From Heteronotia binoei (lineage: Eukaryota), in the NCBI RefSeq assembly GCF_032191835.1, contig NC_083235.1, forward strand, positions 45,880,001-45,944,000: 64,000 bases of DNA. The letters run 5' to 3'. Of this stretch, positions 1 to 64,000 are shown piece after piece. A program made the translations under genes and the position numbers. The notes under the pieces are model-generated. The model was not told the DNA's origin. It saw only the letters and a program-made list of their open reading frames with translations, and made no database searches. Every line of letters begins with the position of its first letter. Positions within the stretch are counted from its first letter, which is position 1.

Positions 1-56
1 TTGAAGCCAAACACATTTTCCAGCAAGCAACTTTGCTTACGGGGCAACCATCTTAC

Positions 57-104
57 CATACGGCGCGCTGCTTTCAGAAAGCCGTTCCCTCTTTCAGGAG
101 CCAT
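57..104 (-). CDS. Putative first coding exon (MAPERGNGFLKAARRM) of an unidentified minus-strand gene leaving the window
   Basis: Minus strand reads pyrimidine-rich acceptor ...cttatacacag| at 118-117, exon 116-57, aaaATGG start at 104, 16 open codons, then donor ATG|gtaaga at 56. It lies just downstream of a CpG island. Peptide not recognised. Confidence 0.35.
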
Positions 105-299
105 TTTAGAGAGAGGCTGTGTATAAGTGGCACAGAGAAGCCGTCATTTTGTTCTCTTTAGGCACAGCGTGTCTAGTGGCGGGTCTCTGAAGGAACTGGT
201 GATCTTTTGAATTTGTGACAAGAATCTGATTGTAACTGGAAGTCAAGACAACTTGGAAGTGAAGCCCTTTCCATCTTTTAAATATCTGCGAGCAAGAGG

Positions 300-700
300 C
301 TGGGATTCTCAAGAGGCCTCCGCTGTCCTCCGAGCTCGCCTTCCCTTGCAAACGAAGGGAAGCCGGGCTTGGAGAAGAACGCGCCTGCCCGGCTGCTCTC
401 GCCTAAAGTGGGCGGGTTGTTACCGCGGTGGCTCGTCTGCAACCCCCGCTCAGCCTTCTCAGGTCTGCCCGGCTGAACTGGGACTGCGGGTGAACTGCGG
501 CTGCGCAGCGCGCTCTCGGAAGCGTTCCGAGACTCCGGGCAATCTTGGAGTTCTTCTGAAAGCGCACTGCGCAGGCGCGGCTGGTGCGAAACCCGCCCGG
601 TCCTTTCCCTGCCACGCTGCCGCGCCTTCTCTCCTCGCGGGCGTGTCCTCAAAACATCCTGAGCGAAAGAAAGCTTCATTGAATCCAGTGAGACTGAGGC
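300..700. promoter_or_regulatory. CpG-island promoter
   Basis: High GC and CpG density against an AT-rich, CpG-poor background. NRF1-like TGCGCAGGCGC at 568-578 and GC boxes (gggcggg, cccgccc). Possible minus-strand donor cgcg|gtaaca at 423. Confidence 0.8.
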
Positions 701-902
701 GACCTGGTTGGATTTGTTTCCTACGCCACTGTTAGTACTTCATGCTGGGAAAGGTTTGCTTTACGTCCCTTAAACTTTGGCACGGGATATTTGAAAGGTG
801 ATAGTGCCAGTCCAGATGTCACCTTAAGACTGAATAAACATTTATTCTATCATCATTGGTTTTTGGTTTAGATGCACTGCAGCCAGTCTCCTCAGTGAAA
901 AT

Positions 903-990
903 CTGATTAAGTAGGGCTTACTCGACCAAAGCTTACACGACTCCTGTGCATTTTTGCTGCAATAGACTAACACACTGCTGCTCCTCTGGA
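903..990 (+). mobile_element. Degenerate Penelope-like pLTR remnant with decayed hammerhead motif
   Basis: ctgattaa-gtagggcttactcgac-caaagcttac followed by tttgctgcaatagactaacac; same family as the copies at 54-56 kb and 62.5 kb. Confidence 0.55.
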
Positions 991-1188
991 ATTATCACCT
1001 TGTCACAGGACCTGTTCACAAGGGTGCCCCACAGTATGCCAGCTGCAGTGTTTAGTTTGCATCTGTTTACTTTTAAGCTATTTTGCGTGGCCTGAGAAGG
1101 TATCTTGGGCAAGTTGATATTTTATAGGATGTCTCATGAGACTTGATTGGTGTGGCTTACAAGGTAAAGCATGAAGAAAGCATAAAAG

Positions 1189-1388
1189 CTGGGCTTTTTT
1201 GAGATGAAACGCACAGGAACGCAGTTCCGGCTGGCTTGGCACCCGGGGTGTGTGGCCTTATATGCAAATGAATTCCTGCTAGGCTTTTTCTACAAAAAAA
1301 CCCCTATGCTAAACAATGGTGATGTCAGGGGGTGTGGACTAATATGAAAATAAGTTCCTGCTGGGCTTTTTCTACAAAAAAGGCCCTG
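1189..1388 (+). mobile_element. hAT-type MITE (CAGGGCTTTTT...AAAAAGCCCTG family, octamer-containing)
   Basis: Terminal inverted repeats; 8-bp TSD cataaaag/catgaaag; two internal ggtgtgg..atatgcaaatga..cctgctgggctttttctacaaaa units. Confidence 0.85.
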
Positions 1389-2000
1389 CATGAAAGCATA
1401 ATAATCACAAGTAAGAGGTCTTAAAATGACCTTGGCCAGAGTACAAAAACAGGATAAAACGTTTATCAACCTAAAACAGTCCTGAAGCTAGAGTTTTAAA
1501 AACAATTTTAAAAGATCCTGATACACATAAGCACAATCAAGTTATAAAGTTTTTACTGGGCTGTACTTTTTAAAATGCAGAATTATGTTGCAAACGTTTA
1601 AATGTTCAATGTCCTGTCACAGAATGTCTTGTTCCTGACATACAATTCTTCTGTATCACAGTTTCTTTCATGAGAGAATTCAAATATGCAACACCATCAC
1701 TACTTGCTATCAAAAGCAGTCTGGGAAAAAGCTTTACCAGTTGATTTGCTGCATAAAGAAACTGACCCTGTAGTGTAGCTGATATACTAGATGTGCATAA
1801 CTTGAATCGTTGTAGCACTTGAACATTCTGAAAATCGCAGTTGCAAACTCCAAGATATGCAGATTTCTGTGACCCTATGGATAGTCATGTCATGACGAGT
1901 AGACCAGCCTGTAGCAGCATAGCTAAAAGCACATGCTGACTAAACCACATGTGATTGTAAAAATGAGCTCAGAAGTTTATAGCTCTCTTTATATCTGCTG

Positions 2001-2200
2001 GGAGGGAAGGCAGCATGGTATAGCCCAACCTTATCAGATCTTTGAAGCTAAGCAGGGTTAGTAATTGGAAGGGAAACCACCAAGGAAAGCTCTGCTGAGG
2101 AAGACAATGGCAAACCGCCTTCTTTTCACTTTTCTTGAAAACCCGTTGCTGGAGTCACCATAAATTGGCAGCAAATTGATGACACATTACACACAGACAC
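2001..2200 (+). mobile_element. 5S rRNA-headed SINE with Sauria-SINE-like tail
   Basis: cagatctttgaagctaagcagggttagtaattggaagggaaacc resembles the 5S internal promoter region; followed by a caatggcaaacc...ttgaaaacc...ataaattggc tail. Confidence 0.7.
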
Positions 2201-2867
2201 ACACACTGTATCTATTGACGGAGGGTGGAGAAGTAGGCTTTGGGATTTCTGACCCTGACACAGAAGCATTAATTTTTCAATACAGTACTTCCATCTTTCT
2301 TTAGTTTAAAAAAAAGTCAGGTAGAATAGGCAGGTGAGAATAGGCAGGTGAGCATTTTCTCTGATAGCTATCAGTGCAAATGTTAAAACAGGGTGGTTGT
2401 TCTTAAAACTTACAGTCACTTGTGCAAGCTCTGGTTGCATTCAACCTGCTATAAACATTTCCTTAGGCAAGTAAATATAGAACACTCTATGAGGGTTTTT
2501 ACTAATACATATAATACCAAAACAATTTTTATACTAAACAATATTCAGTGGTATTCCAAAAATTCCCTTCTACAAAAAATTGTACAATGTTCTCTCTTTG
2601 TTTGCAGAGCTACACAAAGTCCAAGAAATTCCAAAATGGATATGACTGCTTCCCAAAACAGGTGTGACTGCAAACGGACTGCGTTTCTGTCCTCTTTTCA
2701 GAGTTTCCTTCTTCAGGCAGTTACATGTCCTAGTTTATATTATAGGAAGTTTAGGAATAATCATGATCCAAAGCAAAAGAAACAAAGGGCAATGACTTGA
2801 ATGCCTGCTTCAGTTTCTGTTTACCCTGGTTGTTTACTCCTGAAGCAGGATTGTCTCTAGGTTTTTC

Positions 2868-3075
2868 ACCATCCTAAGCAGGCTGGGTAGCCAAGGCTAG
2901 CCCAATATTGGAAGCTAATCACGGTCAGCCCTAGTTAGTACTTGGATGGGAGACCACCAAGAAAGTCTAGGGTTGCTACACCAAGGCAGGCAATGGTAAA
3001 CCACCTCTGAATGTTTCTTGCCTTGAAAACTTTATGGGGTTGTCATAAATTGGCTGCAACTTGACAGGAAAAAAA
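2868..3075 (+). mobile_element. 5S rRNA-headed SINE with Sauria-SINE-like tail
   Basis: ggaagctaatcacggtcagccctagttagtacttggatgggagaccacc (5S-like) plus aggcaatggtaaaccacctctg...gccttgaaaac tail. Confidence 0.75.
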
Positions 3076-6000
3076 TCCCAACATAATCCATTGCAAAGGA
3101 TTATGACGTACAGAAGGAAACAAGACATGCTAGTTCAGACACGGTAAGTGTCGCTTGTACTCTAGAAAGCTGCTTTGCATTTCTAGACCTATCTCAGGGT
3201 TGTCACCAGCTGTCAAAATTACTGACATAGTAATTCCTTCCACCATTCTTATTTTCATAACATGCATCACTGCCATTTCAAAAGAAGGTGTGGATGGTGG
3301 AGATGAGACTGCTAATGACCACTTGGATGAAAAATGCGGCCTGCATAAGTGCATTTAACATCACAGTCTAGCACAGACAGGTCTTGAGGCCAACGCAGCA
3401 CACTCTCAGTTTGCATCCCTGGAACAGGACAGTCCTGCATCTTGGCTGAGGCTCTTGATAGTACCTACTTGGGGACTATGTTCTGGGCAATACAAAGAAC
3501 AGAATAAGGCAGTAATGTCCTGAGATAGAGAGTTAGACTGTATCTTATGATACCACAGGTGGAAGATAGTACTTCTGAATGCTCTCCCTTCTTACAGAAC
3601 AAAAAGGTCCCAGCAGACAAACATTAACACAGCAGGTAAAAGGCTAACTGCTCAGTTTGAAGGAGATTGAATAGAATGTCCACAAAATTTTAACAATGGT
3701 CAGTCAAGACATCTTCCCTCCTTTTTTATGTTGTCAGTTTTAAAATGGCTGCCCAGGTTTTACTTTCCCAACCTTTGATTCTGCAGAACACTAATGAAAT
3801 GTGACAGGGACATATGACCGCTGCAGGGTGTGGGGCGGTGGCTTTTGTTGCCACCTTTTCATTGACAGGATTGTTCTGGCTCTTTGCAGCAAGTCAGCAA
3901 GTGTTCGCCAAAGAAAGGAGAGATGAATAGAGAGAGAGGGAGCATTTGCCAGCGAGAGGTCAAAATGAGGCCTTGCTTTTGCTGAGCCAAGCGCTGACGT
4001 GGCAGAAACGGGGAGAGGGGCTCTACTGAATTGTCAACACATAGCATGTAGTGTATGGAACCTGTAAAGATCCTGTACTTTTTGAGGTAACCACTCAGAC
4101 AACTGCCCAGTTTTCTATCAACAAAGCATTTTTTTTTCTGGTGCTAGAGGGAGGCAGCTGTGATTTCCAAAATTCAGATAGCTGACTTCCTCTGAATCAA
4201 AATTAGACATGTGCTTCATTTTCACAACAGTTTTTTTTTGTAAGTGTGTAAAGGTAGAACTGCCTATCCCTCTATACTTCTGTTTTGAGCATGACTGGAT
4301 TAGATGAAGGCAAGTCCAGAGCAGTGATTCATGCAGAGATGTCACGGGCACCTCTGTAGTGGAAGTGATTAAAAAGTTCCCCTTGAAAAAAGCAGAGAAG
4401 CAAAAGAATGCAATGAGATACTATGCATTGGTTGGATCTGAACTAATTAGTCCTCTAAGAATTGTTCTTTTAAACCATTTGGCTTCTGATATCTCCATAA
4501 TTTATCAGATAAGGGTGTTTGCAAGCCTTGATTTTGATAGTACAAATGAATTAATTGTGATTTCTCAGGAGCAATCCCAGGCAGAAGACTTTCAAAGAGT
4601 TGCTGTTTTTTAATTGAAAAAGAGGTGATTCTCTTTATTAGACAAGATGTTAGAAAATACAAATGTAAAAATTAACCCTGAGCAACTGCAAAAACAAGTA
4701 CCAATAAAATAAAACCTCCTAGCATTTCTCAACCATATTTGAATAAAGCATATCACATATAAAGCAACCAGATTTCAGATGATTCCATTCCATTGTGTTC
4801 CCCCAGAATAAAAGCCCTGCTTTTAGCTGTAAGGTCACTAAAGGTCCATTTTCTTTGACCACTGCTTAGCTTCCAAGAAATGGACTTCCCAATAGTATTG
4901 AACCCAGGGAAATCACCCATATGGAAACAGCATTTTTCTCATAATGTTAATACAGGGTCTGGGGTTACATTAACAAATGGGGATAATATTCCCTGCCAAT
5001 TCTATGCTCATGTCCTCTGGCCCCCAAAGCTGAGGTAGTGTTCACTAAAACAGCTGCAAAACTGGAAACCAGCCAGGGAGGCAGTGGGGCCCTTGGATAA
5101 CCAAGGGGTAAAAGGATTACTGAAGAAGGACAGGGAAATGGCTGAGAAGCTGAATGCATTTTTTGCCTCCGTCTTCAATGTGGAAGATGAGAAGTGTTTG
5201 CCCGCCCCAGAACCACTAATATTGGAAGGGGTGTTGAAAGACCTGAGTCAGATTGAGGTGACAAAAGAGGAGGTCCTACAACTGATAGACAAATTAAAAA
5301 CTAATAAGTCACCGGGTCTGGATGGCATACATCCGAGAGTTCTGAAAGAACTCAAAGTTGAACTTGTGGATCTTCTAACAAAAATCTGTAATCTTTCATT
5401 GAAATCTGCCTCTGTTCCTGAGGACTGGAAGGTAGCAAATGTCACCCTCATCTTTAAAAAGGGTTCCAGAGGAGATCCAGGAAATTACAGGCCAGTCAGT
5501 CTGACTTCAATACCGGGAAAGTTGGTAGAAACCATTATCAAGGACAGAATGAGTAGGCACATTGATGAACACGAGTTATTGAGGAAGTCTCAGCATGGAT
5601 TCTGTAAGGGAAGATCTTGCCTCACTAACCTGTTACATTTCTTTGAGGGGGTGAACAAACATGTGGACAAAGGAGACCCGATAGATATTGTTTACTTTGA
5701 CTTCCAGAAAGCTTTTGATAAAGTTCCTCATCAAAGGCTCCTTAGTAAGCTCGAGAGTCATGGAGTAAAAGGACAGGTCCTCTTGTGGATCAAAAACTGG
5801 CTAATTAATAGGAAGCAGAGAGTGAGTATAAATGGGCAGTCTTCGCAGTGGAGGACGGTAAGCAGTGGAGTGCCGCAGGGCTCAGTACTGGGTCCCATGC
5901 TCTTTAACTTGTTCATAAATGATTTGGAGTTGAGAGCAGGCAGTGAAGTGGCCAGATTTGCAGATGACACTAAATTGTTCAGGGTGGTAAGAACCAGAGA

Positions 6001-6322
6001 GGATTGTGAGGAACTACAAAGGGATCTGTTGAGGCTGGGTGAGTGGGTGTCAACATCGCAGATGAGGTTCAATGTGGCCAAGTGCAAAGTAATGCACATT
6101 GGGGCCAAGAATCCCAGCTACAAATACAAGTTGATGGGGTGTGAACTGGCAGAGACTGATCAAGAGAGAGATCTTGGGGTTGTGGTAGATAACTCACTGA
6201 AAATGTCAAGACAGTGTGTGATTGCAATAAAAAAGGCCAACGTCATGCTGGGAATTATTAGGAAGGGAATTGAAAACAAATCAGCCAGTATCATAACGCC
6301 CCTGTAATCGATGGTGCAGTCT

Positions 6323-6354
<32 letters not shown>

Positions 6355-6787
6355 GCACCTCAAAAAGGATATTATAGCATTGGAAAAAGTCCAGAAAAGG
6401 GCAACTAGAATGATTAAAGGTTTGGAACACTTTCCCTATGAAGAAAGGTTAAAATGCTTGGGGCTCTTTAGCTTGGAGAAACGTCGACTGCGGGGTGACA
6501 TGATAGAGGTTTACAAGATAATGCATGGGATGGAGAAGAAAGAGAAAGAAGTACTTTTCTCCCTTTCTCACAAGACAAGGACTCGTGGGCATTCAATGAA
6601 ATTGCTGAACAGTCGGGTTAGAATAGATAAAAGGAGGTACTTCTTCACCCAAAGGATGATTAACATGTGGAATTCACTGCCACAGGAGGTGGTGGCGGCT
6701 ACAAGCATAGCCAACTTCAAGAGGGGGTTAGATAAAAATATGGAGCAGGGGTCCATCAGTGGCTATTAGCCACAGTGTGTGTGTGTG

Positions 6788-6793
<6 letters not shown>

Positions 6794-6840
<47 letters not shown>
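6794..6840. repeat. (TA)n microsatellite, preceded by (GT)n
   Basis: About 23 TA units read directly; mirrored by (AT)n(AC)n at 7931-7960. Confidence 0.95.
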
Positions 6841-6843
<3 letters not shown>

Positions 6844-7930
6844 GGCTTGGCTTCGCGAACGAAGATTTAAGAAGGGTGCAATAGTCCACGTCTGCTGCAG
6901 GCTCGCTGGTGGCTGACAAGACCAATGCGGGACAGGCAGGTCCGGCCACAGTGGGCTGCAGGGAAAAGTCTGATTTAGGGTTGGTGCTGTAGCAGTGCGA
7001 TTCTTCCTCAATCTCCTTTTGTCCTCAAGACCAGCTATGCGTGCGTTCTCAAAGGAAGAGACAGCCTGGTGGATGGTGTGTCTCCATGCTTTGCGATCTG
7101 AGGCTAGGTCAGACCACTGGTGATGGTTGATGCGACAGGTGCCAAGGGATTTCTTCAAGGAGTCCTTGTACCGCTTCTTTGGTGCCCCTCTATTTCGATG
7201 GCCGGTGGAGAGTTCGCCATACAGGGCAATCTTGGGAAGGCGGTGGTTTTCCATCCTAGAAATATGCCCTGCCCAGCGCAGCTGCGTCTTCAACAGCAGT
7301 GCCTCGATGCTGGTAACCTCCGCCCGCTTGAGGACTTCAGTGTTGGTCACAAAGTCACTCCAGTGGATGTTGAGGATGGTGCGAAGGCAGCGCTGATGAA
7401 AGCGCTCGAGGAGTCGCAGGTGATGACGGTATAAAACCCACGATTCGGAGCCGTAGATGAGGGTTGTCATCACAACCGCTTTGTAAACATTGATCTTTGT
7501 GCCTTTTTTCAGATGCTTGTTGCTCCACACTCTTTTGTGCAGTCGGCCAAATGCACGGTTTGCCTTTGCCAGCCTGTTGTCAATCTCCTTGTCGATCTTG
7601 GCATCTGAGGAGATGATGCACCCCAGGTAGCTGAACTGCTGGACTGTCTTCAGAACTGATTCACCCACAGTGATGCAGGGAGGGTGATAATCTTCCTGGG
7701 GTGCAGGCTGGTGGAGAACTTCTGTCTTCTTCAGACTAACTTCTAGGCCAAATAGCTTGGCAGCCTCTGCAAAGCAGGACATCATATGCTGCAGAGCTGA
7801 TACCGAGTGGGAGACGAGTGCAGCATCATCAGCAAACAGTAGCTCTCGGATGAGTTTTTCCATTGTCTTGGAGTGGGCCTTTAGTCGCCTCAGGTTGAAC
7901 AGGCTGCCATCGGTGCAATAGCAGATGTAG

Positions 7931-7932
<2 letters not shown>
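6841..7932 (-). mobile_element. 5'-truncated RTE-clade LINE (not BovB-type) inserted antisense into the CR1 microsatellite
   Basis: Minus ORF YCTDGSLFNLRRL...LLFADDA...YGSESW...QLRWAGH...RYKD. The C-terminal Cys/His motif is frameshifted by one extra base near 6913. 3' end cttcgttcgcgaagccaagccgag abuts (TA)n. Confidence 0.92.
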
Positions 7933-7961
<29 letters not shown>

Positions 7962-9585
7962 AAAAAATGTTTTGGCCACTGTGTGATACAGAGTGTTGGA
8001 CTGGATGGGCCATTGGCCTGATCCAACATGGCTTCTCTTACATTCTTAAAACTGGAAAGCCTTGGTGGGCAATCAATAGCGGCAGAAAGGATTAAGCATT
8101 CCCTTTCACCTGCCTGTCATTTATTCCCTGCTAATGCTTCCTTATTTGCCTTTCCTCACAAATGTGAGTTTGGTAACACATATTTTCAAAAGTCGTGTAT
8201 GAAGGACATACCTGTCTGGAGAGCCACCTACACTTCAGCTTTGATGCCTCAGGGGACTTCCTCACAAGGTCTCTTCTACACAAACCAGTCAAAGCTGCTT
8301 CAACTTCAGCTGCATGCAGGGTTACAGTAATTATATTCGACATCTGAATTTTGTACTGTTCTACAAGCATAGCAGGATGAGGTGCTGATGAAGCAGAAGA
8401 GTTTTGAGATGATAGAATGGATTGTATCAGTTCAACTTGTACATGGAGAATACCACTTTTTTCTCCGCAACCCTGGAAGCGTTTTCATGTGTGAAGCGGG
8501 GTTTCTTCCCCACTTAGAGAGGTCTACCCCAAAATGTACACATCATCATCAAATAAAAGCCCAATCATGGTGGCAAATCTGAGAATTTTCATTGGTTGGA
8601 TGTGGCTTACAAGGATTGGCTCACACTCTGTCTCTGCCATGCCGCTGGCTGATTCTACTCTCCCCCATCTATCGCTGGCCCTGTCAGGCAAGAACTCTAT
8701 CAGATGGCCACTGACCTTTGAGGGAGACAGTTCTCTGCTGACACATTCTCCTGGGGGCTTACTGATCACTACTGCCTCTCCTCAGGGCCCATTTTAGGAA
8801 GTGCAGGACAGTTCACACACACAAACAATGCTGCCGCAAAGCAAACAATGAAGCAAACAGTAAACTGTGAGAAACATGTTAATGAGACAAAACAGTAACA
8901 GTTACTTCTCTTAACTGACACAAAAGGAATGTTCATTCACAGCAGAGAGGGACCAGTTCCACAGCAGCAGATAAACAGGCTGCCCCATTTCCACCTGCAA
9001 ATACTCTTCGCTTTCCATTCAAATTAGGCTACAGTGGGCTCATGTGATAGAATGGACTCTGAAGGCTCTAGAGGCCATTCCTCCTGGGGAACAATGGTTG
9101 ACAATCTCCAGGTGAGGGCTGGAGATCATTCAGAATTACAACTGCTCTCCAGATGGCAGAGATCAGCTTCCCTTGAGGTGGGAGGGGGGAACGAATGCCT
9201 TCACTTGGGTAGGTGGGAAGGCAGTAAGACTGAGGTGGGGCACTCATCCAGAGGCCTTTAGTGATACCTTTCCAGGTTGATGGGAAATTCTTAAGGTATC
9301 ACTACAGGCCTCTGAGGGAGAGGCTTTTCCTCCTGGGGAACCACTGTTGTTCTGTTCCACAGATGAGGGCTGTGGAAGTTGCCTGGATGATTTCAGACCA
9401 GTCACTGACTTTCAGTCTAACCTGCCTCACAGAGTTGTTGTTCAGATCAAAGTGAGGAATTATTCAAGCTGCTTTGGTCCCCTCCACACACTGTGATGAA
9501 AGACTGTCCTTTTCCTATGTAGAGGCTGCAGGGAGGGGGAAGACAATGGAAACCTGAAGTCAGAGGGCAGATAAATGGAAGTAGA

Positions 9586-9850
9586 TAGGGTTGCCAACTC
9601 CAGGTTAGGAAATTCCTGGAGATTTAAGGGGTGGAGCTTGGAAAGGGTGGGGTTTGTGGAGGGATAAGACTTCAGACAAGTACAATGCCATTTCCTCCTG
9701 GGGAATGACTGGAGCACTCAGATTTACAACTGCTCTCTAGATGGTAGAGATCAGCTCCCCTTGAGGTGGGGGGGAAGTCAATGCCTTCAATTGGGTTGGT
9801 GAGAAGACAGTAAGGGTGGTGGGCACTTGCCCAGAGCCTCCTTCTAGAGC
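9586..9850 (+). mobile_element. TAGGGTTGCCA-terminal repeat family (putative non-autonomous DNA element)
   Basis: tagggttgccaactccagg...agatcagctcccc motif. Related copies at about 9090-9260, 12650-13400, 23170-23350, 24620-24690, 25230-25410, 43391-43590, 45704-46090, 51655-51720 and 60560-60695. Confidence 0.6.
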
Positions 9851-11862
9851 CTGTTGTATTATTATTCACAACGGGCCTTACTCCTAGTATAATATAAACT
9901 CTCCAAGGAACTGGAGCCACTGCCCTCAACACTTGCTCAATCCATCACAAAAATCATGAAACCTCCACAGATCCACCTGTCAGTGACCAGAACTTCTAAA
10001 TTAGCCCTTTTCTCCCCACATCTGTGTGTGATTCATCCACATCAATCTACTCTTCTCCAAATCTCAAGTTTGTGCCCACTGATTACTCTTTTTCTTGCAC
10101 TTTAGTTTCGCTTAAATACCTGACTTTCCACAAAGACACACGGCCCTGGTGATGAGGCTTGAGCATGGGGAGTAACAACTGGAGACATAGGTTCATAAGC
10201 CCCACTCTGCAATGGAAGTTGTTGGGTGACTTTGGGCCAGTTACTTTCTTAGCCTAACATATCCTGCACAGTTGTTGTAAGGATAAAAACAGATGAGGAG
10301 AATGATACCTATAACTTGCTTTGGGTCCCTATTTGGGAAGAACAAGGTACAGACACCTAGAAAATAAATATGATGCAACAAAATCTAATTAAGTCTTTGA
10401 GGTGGTTCCAGACTCCTGTTTTATCTTAGCTTCCAACTACACCCCTGCTCTTGCATGTAACTCCCCAAACCAAAACACCCAGCCTCCTCCCTCACTCAAA
10501 CAGTTAGATAATATTGGCAGAGCAATTAACACAGCAACAGTGCAAACCTGATTAAAGAGTGGAAAAAGGTTTATTTAGGAATTAACATTCTTGATAAGAA
10601 AAAGGTGAGAGAGAGATAGGTTCCTAACTACATCTCTAGCTGAGAGAGAGGGTAAGACTGAGTGTGGCACTTCCGAGAAGAAATCAGTGAAATAGCCCTA
10701 AAAGTAGCTATTTGGAGAGAGTCAAGGAATGACACTTAACAGGAGAGAAGGTGCCGACCTCATTATCCTATCTGTCTTTTTGCTGCTGCCTGCAGAATCT
10801 TCTTTGTACATCAGACATTGCCTTTCCCAACAGATAACAGACCTGGATACCCAGTTCCATCCCTAGGCCTGTACGTTTAGAGTTAGAGTATTTCTTTAAT
10901 CCTTTGTGTTTATCTTTGTTGTTTGAACCCATAGCAAGTCACACCACTGGTCTGCCTAGCTCAGTATTGCTTACTGCAACTGGCATTAACTTTCCAGGTT
11001 CTCAAGCAGAGTAAGGACTTTCCAAACTCTTGCTACTGGAAGTTACAGGGATTGACCTGGGACTTTCTATAGGCAAACTATGTGCTCTACCACTGAGCTG
11101 TGGTCCTTCCCATATTAAACAACATGTTTAATTACATACTCTGGTGGATTTTCCTCTTTGAGTGAAAAAGAAAACCTTGTTGCCTGTGTAAATTCATTTA
11201 AATATATTCAATCATCGAGCACTGAAGGTGAGTAAAAATAACGTTCCAACCAGCAAAACAAAAACCCAGCCCAGATGCTGCCCTAACACAGGCAACCATC
11301 CAGGAGTCCTTTGATCACACAAAAATAATTGCAGCTGGCAGCAGGAGTAACTGTGACAACTCCTTTCAGATTTGCTCCTGGGTTAGGTTCAAAGGAACCT
11401 GTTACCATGACGTCCTTGCTGTCAATGTAGAGTCTTTCCATATATACATATCCTTCTTTTTAGGATTTTAAAAAAACCTTAGACTTTTGCTCCCTTTGAC
11501 TCTGAATGGTTGATAGCAGGATATTAGTGTGTCTGTTGACTGGACCCATTTGACTTTTTCCAAGGGCAGCTCTGAGCTGACATACGTGAATTGATGATGC
11601 CAATTATAAATATTTGGTGCTTTTTGGGATAGCCCATGAACTCTAGTGCCTGCCTAATTCTACTTCCAGATGTTCAGCTGTTTTATGGTACTCATTGTTC
11701 TAGTCTGTAAGTTTGCTTCATCTTGAGGGGGATATGGACTGATTATGAGGGAGGAAGTGGGAGGAGGAAAATGGGGAGGGGAGGAGAGGGTCCAGTAAGC
11801 CACTAGAGGACAACAGCATCTTCCCCTCATTCAGATCAATGGGAGTCTTTTAGGAGCCAGAC

Positions 11863-11877
11863 ATGGGCATCAGAGAG
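11863..11877 (+). CDS. AQP14: Aquaporin-14 coding exon 1 (micro-exon, MGIRE)
   Basis: gacATGG strong Kozak; ATG GGC ATC AGA GAG then donor |gtaagg. Phase 0 joins the acceptor at 14587 to give MGIREELRSRQFW, matching my recollection of the teleost Aqp14 N-terminus MAIREELRSRQFW. Confidence 0.8.
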
Positions 11878-12214
11878 GTAAGGGCATCCTTTTGCAAATA
11901 TTGGAGATAGAATACTTGAATGGTGTTTTAATTCCACCGCCTTCCACCCTTCTGTCATTGTCATCCACTTCTTTGTTCTTATGACCAACCATTTAACCAT
12001 CTGTCTATGTACCTGTTTGTTGACAACCCGGTTTTCTACGTACCTTGAGATCAACCCCATCTATCCATTCTTTCTGCCTTTCAATCATTAAGCTGTGTTC
12101 TTTTTATTTTTCTCTTTGATTCTAAAGTGCTTACTTCTGAATTTCAGTTCAGCTGATCTACTTACGTTGAAAGATAGAAGGAATGATTAGTTCTGTATGC
12201 TGTGAAGTGGGATG

Positions 12215-12390
12215 TGGAATGGTATAGTATAGCCGAATCTTGTCAGATCTCAGAGTAAACAGGGTCAGTACTTGGGTGAGAGATACCAAGGAAGACTTTG
12301 CAGAGGAAGGCAAAGGCAATAGCACCTTTGCTTAATCACTTGTCATTAAAACCAATTGGGGTTGTCATAAGTTGGCTGTTACGCAGGAGG
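12215..12390 (+). mobile_element. 5S rRNA-headed SINE with Sauria-SINE-like tail (AQP14 intron 1)
   Basis: atcttgtcagatctcagagtaaacagggtcagtacttgggtgagagatacc plus aggcaaaggcaatagcacc...gttgtcataagttggc tail. Confidence 0.65.
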
Positions 12391-13734
12391 CGGAAAAAGA
12401 AATTATTTGGTACTTATTCTCACCAGCCACACTGATATCAATATGTTCAAAATCAGGACAGATGGATGCCATTTTAGGATGCTGCTGTACCTGATTTCTC
12501 CTTTACAGCTATAGACTGGGAGTTAAAAATGGGTTTAGAAAGCACCCCCTGCCCCTGGAGGGAGGGAACAAGGGAGAAAGAGCCTGCACAGCCAGCCAGG
12601 TGCCTCATTTTCCACATGGGGCATGTCCTTTATCTTCACCATTTGTAGGTTTACTAACCTCCAGATGGTGGCTAGAGATCTCCTGGGATTACAGTTGATC
12701 TTCAGGCAACAGAGATCAGTTCACCTAGAGAAAATGGCTGCTTTGGAAGGTGGATTCTATGATGGTGTACCCCAGTGAAGTCCTTCACCTCCCCAAATCC
12801 CATCCTCTTTAGGCTCCACCTCCTCAATCTCCAGATATTTCCAAACCTAGAGTTGGCAACAGTAACTGTGTGGGTATTATGAGACCAGTCCAAGTGCATC
12901 CTTTGCCATGCCAGGGCCAGTCCCTGCTTGAGGCCTTGCTTGCAACCTGCCGGGAGGGGGCAATCCTACAGGCCATTGACCCACCAGACTTTTCCCAGTT
13001 GCCATAATGGCACCTTGCCCTGCCCAATTTCTTCTACTGGTTAAGTCAATAAGAAGCTGAACATGTAGGTTTGTCAGGTCCTACTGTGCTCTTGGCTGGG
13101 GATTCTGGAGCTCTCCTAGAGTCTTCTGCTGCGTGTACGGTGACATTACCCGGAAGTGACATTGCGGTGCCGGCACTGTGTGCAATGCTCTAGGTTTGGG
13201 GCAAAATTCTGAGGGTTTTAGCTACAAAGCCATAGAGTTTGCCCAGAAAACAGCATCATTATGCAATGTCCCCAGCATGATGATGTCACTTCCGACTGAC
13301 ATCATCATGTCAGGATGTCGCACAGTGATGTCCCTGATGGAGGGTGGGATTTCCCCTGCCGGCCAGCTACAGAGCAGTAGATTGGAGCCCTGTAGACTGG
13401 AGGAATCTTCTGGCCAGACTGGGGAGCCAGGCAACTCTATGAACATGGCCATGTGCTCCTTGGGTTTAATCTTGTGCTCGGCAATAAGTTAATTGGGAGA
13501 TTTAAAGTAAGGCATTCCTTTGAAGCATCCTTATAAACCGTTTTTCTGCAGAGCATTCCTGAATAAATGGCGACAAACATAGCCAGGCTGGATTGTAATT
13601 AGAGCAAATAAAATAAATAACCTAGTTGTTTGAGCCTTGAGATGTAAGGTTTAGGAAATGGCTGTGCATATACATGCATTTTCTATTCCCACCTTGTTGG
13701 AATGGCTTGCCCAAGGAAGTCAGGAAGGCCTCCT

Positions 13735-13869
13735 CAGGGCTGGCCCTGGCACTAGGCAACTTCTTAGGGTGCCGGTTTTATGGCCGAACTGAGTGCCCCC
13801 CACGTGACTCAGTGACATTATCAGTGCTTGGGGGGGGGGGTGTGCCAGAAGTTAGCCTTGCCGGCCCTG
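13735..13869 (+). mobile_element. hAT-type MITE
   Basis: TIRs cagggctggccct/gccggccctg; 8-bp TSD ggcctcct/ggcttcct. Confidence 0.75.
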
Positions 13870-14218
13870 GGCTTCCTCATTTCTGGCATTCTGCAACCTA
13901 TATAAAACGAAACTATTCAGAAGTATATTTTGTAAATATAATGGTGGCGGAAGAAATTCATTTTTTCTTGGCTACCTTACAAGACTTGAAGGCTGGTTAT
14001 TCTGTTGTGGTTGCCTCAATCACAACAGGCCACTGAGAGCCATGTATTTCTTGAAGCCGCAGGCACTGTTTCTGTTATCTTAAGGAGTTAATCCCCCAAT
14101 GTATGTTTTTTAGATTTTAGAGTTTTCTGTAAACCTGGGTCTTTTCTAAGGTTTTAGTCTCCGGATTTAAGTTTCCACAGTTGGGGCCACACTGACGATA
14201 AAGGTTATCCAGTATCTT

Positions 14219-14464
14219 AGCCAGTTTGGTGTAGTGGTTAAGTGTGTGGACTCTTATCTGGGAGAACCGGGTTTGATTCCCCACTTCTCCACTTGCACCT
14301 GCTGAAATGGCCTTGGGTTGGCCATAGCTATCTCAGGAGTTGTCCTTGAAAGGGCAGCTGCTGTCAGAGCCCTCTCAGCCCCACCCACCTCACAGGGAGT
14401 CTGTTGTAGGGGGAAGCCGCTCCGATTCAGAGAGAAGGGTGGGGTATAAATCTGCAGTCTTCTT
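14219..14464 (+). mobile_element. tRNA-headed SINE with L2-like tail (Squam3-like)
   Basis: A-box tggtgtagtggtt, B-box-like ggtttgattcc, body ctctcagccccacccacctcacaggg, tail gggtataaatc...tcttctt; near-full match to the copy at 61573-61840. Confidence 0.85.
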
Positions 14465-14587
14465 ATATTTAATGAGGATAGGTTAGAATGCTAGGGTAGT
14501 ATTTCCTGATAATGTGTCTCTCTTATATGTCCATTTGTGTAAAGTATGCCTACATCCAGTGATTCTTCACTATTCTCTTCACTCCAG

Positions 14588-14944
14588 GAACTGCGGAGCC
14601 GTCAATTCTGGTGTTGCTTGTTGGCAGAAGCATCTGGCACCCTCATCTTTGTCTCAGTAGTGCTGGGTGCTTCCTCCCCTGCTGGTCCTAAACAAGTGCT
14701 CCCTCCTCCACTCCAGCCAGCTCTTGCTGCAGGGCTGGTTGCCATCAGCTTGGCACACTGCTTTGGCAAGGTCAGTGGCGCCCAGGTCAATCCAGCACTC
14801 ACTGTGGCTTTCCTGTGCACTCGCAAACTGGATGCTCTGCATGCTGCAAGCTATATCCTGGCCCAGTGCCTAGGTGCCATCCTAGCATCAAGTGCCTTCT
14901 TCCTCATGCTGCCTGCCTCAGCCATTGGGCAACTGGTTACCAAG
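14588..14944 (+). CDS. AQP14: Aquaporin-14 coding exon 2 (TM1-TM3, first NPA)
   Basis: Acceptor ttcttcactattctcttcactccag|GAA; 357 nt encoding ELRSRQFW...SGAQVNPALT...QLVTK; donor aag|gtgagt; phase 0. Confidence 0.92.
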
Positions 14945-16826
14945 GTGAGTGAGCTGCACCCTTTTTTCACTCCAGTTATCCTGGGAGATGCACCCTTTCC
15001 ACTCTAGCTAGCAGGGGCACAGAATGGCTTTACTGCTAGTGGCTGCGCCAGTCCCATCTCATGGTGCTGTACTGGGCCACTGAAGGTCTGAAACCATATA
15101 CGGACCACACAGGAATGGCAGTCTGAAGTTCAGTCACTGCATGATCACCTGATTTTGACAAAAGGAGGGAACTGTAAGAAAGCCAGTCGTATCAGCTAAG
15201 GAAATCATCTGATTCCAAAAGGCTAATGGTTTAGGGTAATGCTCCAAGACCTCTACAAATGCTTCCTGGTTATTCTTTCTTGCTGTTTTGGACAGCAAAC
15301 TCTATACCACCCTAGCTTTTCATGTGATTCAGTGATTTTACCTTTCCATGTCCTCAGCTGACCAGGAGCTGGGTCTATCACTCTGCTTCCCTTTTCCCAG
15401 CAATCCATGGGCATTATACTGACTTTCAGCTCCCTCCTGTTGGCTATTCCTAGTGCTCCCCTCTTTTTACAGGCTCACTGGGTCCACTGTTGCCCACAAA
15501 ACATTGTATGGGCTGAAAATGTCTTTTGGAACAAGGAAGCTTGTTTTAATTGCACAAAAATTTATTTTTATACCCTTATGAACATGAACTCAATGTATGT
15601 AAGATGCCTTTTCTTCTCAGTTTAACTTGTAAATGTAAGACAAGTGTACACAGTTATGAAGATAACAGTGCTTTAATAAATCCAGTAAGCTGATCTGAAA
15701 TTGTAGCCACCTTGAAATAATCTGAAACAACATCACACAAGTTATCCTTTTTGGTAGCATGACCTTTCAGATGCCAATCAGAATATCACAAAAGAAGGTA
15801 GCTAAGTTTTGCAACGCTTGTCTCTGTATTAGAAAGGCATATATCTCTTGATTTTATTGATACTTTTATTAATTTTTCTATCCTGTTTTAACCACTGATA
15901 ATTTTGCCATTCGATGTTTACATTTGTCTAATTATTAGGCTTTTTGTCAGCTTGGTGCCGTATAAATAAACTGACTGACTGACTTATAATATTGGTCTCT
16001 TCCATCTGCTCCAGTTTGTAGTATTGTTACCCTGAGACTGGAATTTATTTGTTCTAAAATAACCATTGATCGCACTTATTCCCTTTGAAAAAAAAGATTT
16101 CTCTTTAATTCTCTTTGTAGTTTTCTGGTACATCCTGGTTATCTGTGCACCCTTTTATACATTCATCAGCCTTTGCAGGATTTTTTGATGTTACATACCA
16201 CATGGTGGTGCTCTAGCAGGAGAATAGAAAAGTTTGCAGAAATATTGCCTGCCTCTGAGCATCTGCAGAGTGAAATTGTGCTAAATCTCCTTTCTTGCCA
16301 TTCCTCTCTCCAAATTTCTTCTTTTAAAAAAATCAAAACAGAATTGATTTGAAACAGACTCCAAATTCTTAAGGAGGAAAATAAATGGATTGTTGAATCT
16401 CAGGGAGAAACTTAATAAAGAAAAATTAAGATAATTTTTCTTAATATAACACCACTACTAATTTGTCACAATTTTTGTTAGTATTTGGGTTCCTTAAGAC
16501 AAAACAAAACATGAATCACTTTGCATCCTAGATGATAAACCCCATATCCTTTCAGTTACTCATAGTGAAGACAGACACATCAAAAACAAGTAGCCATAGT
16601 TTGTTTCTAATGATAATTTGAAACCAAAATACCATCAGAGAAGTATACTAACACCATTTGTTCAAAAGCCAATATATCAGAAATTATTTCATTGTGTTGT
16701 TCACATGTAAATGACCAGGAAAATACCCTTCAGTGACTTTGGATGCTCCTTGCTGAGTGGGAGACCACAGCCTCTCACACAAGCCCTCCTCGTCTCTCTA
16801 ACCTGTCTTTGGTGCCTTCATTTCAG

Positions 16827-16991
16827 GTGAGCAGTGAAGGGAATGCTGGACAAGCCCTGGGAATGGAGGCTTTCTCCACATTCCAGCTAGCTCTCACCAT
16901 CTTTGCTGTAGAAGACCATCGGCGGCGTGAATTGGGGGAGCCCAGCATCTTGGCTATTGGCTTCTCTGTAGTGGCAGGAGCCCTAGCTGCG
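16827..16991 (+). CDS. AQP14: Aquaporin-14 coding exon 3
   Basis: tttcag|...|gtaaga; 165 nt, same length as MIP exon 2; VSSEGNAGQALGMEAF...AVEDHRRRELGEP...AGALAA. Confidence 0.93.
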
Positions 16992-17185
16992 GTAAGAGCC
17001 CCTGCAGGTGAATGAGCTGCCCCTTTAAGGTGCTGGCTGGAAATACTAGATAAATTTATGGAAAGTCATGGGCCCAGCAGCAAAGCTGGTGTTTGTAGGC
17101 CAAAGACCCACCACACAATCTGGACATTACTTTTTCAGCTATGACAGATAAAAGAGTCCCTCTTGTTTCCATGTGGTAAAATAAA

Positions 17186-17518
17186 GAAGTAACACAGGAA
17201 GAAAATCTCTGCTGGAAGAGACCAGTGGTCCATCTAGTCCAGCTTCCTGTCTCACACCGTAGCCAACCAGTTCCTATGGATGACCAACAACAAGACACAG
17301 AGGCCGAGGCCTTTCCCAGATATTGCCTCCTAACACTGGGGTTCCAAGGTTGACTGCGTCTGAATGTGGAGGTTCTCCTTAGTCACCATGGCTAGTAGCC
17401 ACTGATAGGCCTATCCTCCATAAATCTATCTAATCCCTTTTTAAAGCTGCCTATGCCTGTAGCCAGCATTACATCCTCTGGCAGTGAATTCCACATTCGT
17501 TGTGTAAAGTATTTCCTT
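17186..17518 (-). mobile_element. CR1 LINE 3' fragment
   Basis: tagccactgataggcctatcctccataaatctatctaatcccttttta...ctctggcagtgaattccac is the reverse complement of a CR1 3' end. Confidence 0.8.
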
Positions 17519-17695
17519 ATGGCCCATTATGCACACACAGCTTACTGCAGATTTTCCAAGCAGTAAGCTTTTAAGCTTGACTTTGGATTCTGTTCCTGCC
17601 TTATGCACCATTCTTTTTCCTCTGGTGTATTCATTCTGCAGGTACAATTTCAACAAACCAATTTTTCTAAATTGGGGTGGAACATCACTTATGAC

Positions 17696-17909
17696 CAATG
17701 TTCCCTCTAAGCTGCAGTCTTGTGAGCCAAAATTCGATTTTGTGAGTTACTGGTATTAAAGTTGTGAACTACTGGCATTAAAGTTGTGAGCTATGCTACT
17801 GCATAAATTATTGTGCTCTAAGGGCATTTTTCCTGAGCTAAGACAAAAATGTGTGAGCTGGAGGCTAAAAATCTGTGAGCTAGCTCACACTAACTCTGAG
17901 GAAACATTG
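17696..17909 (+). mobile_element. hAT-type MITE
   Basis: TIRs caatgttccctc/gaggaaacattg; TSD cttatgac/ctcatgat (6/8). Confidence 0.65.
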
Positions 17910-19054
17910 CTCATGATATGTGGGAGGTAGTGTCCAAAGGTTTTTTTTTAAATTATGCATTGGCCTATCGCAGCTGCACAGCAGTATCCAGTAAGCACCT
18001 TCCATTTAAATCCTTGTGGTTCAGGTTTTGCACATGCATTTTAACATTAGTTCACTGAATGAAAGGGAACAGAAAGGAATGCAGGCACAAGGGGAAAAAA
18101 CCTGATGTTGAAATTGACCAGACTTTTCCTGCATCTGACAAGCAGCTGAGAAGCCCCATGTTCCATATTGCCAAGCACTAGGGCAGAAGTGCTGAACTAA
18201 TTTGTTAGGAGGGTCAGATCTGACAAAAATGGGACTTTTGGGGGCCAGGCCATGTGTGTCATAATATTTAATGTGAGGTAGCGGAGATATAAATTTTATA
18301 AAGGGCACAGACAAATACAAAGATATTTTAAAATTTAAAATATAAACATGCTTACAACTCTTGCAATAGTTTGTTTAAAATGGAAAAGTGGGGAAATAGT
18401 GAGATTTGGCAATGCAATCTTTAAAATAAAACATCAAGGAAAAGCACAAGGATCACAGCAGAAACTAAAAATATAAAATGCTCTGAGCCTGGGAAAACAA
18501 TGAAATTGCAAGCTTCTCTCCCCCCGCCCCAGGTCTACTCAGTTTGGTAATGGCTCTCCTGTATAATATTCCCCTTTGGCTGTAGGTTCCCAGGTTAGAG
18601 TACTCACTAGGTCAGGTCCATTGAGCAGAAACAAATTGGCTGAGAGCATCAACCCTTTGCTCCTGGAATCTGAGCTTCAGGAACACTGAAAGTGAAACAA
18701 TCTCCACTCCATTGAAAGACATTGCAGCACAGACAAAGCTGCAAGGAAAACACGAAATGGATCTTCTATCAAGGTCCCTGGGCTCTATCTATCTGGGCAG
18801 AGACTTTAATGGAAAATCCACTCCACGTTCTCCCTGCAGCTTTGATGGAAAGTCTGTTCCACATTTTCCTTGCAACTTTGTCTGTGCTGCAGTCTGCAAA
18901 GACAAAGCAGAAAAGGCAGGGAACTGAAAGAGCTGGGGACTTCATCAATCTCAGAGCTTCAAACCATGAGGACAGGAAGGGGGAGAAAAGAGCCCCGGGG
19001 CCCTGATTAAAGCTCTGGGCAGGCCAATTTTGGCCCACAGGATGGACATTTAAC

Positions 19055-19317
19055 TAGGGCCTTTTTTGAAGAAAAGGCCCAGCAGGAACTCATTTGCATA
19101 TTAGGCCACACCCCCTGGTATCACCATTGTTTCACACGGGGCTTTTTAAAGCCCAGCAGAGGCTCATTTGCATATTAGGCCACACACCCCTGACATCACC
19201 ATTGTTTCACACAGGGCTTTTTTTGGTAGAAGCCCAGCAGGAACCTATTTGCATATTAGGCCACACCCCCTGACACCAAGCCAGCTGGAACTGCATTCCT
19301 GCTCAAAAAAAGCCCTG
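19055..19317 (-). mobile_element. hAT-type MITE with three octamer-bearing internal units
   Basis: TIRs tagggcctttttt/aaaaaaagccctg; perfect 8-bp TSD catttaac on both sides; ATTTGCAT at 19092, 19166 and 19247. Confidence 0.9.
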
Positions 19318-20501
19318 CATTTAACACCCCTACACTGGGGGATTCACTGCTGTGTTATCGGCCACTGTGAAAAATGAGAGTCACACAATCTCATAATATG
19401 TGGGGACGTGAAGAGTGTACAGAATTCACAGTACAACCCACTGGCACTGCTACAGAAAGCTGTGATAGTTGGCAAGGTGTATGTGTGATTTTTAAATTCA
19501 GCGGTTTGCAGAAGGTCTATGTGATTGAGCTGCCATTTTAATGTTAGACTTCCAGAGACTGCCAAAATGACTCCTCTTCCCAACTTTGTTCACTGAAGCA
19601 CTGAAGGGGAAAATGTTTTCTTAGCCAGGAAACTTTTTTTTTAATTAAAAGTTTTAGTGGGAGAGAGTTAAGCAAGGCTATGAAGGTCATCTCAATCAAG
19701 TTAGTGCTGCGCAAGCAAATCCTAAATAAATGCTTCACTTTAGGTTGGAAAGCATGCTGATCCTAGGCACGCCTACTCAAAAATAAGTCCCATGGAATTC
19801 TGTGTGGTTTACTCCCAAGTAAGTATTCCTGGGATTTCAGCCTGCAAGTATTAGTTTGCAACTTTGCATTCTACCAATTTCTTAGCAACATTCACGGTGA
19901 GCCTCCCCCCAAAGGCAATCATTTAACGAGGAAGAAGAACCTGATCCTAGGACTGTCTACGCAAAAGTAAGTCCAACTGAGTTCAGTTGGGCTTACTCCT
20001 GAGTAAGTATCCCTGGGATTTCAGCCTGCAAGTATTCATTTACAACTCTCCTCTTTTAAAACTCCCCCCATTGTTTTAAGTTTTTTACAAGCAGCATGAG
20101 ACTAGCATTGGTTTCATATTGCTAGACTCATATAGCTTGTAAAAAAAATTAAAAATTAATACAGTGAGAGGAAATGGAGCTTGTACATCAATGATGAGGG
20201 GAAGATGGTGGATGCAGAGTAGGCAGACCGACCTCAGTGTTGGTGGTGGAGTAGGAGACGGGGAAAAGGCAACGGGGAAATCTGAGGGAATCTACATTTT
20301 AAATTACCTTTGGCCTGGAAATTAAGCAAGGGAAAATCCAGCGCAAAAAGTACTCAAAAAAAAAATCAGGAAAACAGCAATTGGAAAGTGAACTGAGCAC
20401 TGAAAGGAGGAAAAACAATGCAGAATGAAAAAGAAAACCCAACATATGTATATTGTGAAAGTGAAGCAGAACATCTGTGCGTAATAGGCCTTTGTCCATT
20501 C

Positions 20502-20960
20502 CAAGGGCATAGCCAGGAATTTTTTCTTCAGGGGGAATTTAAATAATTCAAAGGGGTACTCAGCCAAGGTAAGGCAAGCAAATGAGCCCCTCCCATAGCC
20601 ATGCTGTGGATCCCCATGGCTGCAAGGATGCAACACAAAACAAAAGTATACTTGCGCCTACTGGGTGGGTGCAGGGCTTGCTTGCACTGAGCAGTGGTGG
20701 CAATGGGCCAGCAAGAGAGGGCCACACAGGGCTTTGCAGCAGCGGCAATGAGAGGCTGGCGAGAGAAGGGGGCCATGGTGCAGGGCTTGCTGGTGGTGGG
20801 GCAGGCCAGAGAGGATGGTATGGGGCTTGCCAGCAGCAGCAATTAGTGGCTTGTGTGAAGCTTGCCAGCAACAATGACAAGTATAATAATTAAGTTGGAG
20901 GGCCTTGGTGATAAGTTGGGGGGCCAGGTCCTGAGAGGCCCCACTGTAGCTACAGGCCTG
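20502..20960. mobile_element. hAT-type MITE
   Basis: Ends caagggcatagcc/gctacaggcctg; TSD gtccattc/gtgcatcc (6/8). Confidence 0.55.
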
Positions 20961-20968
20961 GTGCATCC

Positions 20969-21540
20969 TGCATCTACTGCCCATCACCTTCATTGGATGC
21001 CCTGAAGTTCTAGTATTTTGGAAGGAGAAAATATTCTTTGTCAACTCTCTATCAACCCCACCCTGTAGTCATTTCTTTTCTAAACTGAAAAGTTCCAGTC
21101 TTCATCCTTTCCTCATAGGGAAGGCCCTCCAACCCCCAATAATCTTGGTCGCCCTGTTATGTACCTTTTCCAGCTCTGTGATGTCCTTTATGAGATACAG
21201 TGGCCTGAACTACACACAGCAGGGCTTTTTTTGTAGAAAAAGCTCAGCAGGAACTCATTTGCATATTAAGCCACACCCCTTGATACAAAGTCAGCTGGAA
21301 TTCCATTCCTGTACTTTCCCGCTCAAAAAAAGCCCTGGTATACAGTATTCAAAATGAGGCTGCACTATATATCCGTACAGGGGCGTTGTAATATGGGCTG
21401 TGCATTTTGAATTCCTTTCCTAATTCTTCCCAGGATACAGTTTGCCTTTTTCACTGCTGCAGCACACTGGCTTGACACTTCAATTGAGCTATCTATTATG
21501 AAGCCTAGATCTTTTTTCCTCTCAGTCTCTGCAGAGTACA
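20969..21540 (-). mobile_element. Old CR1 fragment interrupted by a MITE
   Basis: ctttcctcatagggaagg...gtaccttttccagctct...cagtattc...tttgcctttttcactgctgcagcacactgg is the reverse complement of the CR1 ORF2 C-terminal region. Confidence 0.75.
21220..21337 (-). mobile_element. hAT-type MITE (octamer family) nested in CR1
   Basis: TIRs cagggctttttt/aaaaaaagccctg; flanks acacacag/gtatacag look like decayed copies of an 8-bp target in the CR1; ATTTGCAT at 21257. Confidence 0.85.
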
Positions 21541-22595
21541 TGTGTAGCCTGGAGGAAGTTCTAGGTTCAGTTCCCAGCCTCACTGCTTAAAGAATCTCTG
21601 CTAGTAGGTGTTGGAAAAGCCTTCTTATTAGATTGGCTGATAGGTAGAGTAGACAGTATTTAAGTACATGGTCTGATTGGATAGGAGACAGCTTCATATG
21701 TTCAGAATGAGAAAACGATAAAGTCTGAAAGTTAATATGTAGCCAAATATTTTGATTTTGCATTCAGATCTTCTAGAACAGAAGGTTTAATCCCAACACA
21801 AATGGCTTCTGCAACCTTCTTTCCCAGCATATGAACATTCTGGCAGCTTTACAAGTCCATAGCTATAAGGGGAGCACACTGGAGTGATACCCCCAATTCC
21901 TGGTTTTCATTTTAAAAAGAGAGAGAGAGAGAAGCATTAAGCAGCTTCAGAGAAGGAAACCCTTTGCATCTCTGCCTGAGTCACTTGACTGGCCTTTCTT
22001 CTCTCCAGTCGGCAACACATGGAGGGTATAAAGTTTCAGTGTGCTTGTGGCTCACAGTTGCTATGTTTCAACATTACCGACTGTATCCCAGACTAGCCCA
22101 CAATACTTTGTTGACTTGGGGCAGAAGGGTGTTGTTTTATTTTTACTGCATTTTTGTTCATATTGAAAGCCACTTTGGTTTCCTTCAAGGAGATGAGGAG
22201 GATATCAATATTTAAATTAATATAATAAATACATACAGCAATCTTCTGAGCACACATGTATCAATGACACTGCCTTGAGAACATTGAGGGGATATTGAAT
22301 TATGTGCGCTAAACAGAGCAATATCTCTTACAGCAGCAGAAAATTATAAAACATTTAAGAGAAATGCTTCCTTGCAAAGCAGAGTTGAACATTAGTATGA
22401 TGTTTAGTACTGGTACACAAAGGACTGAGAAGGGATGCTGAAATCAAAATCCGCACACAGAATACATTTGTTAAAAATCTGATATTTAGAATAGTGTGTT
22501 CAAATTATATAATATGAAAGTTATGGTTACAGAATCACACATACCTGGTATTGAATGCTAAAGAAGTCCTGTAGGTGAAATACTTGCCATCATCA

Positions 22596-22765
22596 CCGGA
22601 GACATATGGTAGGGTTTTCAGAGGTAGTTTGCTATTGCCTTCCTCCGCATCATAATCTTGGTGTTCCTTGGTGGTTTCCAATCCAAATACTAGCCAGAGC
22701 CAACCCTGCTTAGCTTCTGAGATCTGACAAGATCAGCCTAGTGTGGGCTATCCAGAACAGGGTAG
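22596..22765 (-). mobile_element. 5S rRNA-headed SINE, antisense
   Basis: ccatccaaatactagccagagccaaccctgcttagcttctgagatctgacaagatc is the reverse complement of a 5S-like head. Confidence 0.7.
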
Positions 22766-22888
22766 GCTAAATACTAATAGTAAGAATACCAATTAGGATG
22801 AAGATGCTGGTTATAACTCATGAAATTATCCGTTGAAGAATGGAAATGGAATATCATTACTGACTATGCCAATATGATATCTCTCCAG

Positions 22889-22969
22889 GGCATATTCTCT
22901 GGGGGCAGCATGAATCCAGCCCGATCACTGGGACCAGCTGTAGTAACAGGAATCTGGGAACATCACTGG
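22889..22969 (+). CDS. AQP14: Aquaporin-14 coding exon 4 (second NPA)
   Basis: ctctccag|...|gtgagt; 81 nt, same length as MIP exon 3; [27 protein letters not shown]. Confidence 0.95.
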
Positions 22970-23479
22970 GTGAGTGGATGCTGGAAACCCAGCTGAGAGA
23001 TTAATGGCACTGTGTCCTTCTGAGCACGTATGTTTAGTTTGCCCTTCTTTCCCCAAAAATATTTATTTAGGGGCAAGGATCAAACCTGCCCGGAAGCTAC
23101 AGGCACTGTGAAAGTAGGTCAAACCAGCTGAGATGTTGTGTGTTCTATGAATGGAGCCTACAGGTGCAGCCTGGAAATATACCGAAATTACAACTGATCT
23201 CCAGACTTCAGAGATCAGCTCCTTTGGAGAAAATGGTTGTGTTGACGATGGATTCTTTGGCATTATATTCATCTGAGGACCCACCACCACTACCACCACT
23301 CTGCAGACATCACCCCCAAATATCCAGGAATTTCCCAGCCTAGAGTTGATAACTCTATTCTAGTGTCTTTAAAAAAAAATCACAACTGGGAGGGCCCATT
23401 CTCACTGAGGACCCAGTCACAAATAGCCCTATAGAGCTTCTATTTGGGGAAAACATACAGATACTTATTTGGATTATCA

Positions 23480-24110
23480 GATGTTTGTTTGTTTATGCTA
23501 TTTATAGTCTGCCTTTTTTACTTGGACTTAAGGTGGATTACACAGAGTGAATCAATACAATCAACAAAATGGGACATTCAGTAAACCAGTGCAATAGAAT
23601 TAGGGCTGTAGAACTAATCAGGAATCTAAAAACAGAACTGAAGCAAAACCTAAGTATTTAGATGACACATTATATGATACAAAATTACAGACTTACAACA
23701 AGCTATACATAGTATCACAGTCAATAATTTGTCCAAGTAAATGTGAATCATTTTGTACAGTGCAACTCTATTTTCTACACAGAAAAGCCCTCTTGAATAA
23801 TTCGGTTTTGCATAGTTTGTGGAAAGCTAGGAAAGCGGGGCACATTGGAGCAGGCACATGTATGGGCACTAGTTTGTTTTTGCTAATTTGCAGGTTAGCT
23901 CTTGCAGAAAGCCCTACTCAGATGAGCGAAACTGTTGTAGCAGAGCACAGATGAAGAGGTAGTCTCACAGATGTGAGGGTTCAAGGCCATGGAGAGCTTT
24001 CTGCATGACAGCCCTATTACTGATGGGCAGCCAGTGGAGTGAATGCAGAATAGGAACATTACGTGTGCTTCATCTAGCTCCCAATATTATTTGAGCCATG
24101 GTGTTGGAGC
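23480..24110 (-). mobile_element. Degenerate L2-like LINE 3' fragment
   Basis: A 3' tail reading gtttgtttatgctatttatagtctgcc and upstream ccatggagagctttc...ggcagccagtggagtga resemble antisense squamate L2. Confidence 0.5.
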
Positions 24111-24694
24111 TCTCTTCACAGAACTCCTAGCAGCTCTTCTGGTTTGGCCCTGGATTTCTTGATTTGTTGTCCCCTCTCTAAGAGCTCTCACTCTGTGGAT
24201 TGATTTCCATGAGATACAGAGTATGAGAAGGTGGAGATCCTAGACCCAAGCTGCGAATGTCACAGTCATATGTGATTTATATGTTCTTCTCTCTTCCTGT
24301 GTGTTCCTGCTCCAGGTTCACACTGTAGCGCACAGCAGAAGGAACTTTAGCTTTGCCCCCTAAGTTGTCACCTTTAAAAAAATGGTCAAAAGGGGGAGGG
24401 ACTATTTCAGCCTATTGCAGAAAACCATGTACCATTCTTCAGTGGACCTAACAATTCCTTCTCCGTTATCATTTGTTCATGGTAACAGTGCAGAGGCGAA
24501 GGCTGAAGTTCCTTCTACACACAAGCTGCACTCCAATTTAGAGCAAGAACATGGGTAGAGCATGCAAATAATGTATGACTGTGATAAAATAACATTTCAG
24601 TTCACAGGCTGTGTATACAGGGTTGCTAACTCTGGATTGGGAAATTCCTGGAGATTTGGGAGTGGAATTGCCAGGCTGTGGCAGCCAGTGGGGG

Positions 24695-25016
24695 ATAAGG
24701 ACATAAGAGAAGCCGTGTTGGATCAGGCCAGTGGCCCATCCACTCTGTGTCACACTGTGGCCAAAAAAAAACAGGTGCCATCAGGAGGTCCATCAGTGGG
24801 GCCAGAACACTAGAAACCCTCCCATTGTGCCCCCCCCACAAGCACCAAGAATACAGAGCATCACTGCGGTTAATATCACCAACAATACACTGTGGTTAAT
24901 AGCCACTGCTGGACTTCTGCTCCATATGTTTATCCAATCCCCTCTTGAAGCTGTCTGTGCTTGCAGCAGCCACCACCTCCTGTGGCAGTGAATTTCATGT
25001 GTTAATCACCCTTTGG
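24695..25016 (-). mobile_element. CR1 LINE 3' fragment
   Basis: acataagagaagccgtgttggatcaggcc...tttatccaatcccctcttgaag...ctcctgtggcagtgaatt; reverse complement of the CR1 3' end at 6660-8047. Confidence 0.88.
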
Positions 25017-25637
25017 GGATGGGGGTGGGCTTACCAGGAGCAGGGAGTTTAATTGCATGTTTCAGCAACATGCCCACAAGATTTCCAGTGTGACCTGGAA
25101 GTGACATAGGCATGTTGGGGTGATGCTCTGGTATTGGGGCCAGAGTTTTTGCCCAAAAACCAGAGCATTGCCCTGATGTTCTCAACATGCCTCCATCACT
25201 TCCAGGTCACATTGAAGTCACATAGGCACGTCACTGGAATGTTGGGTGTTTCTGTAGGTTTGGGAAGGGGTGATCTCCATTGGCTATAATGCCATAAAAT
25301 CCACTCTCTACAGCAACTATTTTCTACAGAGAAACTGAGGTCTGTAGTCAGTTGTAATTCCAGGAGATCTTCAGACCTCACCTGGAAGTTGGCAAGCCCC
25401 CACCCCAGGAATTCCATTTTGTGAAAATTGAACATGTGCCTTCAGATATATTGACTGGGCCTTGTTCTACATCCTGTTGCTTATCTTGTCCTGATATCAT
25501 ATTGATGCAGGTTCCCCTGAACTGAATCAATCCACGTCCTTCTCTCTGTGTCACACCTCTCCTGAGCCCTCCTGTACTGTATTGATTCAGAATCCATTTG
25601 ATTCAATCTCACTCACTTTCTCTTTTCCTCTGTTTAG

Positions 25638-25847
25638 GTGTACTGGCTTGGTCCCATCTTGGGTGCTGTCCTTGCTGGAATGTCTTACGAATTCTTCTTT
25701 GCTAGCACTGCTTCACGGGACAAGCTAATTGCCTGCCTGACCTGCCATGAGATTGAGATTGTGGAGGCAGCCAGCATGTCTCGTTCTTCACCCTCTGCTT
25801 CTGCTCACACCAAACCTCCTTGCAAGGGGGAACATAGTGCTGAATAG
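25638..25847 (+). CDS. AQP14: Aquaporin-14 coding exon 5 (TM6, C-terminus, stop)
   Basis: tcttttcctctgtttag|GTG; VYWLGPILGAVLAG...KLIACLTCHEIEIVEAASMSRSS...SAE*. Total CDS 828 nt, 275 aa. Confidence 0.93.
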   Translation: MYWLGPILGAVLAGMSYEFFFASTASRDKLIACLTCHEIEIVEAASMSRSSPSASAHTKPPCKGEHSAE

Positions 25848-26421
25848 GAGACAGCAACATCCTGTCTTCTTGCCTTCTCATAATCTTGCTTTGGGTCCTT
25901 GCCACTCACCCCGTTGCTTTCCTTCTGGTATATGGCATGCTGGGACTTGATATTGAGGTGGAACTGGATTCTGAATTCCGAAAGACATCAAAAGGCAATA
26001 ATTATGGCACTGAATGCTTCCAGGAGTCATGTCTTCTGTCCCTGGGTTTGAAGACTGGGGTGGGAGGGGGAATCCTACCAGCGTAAAATGAGGAAGGGTT
26101 GGAAACCAGGAGTCATGATTTCTCTCTGTCCCTAGATAGGATCAGTAGAACTAAAGAAAGAGTTTCTATTCCAAGTTCAGGTGTAGGATTTGCAACGAGC
26201 AAGCTAGAACTGGGATCAGGCCTCCTCCTGATTTCTAGTCTGGTTTGTTGCATGACCCCCCCCCCCTCCCCGCCAGGCCTGTGTGTGTCACATTTGTCCC
26301 CTCAGTGAAACACTAAATAGAGAGCATCTCCAAAGGACAAGCTGGGCCTTTTTTTCTGTGTTGCCACATGGGTGGAGTTCAACAACAGGCCTCGGCCAGC
26401 CTCCTCTAAAACCTGATGCAC

Positions 26422-26427
26422 AATAAA
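26422..26427 (+). terminator. Candidate polyadenylation signal for AQP14
   Basis: First AATAAA downstream of the stop codon (about 575 nt); not validated. Confidence 0.35.
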
Positions 26428-27187
26428 GTAGAGTGCAATTGAGCAAGTGACGGGGGTGTTGATTCCCCTCCCCATGCCTCGAACAACCTGGGCCTGGTGA
26501 AGTGCTGAACCCAGCAAGTCCCATTGTCCTTGCCACTTTCAGGCCTGGCAGTTTTTCCCTGAACTGCCCAATCACAGAGCAGGCTGCTAAATCCCCTGGA
26601 GCCCAGAGAGAATTAAAGCTAGTTTAACCAGCTCTGACTGAACCTCCAGTCCAAAATGCTGTGGTGACAAATATCCCCAGAGGCCTCCTTCTAAGCACAG
26701 AGGGGTCTGGTTTTTTCCCTCACCCCTTTTGCTGGATAATTAACCCCTCCAGCTCCAGGCACAAGAGGGTTGTGTCCTGATTGTCTTCCTTTCCCAGAAT
26801 ACCCAGAATAAAACTTTGCTGGTCTTAAAAGTGCGACTGGACTCAAACATGATAGGATCACTGACACATAATTTGAGTACCAAAAGCAGCCATAGCAGGC
26901 AATATAGACTGGATTATTGTATTTGGGACGGGAAAACTTTAACTCTTCCCTCCCTCTGTGCCACTACCCCCATCAAAATTGTCCTTCATTGGATGTTTTA
27001 AGCTCCAATAGGGAAAAAAAGACTGGTACCTATATTATTTCTTCTTTTTTTCTACCTCCAGTGTTTAAAACCTCTGTGTGGGTTTTCAAGGCAAGAGACT
27101 AACAGAATTTGTCATTGTCTTCCCACGCATAGTTACCCTGGTATCCCTTCAAGGTCTCCCATCAAAATACTAACCAGGACCAACTCT

Positions 27188-27705
27188 GTTTAGAATCACT
27201 GAGTTGGAAAGGACCTCCAGGGTCATCTAGTCCCCTGCACAGTGCAGGAAATTCACAAATACCTCCCACACCTGGTAACTCCTGTTCCATGCCCAGAAGA
27301 TGGCAAAAAGCCTCTAGGATCCCTGGCCAAACTGGCCTGGAGAAAAATAGCTTCCTGATCCCAAAGCGGTGATCAGCATTTCGCTGGGCATGTAAGAAAG
27401 GACCACAATAACTAAGCACTGACGCAACCCTTCTTGCCCTCCTTCTCATTATCTGTCATGATCAGCAGTGCTGTCAGATGGCCATCTAGCATCTGTTTAA
27501 AAATCTCCAAAGAAGGAGAGCCCACCACCTCCTGAGGAAGCCTGTTCCACTGAGGAACCATTCTAACTATCAGGGAGTTCTTCCTAATGTTTAGCTGAAA
27601 AGTCTTTTGATTTAATTTCAACCCATTGGTTCTGGTCTGACCTTCTGGGGCATCTGAAAACAACTCTGCACCATCCTCTATATGACAGCCGTTCCAAGTA
27701 CCTGA
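27188..27705 (-). mobile_element. CR1 LINE 3' fragment
   Basis: Minus ORF 27412-27663 (TRTNGLKLNQKTFQLNIRKN...VPQWNRLPQEVVGSPSLEIFKQMLDGHL) is a CR1 ORF2 C-terminus; tail gagttggaaaggacctccagggtcatctagtcc. Confidence 0.88.
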
Positions 27706-29443
27706 AGATAGCTTTTAAGATCTGATGAGATTGTGCTAGCCAGGGCCTTCCTAGCAGGAGAATTTTGGTCAGGGAAAGAGTACTATGGTGGTGGTGGTGG
27801 TGGAAGTTAATCTCTTCTCTTTTAGTGTCACATGATCCATATCCCCCTCAGTGACTGCTTCTTGTACTTAAATTACATGCCAAGGGAACTCGTCATAGAT
27901 CCCCAGTGTAGCTTGGCCCTTCAGCTCATTGATATGGGAGGGTAGACTCACAACCATTTTCTATATGCTAAAATCCACAAAGCCTGACCTTTTCCTAAGG
28001 AATTCATATGTGGAAACAGCCTTGTCAATAATCTGGATCTTAAAGACCAACAGCAAATCTTAGTTTAACCCATTTTTGGAAGAATATTCAGGATGTGAAA
28101 AATCAGACCAGAGGTTAAATTTCAACAACATGTACAAATCTACTGTGGAGGTGGATTCCAATTACATCAATAGGAATTACTAGTTATTGAATGAGTTTAG
28201 AATTGTTGGTTCAAATCTCTTTATTTGTATTGCTTTCAATGTGTTATGTGTGTTTTGTTAGATAAGTGCGGTCGAGGTTGCTAGATAAGTGCCATTGAGT
28301 TCCCAGTTGTGTTCCAATAAAGATGATATTTTGAGGTAAAAGTTTATTTTGGTTCAGCAGCACACAGTGTAACTGGGGCAGGGGGAACACTCAGAAAGTC
28401 AACAGCTATTATGCCAGGCATATATCAGATATACGTTGGCACAGAGCCCTGCTGTTCTGCAGCCAGCCACTGGCACAGCAGTGTCATGGACCACACTGGA
28501 GCATACTCAACACAACCCTCTTCATCAATGGAGGAGATGGGCTTAAGGGCATGGCAGGAATTGGCTGGCTATTTAAGCTGCCCCAGCCTGGAGGGAAATA
28601 ACCCAGAACTGGCATAAAGTTATGCTATCAAACACTGCTGCACAGCCCATATGTGCTCTTGCAACAGAAGAGGCAAAACGCCCCTCACAGGTATGGTCCC
28701 ACCCACAAGCTCTGGTTTAGCATAGGAAGCCAACTATGGCCACAGTCAATCACACCCCTCACCAGTGGCAACCAAACCCGCTGCCCTGCACCCAGTCACA
28801 GTCCCTGCCAGCACTATATAAACCTGAGCTAAAGTACCCCATAGTTCAGATAACAAGGCAAGCAGCATGAGACTCGGTCTCTGCTTGTACGCTGGGAGCA
28901 CACAATATTTCACTCTGATGCTGTGGAATACACGGAGGGGGGGAGGCGGCATTTAGCATGTATATCCAAGGGGAACAGCAAACCTCCCTGCCCCCTCATA
29001 TGCATCCTGGGTGCCATCTTGCTAATGCAGGCTCCTATAGCCACAGCTACTAGGGGGTGTAATCATCTTCCCTAGGTGATGATGCAACTTCCAGAAAGAT
29101 CTGGAAGTGATACCATCACTTCAGGGACACTCCCCCCAAACTCTATGGAAACCACAGAGTTCAGGGGCAAATGCTAGAGTGTTGCCTTCAGTGCAATGAC
29201 ATCACTTCTGGGTCACACCAGAAATCACAACATTGCACAGGGATGATTGCAGCCCCCGTTTTGCCAGCCACTTTCCTCGTGCTGTCGAGCTACATGTGGC
29301 TGCAGCAGTCAGCAGATCTTCTGTCAGAAGTGAGCATATGATAAGCTTTTGGCAACCAAATCATGCAATGGGACATACTCCCAGGAAAATGTATCTGGGA
29401 GCACTGGGTATGATGCTGGAGTGCATGTGGCAGGGACGTTCCT

Positions 29444-29709
29444 CCTAGGTGGGGAATGGGATGAGAGTTTTTGGGGGGTCAGTGGCAGCTAGGGTTGAAT
29501 GGGAAGGAGGGCTGGGGCAGGGACATGGGGGGTTGTGACATTGCTGACATCACTATATCACTTCCAGCTACAATTCCCCCTAGGTGGGGAATGGGATGAG
29601 AGTTTGGGGGGGGTCAGTGGCAGCTAGGGTTGAATGGGAAGGAGGGCTGGGGCAGGGACATGGGGGGTTGTGACATTGCTGACATCACTATATCACTTCC
29701 AGCTACAAT
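29444..29709 (+). repeat. Near-perfect 135-bp-period tandem duplication, G-rich
   Basis: Unit cctaggtgggg...cttccagctacaat at 29444-29574 and 29579-29709; the copies differ only in the T/G run. Confidence 0.92.
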
Positions 29710-32102
29710 GGTAGCTCTAGGAATTGCTATCAATTCTATTGTTTTACCATAGGGTTTCCAGCAATTCCTAGAGCGACTCTGTTATCACTTCTGGATTGTA
29801 CCATGAAGTGACATAGTGATGTTGGCTATAGCAGGAGGCTTGGCAAGCCTACTGGCAGCTGTCCCACCCAGCTTAGTAGTACTGTTGGCCAAGCAAACCT
29901 TGGCACTCGTTCACTTGCAGGATCAGTACCCTATGCAGCAGCAAAAGCAGATAGAACAGATACAGTTGACTTGTCTGTCCACACAACAGATGGGTAACTG
30001 TTGTTTGGATGGCTATGGTATGCACCTTAGAGGGTGGTATCCTGACAAATGGAGTCCTTCTCTATGGTGAGAGGGTTACCCAGACCCTACTGGGATCCAA
30101 CTGGCATGGCTGTAGGGGACATGACCACTGTGCAGTTTATCATCATTGCATGTGTCTTTGTTTGGCATCACTCACTCTGCTGGCAGCTGTGTGGTCCAAG
30201 GGGTATAGTAACGGGAGCAGGTTTCTGGGTCTCATATTTCCCCACAGTATTGCTGGTGTCTAAGAAGCTATGCAGGTTGGCAGTGTGGGCTCCCAAGAGG
30301 CACAAGGGCACAGCACAGAGGTGCAGGGGTGTCTCATCCAATCTGATGCATGTCCAAGTGGTCCATCAGCCAGGCTATCCTGTTCCACCTTTAGGAATTT
30401 GAGGGAGCAAAATTTCAGCTCTGAAAGTTTTGCCTGCCTCTGGCCTCTTTCCATGTGGGGATGAAACCAGGAAACTTGGGCATTCTATCTTAATGCCTTT
30501 TTGCTGAGCGATACCTTTCTTTGCTGTGTTCTATTCTTGGTTCCATATGGCGGGGGGAGGGGGTGGCATTGGAGCTGCAGTGGGGTACCTGGTGGCATGC
30601 CTTTTTTACATCTGCCTTCTTGGCCCAGTGGATAAGATGCTGATCTTGGGTGCAGAGGATGTGGGTTTGAGCTAGACCTCCGCTCTTTTTCTTTTTTTTC
30701 AGGGGGAGGATGTGTGGGGCTTGGAACAAGGACGGTTGCACATGGGTAGCACTTTGTTCCCAGTCAGACCTTTGCCAGGGGGACAGGTGAACATCCTATC
30801 TGCCACATGGGCGCCCTTACTCTGTGATCTGTGTGCCTCTTGGTCTCTGCCATTGTTTGTAAAACTATGAAGCAATCACTGAACAAGACCAGAGAATCCA
30901 AACAGTAAAATGGCACTTTGCTGTGGCTGGCAAAGCATTTGTCCTCCACCTTCTAAAATTATTGTCTTCAGTGGCAATCCCCACCCCTGCCACATCATTG
31001 GCTGAAGGTGGCCATGTGGCAATTCTCTGTTCAGCGATTTGCCAAGGAAGCTTTTGCCATTTCGCAGCTGGATCATAGAGCGCAAAACAAAATGTCTAGC
31101 AATTGTGCTAAATCACTTGCAACCTCAATAATATTGCATTAATAATGCAGTAATATAATCATTATGTTCACCAGGGTGGGGGGGCAATAGGAATACATAA
31201 CAACAACATTAGATTCTCTGCTGCTCAGTAAGGCTCCCTTTAGTATTGGATCACTAATTCAATTAGAAAAAATAAGGAAAAGTGACATTTCATGGGATGG
31301 ATTCTCTGTGGCTGAATAAGGCTGAAATACCATCGCCTGATAAACTAAAGAAGACACATTGTTATAAACAATGGACACTGTCCAGCCACACTTCAGCACT
31401 TTGAAATCTGTAATCCTACTGATTTCAAAACACCTTGCTTAACTTTCCCATTCTAATAAATGGGATTCGAAAATGCATCATTTTCATGCATGCCTAGTAT
31501 TTATAACAGTCCATTTAGTGGCATTATTTCACCAGTTTTAATATATGATGAATAAATCCAATGGTTCACAGAATAATGCTTTCAATCCTAGCTGGAATAT
31601 AGGTCATACCCACCATTCAAAGGGTGTCCATTTGCACACTCTTTGTGCAGTAGAAAATTCCGGAATTCCTGTTGCAGTGGGGAAAACAGAACTCTGGATG
31701 AATGCAGTTTTCTGGAGACTGTGATCTTGCTATGAAATGGTATAATGTAAATTGAAATCAAATCAGAAGCATCTTGTCTTTTGGGGAAATCTCTATTACA
31801 TAGGCTCTAAACCACATCACTCAGAAGGAAATTTCATTGCTTTCAGTAAGATTTACAGTTGGTTATGATTCTATCAGGTACATGTTCCAGACCCATGTTA
31901 TGTTACATACCTGTTCTAACCTGGTGTACACTATGGGGGGGGGGGATTCAGTTTTTAGGAATACACCTCACAAACATGGGCCATGTATCTCCCAAAATGG
32001 TGGTGAGTCCAGCAGCCCTTATTCTCACAGCCCGTGTTTAGGAAGGTGCTGGCCTCCCTCTGTCTCTTCCCAGTTTGATTTGCTTAGCAGATGCTACTAG
32101 CC

Positions 32103-32240
32103 CAGGGGTGGCCAATAGTAGCTCTCCAGATGTTTTTTTGCCTACAACTCCCATCAGCCCCAGCCAGCATGGCCAGTGGCTGGGGCTGATGGGAGTTGTA
32201 GGCAAAAAAAAATCTGGAGAGCTACTGTTGGCCACCCCTG
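32103..32240. mobile_element. Palindromic hAT-type MITE (138 bp)
   Basis: TIRs caggggtggccaa/ttggccacccctg; about 63-nt arms with 2 mismatches; perfect 8-bp TSD tactagcc. Confidence 0.92.
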
Positions 32241-32992
32241 TACTAGCCCATGCCTGATTTGTTCAAGGAATGCTGCAAGGTCTAAAAAATTGTTTCCTCT
32301 GAGCATATTCCTCAGCATGGTTTTTATCATTTCAGGGAGTGGAGTGCCAGAATCATGCTAAAGGGTGTTGCTTGCATGCTGAATCATATTTGAGTGCCCA
32401 CACATCTCTGACCCATGAGCCATGATTGGACTCATGCATAGAAACAAGCACCCTCCCGCCCACCATTCTGCATTCAGCCTGAAAAGCTTGTAGTTATGCA
32501 GACAGCAACAAGTCCGCTAGATTTGTCACACTGGGAAGAAAAGCAGAACTGCAGACAGAAGAGCTTAAAAAGCATCCATCTGATGCCAGGGGGTACACGG
32601 TGATTTGTAAAAGCCCCTCTTTGAAACTATCCCAGTAAAGAGAGTGGCAACATACTCTCCATACTAGACCCCCCACTCTCACAATACCTACACTATAGAG
32701 ATCACTCGTTCCAAGGCATACGTGATTCATCCAGCCCCAGCAGTTGCCAGCGAGGAGCCTCACAGAAAAACTTCTTAGCTGGAAAGATGGGACACTCAAG
32801 GGGAAAGGGGCAAAACCAAAGCTCAGAAGAGGATCAGTCTATGATGGATCAAAGTTCTGAAGGAAGAAATCAGGAAACCTTGTTTCCTGAGCCTTTATAA
32901 GGGTCATCACAACTGCCCCAGCCAGGCAGTGAAGCAGTTAACATTCCCCAGCTGGTTGCAGTTCCCACCTCCTGGGCTGGGCTAGGAGGCCT

Positions 32993-32998
32993 TATAAA
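32993..32998 (+). promoter_or_regulatory. MIP: TATA box of MIP
   Basis: cttataaagc 112 nt upstream of the ATG; TSS would be near 33020. Confidence 0.65.
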
Positions 32999-33109
32999 GC
33001 TCATAGCCTGCAGTAGAAAGCAGTGGGCTTAGGTGGGGGGAGCAGCAGTGAGTGTGAAGACCTGTCCTGCTGTCACAGCACTCCTCCTCCGCTGTTCTCC
33101 AGTCCCATC

Positions 33110-33469
33110 ATGTGGGAGGCTCGCTCGTCCTCCTTTTGGAGGGCTATGTTTGCTGAGTTCTTTGGTACCATGTTCTATGTGTTCTTTGGCCTGGGGGCTT
33201 CACTTCGCTGGGTCGTCGGCCCCCTTAATGTTCTACATGTGGCACTGGCCTTTGGTTTGGCGGCCGCCACCATGGTGCAGTCTCTAGGCCACGTGAGCGG
33301 TGCCCACATCAATCCAGCAGTCACCATGGCCTTCTTGTTCGGTTCTCAGCTCTCCCTCTTCCGTGCTGTCTTCTACATGGTGGCCCAGGTGCTGGGAGGA
33401 ATGGCTGGGGCAGCTGTGCTTTATGGAGTCACACCACCAGCGCTGCGGGGTAACCTGGCACTCAACACG
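33110..33469 (+). CDS. MIP: Lens major intrinsic protein (AQP0) exon 1
   Basis: atcATGTGGGAG start; [12 protein letters not shown]...[10 protein letters not shown]...GNLALNT; 360 nt; donor acg|gtaact. Confidence 0.97.
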
Positions 33470-34044
33470 GTAACTGGACGCAGAGCTGTATGGGAGTGTG
33501 TTTGAGAAAGGGGACATTCTCTGTATCTGAACACTGAGGAAGTGATATTGCTATGTTCAGGAGGGCCTGTGTGATGCTTTTAAAATATGGATTATGAGAG
33601 AGGGTCTCATGGGTGCCAAAAGAGGGAGGGTGATATTTAGCTTTCTATGCCTAGATGGGTCTTTAATCCCAAGATCTAGAAGGGACATTTTTTTAGCTTA
33701 GGGTCTGGAAGCAGAACCTAAAAATGTTAATAGGTTTTTTGGTATTAGCATATCCCTTGTACTGGTTTATCACTGTGACTGGTTTCATAGCTGGGTGGGA
33801 GCCAGATAACAGGAAATGTTATATGTACATACGTCTGTGTATGCAAACTGGAAATGGGGAGAGAGACAGCATGATGGAGCAGAAAATTTTGTAATTTTAT
33901 AATGATGACGCTTTGAGAGTACAACAGGGTGATGAGAGAGAGAAAGAGCTTGCGGCCAAGTTGCTTGTTTGTTTAACACATCTATATCCTGCACTCTCAT
34001 GAATCAACAATTTCTTTTATAGTATTTTGTGTGAATTGCAGATG

Positions 34045-34235
34045 TAGAGCCATGTTAGCCTGTTGCAGTAAAAATAAGTAGGAATACTATACTGACTTAA
34101 GAATATCAAATTATCATTCTAGCATAAGACTCAGTGGACTAGAACCCACAGTCAGAGATGCATGCTGACAAAGTGGGCTCTGAGTCCATGAAAGCATATG
34201 CTAGACTAAAAAATGGTTATTTTTTTGAGGTGCTA
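34045..34235. mobile_element. Back-to-back inverted pair of Penelope-like pLTR remnants (MIP intron 1)
   Basis: agcataag..tggactagaacccac..tcaga is the inverted counterpart of ctgacaaagtgggctctgagtccatgaaagcatatgc; hammerhead core decayed (ctgacaa). Confidence 0.65.
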
Positions 34236-35050
34236 CAAGAATCTTTCATGAAGGGACTGTGGTAACTGTTAATGAGATTCACTGATATTGAACAGTGTAA
34301 ATCTACTCTGATTACATAAATCAATCTTCTTGATGTTTGGAAGAAAGATGTCTTCTGTCCAAGCGCTGGGATCAGACCTCAGGTGTAAGCTTTGGTCTGT
34401 TAGGAGCATTTTCGCCCATTAGGCTATAATGTGATGTTGAAGCTCCTTCCTGCTGTGAATGAGAATGTTGCTAATGTCACACAGATGATAGAAGGGGAAT
34501 CTTCAACAGAAGCTTTGTATTGATATTAGATATTAATTTACAAAAACTCCAGATTTACCCGTGTGAGTACATTTTAATATTTGCTCAGGAGAAAAAAATA
34601 TGTTTGAATCTTTGTGTATGTTATAGAGGGAAACACACTGCCTGTTGGAAAAAATAAAATGTTCTGTCAGTGCTCACTGATGGGAATTAACATTGCTTAG
34701 AAGCCTATCAGAATTCCTGTGCAGTTCTCTTCCAGAGGCATTGGTGTTATCTGGGTTTAAACTTCCTCCACAGACTATGTGCATCTTTATGGCCCATTCT
34801 ATGGGCAACTTTATGTAATGTGGCTATTTTGTGCATTATAGTGCTTCATATCTTCAGTTTAGGAAGTGATCAATTTAGGTATGTTGCACTGAAGTCAAGG
34901 GTAACTGATCCATAGATATAAAGAACTGGCACCTAAGTCTTTTGAATCAAACTTTATATGCATGGTCAGGCTGCAGGTTTCAAATTGGGATGAAAATCCA
35001 CTGAGTGCAGAGAATAGCAACAAAGATAGCTAACAGTTAAGGGGTACAAG

Positions 35051-35147
35051 TAGGGCCTTTTTTTTTAGCAGGCTGGCTTGGCACCAGGGGGTGTGGCCTA
35101 ATATGCAAATGAGTTCCTGCTGGGCTTTTTCTACAAAGGAAGCCCTG
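35051..35147 (+). mobile_element. hAT-type MITE (octamer family)
   Basis: TIRs tagggccttttt/aagccctg; TSD ggtacaag/ggtacaga; ATGCAAAT at 35103. Confidence 0.8.
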
Positions 35148-37913
35148 GGTACAGAATTTTAAAAGGGCCATGGACAGAGTAGGGGTGCAATGAAATGTAA
35201 GATTAGAACTGCAGTCACTGCATTCACCCCTCCTCCCCTTGTAGGCTGAATCCAGCATCCTCCTGCTACATAAAAGACAGAGTAATTTCCCACAGTTCCA
35301 GTAATGATTCAGTTGCTAATTTTATCTCCACTCCTGTCCACTTTTAAAAAATGTTTTTAAAGTGTTACACCAATTGCTTTTCAGCCCCGCCCCCAGCAAA
35401 AAGCACACTCCATAGTAATAAAATCTGAAGAACTGGTTTGGAGTAGGGATGCTCAAACTTCCACCAGTTCAGCTTATGTCCCTATCCACAAGTTGCAAAC
35501 AAGGGACCTTTTCCCCCCCGCTTTTTAAAAAAAACGAAATCTGGAACTTCAGAGGCAATAGATCATTAGAATGTTAATAGCACAACAGCAATTACTGATT
35601 TCAAAAAACCTTCAAAAAGCCTTTGAGTAGCATGGCATGTGAAAAATGCAGGGAAAGTGGTGGCTTGCTGTGTGGATTCAGCCACAGATAGTTGTTATAA
35701 ACAAATGTTATGTTTTAAAAAACCCAGTGTTCATCTAAGCAGATTTTAGTCAATGGCCACCAATCTGTTGGAATTGGCAGCATTATGGTGTTCAGTTTTG
35801 GAAAAACTGATGCAACCCTGTTTGACAGGAGTCTGCAGAAGTTTGACATGAACCAACCAGACAGAGTGATTGGTTCATAAATGACTGAAACCTTCAAACA
35901 TGGTAAGTTTGAGTTTTGAACATATGTGATGTGAAATGTGGCATCCCTGGTCTGGGGATGGAGGGAGATGTTTCCTGAGGACATCCTAGGTACCATCCTG
36001 TCAGCATTGTGCACAGTCAGCTTCTACTGCAAACATACAGTAACAGTTTTCACTAAAGAGATCGTAGTTTATCTGACAAAAAGCACAGTGAGTGTTCTTC
36101 CAAAATGTCTCCTCCATCAAATAACATTTCATTTGTGTGCACTTTAAAGCAAGGAAGAAAATCATGAGGGTGAGGTGGGCCCAAAGTTGTGTCTGAGGTG
36201 TGGATGGGTGAACAGCAGTGACCTATCAGAATGTGAAGTCTAGTCTTTGTGAAAAGGAAAGGCAGGAAGTAGAAGACCATGTGGGTGGATGTAAACTGGG
36301 GTTGTTTCCAGGGAAAGGTAAGAGGTGCAGCGTTGAAAGGAAAAAATGACAAAGAGCATTTTGTTTCATATTTCTTCTCCTCCCCCCAAACGGTAGCAGT
36401 TCTTTGGGGGATTTCTGTGCGACATCTGTTTTCAGTTATCCACCTTCCAGGTTTTCCCCAGCTTTGCTACCTGTTTTTTCAAACATGTTTTAGTATGATC
36501 TTTCCAGAAAGATTGTGTCAAAAGTCATTCCAGGAAATTCATACCTTACTTGTTGGTTTTTTTGGCAGGAAGATACGACATTCATCCTCTCCCACATCTA
36601 GTGACACAGCAAGCCTCATTTTCCGTAGTACCTGCCATCACTCCACCAGCAGCAGGTTTTTATTGGCTATTTTTTAAACCAGCAGATGCATCACTATTGC
36701 ATCATTATATTATAGCTATATAGCTACCACCCTTTTTTTAAAAAAATGAGCAGAACGGCAGGTATGAATTTATATACTATGGGAAATACCTCCATTACTC
36801 TGGTGCTATTGTAAATACCTCTGCATTCACAACAACGAGAGAAGAACAGTGAGTCATTGTGTAGATGCAACTAATTACTTGAAAATAATCCACAGAATAT
36901 AGTGGGAAGTGTAAGGAAGTATAGCATTGCCAAGGTTCAGCTAGACAGGCTAGAGAGTACACACTTTGGTCATCTGGAGATTATTATTCCAGATACTTTC
37001 TTCTGTAATGTCTCAGCTTGTGATCTTTCTTTGGGTGGATGGTTGAATTAGATGGCCTTTTGGTTCCTACTAGCCTGATTATTCTTTTAAAATGCATAAA
37101 GCCAAGGGAAGCCCTTAAAAATAGAAGGGCACATCAATACCAATGCCCACCCCCCCAATTAACTAGTGATATACACTATTGCATGATTTTTAACAGGTGG
37201 GGCTCTGAAGCAGAGAGACAGTGGCATGTATTCTACCGTAGATTGGAGGAGACTTAAATGACTCTTCTGTTGGAGCAAAATCCACTCAAGTCTTTTGAGG
37301 AAGCCTCCTTAGGTGGGAGGAAAGCTTGAAACTGCTTAGTGAACAGTAGGATATAGACTGCTGTCAGCATCAAGTATAGCAGGCTTCAGCTGGGGATTCA
37401 ACTGCCACCAAATTCTGGTCAAAGGAAGGAACTACCAAGCCTGTTAACAGCAAGAGGAGTGGGCCATTAAAGTGATACTCCTTGTCTCAACATAGGCTTC
37501 CAAGATCAGAGGTCTGAGCATCTCTTTTGATGCTGGCTACAGTTTCTGGCTTCCTTCTTGTCTTTCTAGCTGTTTCCCTTTTACTTTGCTTCATCTTTGC
37601 CTCATCCTAGCCAGCCTCTGACTTGACTGAAACTGGGTCTGGCAAATAGTGACATTTTCATAGTGACCTATGAAAATGCCTTTCCTGTAAATCTTCAATT
37701 TGTTAACAGCACCATAAACATTTGCTGGACATGGAATGGGTACAATTAAAATAAAATTCAGCCTGGGAAAATAAACAAGATGGGCCTCTGGGCACAACTT
37801 CAGTAATTATGCAATTATGGTTTGATTGGTCATATCAGTAAGGGACAAAATCTAGTGTTGGCTTCTATTGTTCTCTTATACCTCTCTCTTTCTGTGTGTC
37901 TCCCTGGCTGCAG

Positions 37914-38078
37914 ATACACCCCAGTGTAAATGTCGGCCAAGCTACCGTTGTGGAGATCTTCCTGACCCTGCAGTTTGTTCTCTGCGTCTTTGCCACCTAT
38001 GATGAGAGACGCAATGGGCGCATGGGATCTGTGGCAATGGCTGTGGGATTCTCCCTCACTCTTGGACACCTCTTTGGG
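37914..38078 (+). CDS. MIP: MIP exon 2
   Basis: ctgcag|ATA...GGG|gtaatg; 165 nt; [36 protein letters not shown]...GHLFG. Confidence 0.97.
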
Positions 38079-40808
38079 GTAATGACATGTTGGAAGTCTG
38101 AATGCAATCAGGGCCAGCTGTAATTTATTTGCATAGTGAGGCATTGCTAAACTGATAGCCAGCTTACCTCTCAGATCAGCACTCTGCACCACACTTTCCA
38201 CCTATTTGTGACATGACAAATCACTCATCTGCTTTGTGTCTTGTCTGTAATATGCCTTGCTGTTGAGATCCCCAAGCAGGTATTTAGAAGCTATATAGCA
38301 CAACATGTGCTGCAAATGCTATTCAGCTTGCACCATCAAAGTGACAACATCTGGGAATAAAAATAATGGGACAATGGTGTGACACTCATGGACTGTGATC
38401 AGACAGGAAATTTGGCCCAATATAGTCACTTTCCCCTAATGGATTAAATGGACTCGGTCCAGGGCTGGCATATCCATTAGGCAGCCTTAGATGGCTTCCT
38501 GGGGCACAGCCTGGGGGGAGGGCATTGGTTTCAGCCCTCCCTCCTACCCTAGCCTCCGTGGCGATGGAAACATGTGAGCCTGGTGGTGCAACTCCTATGC
38601 CTCAGAGCACGCTGCCACTGGGTTGCCATTTCTCCATCTCCCAGAAGCTAGGAGGCAGAGCAACAGTGGCCCAGTGGTGGGTGTGTGGTGGGTGTGCACG
38701 CTTTGAGATGCAGGAGGCACACTGCACCACCAGGCTCACTGTAGAGAGGAGGTGTGGGCTGCGGGGTGGGGGTGGCACCTTGCCTGGGGCGCCAGCCTTG
38801 TGCTGGCTCCCACAGACCGGTGCTGGCTCAGTCGCATGGCAACATCTGGCAGCCATTCCCCAATTGCACACCTCATCATACGGCGAGTTGGAGTAAATAG
38901 ACAGTAGTTGAATTCCGGTGTTAACAGATCCCTGCACATTCATTCCGCACTTCCAGATGTCAGAACTCCCTCAGTACATGCTCAAACTGGTTTGGAAGTG
39001 TAAACCTTTAGTTCTGGTTATGTTGTGTTTTTTTTAATGGTGAACATATGCACATCAGTGCACCTGCATACTCAAGAAATGTGCTCAAAAAAGAGGCAAA
39101 GCTGTTGTTTATTTTTTTTAAAAGAGACCAGACTGCGCGTTCCGTGGTTGATGCGCAGCACTAATCTGTTCAACCACAGAAGAAGCATGTGATGCAGCCC
39201 AATCAGGGTGGGAGTCTGATGGAAAATCTGCAGCACAAAATGCAACAGAGTAATTAGGGGCATGCCCAAACCATGCCAAACTGCCAGTCTGAATGCAGCC
39301 TTGGAGTGAGCTGACAAAGTTTCTACCGCCTTCCATGATATGCAGGTGGTATGTCAACCTGTAACAGGACATGAATACTATGTTTCTAAATATAAATCCT
39401 ACGCAGCCTTTAGTTAGGGGTGTAGTAGAACGGCTCTGCTATTCTGTAAAAAAAGGGTGCTTTCTCCCCCAGATGTCCCCTCTCTCTCTGGCGTGCAGCC
39501 CTCTGAGGAAGCTGGAGGCTGAACAGTGCCTTTTGTTGTCTCTTGTCTCTGAGAGCATGCCACCCCAGTCTCACTTAGTGCCACCCCAAGCACTAACAAC
39601 AAACGGAAATCTTATCATAGCACTGCCAAGTAGCCAAGGCAGCGGGTAAGGAAGTGTATGAGGCTCTTTAGTTAAACAGCTTTATTACTACAAGGCACAA
39701 ACTCATTGGTAACCACAAGACAGATCTAGGTACAGCTAAATAAAGTAAAATAATCTGAAAAGAAGGTTACAAACATCTGGTCTAGCCTTGAATGGAGGCT
39801 GGGTGCTGATTATGTAGTGCACCCCCAAGGGTCACACACACAAGCATCCTCCAGCATAACTCTCCTCTATCATCTCTCCTTGCAACTATCAACAACGTTA
39901 CCAACAAGTAGTACTACCCACACAAAGGAATAGTTCCCTTTTCAGTCCCCCGCCCACATCAACTCATAGAGCAGCCAATATAGGTGCCAGGTCCCTCAGC
40001 TGAAGCCCACCAGAATATGTTCACTCCAGTCTGGAGGTGTTAGTACATCCAAAAGCTAGCATGTTTTCCAGCCCTGTAGTTATAGGGCGCCTGTGTGGCC
40101 CCTGCCCACTGGCTTCCTTTTGGGTGCCCCAACTCAAATGCCCCTGGCCTTCCCTCCCTCTCTCCCCCACTGCCATGGGGGTGAAAGCTGAGAGGCTGGG
40201 GTCTGCCCCTCCCTCTTGTAATTTAAATCGCACAGGAAGAGTACATAGGAACAGCCGCTGCCCCTCTCATGCCATTTAAAGGACCCGCTGATTGCCAGGC
40301 CCTTTACATGGTGAGAGAGGGACAGTGACTGCTCCTGAGTACCCCGCCCATGGAATTTAAATCACGGGGGAGGAAGGGGGTGGCCCCCAGCGTCTCAGCT
40401 TTCATCCCTGCAGCCTTTCAAGTGGTGGTAGTGGCGGAAGGGAAAGTCAGGCATCCTAAGTTGGGTGCCCTGAGTCACAGCAGTGGCAGCCAGGGGAGGG
40501 GAGCTGCTACGTGTCCCCAGACTTTTTTACATGCCCCTCAACTCTTAAAATCCTGGCTATGGGCCTGATGTTTTCCCTTGGGGTTGCAAAGAACCATCTC
40601 TATCCTGTGAAGTGTATCTTTCCCATACTCTGCCACTCTGTGAGATGCCACCGCAGCCTTTCATCTCCAAAATTGTCACGAAATATCTTGCCCATCTGCT
40701 GCTCATTCATCTCAAGGGAACATTGGACCGACTTGGGGCCCAGGGACATGGGGGTGCCTGGAATACAGGGAGAAACCTTCTCTCCATTCTGACCCTACTC
40801 TCTTGCAG

Positions 40809-40889
40809 ATATATTACACAGGAGCTGGCATGAATCCTGCCCGATCTTTCGCCCCTGCTGTTATCACCCGCAATTTCACCAACCACTGG
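40809..40889 (+). CDS. MIP: MIP exon 3
   Basis: ttgcag|...|gtaagc; 81 nt; [27 protein letters not shown]. Confidence 0.97.
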
Positions 40890-41151
40890 GTAAGCAAGTG
40901 GGTGCTTTTTTGGGGGTGGGTGGGTAAGGTAATAAGCTGAAATGATAAGATGTGTAATAGTTGTAAAGATGACTCAGACATGATTTATTCTGACTCAGTT
41001 TCCACCAAGGCCCTATTTCTTACATGCCATCGAAGTCTCTTTTCGAACAAGAAAACTAGATACCAAAGTCTACTACTGTGGTCCCATTCCTCAGGACAAC
41101 TGATCTTTAGTACAAAGTTGGGATGGGAAACTTAGGTTATTTGGTCTAGAA

Positions 41152-41455
41152 CTGGGGTGGCCAAACTGTGGCTCTTTCACACATATTGTGTGGCTCTCAA
41201 AGCCCTCACCACTCCATCAGCCAGCTTGGAGAAGGCATTTATCTATTTAAATCACTTCTCTAAGCCAAGCCAGCAAGCAGCTTGGATAATGCATTTAAAG
41301 ATAAAGTTGCTTGCTTTCCACCTCTCTCTCCCTCCCTATCTGTTTTCCTTCCTGTCTTTCGTCTCTCAAACAGCTGATGTTCATGTTTTGCATCTCTCAA
41401 ACAGCTGATGTTTATTCTATGCGACGCTTGCATTAAGCAAGTTTGGCCACCCCTG
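41152..41455 (+). mobile_element. hAT (Charlie-like) MITE
   Basis: TIRs ctggggtggccaaac/gtttggccacccctg; perfect 8-bp TSD gtctagaa, matching the NTCTAGAN target preference. Confidence 0.92.
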
Positions 41456-42094
41456 GTCTAGAACAAAACAGTGCCTGGACCAGTGGTGGTAATTAAGCAC
41501 TGTAAGGTGTTCTGTTGCCCCAGATAAAATGGGGGTGACAGGTGGCATTTAGCAGATTTCTATGAGAGCACATTCTAGTGATGTAAACATGGAACCACAG
41601 ATTGTTGGATAGTGTGCTACTGTAATAATTCACTTCCTGAATTTTCTTGTCCTGACAGGAAAACCCAGGAGGTGAATGATTATTATATAATTGCCAATGT
41701 ACTGTGGATCCAGCCTAACAGGAAAGCAGAAGGACAAATGAAAAATGTTAAACAGAAGTGTTGCAACATTTAAAAAAATTAAATGAAAAGCTCAAACCTT
41801 GTTCTTACCATGTATGTGCACCAGCTATTTTTTCTGACATATATCTCAGGATATTCCAGAATTCCTAGTGCAGCCCATACCTAGTCCTGGATGATATCCT
41901 TTATTCTGCTTCTTCATACCGTGCCACCTGTGCCAATCTAGCCTCTGAAATAACAGAACACTTTCTGGGACAAAATTCCTCTGTGTGGAGTTTGCATGTG
42001 CAAAGAGCAGCACATGAATGTTTTGGAACAAGCAGAGACCAACTGAAAAGGGGGAAAAGTAGCAAGTGAAATGTCTTAGGACAGGGACTTCATT

Positions 42095-42380
42095 GACTAC
42101 CATCTTTGGAACTTCCTCCCTCAGGGAGGTTTGTCTGACTCCATCTATTGTTGATTTCCACTGAGGATGAAAGCTTTTCGTTTTGTTTGGCATTCCCTCA
42201 CTACCTCTTATTAGACCCCCGTCTAGTTTTTATGCTTTTAAGTGGTTATGTGTTTTATTTGTTTTTAAAAATTTGTACATATTTGTATTTTAAATGCTGT
42301 TTTTGATATTTGAAATGTTTTTATGTCTAACACTATGGGGTCCCTGTGTCTGATCAAAATGTTTAAATAAATACAAAAAA
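42095..42380 (+). mobile_element. Degenerate L2-like 3' end
   Basis: GC-moderate body followed by a long T-rich stretch and an aaataaatacaaaaaaaaataaa tail. Confidence 0.4.
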
Positions 42381-42648
42381 AAATAAACATAATGCCCGTG
42401 TACCATGGCACCCATAAGTACGTTTCCTCCTTGTGACCACTTTCTTCTTCCTCAAACCACTGAGTAATTCCTGCCCTTTGTCCAACTCAATGGAGTAGGA
42501 GGTACTTCAGAAGAGCCCAGGGGCATCCCTTTTGTGTCTATGGGGACTCAGGGAGCACCTGGCAACCATTTTGTGGCGGCCCCCCACTCAGCATTTTCAA
42601 ACTTTTCAAAGTGTCCCCATGTTCAATAAAATTGAGAATCCCAAAGAC

Positions 42649-42816
42649 CAGGGCTTTTTTCCTGGGGGAATGTGGTAGAATGGAGTTCCGGAATCTGTTA
42701 GTGGAAAGAAAACTCTACAAAATGTTTAAAAGTTCATGAGGGGCACCTGTGTGTTTCTCCTTAATTTCCCTCTTGAGAGTTCCGGCACCTCTTTTTCCAG
42801 GAAAAAAAAAGCCCTG
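42649..42816 (+). mobile_element. hAT-type MITE (CAGGGCTTTTT TIRs)
   Basis: TIRs cagggctttttt/aaaaaaaaagccctg; perfect 8-bp TSD ccaaagac. Confidence 0.9.
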
Positions 42817-43951
42817 CCAAAGACCTCTTTGTGCAGACACGTTTCTTTTGCTGCATTGGTTCACAAAATGTTTTTATAAGTATGGAAGATTTTGGAAGCA
42901 AGATGCAAACTGCAATATTAGTTTAGTGCACGCCAAAATGGATGAGTTTGAACACTCTGAGCAGCTCTCTCTCTTTTAAACTACCTTCAGCCCTCTGGAA
43001 ACAAATTCTGTCTCTAGCCTGAGACATGATTTTCATTTGATACAGAATAAGGTGGGAACAAGGCAGATGAATTCTTAAGTGACAGATGGGTTCTGACAAT
43101 TCAGATTGGAGATGTTAAGCCATAACATTGACCGGTGTTTAAAAAAAAAAAAAAAAGCACTTCCAGGCAAGTTTTTAAAAATCCGCTAGAACTGCAGGGG
43201 ACAGAAAAAGCTAAAACTTTCTAGTGATACATTAATTTTTTAGTTGCATGGATTTTTTTTTCCACTCCCCCTGAAAATGCCCCTCCCCCGTGAACTGGAT
43301 TAATACATTTCTACCACCTTATTTTAATGCTCATGTAGATATGGCCACAAAGTCATTTTGTAGAATGAAGTGTTGGATTGAGCTGGACTTTGCATTGCCA
43401 GCTCCAAGTTGGAAAATATTTGAAGAATTTGGGGGTGGAGCCAGGATGGTTTGGGGAGGGGCCTCAGTATGATACAATGCCATAGAGCCCACCCTTCAAA
43501 GCAGCCATTTTCTCCAGGGGAGCCGACTGCCAGCTGAAGATCAGTTGTAAAAGCAGATCTCCAGGACCCACCTGGAGGCTGGCAACCCTAGAACTGGTAG
43601 CATTTTGGACTCTACCACAAGTTTGTAGCAGGGATTATATATTTTGATAGTCCCCACACACAAAGTTCCCTGCATTGTAATAAACTAGGACATCAGGGAG
43701 AGGACTGTGATCATATTTCACCTTGATGTGCTAGCTTCATTGTTGCATGCAAGAAACTTTTTAAAAAATATAATGAGAATTTTTAAAATGTTGCCCCCCC
43801 TAATATTATTCCTGTTTGGGAGACCCAAATATACCCCAGGAAACATCTTGATTTTCCAAAAATGGTCCAGTGTCAGGTGGAGTGGGGTGGCTGAAGTCCA
43901 TTAGACATGTGCAATAAGACTTATTCTGTCTATTCAGTTTAACTACCACCT

Positions 43952-44119
43952 ATTCAGTTTAACTATTTTGTGACCTATTCAGTTTTAAATTTTAAATGTA
44001 TTAATTATTTTAACTGTTTTTATGCCTAAATTCTATTTATGTCAAATTCTTATGTTGTGAGCCGCCCTGAGCCACTTGTTGGGAAGGGTGGGATATAAAT
44101 CATAAAAAAAACAAAACAA
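43952..44119 (+). mobile_element. Short L2-type 3'-end retro-insertion
   Basis: gtgagccgccctgagcc...gggtgggatataaat plus A-rich tail; 11-bp TSD aactaccacct at 43941-43951 and 44120-44130. Confidence 0.8.
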
Positions 44120-44252
44120 AACTACCACCTGAAGCTCTTAGCAGACATTTTCTTTTGTGCAGTGCTATTCTATGAAGCTTTTACATTTATTTAAGTTACT
44201 TCTTTCAACTTATTGCTCCCCTTTCCCATGTGCTTCTTCCTCTCTTTTCTAG

Positions 44253-44438
44253 GTGTATTGGGTCGGACCCATAATCGGTGGTGTGATGGGTGGCTTCTTG
44301 TACGACTTCATCCTCTTTCCCCGGATGCGTGGCATCTCAGAGCGCCTGTCTATCCTCAAAGGTGACCGGCCAGCTGAAACGAGTGCCGCCCCAGAGCCTC
44401 CTGGGGAACCTGTTGAGCTGAAGACGCAAGCACTATAA
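44253..44438 (+). CDS. MIP: MIP exon 4 (C-terminus, stop)
   Basis: tctcttttctag|GTG; VYWVGP...[17 protein letters not shown]...[11 protein letters not shown]. Total 263 aa, the canonical AQP0 length. Confidence 0.97.
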
Positions 44439-45255
44439 ACAGTGACCCAGGGTGATCAAACCATAGCGTACATACCCCTCCTCTGGGGAGAGAGGGGGCA
44501 GAAACAACTGGCCCAGTATACAGACTGTTATTGCTCCTGGCCAGTAGGAAGTGATGTCTTAGGAGACACAGATCCGAAGGGACAGTTTGTTATCCAGTCT
44601 CTCTAAAAAAACAAACACCAAAAACAAAAGCAAAAGCAAAAAAATACACAACAACCCCGGAACAAGAAAATGGGGAGAGCGGGTGGGATGGGGAGTAGAG
44701 GGGATGTCATTGCCTGATTTTTAAATAATTTATTTTGCGGTGAGAAATTTTGGAAACAGTTTTGTGGGAAAAGGTATAGGAGAGCCAGTTCCTCCTGATC
44801 TTCCCCTTTGAATTCCTGCAAAATGCCTGAGTTGCCTGTCTGTGTGTAGTTACCCATGTGTAGTCTTTGCCAATTAGGTACTGGGTCTGTGTGTGTATGT
44901 GTGAGTGTGAGTGTGAGAGAGGAGGGGGGGGGAGAGAGAGTAGATGCCTTTTCCGGCATTATGTTTCTGGTGCTGGGATTGCAGGTAGCAGGATATGGCA
45001 CTTCATGCAACCAGCTAAGTATGCATATTCACCATTTTGTCTGAAGAGGGCAACATGTGTATTTTGCAGCTTCAGAACATGCTAATATCTACCCCCCAAA
45101 ATCCAGTTTTCAGGTACCATTACAAATCTGCAACATGCATACATTGCCCTTTTCAAACAAAAAGGTGATTGTACATAATGAGATTATTATGCATGGCGCC
45201 CTAGCCCAGTATGTGCAATGAAGAGCCCTTGGCTTCATAGTACATGAAAAGGGCT

Positions 45256-45261
45256 AATAAA
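45256..45261 (+). terminator. Candidate polyadenylation signal for MIP
   Basis: AATAAA about 820 nt after the stop codon; not validated. Confidence 0.45.
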
Positions 45262-47229
45262 AGAAGGCTTCAAATAGTGTCTATTCCTATCCCCAGTAAA
45301 GTCACCTCTTGCATCTCAGGGTGCATCTAAACAATACATGTGATGCAAGCCAGGTCAGGTTTCCACCTGACCCATCTCACAATCACACATACTTTTAGGG
45401 ATTCACCTTTCAAAACTGCTTGGTCACTCTGTGGCTTGGAGCACTGCAGTGCAGGAAATGGCTTCCACCTTCCCTTGGCACACTGTTTTCTGTTGTGGAT
45501 TCAGCTGCAGCCCCCCAGATTGGCTGATGACACATATGTTGCTTAGATGCACCTTTAGTGCTCTGCAGTCTACTTGTGAGTTGTGTTCTTCTGCTACCTT
45601 TGCTGTCTGGCACAGGGTTGAAAGACCACATCACTCCATCATACATTATCATTGCCCTCTTTCATCTCTCTCTCTCTGGACCAAATAACAATCTGGCCAC
45701 TCCCTGGGTTGTCAACCTCCAGGTGATGGCTGGGGATCTCCTGGGAGTACAACTGATCTCCAGGTGACAGAGATCAGTTCACCTGGAGAAAATGGCCACT
45801 TTGGAAGGTGGACTCTAAGGTATTATAGTCCTTCCCCTCTCCAAACCCTGCCCTACCCTGGATCCAACCCCCAAATATCCAGGTATTCCCAGGGTTGCCA
45901 GCCTCCAGGTGGGGCCTGGAGATCTCACGGTTTTACAGTTGATCTCCAGCTGGCAAAAACCAGCTCCCCTGGAGAAAATGGCTAATTTGAAGGGTGGGCT
46001 CTATGGCCCCTTCCCTCTCCAAACCTCATGATCTCCCAGATCCACCCCAAAAGTCTTCAGGTATTTTCCAACACAGACCTGGCAACCCTGGGTATTACCT
46101 AACCTGGGGCTTGCAGCCCTACCCCTCCTTCATCTCTGTGGCTGTCCTTGCTATGCACAGAGGCCTAGCACCAGGGTTCTGGGGGAGCAGCAGAAGTGAA
46201 AAGGAGGTGCATCCTATTCTTTCCCAATTCCAGTAGGCAGCTACCTTGAAGGCCTTATATACGTATTCCATTTAACTCAGAGTGATAGAAAAAGGGGAGG
46301 GGGATTGTGTGTATGCTTCCATGTGGAAAAACGAGTGCTTTTGCATGCTTGTTTAGTTATGTGTGTGCACACATATATGAGCATGTGAGAAAGGGAAGCA
46401 TGACTGGCATCCTGAGGTTTGGTTCACTGGACAATTGAAAATCAATGCTATTGCCTTCGCCCCACCCCACAAATAAGAGGGGGGTCCTCATTTAGTCAGC
46501 CCTTCAGGGACTGCCTTTTTCACCTAGGCCAATAGTGCTCACCGTTCAGGAACTGGAGAACCTTGTGGAGAGACATGGAGTCTGATCAGTAAGAGTAAAG
46601 CTTTTGAATCTATTCCTGAATTAATTTTTCTTCTTCTTGGTGCAGTCTCAACACTAGATACATACAACTGAAATATATACAGCCTGTGTTGCACAGGCTA
46701 GGTGGGGCTTGGCGTGGAACAAGTCTCCACACCAATGATCCTAGAAGGATCAGTGTAACCCAGGACTAGATAGCAAAAAAACAATACATAGCACTGATAG
46801 AACATTCAAGACACCTTACATACAGTATCTCCATAATCCTTTTAAGGCAGGGTTGAGAGGCCAAATCTCTCTCTCTCTCTCTCTCTGTTGAGGAAGGAGG
46901 TTAATCCTGAAGTGCAAACCTTGGGGCGGTAAGTGGTGCTGTTAAACTGGCAGAGGACACATCTTCAGGAGACAAATGTCTTGAGAAATTTTGACCCTAT
47001 TGCAAGTCCATTGTTATTGGTTGTCTTTTAAGATGCAAAGCATGTGATGACTTTGCCTGAATGGGTTGTGCAAACCTGTATAGATCAGCATTCTCTATTC
47101 TTTGCCTGGCCCCTTCCCAGATTCCCCCCTCAGTACTTTTGACAACTTCTCAACTGTCACCTTCTTTCTCCCATCTACTAAAAAATGGACTGTTTGGGGA
47201 TAGCTGTTTCCATCTTGCCTTACTTGTGG

Positions 47230-48640
47230 TACTCTTTCTATCTGAAGAGTCAAGTTAGCTATTATGAAGACTTTCTTTTTAAAAAGTGAAAGCCTCATCC
47301 AAATTAAGACAATCAAAAAGAGCACAAATGCTGGCAAAACAAATGTGAAGTTGACAAAAAATGGAATTGTGAAGAGAATGCTGTTAAAAAACATGAAAAC
47401 AAACAATGGGAGCTTCTTTAGAGACATCAGAATTGGAGCATTAAATGACTAAGGATTGTGGAAGGCAGGTAGGGGGTTTTCAGAGGCCCAGGATTAAGCA
47501 GTATAAAGTCTTGTTCTAAGATTGGATGGATGATTGCAGGAGTTTCAAAGGAGACAAACTCCATGGAGCTTCTTTTCCCTCTCCCAAGTTTTCTGGCATG
47601 TACAGATGACTTGAGGCGAGATGGAAGACTGTTTTCTGTCCTGCTAAGCTTTGAGTAGGCAAAACAGCACAAGAAGCTTGCAAACTGAGAGACCCCCATC
47701 CCACTCTTTGGTGTGTGAGCTGGAGAACTCAGGAGCTAAAAGTTCTGCTGATGACCACAAAGAAATATTTGGCTACTAAGTCCTGTCCTTCAAATGTAAA
47801 AATATTGATCTTCTACTGTGTCATTAGAATCACTCTCCCTATTGAAGTACTGGGAAGAGGCCAGTGTAACACCAGTTTTTGAAATGGAATCTAGACAGAA
47901 GCCTGGCAAATACAGGCCTGTCCCTGGTATATTGACTAAAATAACTGTTAAGGTGAACATTATTAAATGTATAAAAGAACAAGCCTTGCTTACTGAGGAA
48001 GAATCAGCATTGTTTTTGGAAATGGAAGTCCACAGGCTTCTCAGTAAAGTTAACAGTAATAGAATGAGAAGCCAGGTCCCTTAGTGGACTCATAACTAGT
48101 GGAAGAACAGAGAGAAGGGGATAACAATTTTTTAAAAATGTATAAAAGAGGTGAGTAGTGATATAGCCAAGTCTGAAGATTAGCCAGGATTCTGAACACT
48201 CAAGCACTGAATAGCACTGAAAAGACCTCTTCAAATTAGATGAATGAGCAAGAAAATGGAAAATGAGATTCAGTATAAGAAGAAACTTATAAACACTGGA
48301 GTAAAAATCCCAACTGGGTCATAATATCCCAGAACACAAATAGTATTTGAACAGCATGTTGTGACTAATCAGGAAAGACACCTTGGGATCATGGTGCTCA
48401 ATTTAAACAGAGTCACACCCTTCTAACCCTTTGAAGGTGTCAGTGGATTTAGAAGGGTAGAACTCTGCTTAGGACGACAGTTTTAGCTTCTTACTCTTTA
48501 TGGGTTGATCACCTCCTCCTTAGGGTGCCTATAGTAGGAAAAAGTGCAGGAAAAAAGGCAATCAAATTGATCAAGGGGTTGGAGTGTCTTCTTTATGAGA
48601 AAAGATTAAAATGTTTGGGGATTTTTAGAAATGACACAAA
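47230..48640 (+). mobile_element. Highly degenerate CR1 ORF2 fragments
   Basis: Residual peptides KNMKTNNGSFF, WEEASVTPVF...KPGKYRPV and gaaagacaccttgggatcatggtg resemble CR1 ORF2 with many lesions. Confidence 0.6.
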
Positions 48641-50769
48641 CTGAGGGTGGAACATGTTTATGAAAGATAGTTAATAGTTGTGGTAGCTAAATGGAGTCAC
48701 CTAGTTCAAAGGCTGTGTGTCATTAAATGTCAATTGTAGCAGAGCAAACAATGACAGAAAGCTGCTGTGAGCTACCCACAAGCATCTGGTCGAAAACTTG
48801 AACAGGAGGCTGGGCTAGATAGACTCTTGGGCTGACCCATTTGGCTCTTCGTCATGATACTAGATGGACCTTTCAGTTTTCCCCACATGGCAATTCTTAT
48901 GCTCTTTATTTACCTCCTAGGGGAAAAGGATGTGCAAGTACAGATCGGTCTGTCTACTAAGCAGACAGTTCCAAAAGGAACTGTACTGTATGAGACCCGC
49001 ACAGATGGGAAAGAACTATCGAAGTGAGAGCTGATGAATTCAAAAGAGAGGGGGAGCTGGAATCAAGTATTTGTGAGCAGTTGGGGATGCAGATGTTTCC
49101 ACCTGAAGTGATGTTCAAAGCACGCTTATGTTTTCTGCAGTGTTGACATATCTGGGGTGGATCCTTATTTCAGATATATTGGTGTGAATTGATTTTTGGA
49201 GTCTCTCTACTAAAACTGCTATAGTAAACAAAAAAAAAAAAAACAAAAAAAAACCTGGTGTGAACACATCCGTCACCAATTCAGAAAAGTTATGTACCAG
49301 CATCAACAGAATGACATAACTGCAATAGCTTCACTCCTTTAGGGTCAATGGAGTTACCACTAGTTTGAATCTGGAGTCCACAGCAGTAAAAGAGAGCTGC
49401 GAGTGGAGCAAATGGAACTGAATCTTGCATGAATCTGGCACCACTGGAACCTGCAGTGTAACAATCCACATTAAGAGGCACTCCTCAGAAACAATATACT
49501 TAACAGTTGGTATGAATCCAGAGTCACTTCACTAAGTCAATGGAATGACACCAAATCAGCCTCAGACTATTAGCTTTGCTGGATTTCCATTGAACTCAAA
49601 TCGGATCCATCCAGGTGCTTTGCTGTGCATGAGACACCAATCATTTATCCTTTGTTGTATCTTGCTTTTATTTTTTCCTGCTGGATGACAGTGGGATGAG
49701 TCACCTTTCTTAATAGATGGTTTAACTTTCTCTTTCCCTTTCACTCTTCTGCTGGAATTAATTTAATTAAATGCTGTATTTTATTTTTGGTAATAGCGCT
49801 GCATCAGGGAAATCAAATGATATGGATAAGGTTTTTATCTCCCATTGTCTCATGGGATGTGCTGAGATCCCATTGTCTCATGGGATGCTGCAGAAAAAGA
49901 AGCTTTGGTCTTTTGTATTCTGGCCTAAGTCCCATAAATCTCTATCACATGTTCCCAAACAAAGAATAAATGCCATCTGACCATACAGCTGTCAGAGATT
50001 TGGAGAATAAGGATTCAAAAACAAGGTTCTTTAATTCTACTTACAGCTTAACAGTATAATACTCTTTCCTAGGAGTAAACCCTATTGAATAGATTTTAGT
50101 AGAATTCTGAGTAGGCCAGAGGCAATGGACTTGGGAACTCTTTTCACATCAAGGCATCCTACCATGATTATAATCTTACAGTCCAAAAACAGAATAGAAC
50201 TTTCCCATTGTAACTCCCCAGATTGCTCTCCCTACAGCACTAAGCATGATGGGTGTGGAAAGTCTACAGTGGAAAGAAGGATCAGCAAAAATCATCCCTC
50301 TCCTCTGCTGAAAAAAGTACCCTTGTGCCAGTAAAAATAGGCTGAATAATCCAATCCATAATTTTTATCTAGCCAACTCTTTGCTTATTGGTATATTGCA
50401 CACAAAAACCCTCCAAAGCTGGAGAACATGATTGCTTTGGTCAAATATAGGATAGCCTTTACAAAGAGGATGAGAGGTACGCTCGTATTTATTGCTATGT
50501 CACTGGTGTCCTGGAAATTTCCCATTATTTCAGACTTGCTGCCAAGAAGCATGTTGGAGATCAGCTGCTCAGGGTGAAAAACAGTTAATATGTAACAGTT
50601 GATACCTAACAGTTACTCCATAGGGCGTTCTAGCTACAGCTTCCGCTCACAAGGGTGAGGGTGCAAATTTATTCACTGTGGTCCGCTCATTCAGCAGTTC
50701 ACGGCATTTAAAAACTACACTACTGTGCTCCTCCCTGCCGAAATGTAAGATCTGGGAGAAAAATGCCAA

Positions 50770-50940
50770 GGAAAATGTTCTGCCACAATGGTTCAGTGGC
50801 AGAACATCTGCCTTGAATGCAGAAAGTCTCCTTTGCATCGCCAGTCAAAAAGATCTGGTAGTAGGTAATGCAATAGACCTTAATTTGAAACCCCAAAGAG
50901 CAGCAGCCACTTTAGACCTTGATAGAACAATGGGTTGATC
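50770..50940 (+). mobile_element. tRNA-headed SINE with CR1-like tail (degenerate)
   Basis: ggttcagtggcagaacatctgccttgaatgcagaaagt head; related decayed copies near 10950-11110 (-), 21520-21700 and 63050-63215. Confidence 0.5.
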
Positions 50941-51732
50941 CATTATGAAGCCACTTCAGCTGGTCATGTGTTTCATACATATAACCATGAAGGTGATTAT
51001 AGTTCTTTGATATGGATTATTATCCATTCCCACTAGAGATTTTACAAAACTACGATTTATAGGGGGGGTCATGGCAAGAAAACCAATTTTTGTGTATGGT
51101 GTGTACATGTTTCTCTAGACGCCTGACACAAAAACAAATGTCTCTTATGTCCATGTAGCAGATGACTTACTGGTACAGCTTGTTTTTTGGTTCATTTTCC
51201 AGTTTGGTCAAGACAATGAATAAAGCACCATCCTCCCCATTTCTTACATGATTTAATACACTGAGCAGAACCAGTTAATAGTAGCTCCTCACCCTTTCTG
51301 AAATACTAGTGGAATCACTTTCTTATCCTTCCCTCTGAAACTACTGCAGCAGTTTCTTTCATGTTGAAGGAGAAAGAGTTGCGTATGCATTCCCACCCCT
51401 GCTCCAGATAGGAAAACAAAAGCACCAGCATCCTTTCCCTTCTGCCTCTCCTCTAGGGTTCAAGTAAAGGAAACCCCCCAGTAAATAGTACTGACAGTCT
51501 TCACTAATTCATTACATGTAGTAGTATATAGTAATATAAAGCAGACACCTCTCATACAATATCAAAATACACAGTAAGCAAAGAACTTTCAAAAATACAA
51601 TTAGAAATTACACACCGCAAGATTCATACAAAACACACTCTAAGGTAGCCAGGCTCAGACTGGCAACCAATTGGAGATGGGACAGATGGGGAATTATGCA
51701 ATGGCAGGGCACAATCAGTGTCTCTGGCATGT

Positions 51733-52004
51733 TAAGAACATAAGAGAAGCCATGTTGGATCAGGCCAATGGCCTATCCAGTCCAACACTCTGTGTCACAC
51801 AGTGGCCAAAAAAAAACACCCCCAAGTGCCATCAGAAGGTTCACAATTGGGGCTAGAAGCCCTTCCACTTTGCCCCCCCCCTCCAAGCACCAAGAATAGA
51901 GCATCACTACCCCAGACAGTTCCAACAATACGCTGTGGCTAATAGCCACTGATGGACCTTTGCTCCATATTTTTATCCAATCCCCTCTTGAAGCTGGCTA
52001 TGCT
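51733..52004 (-). mobile_element. CR1 LINE 3' fragment
   Basis: taagaacataagagaagccatgttggatcaggccaatggcc...cacagtggcc...tttatccaatcccctcttgaag; close reverse complement of 6715-6775 and 7970-8047. Confidence 0.9.
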
Positions 52005-54388
52005 GATGTAACTTCTGGCAATATGTGGAAGTGATGTCATTACATTGGGCAGTGACACTGGGTGATTTTGTCACAGAGTTTTGTGCAAATGCTAGTCTGT
52101 CACGCAACATGATGGCATCTCTTCTGGGTTGCACTAGAAGTTGCATCATCATCATGCCTGGGATGCCAATAGCACCCACCCACACACACACACACACACA
52201 TTTTGCCTGCTTTTTTCTTCCTGCTGAGCAGCAATAGACAGTGGTGCAGGGGGCAGGAAACCCCCCATCACTAACAGGAATGTGGCAACTCTACCCTCCT
52301 CCTCTTCCTCCTTTACATGTGCATACACACATCCTTATTCTGGATGGGACAGGAGCATGCTATTGACTTCCCCTTTCCCCTGGGCTGAAACTGCTATTTT
52401 ATTCTAAAGACTCTTCCAGTGAAAATCTAGAGGTAATGGTATATTTGCTCCCTGCATGGCAAGTTAAAATCTGGGTAAGCAGTGGTGGTGGTAATTTCCT
52501 TTGGAAAAACAGCAGAAGAAAGGCTGTCCTTTCCAAACACTGCAGACTTTTTCTTTAATGTGATTCTTGTAGAAGCAACCTTTTGGTGACTGGCTGTACC
52601 CACCATTTTGCAACTAGTAGCTTTCAAGCTTTTTTTTTTTTTACAAAATTAAGTACCTTCCAGAAATAAAGTCTTTCCAACCCCAGAGGGCCGCAGCTAC
52701 TTTGCATTACAAAAACAGACACATATTATGGGTTACAAACTTCTGCCATTTTTCTAGGGAAAGTAGATCTTTCCATACCTCTTGTCTCCCCCGCAACCTC
52801 TGCGATGCCTTAAATGGTTTTAGTGATGGATGATCCTTACAAACAAACCAAACCTATGAAGGTTGGTGCAGAAGGTGCAGCATGAAGGGGAACTGGGTGT
52901 GATTGCCACTTTATTTATTTAAAACGTGTCATTTTCTTAGGCCACCAAGGCGGTGAACAACTAAAGGTATGCCACAAAAGCACACACATATAAAACAATT
53001 AAAAGCAACAATTAAAACACATTTTATCCTCTTCTATCAAATGAATCAAAGCAGGATACATAATAATTGTGTACACACAGAGAATGCCATCACCATGGGA
53101 GATTAATACAATAAAAACATTCAGTTAACTAGACAGTTTGATTAAATGGCATTCGGCTCGGCCAAAGTCACTTTGCATCATCCTCTTACTTCCACTGGGC
53201 TGGGGTGGCAGTAGGCACACAAGTGACTTAGGTAGGAAACGTGTAAGTCACACCCATGCTAACAAGGGTGGACTTACCTATGGGGGAGTCTGGGCAATTG
53301 CTCAGGACCCTGCACTGTGGTGGCCTGAGTCAGTGGATGTGATATGCTGTATGACCTGCTGAAGAGTCCATTGATTACATCACCCAGTGTATAGAATGAA
53401 AAATCTGATACTGTTTTCACCTGCTTCAGTTTTCTCAGCAACAAAATTCAAATAACTAGCTTCAGACGTTTACTTGCCCTTTGCTACTAATACAAGTAGG
53501 TGGTATTTTTAAAACGATGCCCACGCAGGATCAATGTGGCTGGCACTGTTCATTGGTTGTAATTGTTTTCAAAAATGTTGCCATATGCCATCGATCTAAC
53601 TAATATTATGTTATAGTCTACCTAAGCAAAGTTAATCAGAAGCAATGAAACAAAATTATTCAAGTGGGGTACAAATTTTTAAAAGCAGAGAAGGACTGTG
53701 GGAGCATACTTGACTTTTGCTCACAACCTCAGGAGTGCTAAGACCACTCTTGCATGCTGGCCAAGTGGCTCACATGGGAGCCATGAGTGACTTGCACACC
53801 CACAGGCTGAATCACTTGCATGCCTGCCACCTAACTTAAGTCACTTGCACAAGTGGGCAGTGGTACAACTAACTAGGCAGAAGTGCTAAGGAGGCAGCAC
53901 TGAAGCAAGCTGCAGTTCTTGCCCAGGTCAGGGATGGCTGCTACTTGCTTGATGCTGGTGCCCTCTTGCCACCAGATAAAAGTTTTATGAACTGGCATTT
54001 AATTTTATTACTTCCCATTCCTCATAGTGACCCCAGCATTCTTGAATAGCTTCTTACGTCATTTGCTTTGTAGGGAAAAGGCTTCCATCATTACTTTTGC
54101 CTTTGCAGCCAAAAATGACTTTGACCATTACTTTTCATTGGTTTTTGGGAGGACCCAACAATATACGTACCCAGTGGCATACCCAAGTTTTTGAAATCCC
54201 ATACTAAAACTTTAAAGTACACTATTATCATGCAAAAAACAAAAATAAAAAATTAGCAAAAAAAATGGAGAAACAAAATTTAGCCAAAATGTTTTATTAG
54301 TTTCAGGTGGGTAGTCATGTGGCTCTGAAGCAACAGAACAAAGTTTGAGCCCAATAGCACCTTTAAGACCAACAAAGTTTTATTCTAA

Positions 54389-54426
54389 GTATAAGCTTTC
54401 ATGTCCATGCACACTTCTTCAGCTAC
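54389..54426 (-). ncRNA. Minimal type-I hammerhead ribozyme motif (PLE-type), core intact
   Basis: Minus strand: gtag-CTGAAGA-a-gtgtgcatggacat-GAA-AGCT-T-atac. Stem I 3/4 paired, stem II mostly paired, palindromic AGCT stem III. Confidence 0.6.
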
Positions 54427-54638
54427 ATTAAAACAAAAGTCACCAACCATTACAGATAAATATTAGGTGAGGAGGACATTGCCAAGAAGAGCCAATTAGA
54501 ATAAATATGTGCAAGTTAACTGAGCAGTAAATATAGCTAAGACTGGATGAAGGCAACCGTCTACCCGGCCTATATGGAATGGTTGGTGACTTGTTTCTTT
54601 TATGCCATTAAAGGTCCTTGAACTTGAATTGTTTCAAT

Positions 54639-54676
54639 GCATCTGAAGAAGTGTGCATACACAGGAAAGTTTATAC
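54639..54676 (+). ncRNA. Minimal type-I hammerhead ribozyme motif (PLE-type)
   Basis: gcat-CTGAAGA-a-gtgtgcatacacag-GAA-AGTT-T-atac; core intact, G.G mismatch at the base of stem II. Confidence 0.5.
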
Positions 54677-54974
54677 CCAAAATAAAACTTTGTTGGTCTT
54701 AAAGGTGTCATTGGACCGAAACTTTGTTGTTTTAATAGTTGTAACAGCCACCTAACTCAGTTCACCTAAAATTCAGAAAGCTTGTGCAACTTCCCACGAA
54801 AATTTTCCACATCGAAGAGACAAACGATGTTTGTTATTTAGAATTTCCATTGAAGATTTTCGTGCTTTAGAATGACACGGGTCGCCTATCAACTACATAC
54901 TAGCTACTACGGATTTGTAATAATAACAACAGTCGCTACACCCTACCTGAGTGGCAATACAATAACCGCTGGTC

Positions 54975-55082
54975 AGAACACGAAAGCTCACACCTTGAAT
55001 AAAACTCTGTTGGTCTTAAGGTGTCACTGGACTCTAACTTTGTTCTATGCTTCAGACCACCAACACGGCTACCCACTTGGAT
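54975..55082 (+). mobile_element. Truncated Penelope-like pLTR
   Basis: cacgaaagctcacaccttgaataaaactctgttggtcttaaggtgtcactggactc...cttcagaccaccaacacggctacccac; lacks the CTGANGA half. Confidence 0.75.
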
Positions 55083-55099
55083 CGCTGCTCAGAACAGTT

Positions 55100-55703
55100 C
55101 TGGAGAGGGGAGGTAGAATCGCGGGTAGCTGGGTTAATCGCGACTCCTTCTGCTTGCAAAACATTCCCTATCCGCAGAACCACAGAGAAAGACCGAGCAC
55201 GACTTAAAACGGCACCGGCAGGGTCCAGTTAGAAGCCTTCCGCAGAGCGCGTACAAGCAACCCGGAACTTCCGCTCTGAAACACAAGGCCATCTGCTCAC
55301 AGACTTAGGAGGACGCCCCCAAATAAAGCACAGTATCATTACACTATAGTTCACTTGAAATTTGTAGACATGGTCGAAATAGATCCTATTGTTTGCTTCG
55401 TTTTATGCATGATATATGACATCTTGATTCCTCGTCTGATGAACTGGGCTCAGAGCACACGAAAGCTTACATTCCGAATAAAACTTTGTTGGTCTTAAAG
55501 GTGAAACTTGATTCCTGCTTTGTTCCTTTTGCGCAGCCAGGCTGCCCGTCGTTACCCCTTTAAGGCGGCCGGGAGGATTTGCGCGCCATTTGGAGTTTGG
55601 GAGGCGCTTGAAAATTTGGGCGCCGAGCTGAAGCAATGGATTACTCTTCCCGGTGCAAAATGGGAACGGAGCCGAGTTTTCAGTAGACGGAAAGGCTTGT
55701 GAA
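55100..55703 (+). promoter_or_regulatory. TIMELESS: CpG-island promoter and probable non-coding exon 1 of TIMELESS
   Basis: CpG-rich; ETS-like ccggaacttccg near 55262; E2F-like tttgcgcgcca (55578) and tttgggcgcc (55615); CHR-like CTTGAA (55607); donor gaa|gtgagt after 55703. Confidence 0.7.
55432..55472 (+). ncRNA. Hammerhead ribozyme motif in a pLTR remnant inside the TIMELESS promoter
   Basis: tcgt-CTGATGA-a-ctgggctcagagcacac-GAA-AGCT-T-acat followed by aataaaactttgttggtcttaaaggtg; core intact, stems I and II mismatched. Confidence 0.5.
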
Positions 55704-55762
55704 GTGAGTTAGTACTTTACAGTTTTTGAGGAAATAGCATTTTAGGGGTCTAGTCCTATCTA

Positions 55763-55980
55763 GGAGCCCTGCTGCTGACCTGGATAACCCAGGCTAGCCC
55801 GATCACATCAGATCTCGGAAGCTAAGCAGGGTCAGCCGTGCTTACTAGTAAGCGGATGGGAGACCACCAAGCCATACCAGGGTCATGATTCCCGGACGGG
55901 TAATGGCTGAACGCCTCTGGCGTTGAAAACCTCACAGGGGGTCGCTATAAATCACTGGCTGGACGGCACTTTCCGCCACC
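55763..55980 (+). mobile_element. 5S rRNA-headed SINE with Sauria-SINE-like tail
   Basis: gcccgatcacatcagatctcggaagctaagcagggtcag...ggatgggagaccacc plus ttgaaaacc...gggtcgctataa tail. Confidence 0.78.
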
Positions 55981-56375
55981 TACTTAGGAGTAAGTCCCAG
56001 TACATTTAATAGTTAACAGTAAATGTTCTCGGGATTGGCCTCCACACAGTCGCGAAATGCTGTTAGTGGGGAAGAATGGACTCTTCTGAACTCAGCTGGG
56101 CTTTATTTCGAGTTCTGGGGTTGCTTTGTAAAATCGAGGTCCTTTTTGCAGCCGTGAAGGAGAAGTCCGGGTTTGGGAGGAGGCTGGGGGTGGTAATGGT
56201 GGGTGTGACTGCCGATGAACAGCAACTCTGGCGGCCTCCGTGTGCATAGTTGGGTGTTTCGTTATAGCAGTCCTTCATTGTTGGATGTTCCTGTGCGGAC
56301 AAGGTGAATGAAGTTGGTGTTGCAATAACTAACGATGCTTGGGTGCAGCCATCTTTAGTCAGAAGTAAGCCCCAC

Positions 56376-56455
56376 TCCGAAGGGAGCTTTGAGTCTCGAA
56401 AGCTCACATCTAAGGTGTGCTGTTCTATTGCAGACCAACACGGCTACAATCTGAA
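56376..56455 (+). mobile_element. Degenerate Penelope-like pLTR remnant
   Basis: ccgaagggagctttgagtctcgaaagctcac...gttctattgcagaccaacacggcta; first core half damaged. Confidence 0.55.
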
Positions 56456-56494
56456 ATCGCTCTCAGTGGGCCTTAGTTCTCTGTAAGCAGCTTT

Positions 56495-57553
56495 AGATTT
56501 CAAACAATTTTATTAGTAACATATGGAAATAAATTTCAATTTCTTACTTCATTAATAATTACTTTTTTTTTAATCTATCCAATATATTACTTTCTACCCA
56601 CCCCTCCCCCCCATTACTTGACCCCTGCTGGTGTTATATACTTAAAATCTTAATATTAAAGGTACCCTTAATTAATAAGAACCTGTCTCAGCTGTTATTC
56701 TTATTACTTCTGCTGACAATCCATAGTGGTTTTCTCTCATCGCCATATTTCTTATACTTCAAACATTTAGTAGATTATTTCTTCTATAATGGTGAGAAAA
56801 AAAAACATCCGACTTTTTCTTTCCATAGTACATATAAGCGTGCCAGCCAAATTTATTTCCATGACCTTCCAACGTTAAAAGTTTTTTATTCAACTGCGTC
56901 ACCCAATCTTTTATCCACACTAGACGAACTGCTTCATGATATAATCTTAAATCTGGTAGTTGAAATCCTCCTCTTTCTTTAGCATCTGTTAAAGCTCTCA
57001 TTTTAATCCTTGGCTTTTTCCCGGCCCATACAAATTCTGAAATCTTTCTTTGCCATTTATTAAATTGTTTACTGTCTTTCACAATCGGAATAGTTTGAAA
57101 CAAATACATTATTCTCGGCAAAATGTTCATCTTAATTGCAGCTATTCTACCAAGCAGTGACAAATTAAGCTTGTTCCATTTTATCATATCTTCGTCCATT
57201 TTACGCCATAACTTTTCATAATTGTTTTTAAACAAATCAATATTCTTCATTGTTATTTCCACGCCCAAATAATTTACTTTAGGGGTAACTTCACATCCTG
57301 TTAATCTCTGCAATTCCTTTTGTTTACTTACTTGCATATTTTTACACAAAATTTTTGACTTTTCTTTATTAACATAAAGTCCCACCAATTCTCCAAAATC
57401 TTGTATTTTGGCTAACAACAAAGGTGTTACTTGCATAGGATTTATAAACATTATAACGTATCATTTATAAACATTATATCATCTGCAAATGCTCTGTATT
57501 TATAGGAAAATTCCTATAAATTTATTTTGCTCTGTATTTATAGGAAAATTCCT
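56495..57553 (-). mobile_element. L1-clade LINE fragment (5'-truncated, internally deleted)
   Basis: KYRAFADD at the 5' junction; ORF 56759-57451 (YLGV...LSLLGRIAAIKMNILPR...FVWAGKKPRI...RGG..LPDL) is typical L1 ORF2; 3' end with aataaa near 56510. Confidence 0.9.
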
Positions 57554-57612
57554 GAGCCTGCCTAGGCGGGGAGGGCGGGGTATAAATAAAAGTTTATTAT
57601 TATTATTATTTA
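57554..57612 (+). repeat. L2/SINE 3' tail with (TTA)n
   Basis: gagcctgcctaggcggggagggcggggtataaataaaag followed by (tta)n. Confidence 0.6.
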
Positions 57613-59039
57613 ATTCTCGTTCCTTCCATTTCTTCATCATCTTGTATTTGCATCAATAAGATGGCTCCGGTTATTAAAAGTGTTTGCAGATCCTGCTGTT
57701 GAAGTACTGTCCTCCTTTTCTTGATGATTGTTTCCAGCAGAGCGTAAAGCTCTTCAAGGGACATACCTGAGGGGTTGGTCCCAAATGTGTTAATAAGCTC
57801 CACCACCTCTGCACACAAGAAATAGAAGGCAGAAAGGGATAGTAGAGGGTTAGCTGTGTTAGGTTGTTGGAGAAAAATAAAACAATCTGCTGGTGATCCC
57901 TTTATCTGATGCACACAGGCTTCCCTCTTCCTGCACAAAGTATGTTTTCAATGGAACACAGCCATGAATTATGCCTTGCTATAGCTGGGAAGTTTAGCAG
58001 GTCAAATTGACAATTATAATTCAAGAAGCATTTTAAGGTAGATGCTGAGCTGATATAATTTAGCACACCCAGTGATGTCAGGGGCGTGTGGCATGTGCAA
58101 ATGAAATGTGTTAATAAGCTCCACCACCCCTGCACACAAGAAATAGAAGGCAGAAAGGGATATATTTTCATATATATCTGAAGTGAGTGGTGACTCACAA
58201 ATGCTCATAGAGTGCCACTGGACTTTCATTTATCTTCCAGTTCACCAAGACAACAACCCCAACCATAAGGATTCATCGGTCTTTCTGTTATAGTATAAGA
58301 GTAAATGTTAAACTAGCTTAGGAGATGTTTGACATGAAACATTCTGAGTGCTGAAGAGAACTTCATATAAGGTTGCTAGAGAAAGATACTTGTGAATGAA
58401 CAATCAGATATTACCTTAATAGCATCTTGGATACAAGGCTGTACATTCAGCTTTTTGATTGCAGAGAAAGTTGATGCTTTCTATATATTTTCTACTCCCC
58501 TGCTACCTGAGGCACAAAAGTAGGTTATAGTCCTGAAGCACTCTGGGTAAGTGGATCAGTTACATAAACCAGGTTATATGATGTACTGTCTTCTAAGAAT
58601 CTGTGTGACCAAAGTAGTAGATGGAAAGTACTACCAAGAACAGGTGGGGAAAACACTTTTTAAAAAGGCATCAGGAGTTTTACCAGCTGTCAGCAGACGG
58701 GTGGTTCCCAGCAGCCTTTCTCCTCATCTTCTCTTGCAGTCTCCTTTTTTGTTTTAAAGGATTCCCATTGCACACCTGTCTGGGGAGCGTGTTTGTGCTT
58801 GAAGGCCACTGGAGCCGGAAGGATTTGCTGGTAAAATAAACCATGCCAGGAGTATTGTACTGACTGGTGGGGTGAAGAAATCTCTGATAATCTGTAACCT
58901 GAGGTTATCTGTAACCTGAAGGAGCTATTTGTTCTTGGTATGCTTTGGATTGAGGGGTCCTGTTGTCTCCATGAATCTGATTTTTGTGTTGGGTTCCAGT
59001 TTAAACGAGGCCAGGCTGCTAGAAAATTCTGGCTCATGG

Positions 59040-60065
59040 TGTTTGTAAGTGCTGGTTAGCAGATTGTTGCGCCCCTGCTGCCCCCCCCAGGGGTCTCCTT
59101 GTGGTCAGCCCTCCCGGCGGCTCTGTGTAGCCAGCTGTGGAGGTCTCAGAATTGGGTAGGGGCAGGGTTATGTCACCCGGGGGGTCCAAGTAGAGATCCC
59201 ACGCCGTGGGATGGGCATAGGCTGTTTTTTTCAGCATGCGCTTAAGTGTTTGATTCATCCGCTCCACCAACCCATCGTTCGGGGGGGGGGGGTGTGGACG
59301 AATATGAACAATTGCTGAATATGCAAAGTCCGGCATACCTGTCTCATGAGGTTGGCAGTAAAGGGGGTCCCCCTATCTGTGAGGATCTCGTGAGGTAGCC
59401 CCACATGGGCAAAGTAGTGCAATAGGGCTCGGGCCACTCCGGCACTTTTCATGCTCGGCAAGGGTATGGCTTCCGGGTATCGGGTGGCATAGTCCATAAG
59501 CACCAATATGTAGCGGGCCCCCTGTGGGGTGTGTGGCAGGGGTCTGACAAAGTCCATGGCCACCCTCTCAAAGGGGTCACCCACAATAGACAGAGGGGTC
59601 AGTGGCACCCGGAGGTTGGCCTGTGCCGTCATCTGCTGACAGACGTCGCAGGACCGGCAGTAGGCTTGAACCTCTCTGGCGACCAACGGCCAGAAGAAGT
59701 GGGCCAATACCCTGGCTAACGTGTTTTTACCCCCTGGTGGCCAGCCCACTGATGGTCGTGGCCCCACTGGAGGACTTCCGGTCTGTACCGGTGGGGAACG
59801 AACAATTACTTACAGGGCCCTAGCCTCCCCTTCACCTCGCGATACCATACCCCTTCGTCCCGGATGATCCTGGGCAGACGTTGTCCCTGGCAGGCGTCGA
59901 CCACTACGCCATTGCAAACTGCTTCCCGCCGTCTCGGGTCTTCCAGCTCCTCATCGGCCTCCTGCACCTTGACAAACTGCGGGTCCCTTGGCCAGGCTGC
60001 CTGTGGGGCATCCTCGGGGTTATCCTCGGTAGAGGGCCCTTCCCCGGGGTTGGTGGGAGTGCCAG
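59040..60065 (-). mobile_element. Gypsy (Gmr1-like) integrase fragment, no LTRs seen
   Basis: HHCC finger (...FFWP...YCRSCDVCQ) and DDE core (MDFV, TDRGTPF, GLVERMNQTLK); frameshift at the poly-G 59281-59292 and a deletion after YLDP. Confidence 0.9.
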
Positions 60066-61572
60066 GCATTTAATCTGTACCTGCTCAAATTTGGAGACAA
60101 AATGCAAAACCCTCTCATATCACACTGCATGGCATATGTATGTTTAAATACAGTGTTTTTAAATTCAAGATTAATGGAAAGCTTTTGCTGTAATAGACTG
60201 CCTCAATTATAGTACACACAATAATGAAGAATATATTGTGCCAAAAAAGGTATCCATTTTGCCACTATTTCCAGTAAAATCCCACTTCTGACATGATAAC
60301 AGCCCAGCTGCCCAAATAGGTCCCTCTTCATTCTGGTCTAATTTTTCTCCCCTGTATATGCTTTCAAAGTCTCCATCTGATTTTTGGTTGTTGTTTGGTT
60401 CTGCAAAAAATCATGGGGGCCACAAGTTTCTATTTTATACCCCACTTTCCTTCCCAATGGGAACTCAAAGTAGTTTGCTGTATTGTCCTCTTCTCTGTTT
60501 TATTCTCATAAAGTGGATTAAAGCAGGTAGGCTAGAGGGGATTTAGAGAAGGGAGAGACATCAGCAGGATATAATGCCATAGAGTCCACCCTCCAAAGCA
60601 GCCGTTTTCTTCAGGGGAACTGATCTTGGTCGTCTGGAGCTCAGTTGTAATAGTGGGAGATATCCAGGTGCCACTTGGAAGCTGGCGACCCTAGGTTAGA
60701 TGAAGAATGTGTAACTGGCCCAATATCACCCAGAAGAGTGGGGATTGGAAGCTTCTACAGCAGAGTGGGGATTGGAATCTGAGTCTCTGAAATCCAACAG
60801 GGAGTTGTTATAATGTGAAGGGGGGAAAGGAGAGGATTATCACAGAGGTTCTGAGAGAGAGGGAAGGTGGACCGCATACTGTGGGGAAGAGGGGAAAAAA
60901 AGTTAACAGAATATGTTAAAAAGACTGTGTCTGGGGCCAGAATATATTTAACATTCAGTCTCATGCACCTCCCTGCCATTTTGTTTTTCTTTGTAAAATG
61001 CAGCCACAGAGAATGCAAACCAAAGTGGAAACTGGAACTTGGTGGTTATCGTTCTTATTAACCATTTCTTCTTGGGCCATTTTTTTCTATTAAAAAATCC
61101 CCCAGTGCACTCTTTTGCCCTGCAAAGGAAAAAAATATGAGTGACTATATAATTTCCAGAACAATTATTTGTTTACTTATTTCACTTCATTATTGCCCCA
61201 CTTTTCTCCCCCGTAGGGACCCAGAGTGGTTTACGTCATTCTCCACTCTTCCATTTTATCCTCACAACAATCCTGTGAGATAGGGTGGGTAAGATATTTA
61301 TGGTGGGAAAGTGGTGCAAAGGTATACCACCTGTCATCTCTAAAGGCTGTTTCATAAAACAAACAAAAAATGTTACAAGTGTGTGTGACTGAGCATCGTG
61401 TGGTATTTGGCCTGTAGTTAAAATGATAACATTTCTACTTTTATATGGTTATCATAATGATGGAGCTCTCTTGGACTAGTGTAAGTGGCTCAGGGCTTCT
61501 AGAATTTTACAGGCTTAAACATAAGACTTTTTGTTTCATCAGGTTGATCCCTCAATTTGTGTACAAAACAGA

Positions 61573-61840
61573 AGCTAGTTTGGTGTAGTGGTTAAATGTG
61601 TGGACTCTTATCTGGGAGAACTGGGTTTGATTCTCCACTCCTCCACTTGCAGCTGCTGGAATGGCCTTGGGTCAGCCATAGTTCTTGCAGAGTTGGCCTT
61701 GAAAGGGGAGCTTCTGTGAGAGCTCTCTCAGCCCCACCCACCTCACAGGGTGTCTGTTATGGGGGAGGAAGGTAAAGGAGATTGTGAGCTGCTCTGAGAT
61801 TCAGAGTGGAGGGTGAGATATAAATCCAATATCTTCTTCT
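61573..61840 (+). mobile_element. tRNA-headed SINE with L2-like tail (Squam3-like)
   Basis: A-box tggtgtagtggtt, B-box-like ggtttgattct, tail atataaatcc...tcttcttct; paralogous to 14219-14464. Confidence 0.85.
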
Positions 61841-61903
61841 GTATGTGGTTTACTTGTATTTCTGTCCCCCACAGGCTCTTCTCTTTCATCTAGCCTGAGA
61901 TTT

Positions 61904-62000
61904 ATGAACTTGTACATGATGAATTGTGAACTTTTGGCCACATGCAGTGCTCTTGGCTACTTGGAGGGGGACACATATCACAAAGAGCCGGATTGCTTAG
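61904..62000 (+). CDS. TIMELESS: TIMELESS first coding exon (exon begins 61875)
   Basis: ccccacag|...ATG; [32 protein letters not shown] + G, donor |gtgaga; 97 coding nt; near-identical to the mammalian TIMELESS N-terminus. Confidence 0.97.
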
Positions 62001-62467
62001 GTGAGAGACCCAAGGTGTGGGAGGCATGAGGTTTGTATGACAGGACCAGCTAAGTCAATGAATGGCGGTGTTGTGTGAATGCAGCTTTAAGGAAATTGTT
62101 GAAATCAGGAGCTTTCTACTAGCTGTCCTCCCTTGTGTAGTAAACATACCAAAACACAGTCTCTCTTTTTGACATAGGAAACAATTACTGCCTTGCTGTC
62201 ACTCTTGTGTGACCAGGAAAGAGAACTGAGGTGGGGCTTTATATAAGTAAGCTTCTCAAAGACAGATTTAATCACCATGCTAATGGTGTCTCCAAGTGGC
62301 ATTCTTGTTTTTTCTTATAGGAATGAATGACAACCATTTGTTTAATGGCAGAAAGTAAAACACTGCTGTTGGGGGCAGCATTGTGAGAACTAGTCAGCCC
62401 CCCACAATGCCATGACTTTGCTTAAAAGGAGCAGGATGCAGTGTATGCTCACTACTTCCGTGCTGAT

Positions 62468-62760
62468 AGATCCAGACGGGCAGTCGAGATGGTCTGAAGC
62501 AATAGAACAAAGTTGGAGTCCAGTAGCACCATTAAGACCAACAAAATTTTATTGAGAATGTAAGCTTTCGTGTGCTAAATGCACACTTCATCGGACAATG
62601 AAATGTGGTACAGTTAGCAGTGCTACATATAGCTTGTGGGTAAACATGCAACATAGTATAAAGTTGGGCTCCAATGGCAAAACAGTGAAATGAACAAATT
62701 GAAAGAATAACTGGTTTGGTCTGGATAGTGTAAGTTGTCTGGGAAAGCAGCAAAAGGCAA
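62468..62760 (-). mobile_element. Penelope-like pLTR plus adjacent 3' sequence (TIMELESS intron, antisense)
   Basis: Minus strand: ccgatgaagtgtgcatttagcacacgaaagcttacattctcaataaaattttgttggtcttaatggtgctactggactcc. Confidence 0.8.
62557..62599 (-). ncRNA. Hammerhead ribozyme motif with perfect stem II but a U4C core mutation
   Basis: attgt-CCGATGA-a-GTGTGC attta GCACAC-GAA-AGCT-T-acatt. Confidence 0.55.
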
Positions 62761-63332
62761 TAAACATGTTGGAATTGGAGAATGATGGTGAGAATTCAGC
62801 ATTACAAGACAGTAAATGTGAAGTCTGTTGTTAATTGCTCCATTTTTTCCTGAAGCATGGGTTAAACTGAGAACATCTTTTTCTCAGAGGTGTTTCTGCC
62901 CATTGAATTTACTTTTTAACATATAGCATTATAAATATCATTCCAGTTTGCCAATACAAAAAAGAATGCTTTAGAATACAGTGGAAGATGGGTTTAGCAT
63001 ATGTAATGATATAAACAACCAATATCCCTATGCCAAAGGATAAATGGACACAAATCTGATATCAAGATGTTGCATCAAGAGGTTCCGAGGTCAATATCTT
63101 GGCATCTCCAGATAAAGGATTGCAGATGACAGGTTTTAGAAAACATCTTTCTCTTCCTGAGCTCTGGGGAGCCACTGCCAGTCAGAAAGGTGAATGGACC
63201 AGTTTTACTTGTTAGAGACCTTCATATATGTTAATAGGGTTTTTTTGTTAGATATTACATGATGCGAATTCTGTTCATCTTTGCTTCCAATTCTCCTCTC
63301 TTCTCCTTCCCATATGGCTTGTACACCTCCAG

Positions 63333-63486
63333 AGAGTGTGAAAGACTTGATCCGCTATTTGCGATATGAGGATGAGACTCGGGATATCCGGCAGCAACTG
63401 GGGGCAGCCCAGGTTCTCCAAAATGACCTGGTGCCAATCATTATTCAGTATCCTGAAGATAAACAACTCTTTGATACTGTTATCAG
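63333..63486 (+). CDS. TIMELESS: TIMELESS second coding exon
   Basis: ctccag|AG AGT GTG...ATC AG|gtaact; 154 nt, phase 1 in and phase 2 out; (E)[36 protein letters not shown]...LFDTVIR. The gene continues beyond the window. Confidence 0.97.
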
Positions 63487-64000
63487 GTAACTGATAGAGA
63501 AGTGGTATTTTTTTATACCACTTTTATCATCATTTTAGCATAATGCAGATATACTGTGTTGTCTAATTACATGCAATATTTCCAAATAGCTCTTTGATTG
63601 GAAAGCATGCCAACAACCTATTTCAATACAAAGCCTTAACTACGAAAAACATTGAAGGTAATGATATATGGACTTACGATACATAAATTTTGATATAATT
63701 TTCAGGTGGCAATTTTCTATATCCTCTTATCAGAGGACTCTGAAAAGAATAATATGTGGATGGCCTAAAAAACAATTGTACTTTTCATAACATGTTTTTT
63801 CCCTTAGTATTCTGCAATTTTTTAATTTAATTCTCCCAGCAACCATGGTTCTATGGTAAACCTCTGCTCCTACATATTGGGCAGTATAGAAAGCACCTAC
63901 AAATTAATTTGTAAACTGCACTTGTTACCAGATAAAGTGGTGGACATGAACCAAGTGAGGTCTTGTTGGAGAGTGTATGGATCAAAAGGTCATTACTATA

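What the first reader, a model, noticed from the sequence alone, without database searches (positions are those of the whole stretch)
11863..25847. Intact AQP14 gene whose real start is a hidden 15-nt micro-exon 2.7 kb upstream
Seen: ATG GGC ATC AGA GAG|gtaagg at 11863-11877, in strong Kozak context, splices in phase 0 to a strong acceptor at 14587. This gives MGIREELRSRQFW..., followed by GT-AG exons of 357, 165, 81 and 210 nt (275 aa, both NPA boxes, no lesions). Known: AQP14 is a little-studied aquaporin subfamily linked to AQP0, kept in non-therian vertebrates and decayed in therian mammals. From memory, teleost Aqp14 begins MAIREELRSRQFW. Inference: automated models are likely to use the intronic ATG at 14546, or label the gene AQP4-like/MIP-like, and get the N-terminus wrong.
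Basis: partly seen in the sequence, partly recalled or inferred. Interest (0 to 1): 0.75.

Follow-up and report, generated by a model that had tools for sequence, protein, structure and literature searches.

The report
Gecko AQP14 gene, already annotated correctly
This is an intact aquaporin-14 water-channel gene of the gecko Heteronotia binoei whose first five codons lie on a tiny exon 2.7 kb upstream, but that layout was published for the family in 2019 and the public annotation of this genome already holds the same 275-residue protein, so the finding is correct but ordinary.

Summary
ATG GGC ATC AGA GAG|gtaagg lies at 11863-11877 and joins in phase 0 to an acceptor at 14586-14587. GT-AG exons of 357, 165, 81 and 210 nt follow, giving 275 codons with two NPA boxes and no lesion.

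The gene is AQP14. It is 73% identical to a curated turtle AQP14 and 61% to salmon Aqp14, against about 45% to AQP4. It sits directly upstream of MIP/AQP0 on the same strand. It has the five-exon layout, a non-aromatic pore filter (V30/A53/A176/G185/R191) and the conserved T241 and S257.

The first exon is conserved: MGIRQ in Crotalus, MGVLE in Lerista, MGIRE in Tiliqua and Liasis, and M-x-[ILW]-[RKQ]-E in most of the 136 fetched vertebrate relatives.

It is not hidden and not new. Chauvigné et al. 2019 state that sarcopterygian aqp14 genes have five exons, with exon 1 coding 3-7 residues. Models for three other geckos do start at an intronic ATG.

The 11877^14588 RNA junction could not be tested, because the runs laid show no expression.

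The parts
11863..11877 (+). Coding part of AQP14 exon 1: ATG GGC ATC AGA GAG (MGIRE), donor gtaagg at 11878
   Evidence: identical to residues 1-5 of NCBI protein P0032. Only match to the family pattern in the window, with 0 expected. Homologous exon in Crotalus L001:6001-6015 and Lerista L002:10001-10015.
11763..11862 (+). Conserved flank upstream of the start codon (motifs CCACTAGAGGACAACAGCA and TCAGATCA); 5' UTR or core promoter, not told apart
   Evidence: blastn and MAFFT against Crotalus and Lerista. The rest of intron 1 does not align between these species.
11878..14587 (+). Intron 1, 2710 nt, GT-AG, carrying SINE-like repeats at about 12711-12761 and 14219-14464
   Evidence: Intron 1 is 2538 nt in Crotalus and 1392 nt in Lerista. 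Repeat reads appear.
14546..14587 (+). In-frame intronic ATG and 14 codons (MPTSSDSSLFSSLQ) running into exon 2: the rival start
   Evidence: The same kind of start is used by models of Gekko kuhli, Euleptes and Eublepharis. The ATG aligns with one in Lerista and is missing in snakes.
14588..14944 (+). Exon 2, 357 nt, residues 6-124: TM1-TM3 and first NPA
   Evidence: Pfam MIP 2.2e-20; identical to P0032 residues 6-124.
16827..16991 (+). Exon 3, 165 nt, residues 125-179
   Evidence: Pfam MIP 3.6e-07.
22889..22969 (+). Exon 4, 81 nt, residues 180-206: second NPA and Arg191
   Evidence: Pfam MIP 1.5e-08.
25638..25847 (+). Exon 5, 207 nt plus TAG, residues 207-275: TM6 and the C-terminal tail with T241 and S257
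   Evidence: aligned with salmon Aqp14.
33116..44315 (+). Neighbouring MIP/AQP0 gene (four coding blocks found at 33116, 37929, 40815 and 44253); the synteny mark of AQP14
   Evidence: tblastn. Exon 1 matches lens MIP/AQP0 at 8.4e-53. A 273-aa MIP-family gene is annotated from window 33110.

Best explanation
Window 11863-25847 (+) is the intact AQP14 gene of the gecko Heteronotia binoei. It has five coding exons. The first carries only the start codon and four more codons (MGIRE) and is spliced across a 2.7-kb intron to the 357-nt exon that begins ELRSRQFW. The product is a six-helix MIP-fold channel with two NPA boxes and a wide, non-aromatic constriction (V30, A53, A176, G185, R191). By analogy with tested fish Aqp14, it should pass water and small solutes such as urea, glycerol, ammonia and H2O2, and should be moved to and from the membrane through phosphorylation of T241 (PKC) and S257 (PKA). 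Shown here: the gene structure, its integrity, its orthology signals, and the conservation of the first exon. Inferred: the splicing of exon 1 to exon 2 in this animal, the transport range and the regulation. The gene, its structure and this exact protein are already in the literature and in the public annotation.
For: Sequence and splice sites. Public model identical exon by exon with the same span. Window identical to H. binoei CM063337.1. Published family structure (five exons in sarcopterygians, exon 1 coding 3-7 residues, position upstream of aqp0, squamate sequences MN168312-15). Exon-1-removed alignments in the paper start at the residue that begins exon 2 here, and zebrafish MAIKE|ELRSRQFW and platypus MATRE|GLRS are printed there. 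First exon conserved in Crotalus and Lerista with a conserved upstream flank and a similar intron. N-terminal survey of 136 relatives. Identity is 73% to a curated turtle AQP14 and 61% to salmon Aqp14 from residue 1, against about 45% to rat AQP4, hand-counted. AQP0 lies downstream on the same strand. Filter and phosphosite residues.
Against: No RNA read was obtained across 11877^14588. Three raw RNA-seq runs (X13-X15, one sample) gave zero depth on every exon laid. On what evidence NCBI built its model cannot be seen with these tools. An in-frame ATG 42 nt upstream of exon 2 is used by models for three other geckos. No tree with all aquaporin subfamilies was built.
Confidence: 0.9

Rival explanations
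1. The protein starts, mainly or in part, at the contiguous in-frame ATG at 14546. Transcripts would begin inside intron 1 and give a 284-residue isoform starting MPTSSDSSLFSSLQ-ELRS.
For: The ATG is in frame, has a purine at -3 and a stop two codons upstream. Models for Gekko kuhli (MPTSYDPSLFPPLQ), Euleptes (..MFKISDLSLFPPLQ) and Eublepharis (MAIDPSLFPPLQ) start this way. The ATG aligns with an in-frame ATG in the skink Lerista.
Against: The stretch is the polypyrimidine tract and likely branch site of a conserved strong acceptor. Such tracts lack stop codons by composition. The ATG region is absent in Crotalus and Naja. The encoded residues are not conserved outside geckos, whereas most of the 136 relatives, from sharks to frogs, begin M-x-[ILW]-[RKQ]-E directly before ELRS. 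NCBI's model for this genome uses the upstream exon.
Confidence: 0.07
2. The gene is an AQP4 paralogue or an AQP0 duplicate, as the database names 'aquaporin-4-like' and 'lens fiber major intrinsic protein' suggest, and not AQP14.
For: AQP4 is the nearest solved structure (4.9e-55). NCBI names for relatives are AQP4-like, AQP2-like, MIP or AQPAe.a-like.
Against: Identity is only about 45% to AQP4, against 61-73% to curated or tested AQP14. The Phe and His of the AQP4 filter are replaced by Ala. The gene has five coding exons with a tiny first one, lies next to AQP0, and the true AQP0 sits 7 kb downstream. The paper itself places AQP14 in the AQP4-related grade, which explains the names.
Confidence: 0.02

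Closest known systems
Vertebrate AQP14 subfamily (Chauvigné et al. 2019, Commun Biol 2:462, PMC6906440; first named in Finn et al. 2014, PMC4245216)
   Same: Five coding exons with exon 1 giving 3-7 residues, position upstream of AQP0, non-aromatic five-residue constriction with Val30 on TMD1, conserved T241 and S257, and 61-73% identity to curated members.
   Different: Nothing of substance. This species was not among those listed in the paper; its squamate entries are python, tiger snake, western green lizard and green anole.
NCBI model 'aquaporin-4-like [Heteronotia binoei]' (P0032, assembly GCA_032191835.1, CM063337.1)
   Different: Only the name, which is generic and does not say AQP14.
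AQP4 (for example rat 2ZZ9, human 3GD8)
   Same: MIP fold, two NPA boxes, nearest solved relative, same grade of classical aquaporins.
   Different: About 45% identity. The AQP4 filter F77/H201/A210/R216 is A53/A176/G185/R191 here. The locus and exon structure also differ.

Membership tests
AQP14 | MIP-family channel with two NPA boxes and an intact reading frame | tested here: met
   Pfam PF00230 on exons 2, 3 and 4. NPA at residues 73-75 and 188-190. No stops or frame breaks across the five exons.
AQP14 | Closer to recognised AQP14 proteins than to any other subfamily | tested here: met
   73% to the author-deposited Chrysemys AQP14 and 61% to functionally tested salmon Aqp14, both aligned from residue 1. 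Shark Aqp14 entries rank among the hits of the Varanus AQP14 query. Identity to AQP4 is about 45%, and AQP2, AQP1, AQP0 and AQP5 score lower. This rests on similarity only.
AQP14 | Groups inside the AQP14 clade in a tree with AQP0-16 | not tested
   Sequences of the other subfamilies were not fetched as usable ids, so no tree was built.
AQP14 | Lies upstream of the animal's AQP0 gene | tested here: met
   AQP0/MIP exons at 33116-44315 on the same strand. The same order is seen in Lerista, with an SPRY-domain gene further upstream.
AQP14 | Five exons in sarcopterygians, exon 1 coding 3-7 N-terminal residues | tested here: met
   Coding lengths are 15, 357, 165, 81 and 210 nt, and exon 1 is conserved in Crotalus and Lerista. 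The RNA junction itself was not seen.
AQP14 | Non-aromatic constriction residues with the loop-E Arg kept, and a fifth residue (Val30) on TMD1 | tested here: met
   Alignment to rat AQP4 gives A53/A176/G185/R191. V30 is present. The rule comes from the paper.
AQP14 | Conserved C-terminal PKC Thr240/241 and PKA Ser256/257 | tested here: met
   T241 sits in ACLTC and S257 in SRSS, aligned with salmon. The sites are defined in the paper.
AQP14 | Permeable to water, urea, glycerol, ammonia and H2O2, with neuropeptide-regulated trafficking | not testable with these tools
   Needs oocyte swelling and uptake assays.
AQP4 (the name in the public annotation) | Aromatic/His selectivity filter (F77, H201) and orthologue-level identity to AQP4 | tested here: not met
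   Ala stands at both filter positions and identity is about 45%.

The most novel reading that the evidence does not exclude
Geckos, and perhaps skinks, may use two starts for AQP14: the conserved upstream exon (MGIRE) and an intron-1 promoter with the in-frame ATG 36-42 nt before exon 2. This would give two N-terminal isoforms, loosely like the M1/M23 isoforms of AQP4. The in-frame ATG is present in Heteronotia, Gekko, Euleptes, Eublepharis and Lerista and absent in snakes.
Probability: 0.06. Interest if true: 0.35.

Novelty: already known. Interest (0 to 1): 0.08.

Why it matters
It matters little beyond housekeeping. The gene should be named AQP14 and not "aquaporin-4-like". The AQP14 models of several other squamates look wrong at the N-terminus or skip exons, and could be corrected from this pattern: Eublepharis, Euleptes, Gekko kuhli, Podarcis raffonei, Rhineura, Anolis carolinensis, the Naja and Varanus models (named 'Aquaporin 14' in UniRef), Crotalus and Lerista. 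No open question becomes testable through this finding.

Tried and rejected
**RNA test of the 11877^14588 junction.**
- The look-up of sequencing runs on exon 2 gave one weak RNA holder (X1, share 0.24) and three raw RNA runs of one sample.
- Laid on 11300-17100, the raw runs had zero depth on exons 1-3. They covered only repeat copies at about 12711-12761 and 14219-14464, at 95-99% likeness.
- X1 gave one 175-nt contig on 14785-14949, with 10 further letters that do not fit the intron. This would fit splicing 14944^16827, because exon 3 also begins GTGAG, but the loose letters were not shown. The contig says nothing about exon 1.

**Comparative loci.**
- Naja naja contig L003: the 8.2 kb upstream of exon 2 is not collinear with Crotalus, and no first exon was found. 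It is uninformative.
- Mauremys and Microcaecilia loci could not be fetched.
- The SPRY-domain neighbour seen in Lerista has no match in the window.

- The joined spliced protein was never built or searched. Exons were searched one by one by reference, and full-length comparisons used the database protein P0032.
- The 154-aa open stretch 14543-15004 was used as the first query so that candidates up to 269 aa could appear.
- The large representative search was not used, because the protein was not left open.
Full report
**Observation.**
ATG GGC ATC AGA GAG lies at 11863-11877 in the context gccagacATGG and is followed by gtaagg.
- The acceptor ...ctcttcactccag lies at 14586-14587, and exon 2 starts GAA CTG CGG AGC CGT CAA TTC TGG at 14588.
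- The other exons are 16827-16991, 22889-22969 and 25638-25847. All borders are GT-AG and all phases are 0.
- The coding lengths are 15, 357, 165, 81 and 210 nt, which makes 275 codons plus TAG. NPA boxes are at residues 73-75 and 188-190.
- Exons 2, 3 and 4 each hit Pfam MIP on their own.
- A loose pattern for the family's first exon plus donor matches once in the 64-kb window, at 11863. None of 100 shuffles gave a match.
- The in-frame intronic ATG at 14546 is also real.

**How the searches were run.** Exons were searched by reference one at a time. Full-length comparisons used a database protein (P0032), which I then checked against the window exon by exon.

**What the gene is.**
- The first word search used the open stretch around exon 2. 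It returned reptile, amphibian and fish proteins that UniRef names "Aquaporin 14" and NCBI names "aquaporin-4-like", "lens fiber major intrinsic protein" or "hypothetical protein".
- A second search with the Varanus protein gave 532 hits. One of them is P0032, "aquaporin-4-like [Heteronotia binoei]", 275 aa.
- P0032 is identical to the window's five exons, residues 1-5, 6-124, 125-179, 180-206 and 207-275.
- Its gene on CM063337.1 of GCA_032191835.1 spans 13,985 bp, exactly the length of 11863-25847. The fetched locus is letter-for-letter the window from 1863 to 35847.
I confirmed it in this way.

**Subfamily.**
- P0032 is 73% identical, from residue 1, to the author-deposited painted-turtle AQP14. 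It is 61% identical to Atlantic salmon Aqp14, one of the channels tested in oocytes.
- Against solved structures the best match is AQP4 (4.9e-55), then AQP2, AQP1, AQP0 and AQP5. I counted about 45% identity to rat AQP4 from that alignment.
- The same alignment puts Ala53, Ala176, Gly185 and Arg191 at the AQP4 filter positions F77, H201, A210 and R216. Val30 is present.
- This fits the paper's description of five non-aromatic constriction residues with the Arg kept and a fifth residue, Val30, on TMD1. It also agrees with another first-stage note on this stretch.
- T241 and S257, the PKC and PKA sites of fish Aqp14, are kept at the same numbers.
- A second aquaporin gene lies downstream on the same strand, with coding blocks at 33116, 37929, 40815 and 44253. 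Its first exon matches lens MIP/AQP0 at 8.4e-53. This is the synteny that the paper gives for all aqp14 genes.
- I did not build a tree with all subfamilies.

**The first exon.**
- Chauvigné et al. 2019 state that aqp14 genes have five exons in all sarcopterygians that keep them. [quoted passage not shown]
- Their supplement prints zebrafish ATG GCA ATA AAA GAG | GAG CTG CGG AGC CGT CAG TTT TGG and platypus ATG GCT ACC CGG GAG | GGC CTA CGA. Their exon-1-removed alignment starts at the residue that begins exon 2 here.
- They deposited AQP14 of python, tiger snake, western green lizard and green anole.
- In the rattlesnake locus L001 the homologous exon ATGGGCATCAGACAG|gtaaga lies 2538 nt before exon 2. 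In the skink locus L002 ATGGGCGTCCTGGAG|gtaaga lies 1392 nt before it.
- The 100 nt upstream also align: CCACTAGAGGACAACAGCA and TCAGATCA.
- Between the gecko and these two species, the only collinear blocks across the locus are the four large exons, the first exon or its upstream flank (the exon itself against Crotalus, the flank against Lerista), one block about 450-700 nt further upstream, and blocks after the stop codon (the main one at 26285-26791). Intron 1 itself does not align.
- NCBI models of Tiliqua and Liasis start MGIRE and Sceloporus starts MGIKE.
- Of the 136 relatives fetched, most, from sharks to frogs, start M-x-[ILW]-[RKQ]-E immediately before ELRS..FW.

**The rival start.**
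- Models for Gekko kuhli, Euleptes and Eublepharis begin at an in-frame ATG 36-69 nt (12-23 codons) before exon 2, like 14546 here. Each has an in-frame Met 36-42 nt before the exon. An aligned in-frame ATG exists in Lerista, but the segment is missing in Crotalus and Naja.
- This stretch is the pyrimidine tract and probable branch site (GTGAT) of the conserved acceptor. It would stay open by composition alone.
- I rate it a small possibility as an alternative start and not as the main one.

**RNA.**
Three raw RNA-seq runs of one sample showed zero depth on exons 1-3 and only repeat-derived reads.
- One short metatranscriptome contig ends five letters past exon 2, with ten letters that do not fit the intron. 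That is compatible with the exon 2-3 splice but is not proof.
- The junction 11877^14588 therefore rests on conservation, on the published family structure and on NCBI's model. I could not see on what evidence that model was built.
- Fifteen nucleotides is only the coding part of exon 1. Its 5' end is unknown. A four-codon upstream ORF (ATG GGA GTC TTT TAG, 11839-11853) would lie in the leader if transcription starts further upstream.

**Verdict.**
- The claim that this is hidden from automated annotation is wrong for this genome. It is right only for the name and for some other squamates.
Marsupials and the platypus keep the gene.
- This is already known, and interest is low.

Noticed in passing
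window 26285-26791 (also 26096-26143): About 500 nt starting some 440 nt after the AQP14 stop codon are conserved with the skink (76%, E 8e-93) and the rattlesnake (72%, E 1e-51), as strongly as the coding exons. It could be a 3' UTR or a regulatory element between AQP14 and MIP.
   Followed up: no
window 11149-11420: Two collinear non-coding blocks 450-700 nt upstream of the start codon are conserved in both Crotalus and Lerista (E down to 2e-17). They may be a promoter, an enhancer or an untranslated upstream exon.
   Followed up: no
window 11839-11853: A four-codon upstream ORF, ATG GGA GVTC-like GTC TTT TAG (MGVF*), lies in frame with the main ATG and ends 10 nt before it. It is not present in Crotalus or Lerista.
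   Followed up: partly
window about 12711-12761 and 14219-14464: Repeat (SINE-like) segments in intron 1 draw thousands of RNA reads and contigs at 95-99% likeness with loose ends on both sides. These are transcripts of other copies, not of this locus.
   Followed up: no
P0009, P0019, P0008, P0005, P0030, P0033, P0034: Several public AQP14 models in other reptiles look faulty. A Platysternon fragment is named 'alcohol dehydrogenase'. The Lerista model joins exon 1 to the middle of exon 2 and skips exon 4. The Crotalus model skips exon 4. The Naja naja model named 'Aquaporin 14' in UniRef (P0005) and three gecko models have intron-derived N-termini.
   Followed up: partly
L003 (Naja naja SOZL01000834.1) 1-8226: Upstream of AQP14 exon 2 this contig is not collinear with the rattlesnake locus. 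This may be an insertion or a misassembly.
   Followed up: no
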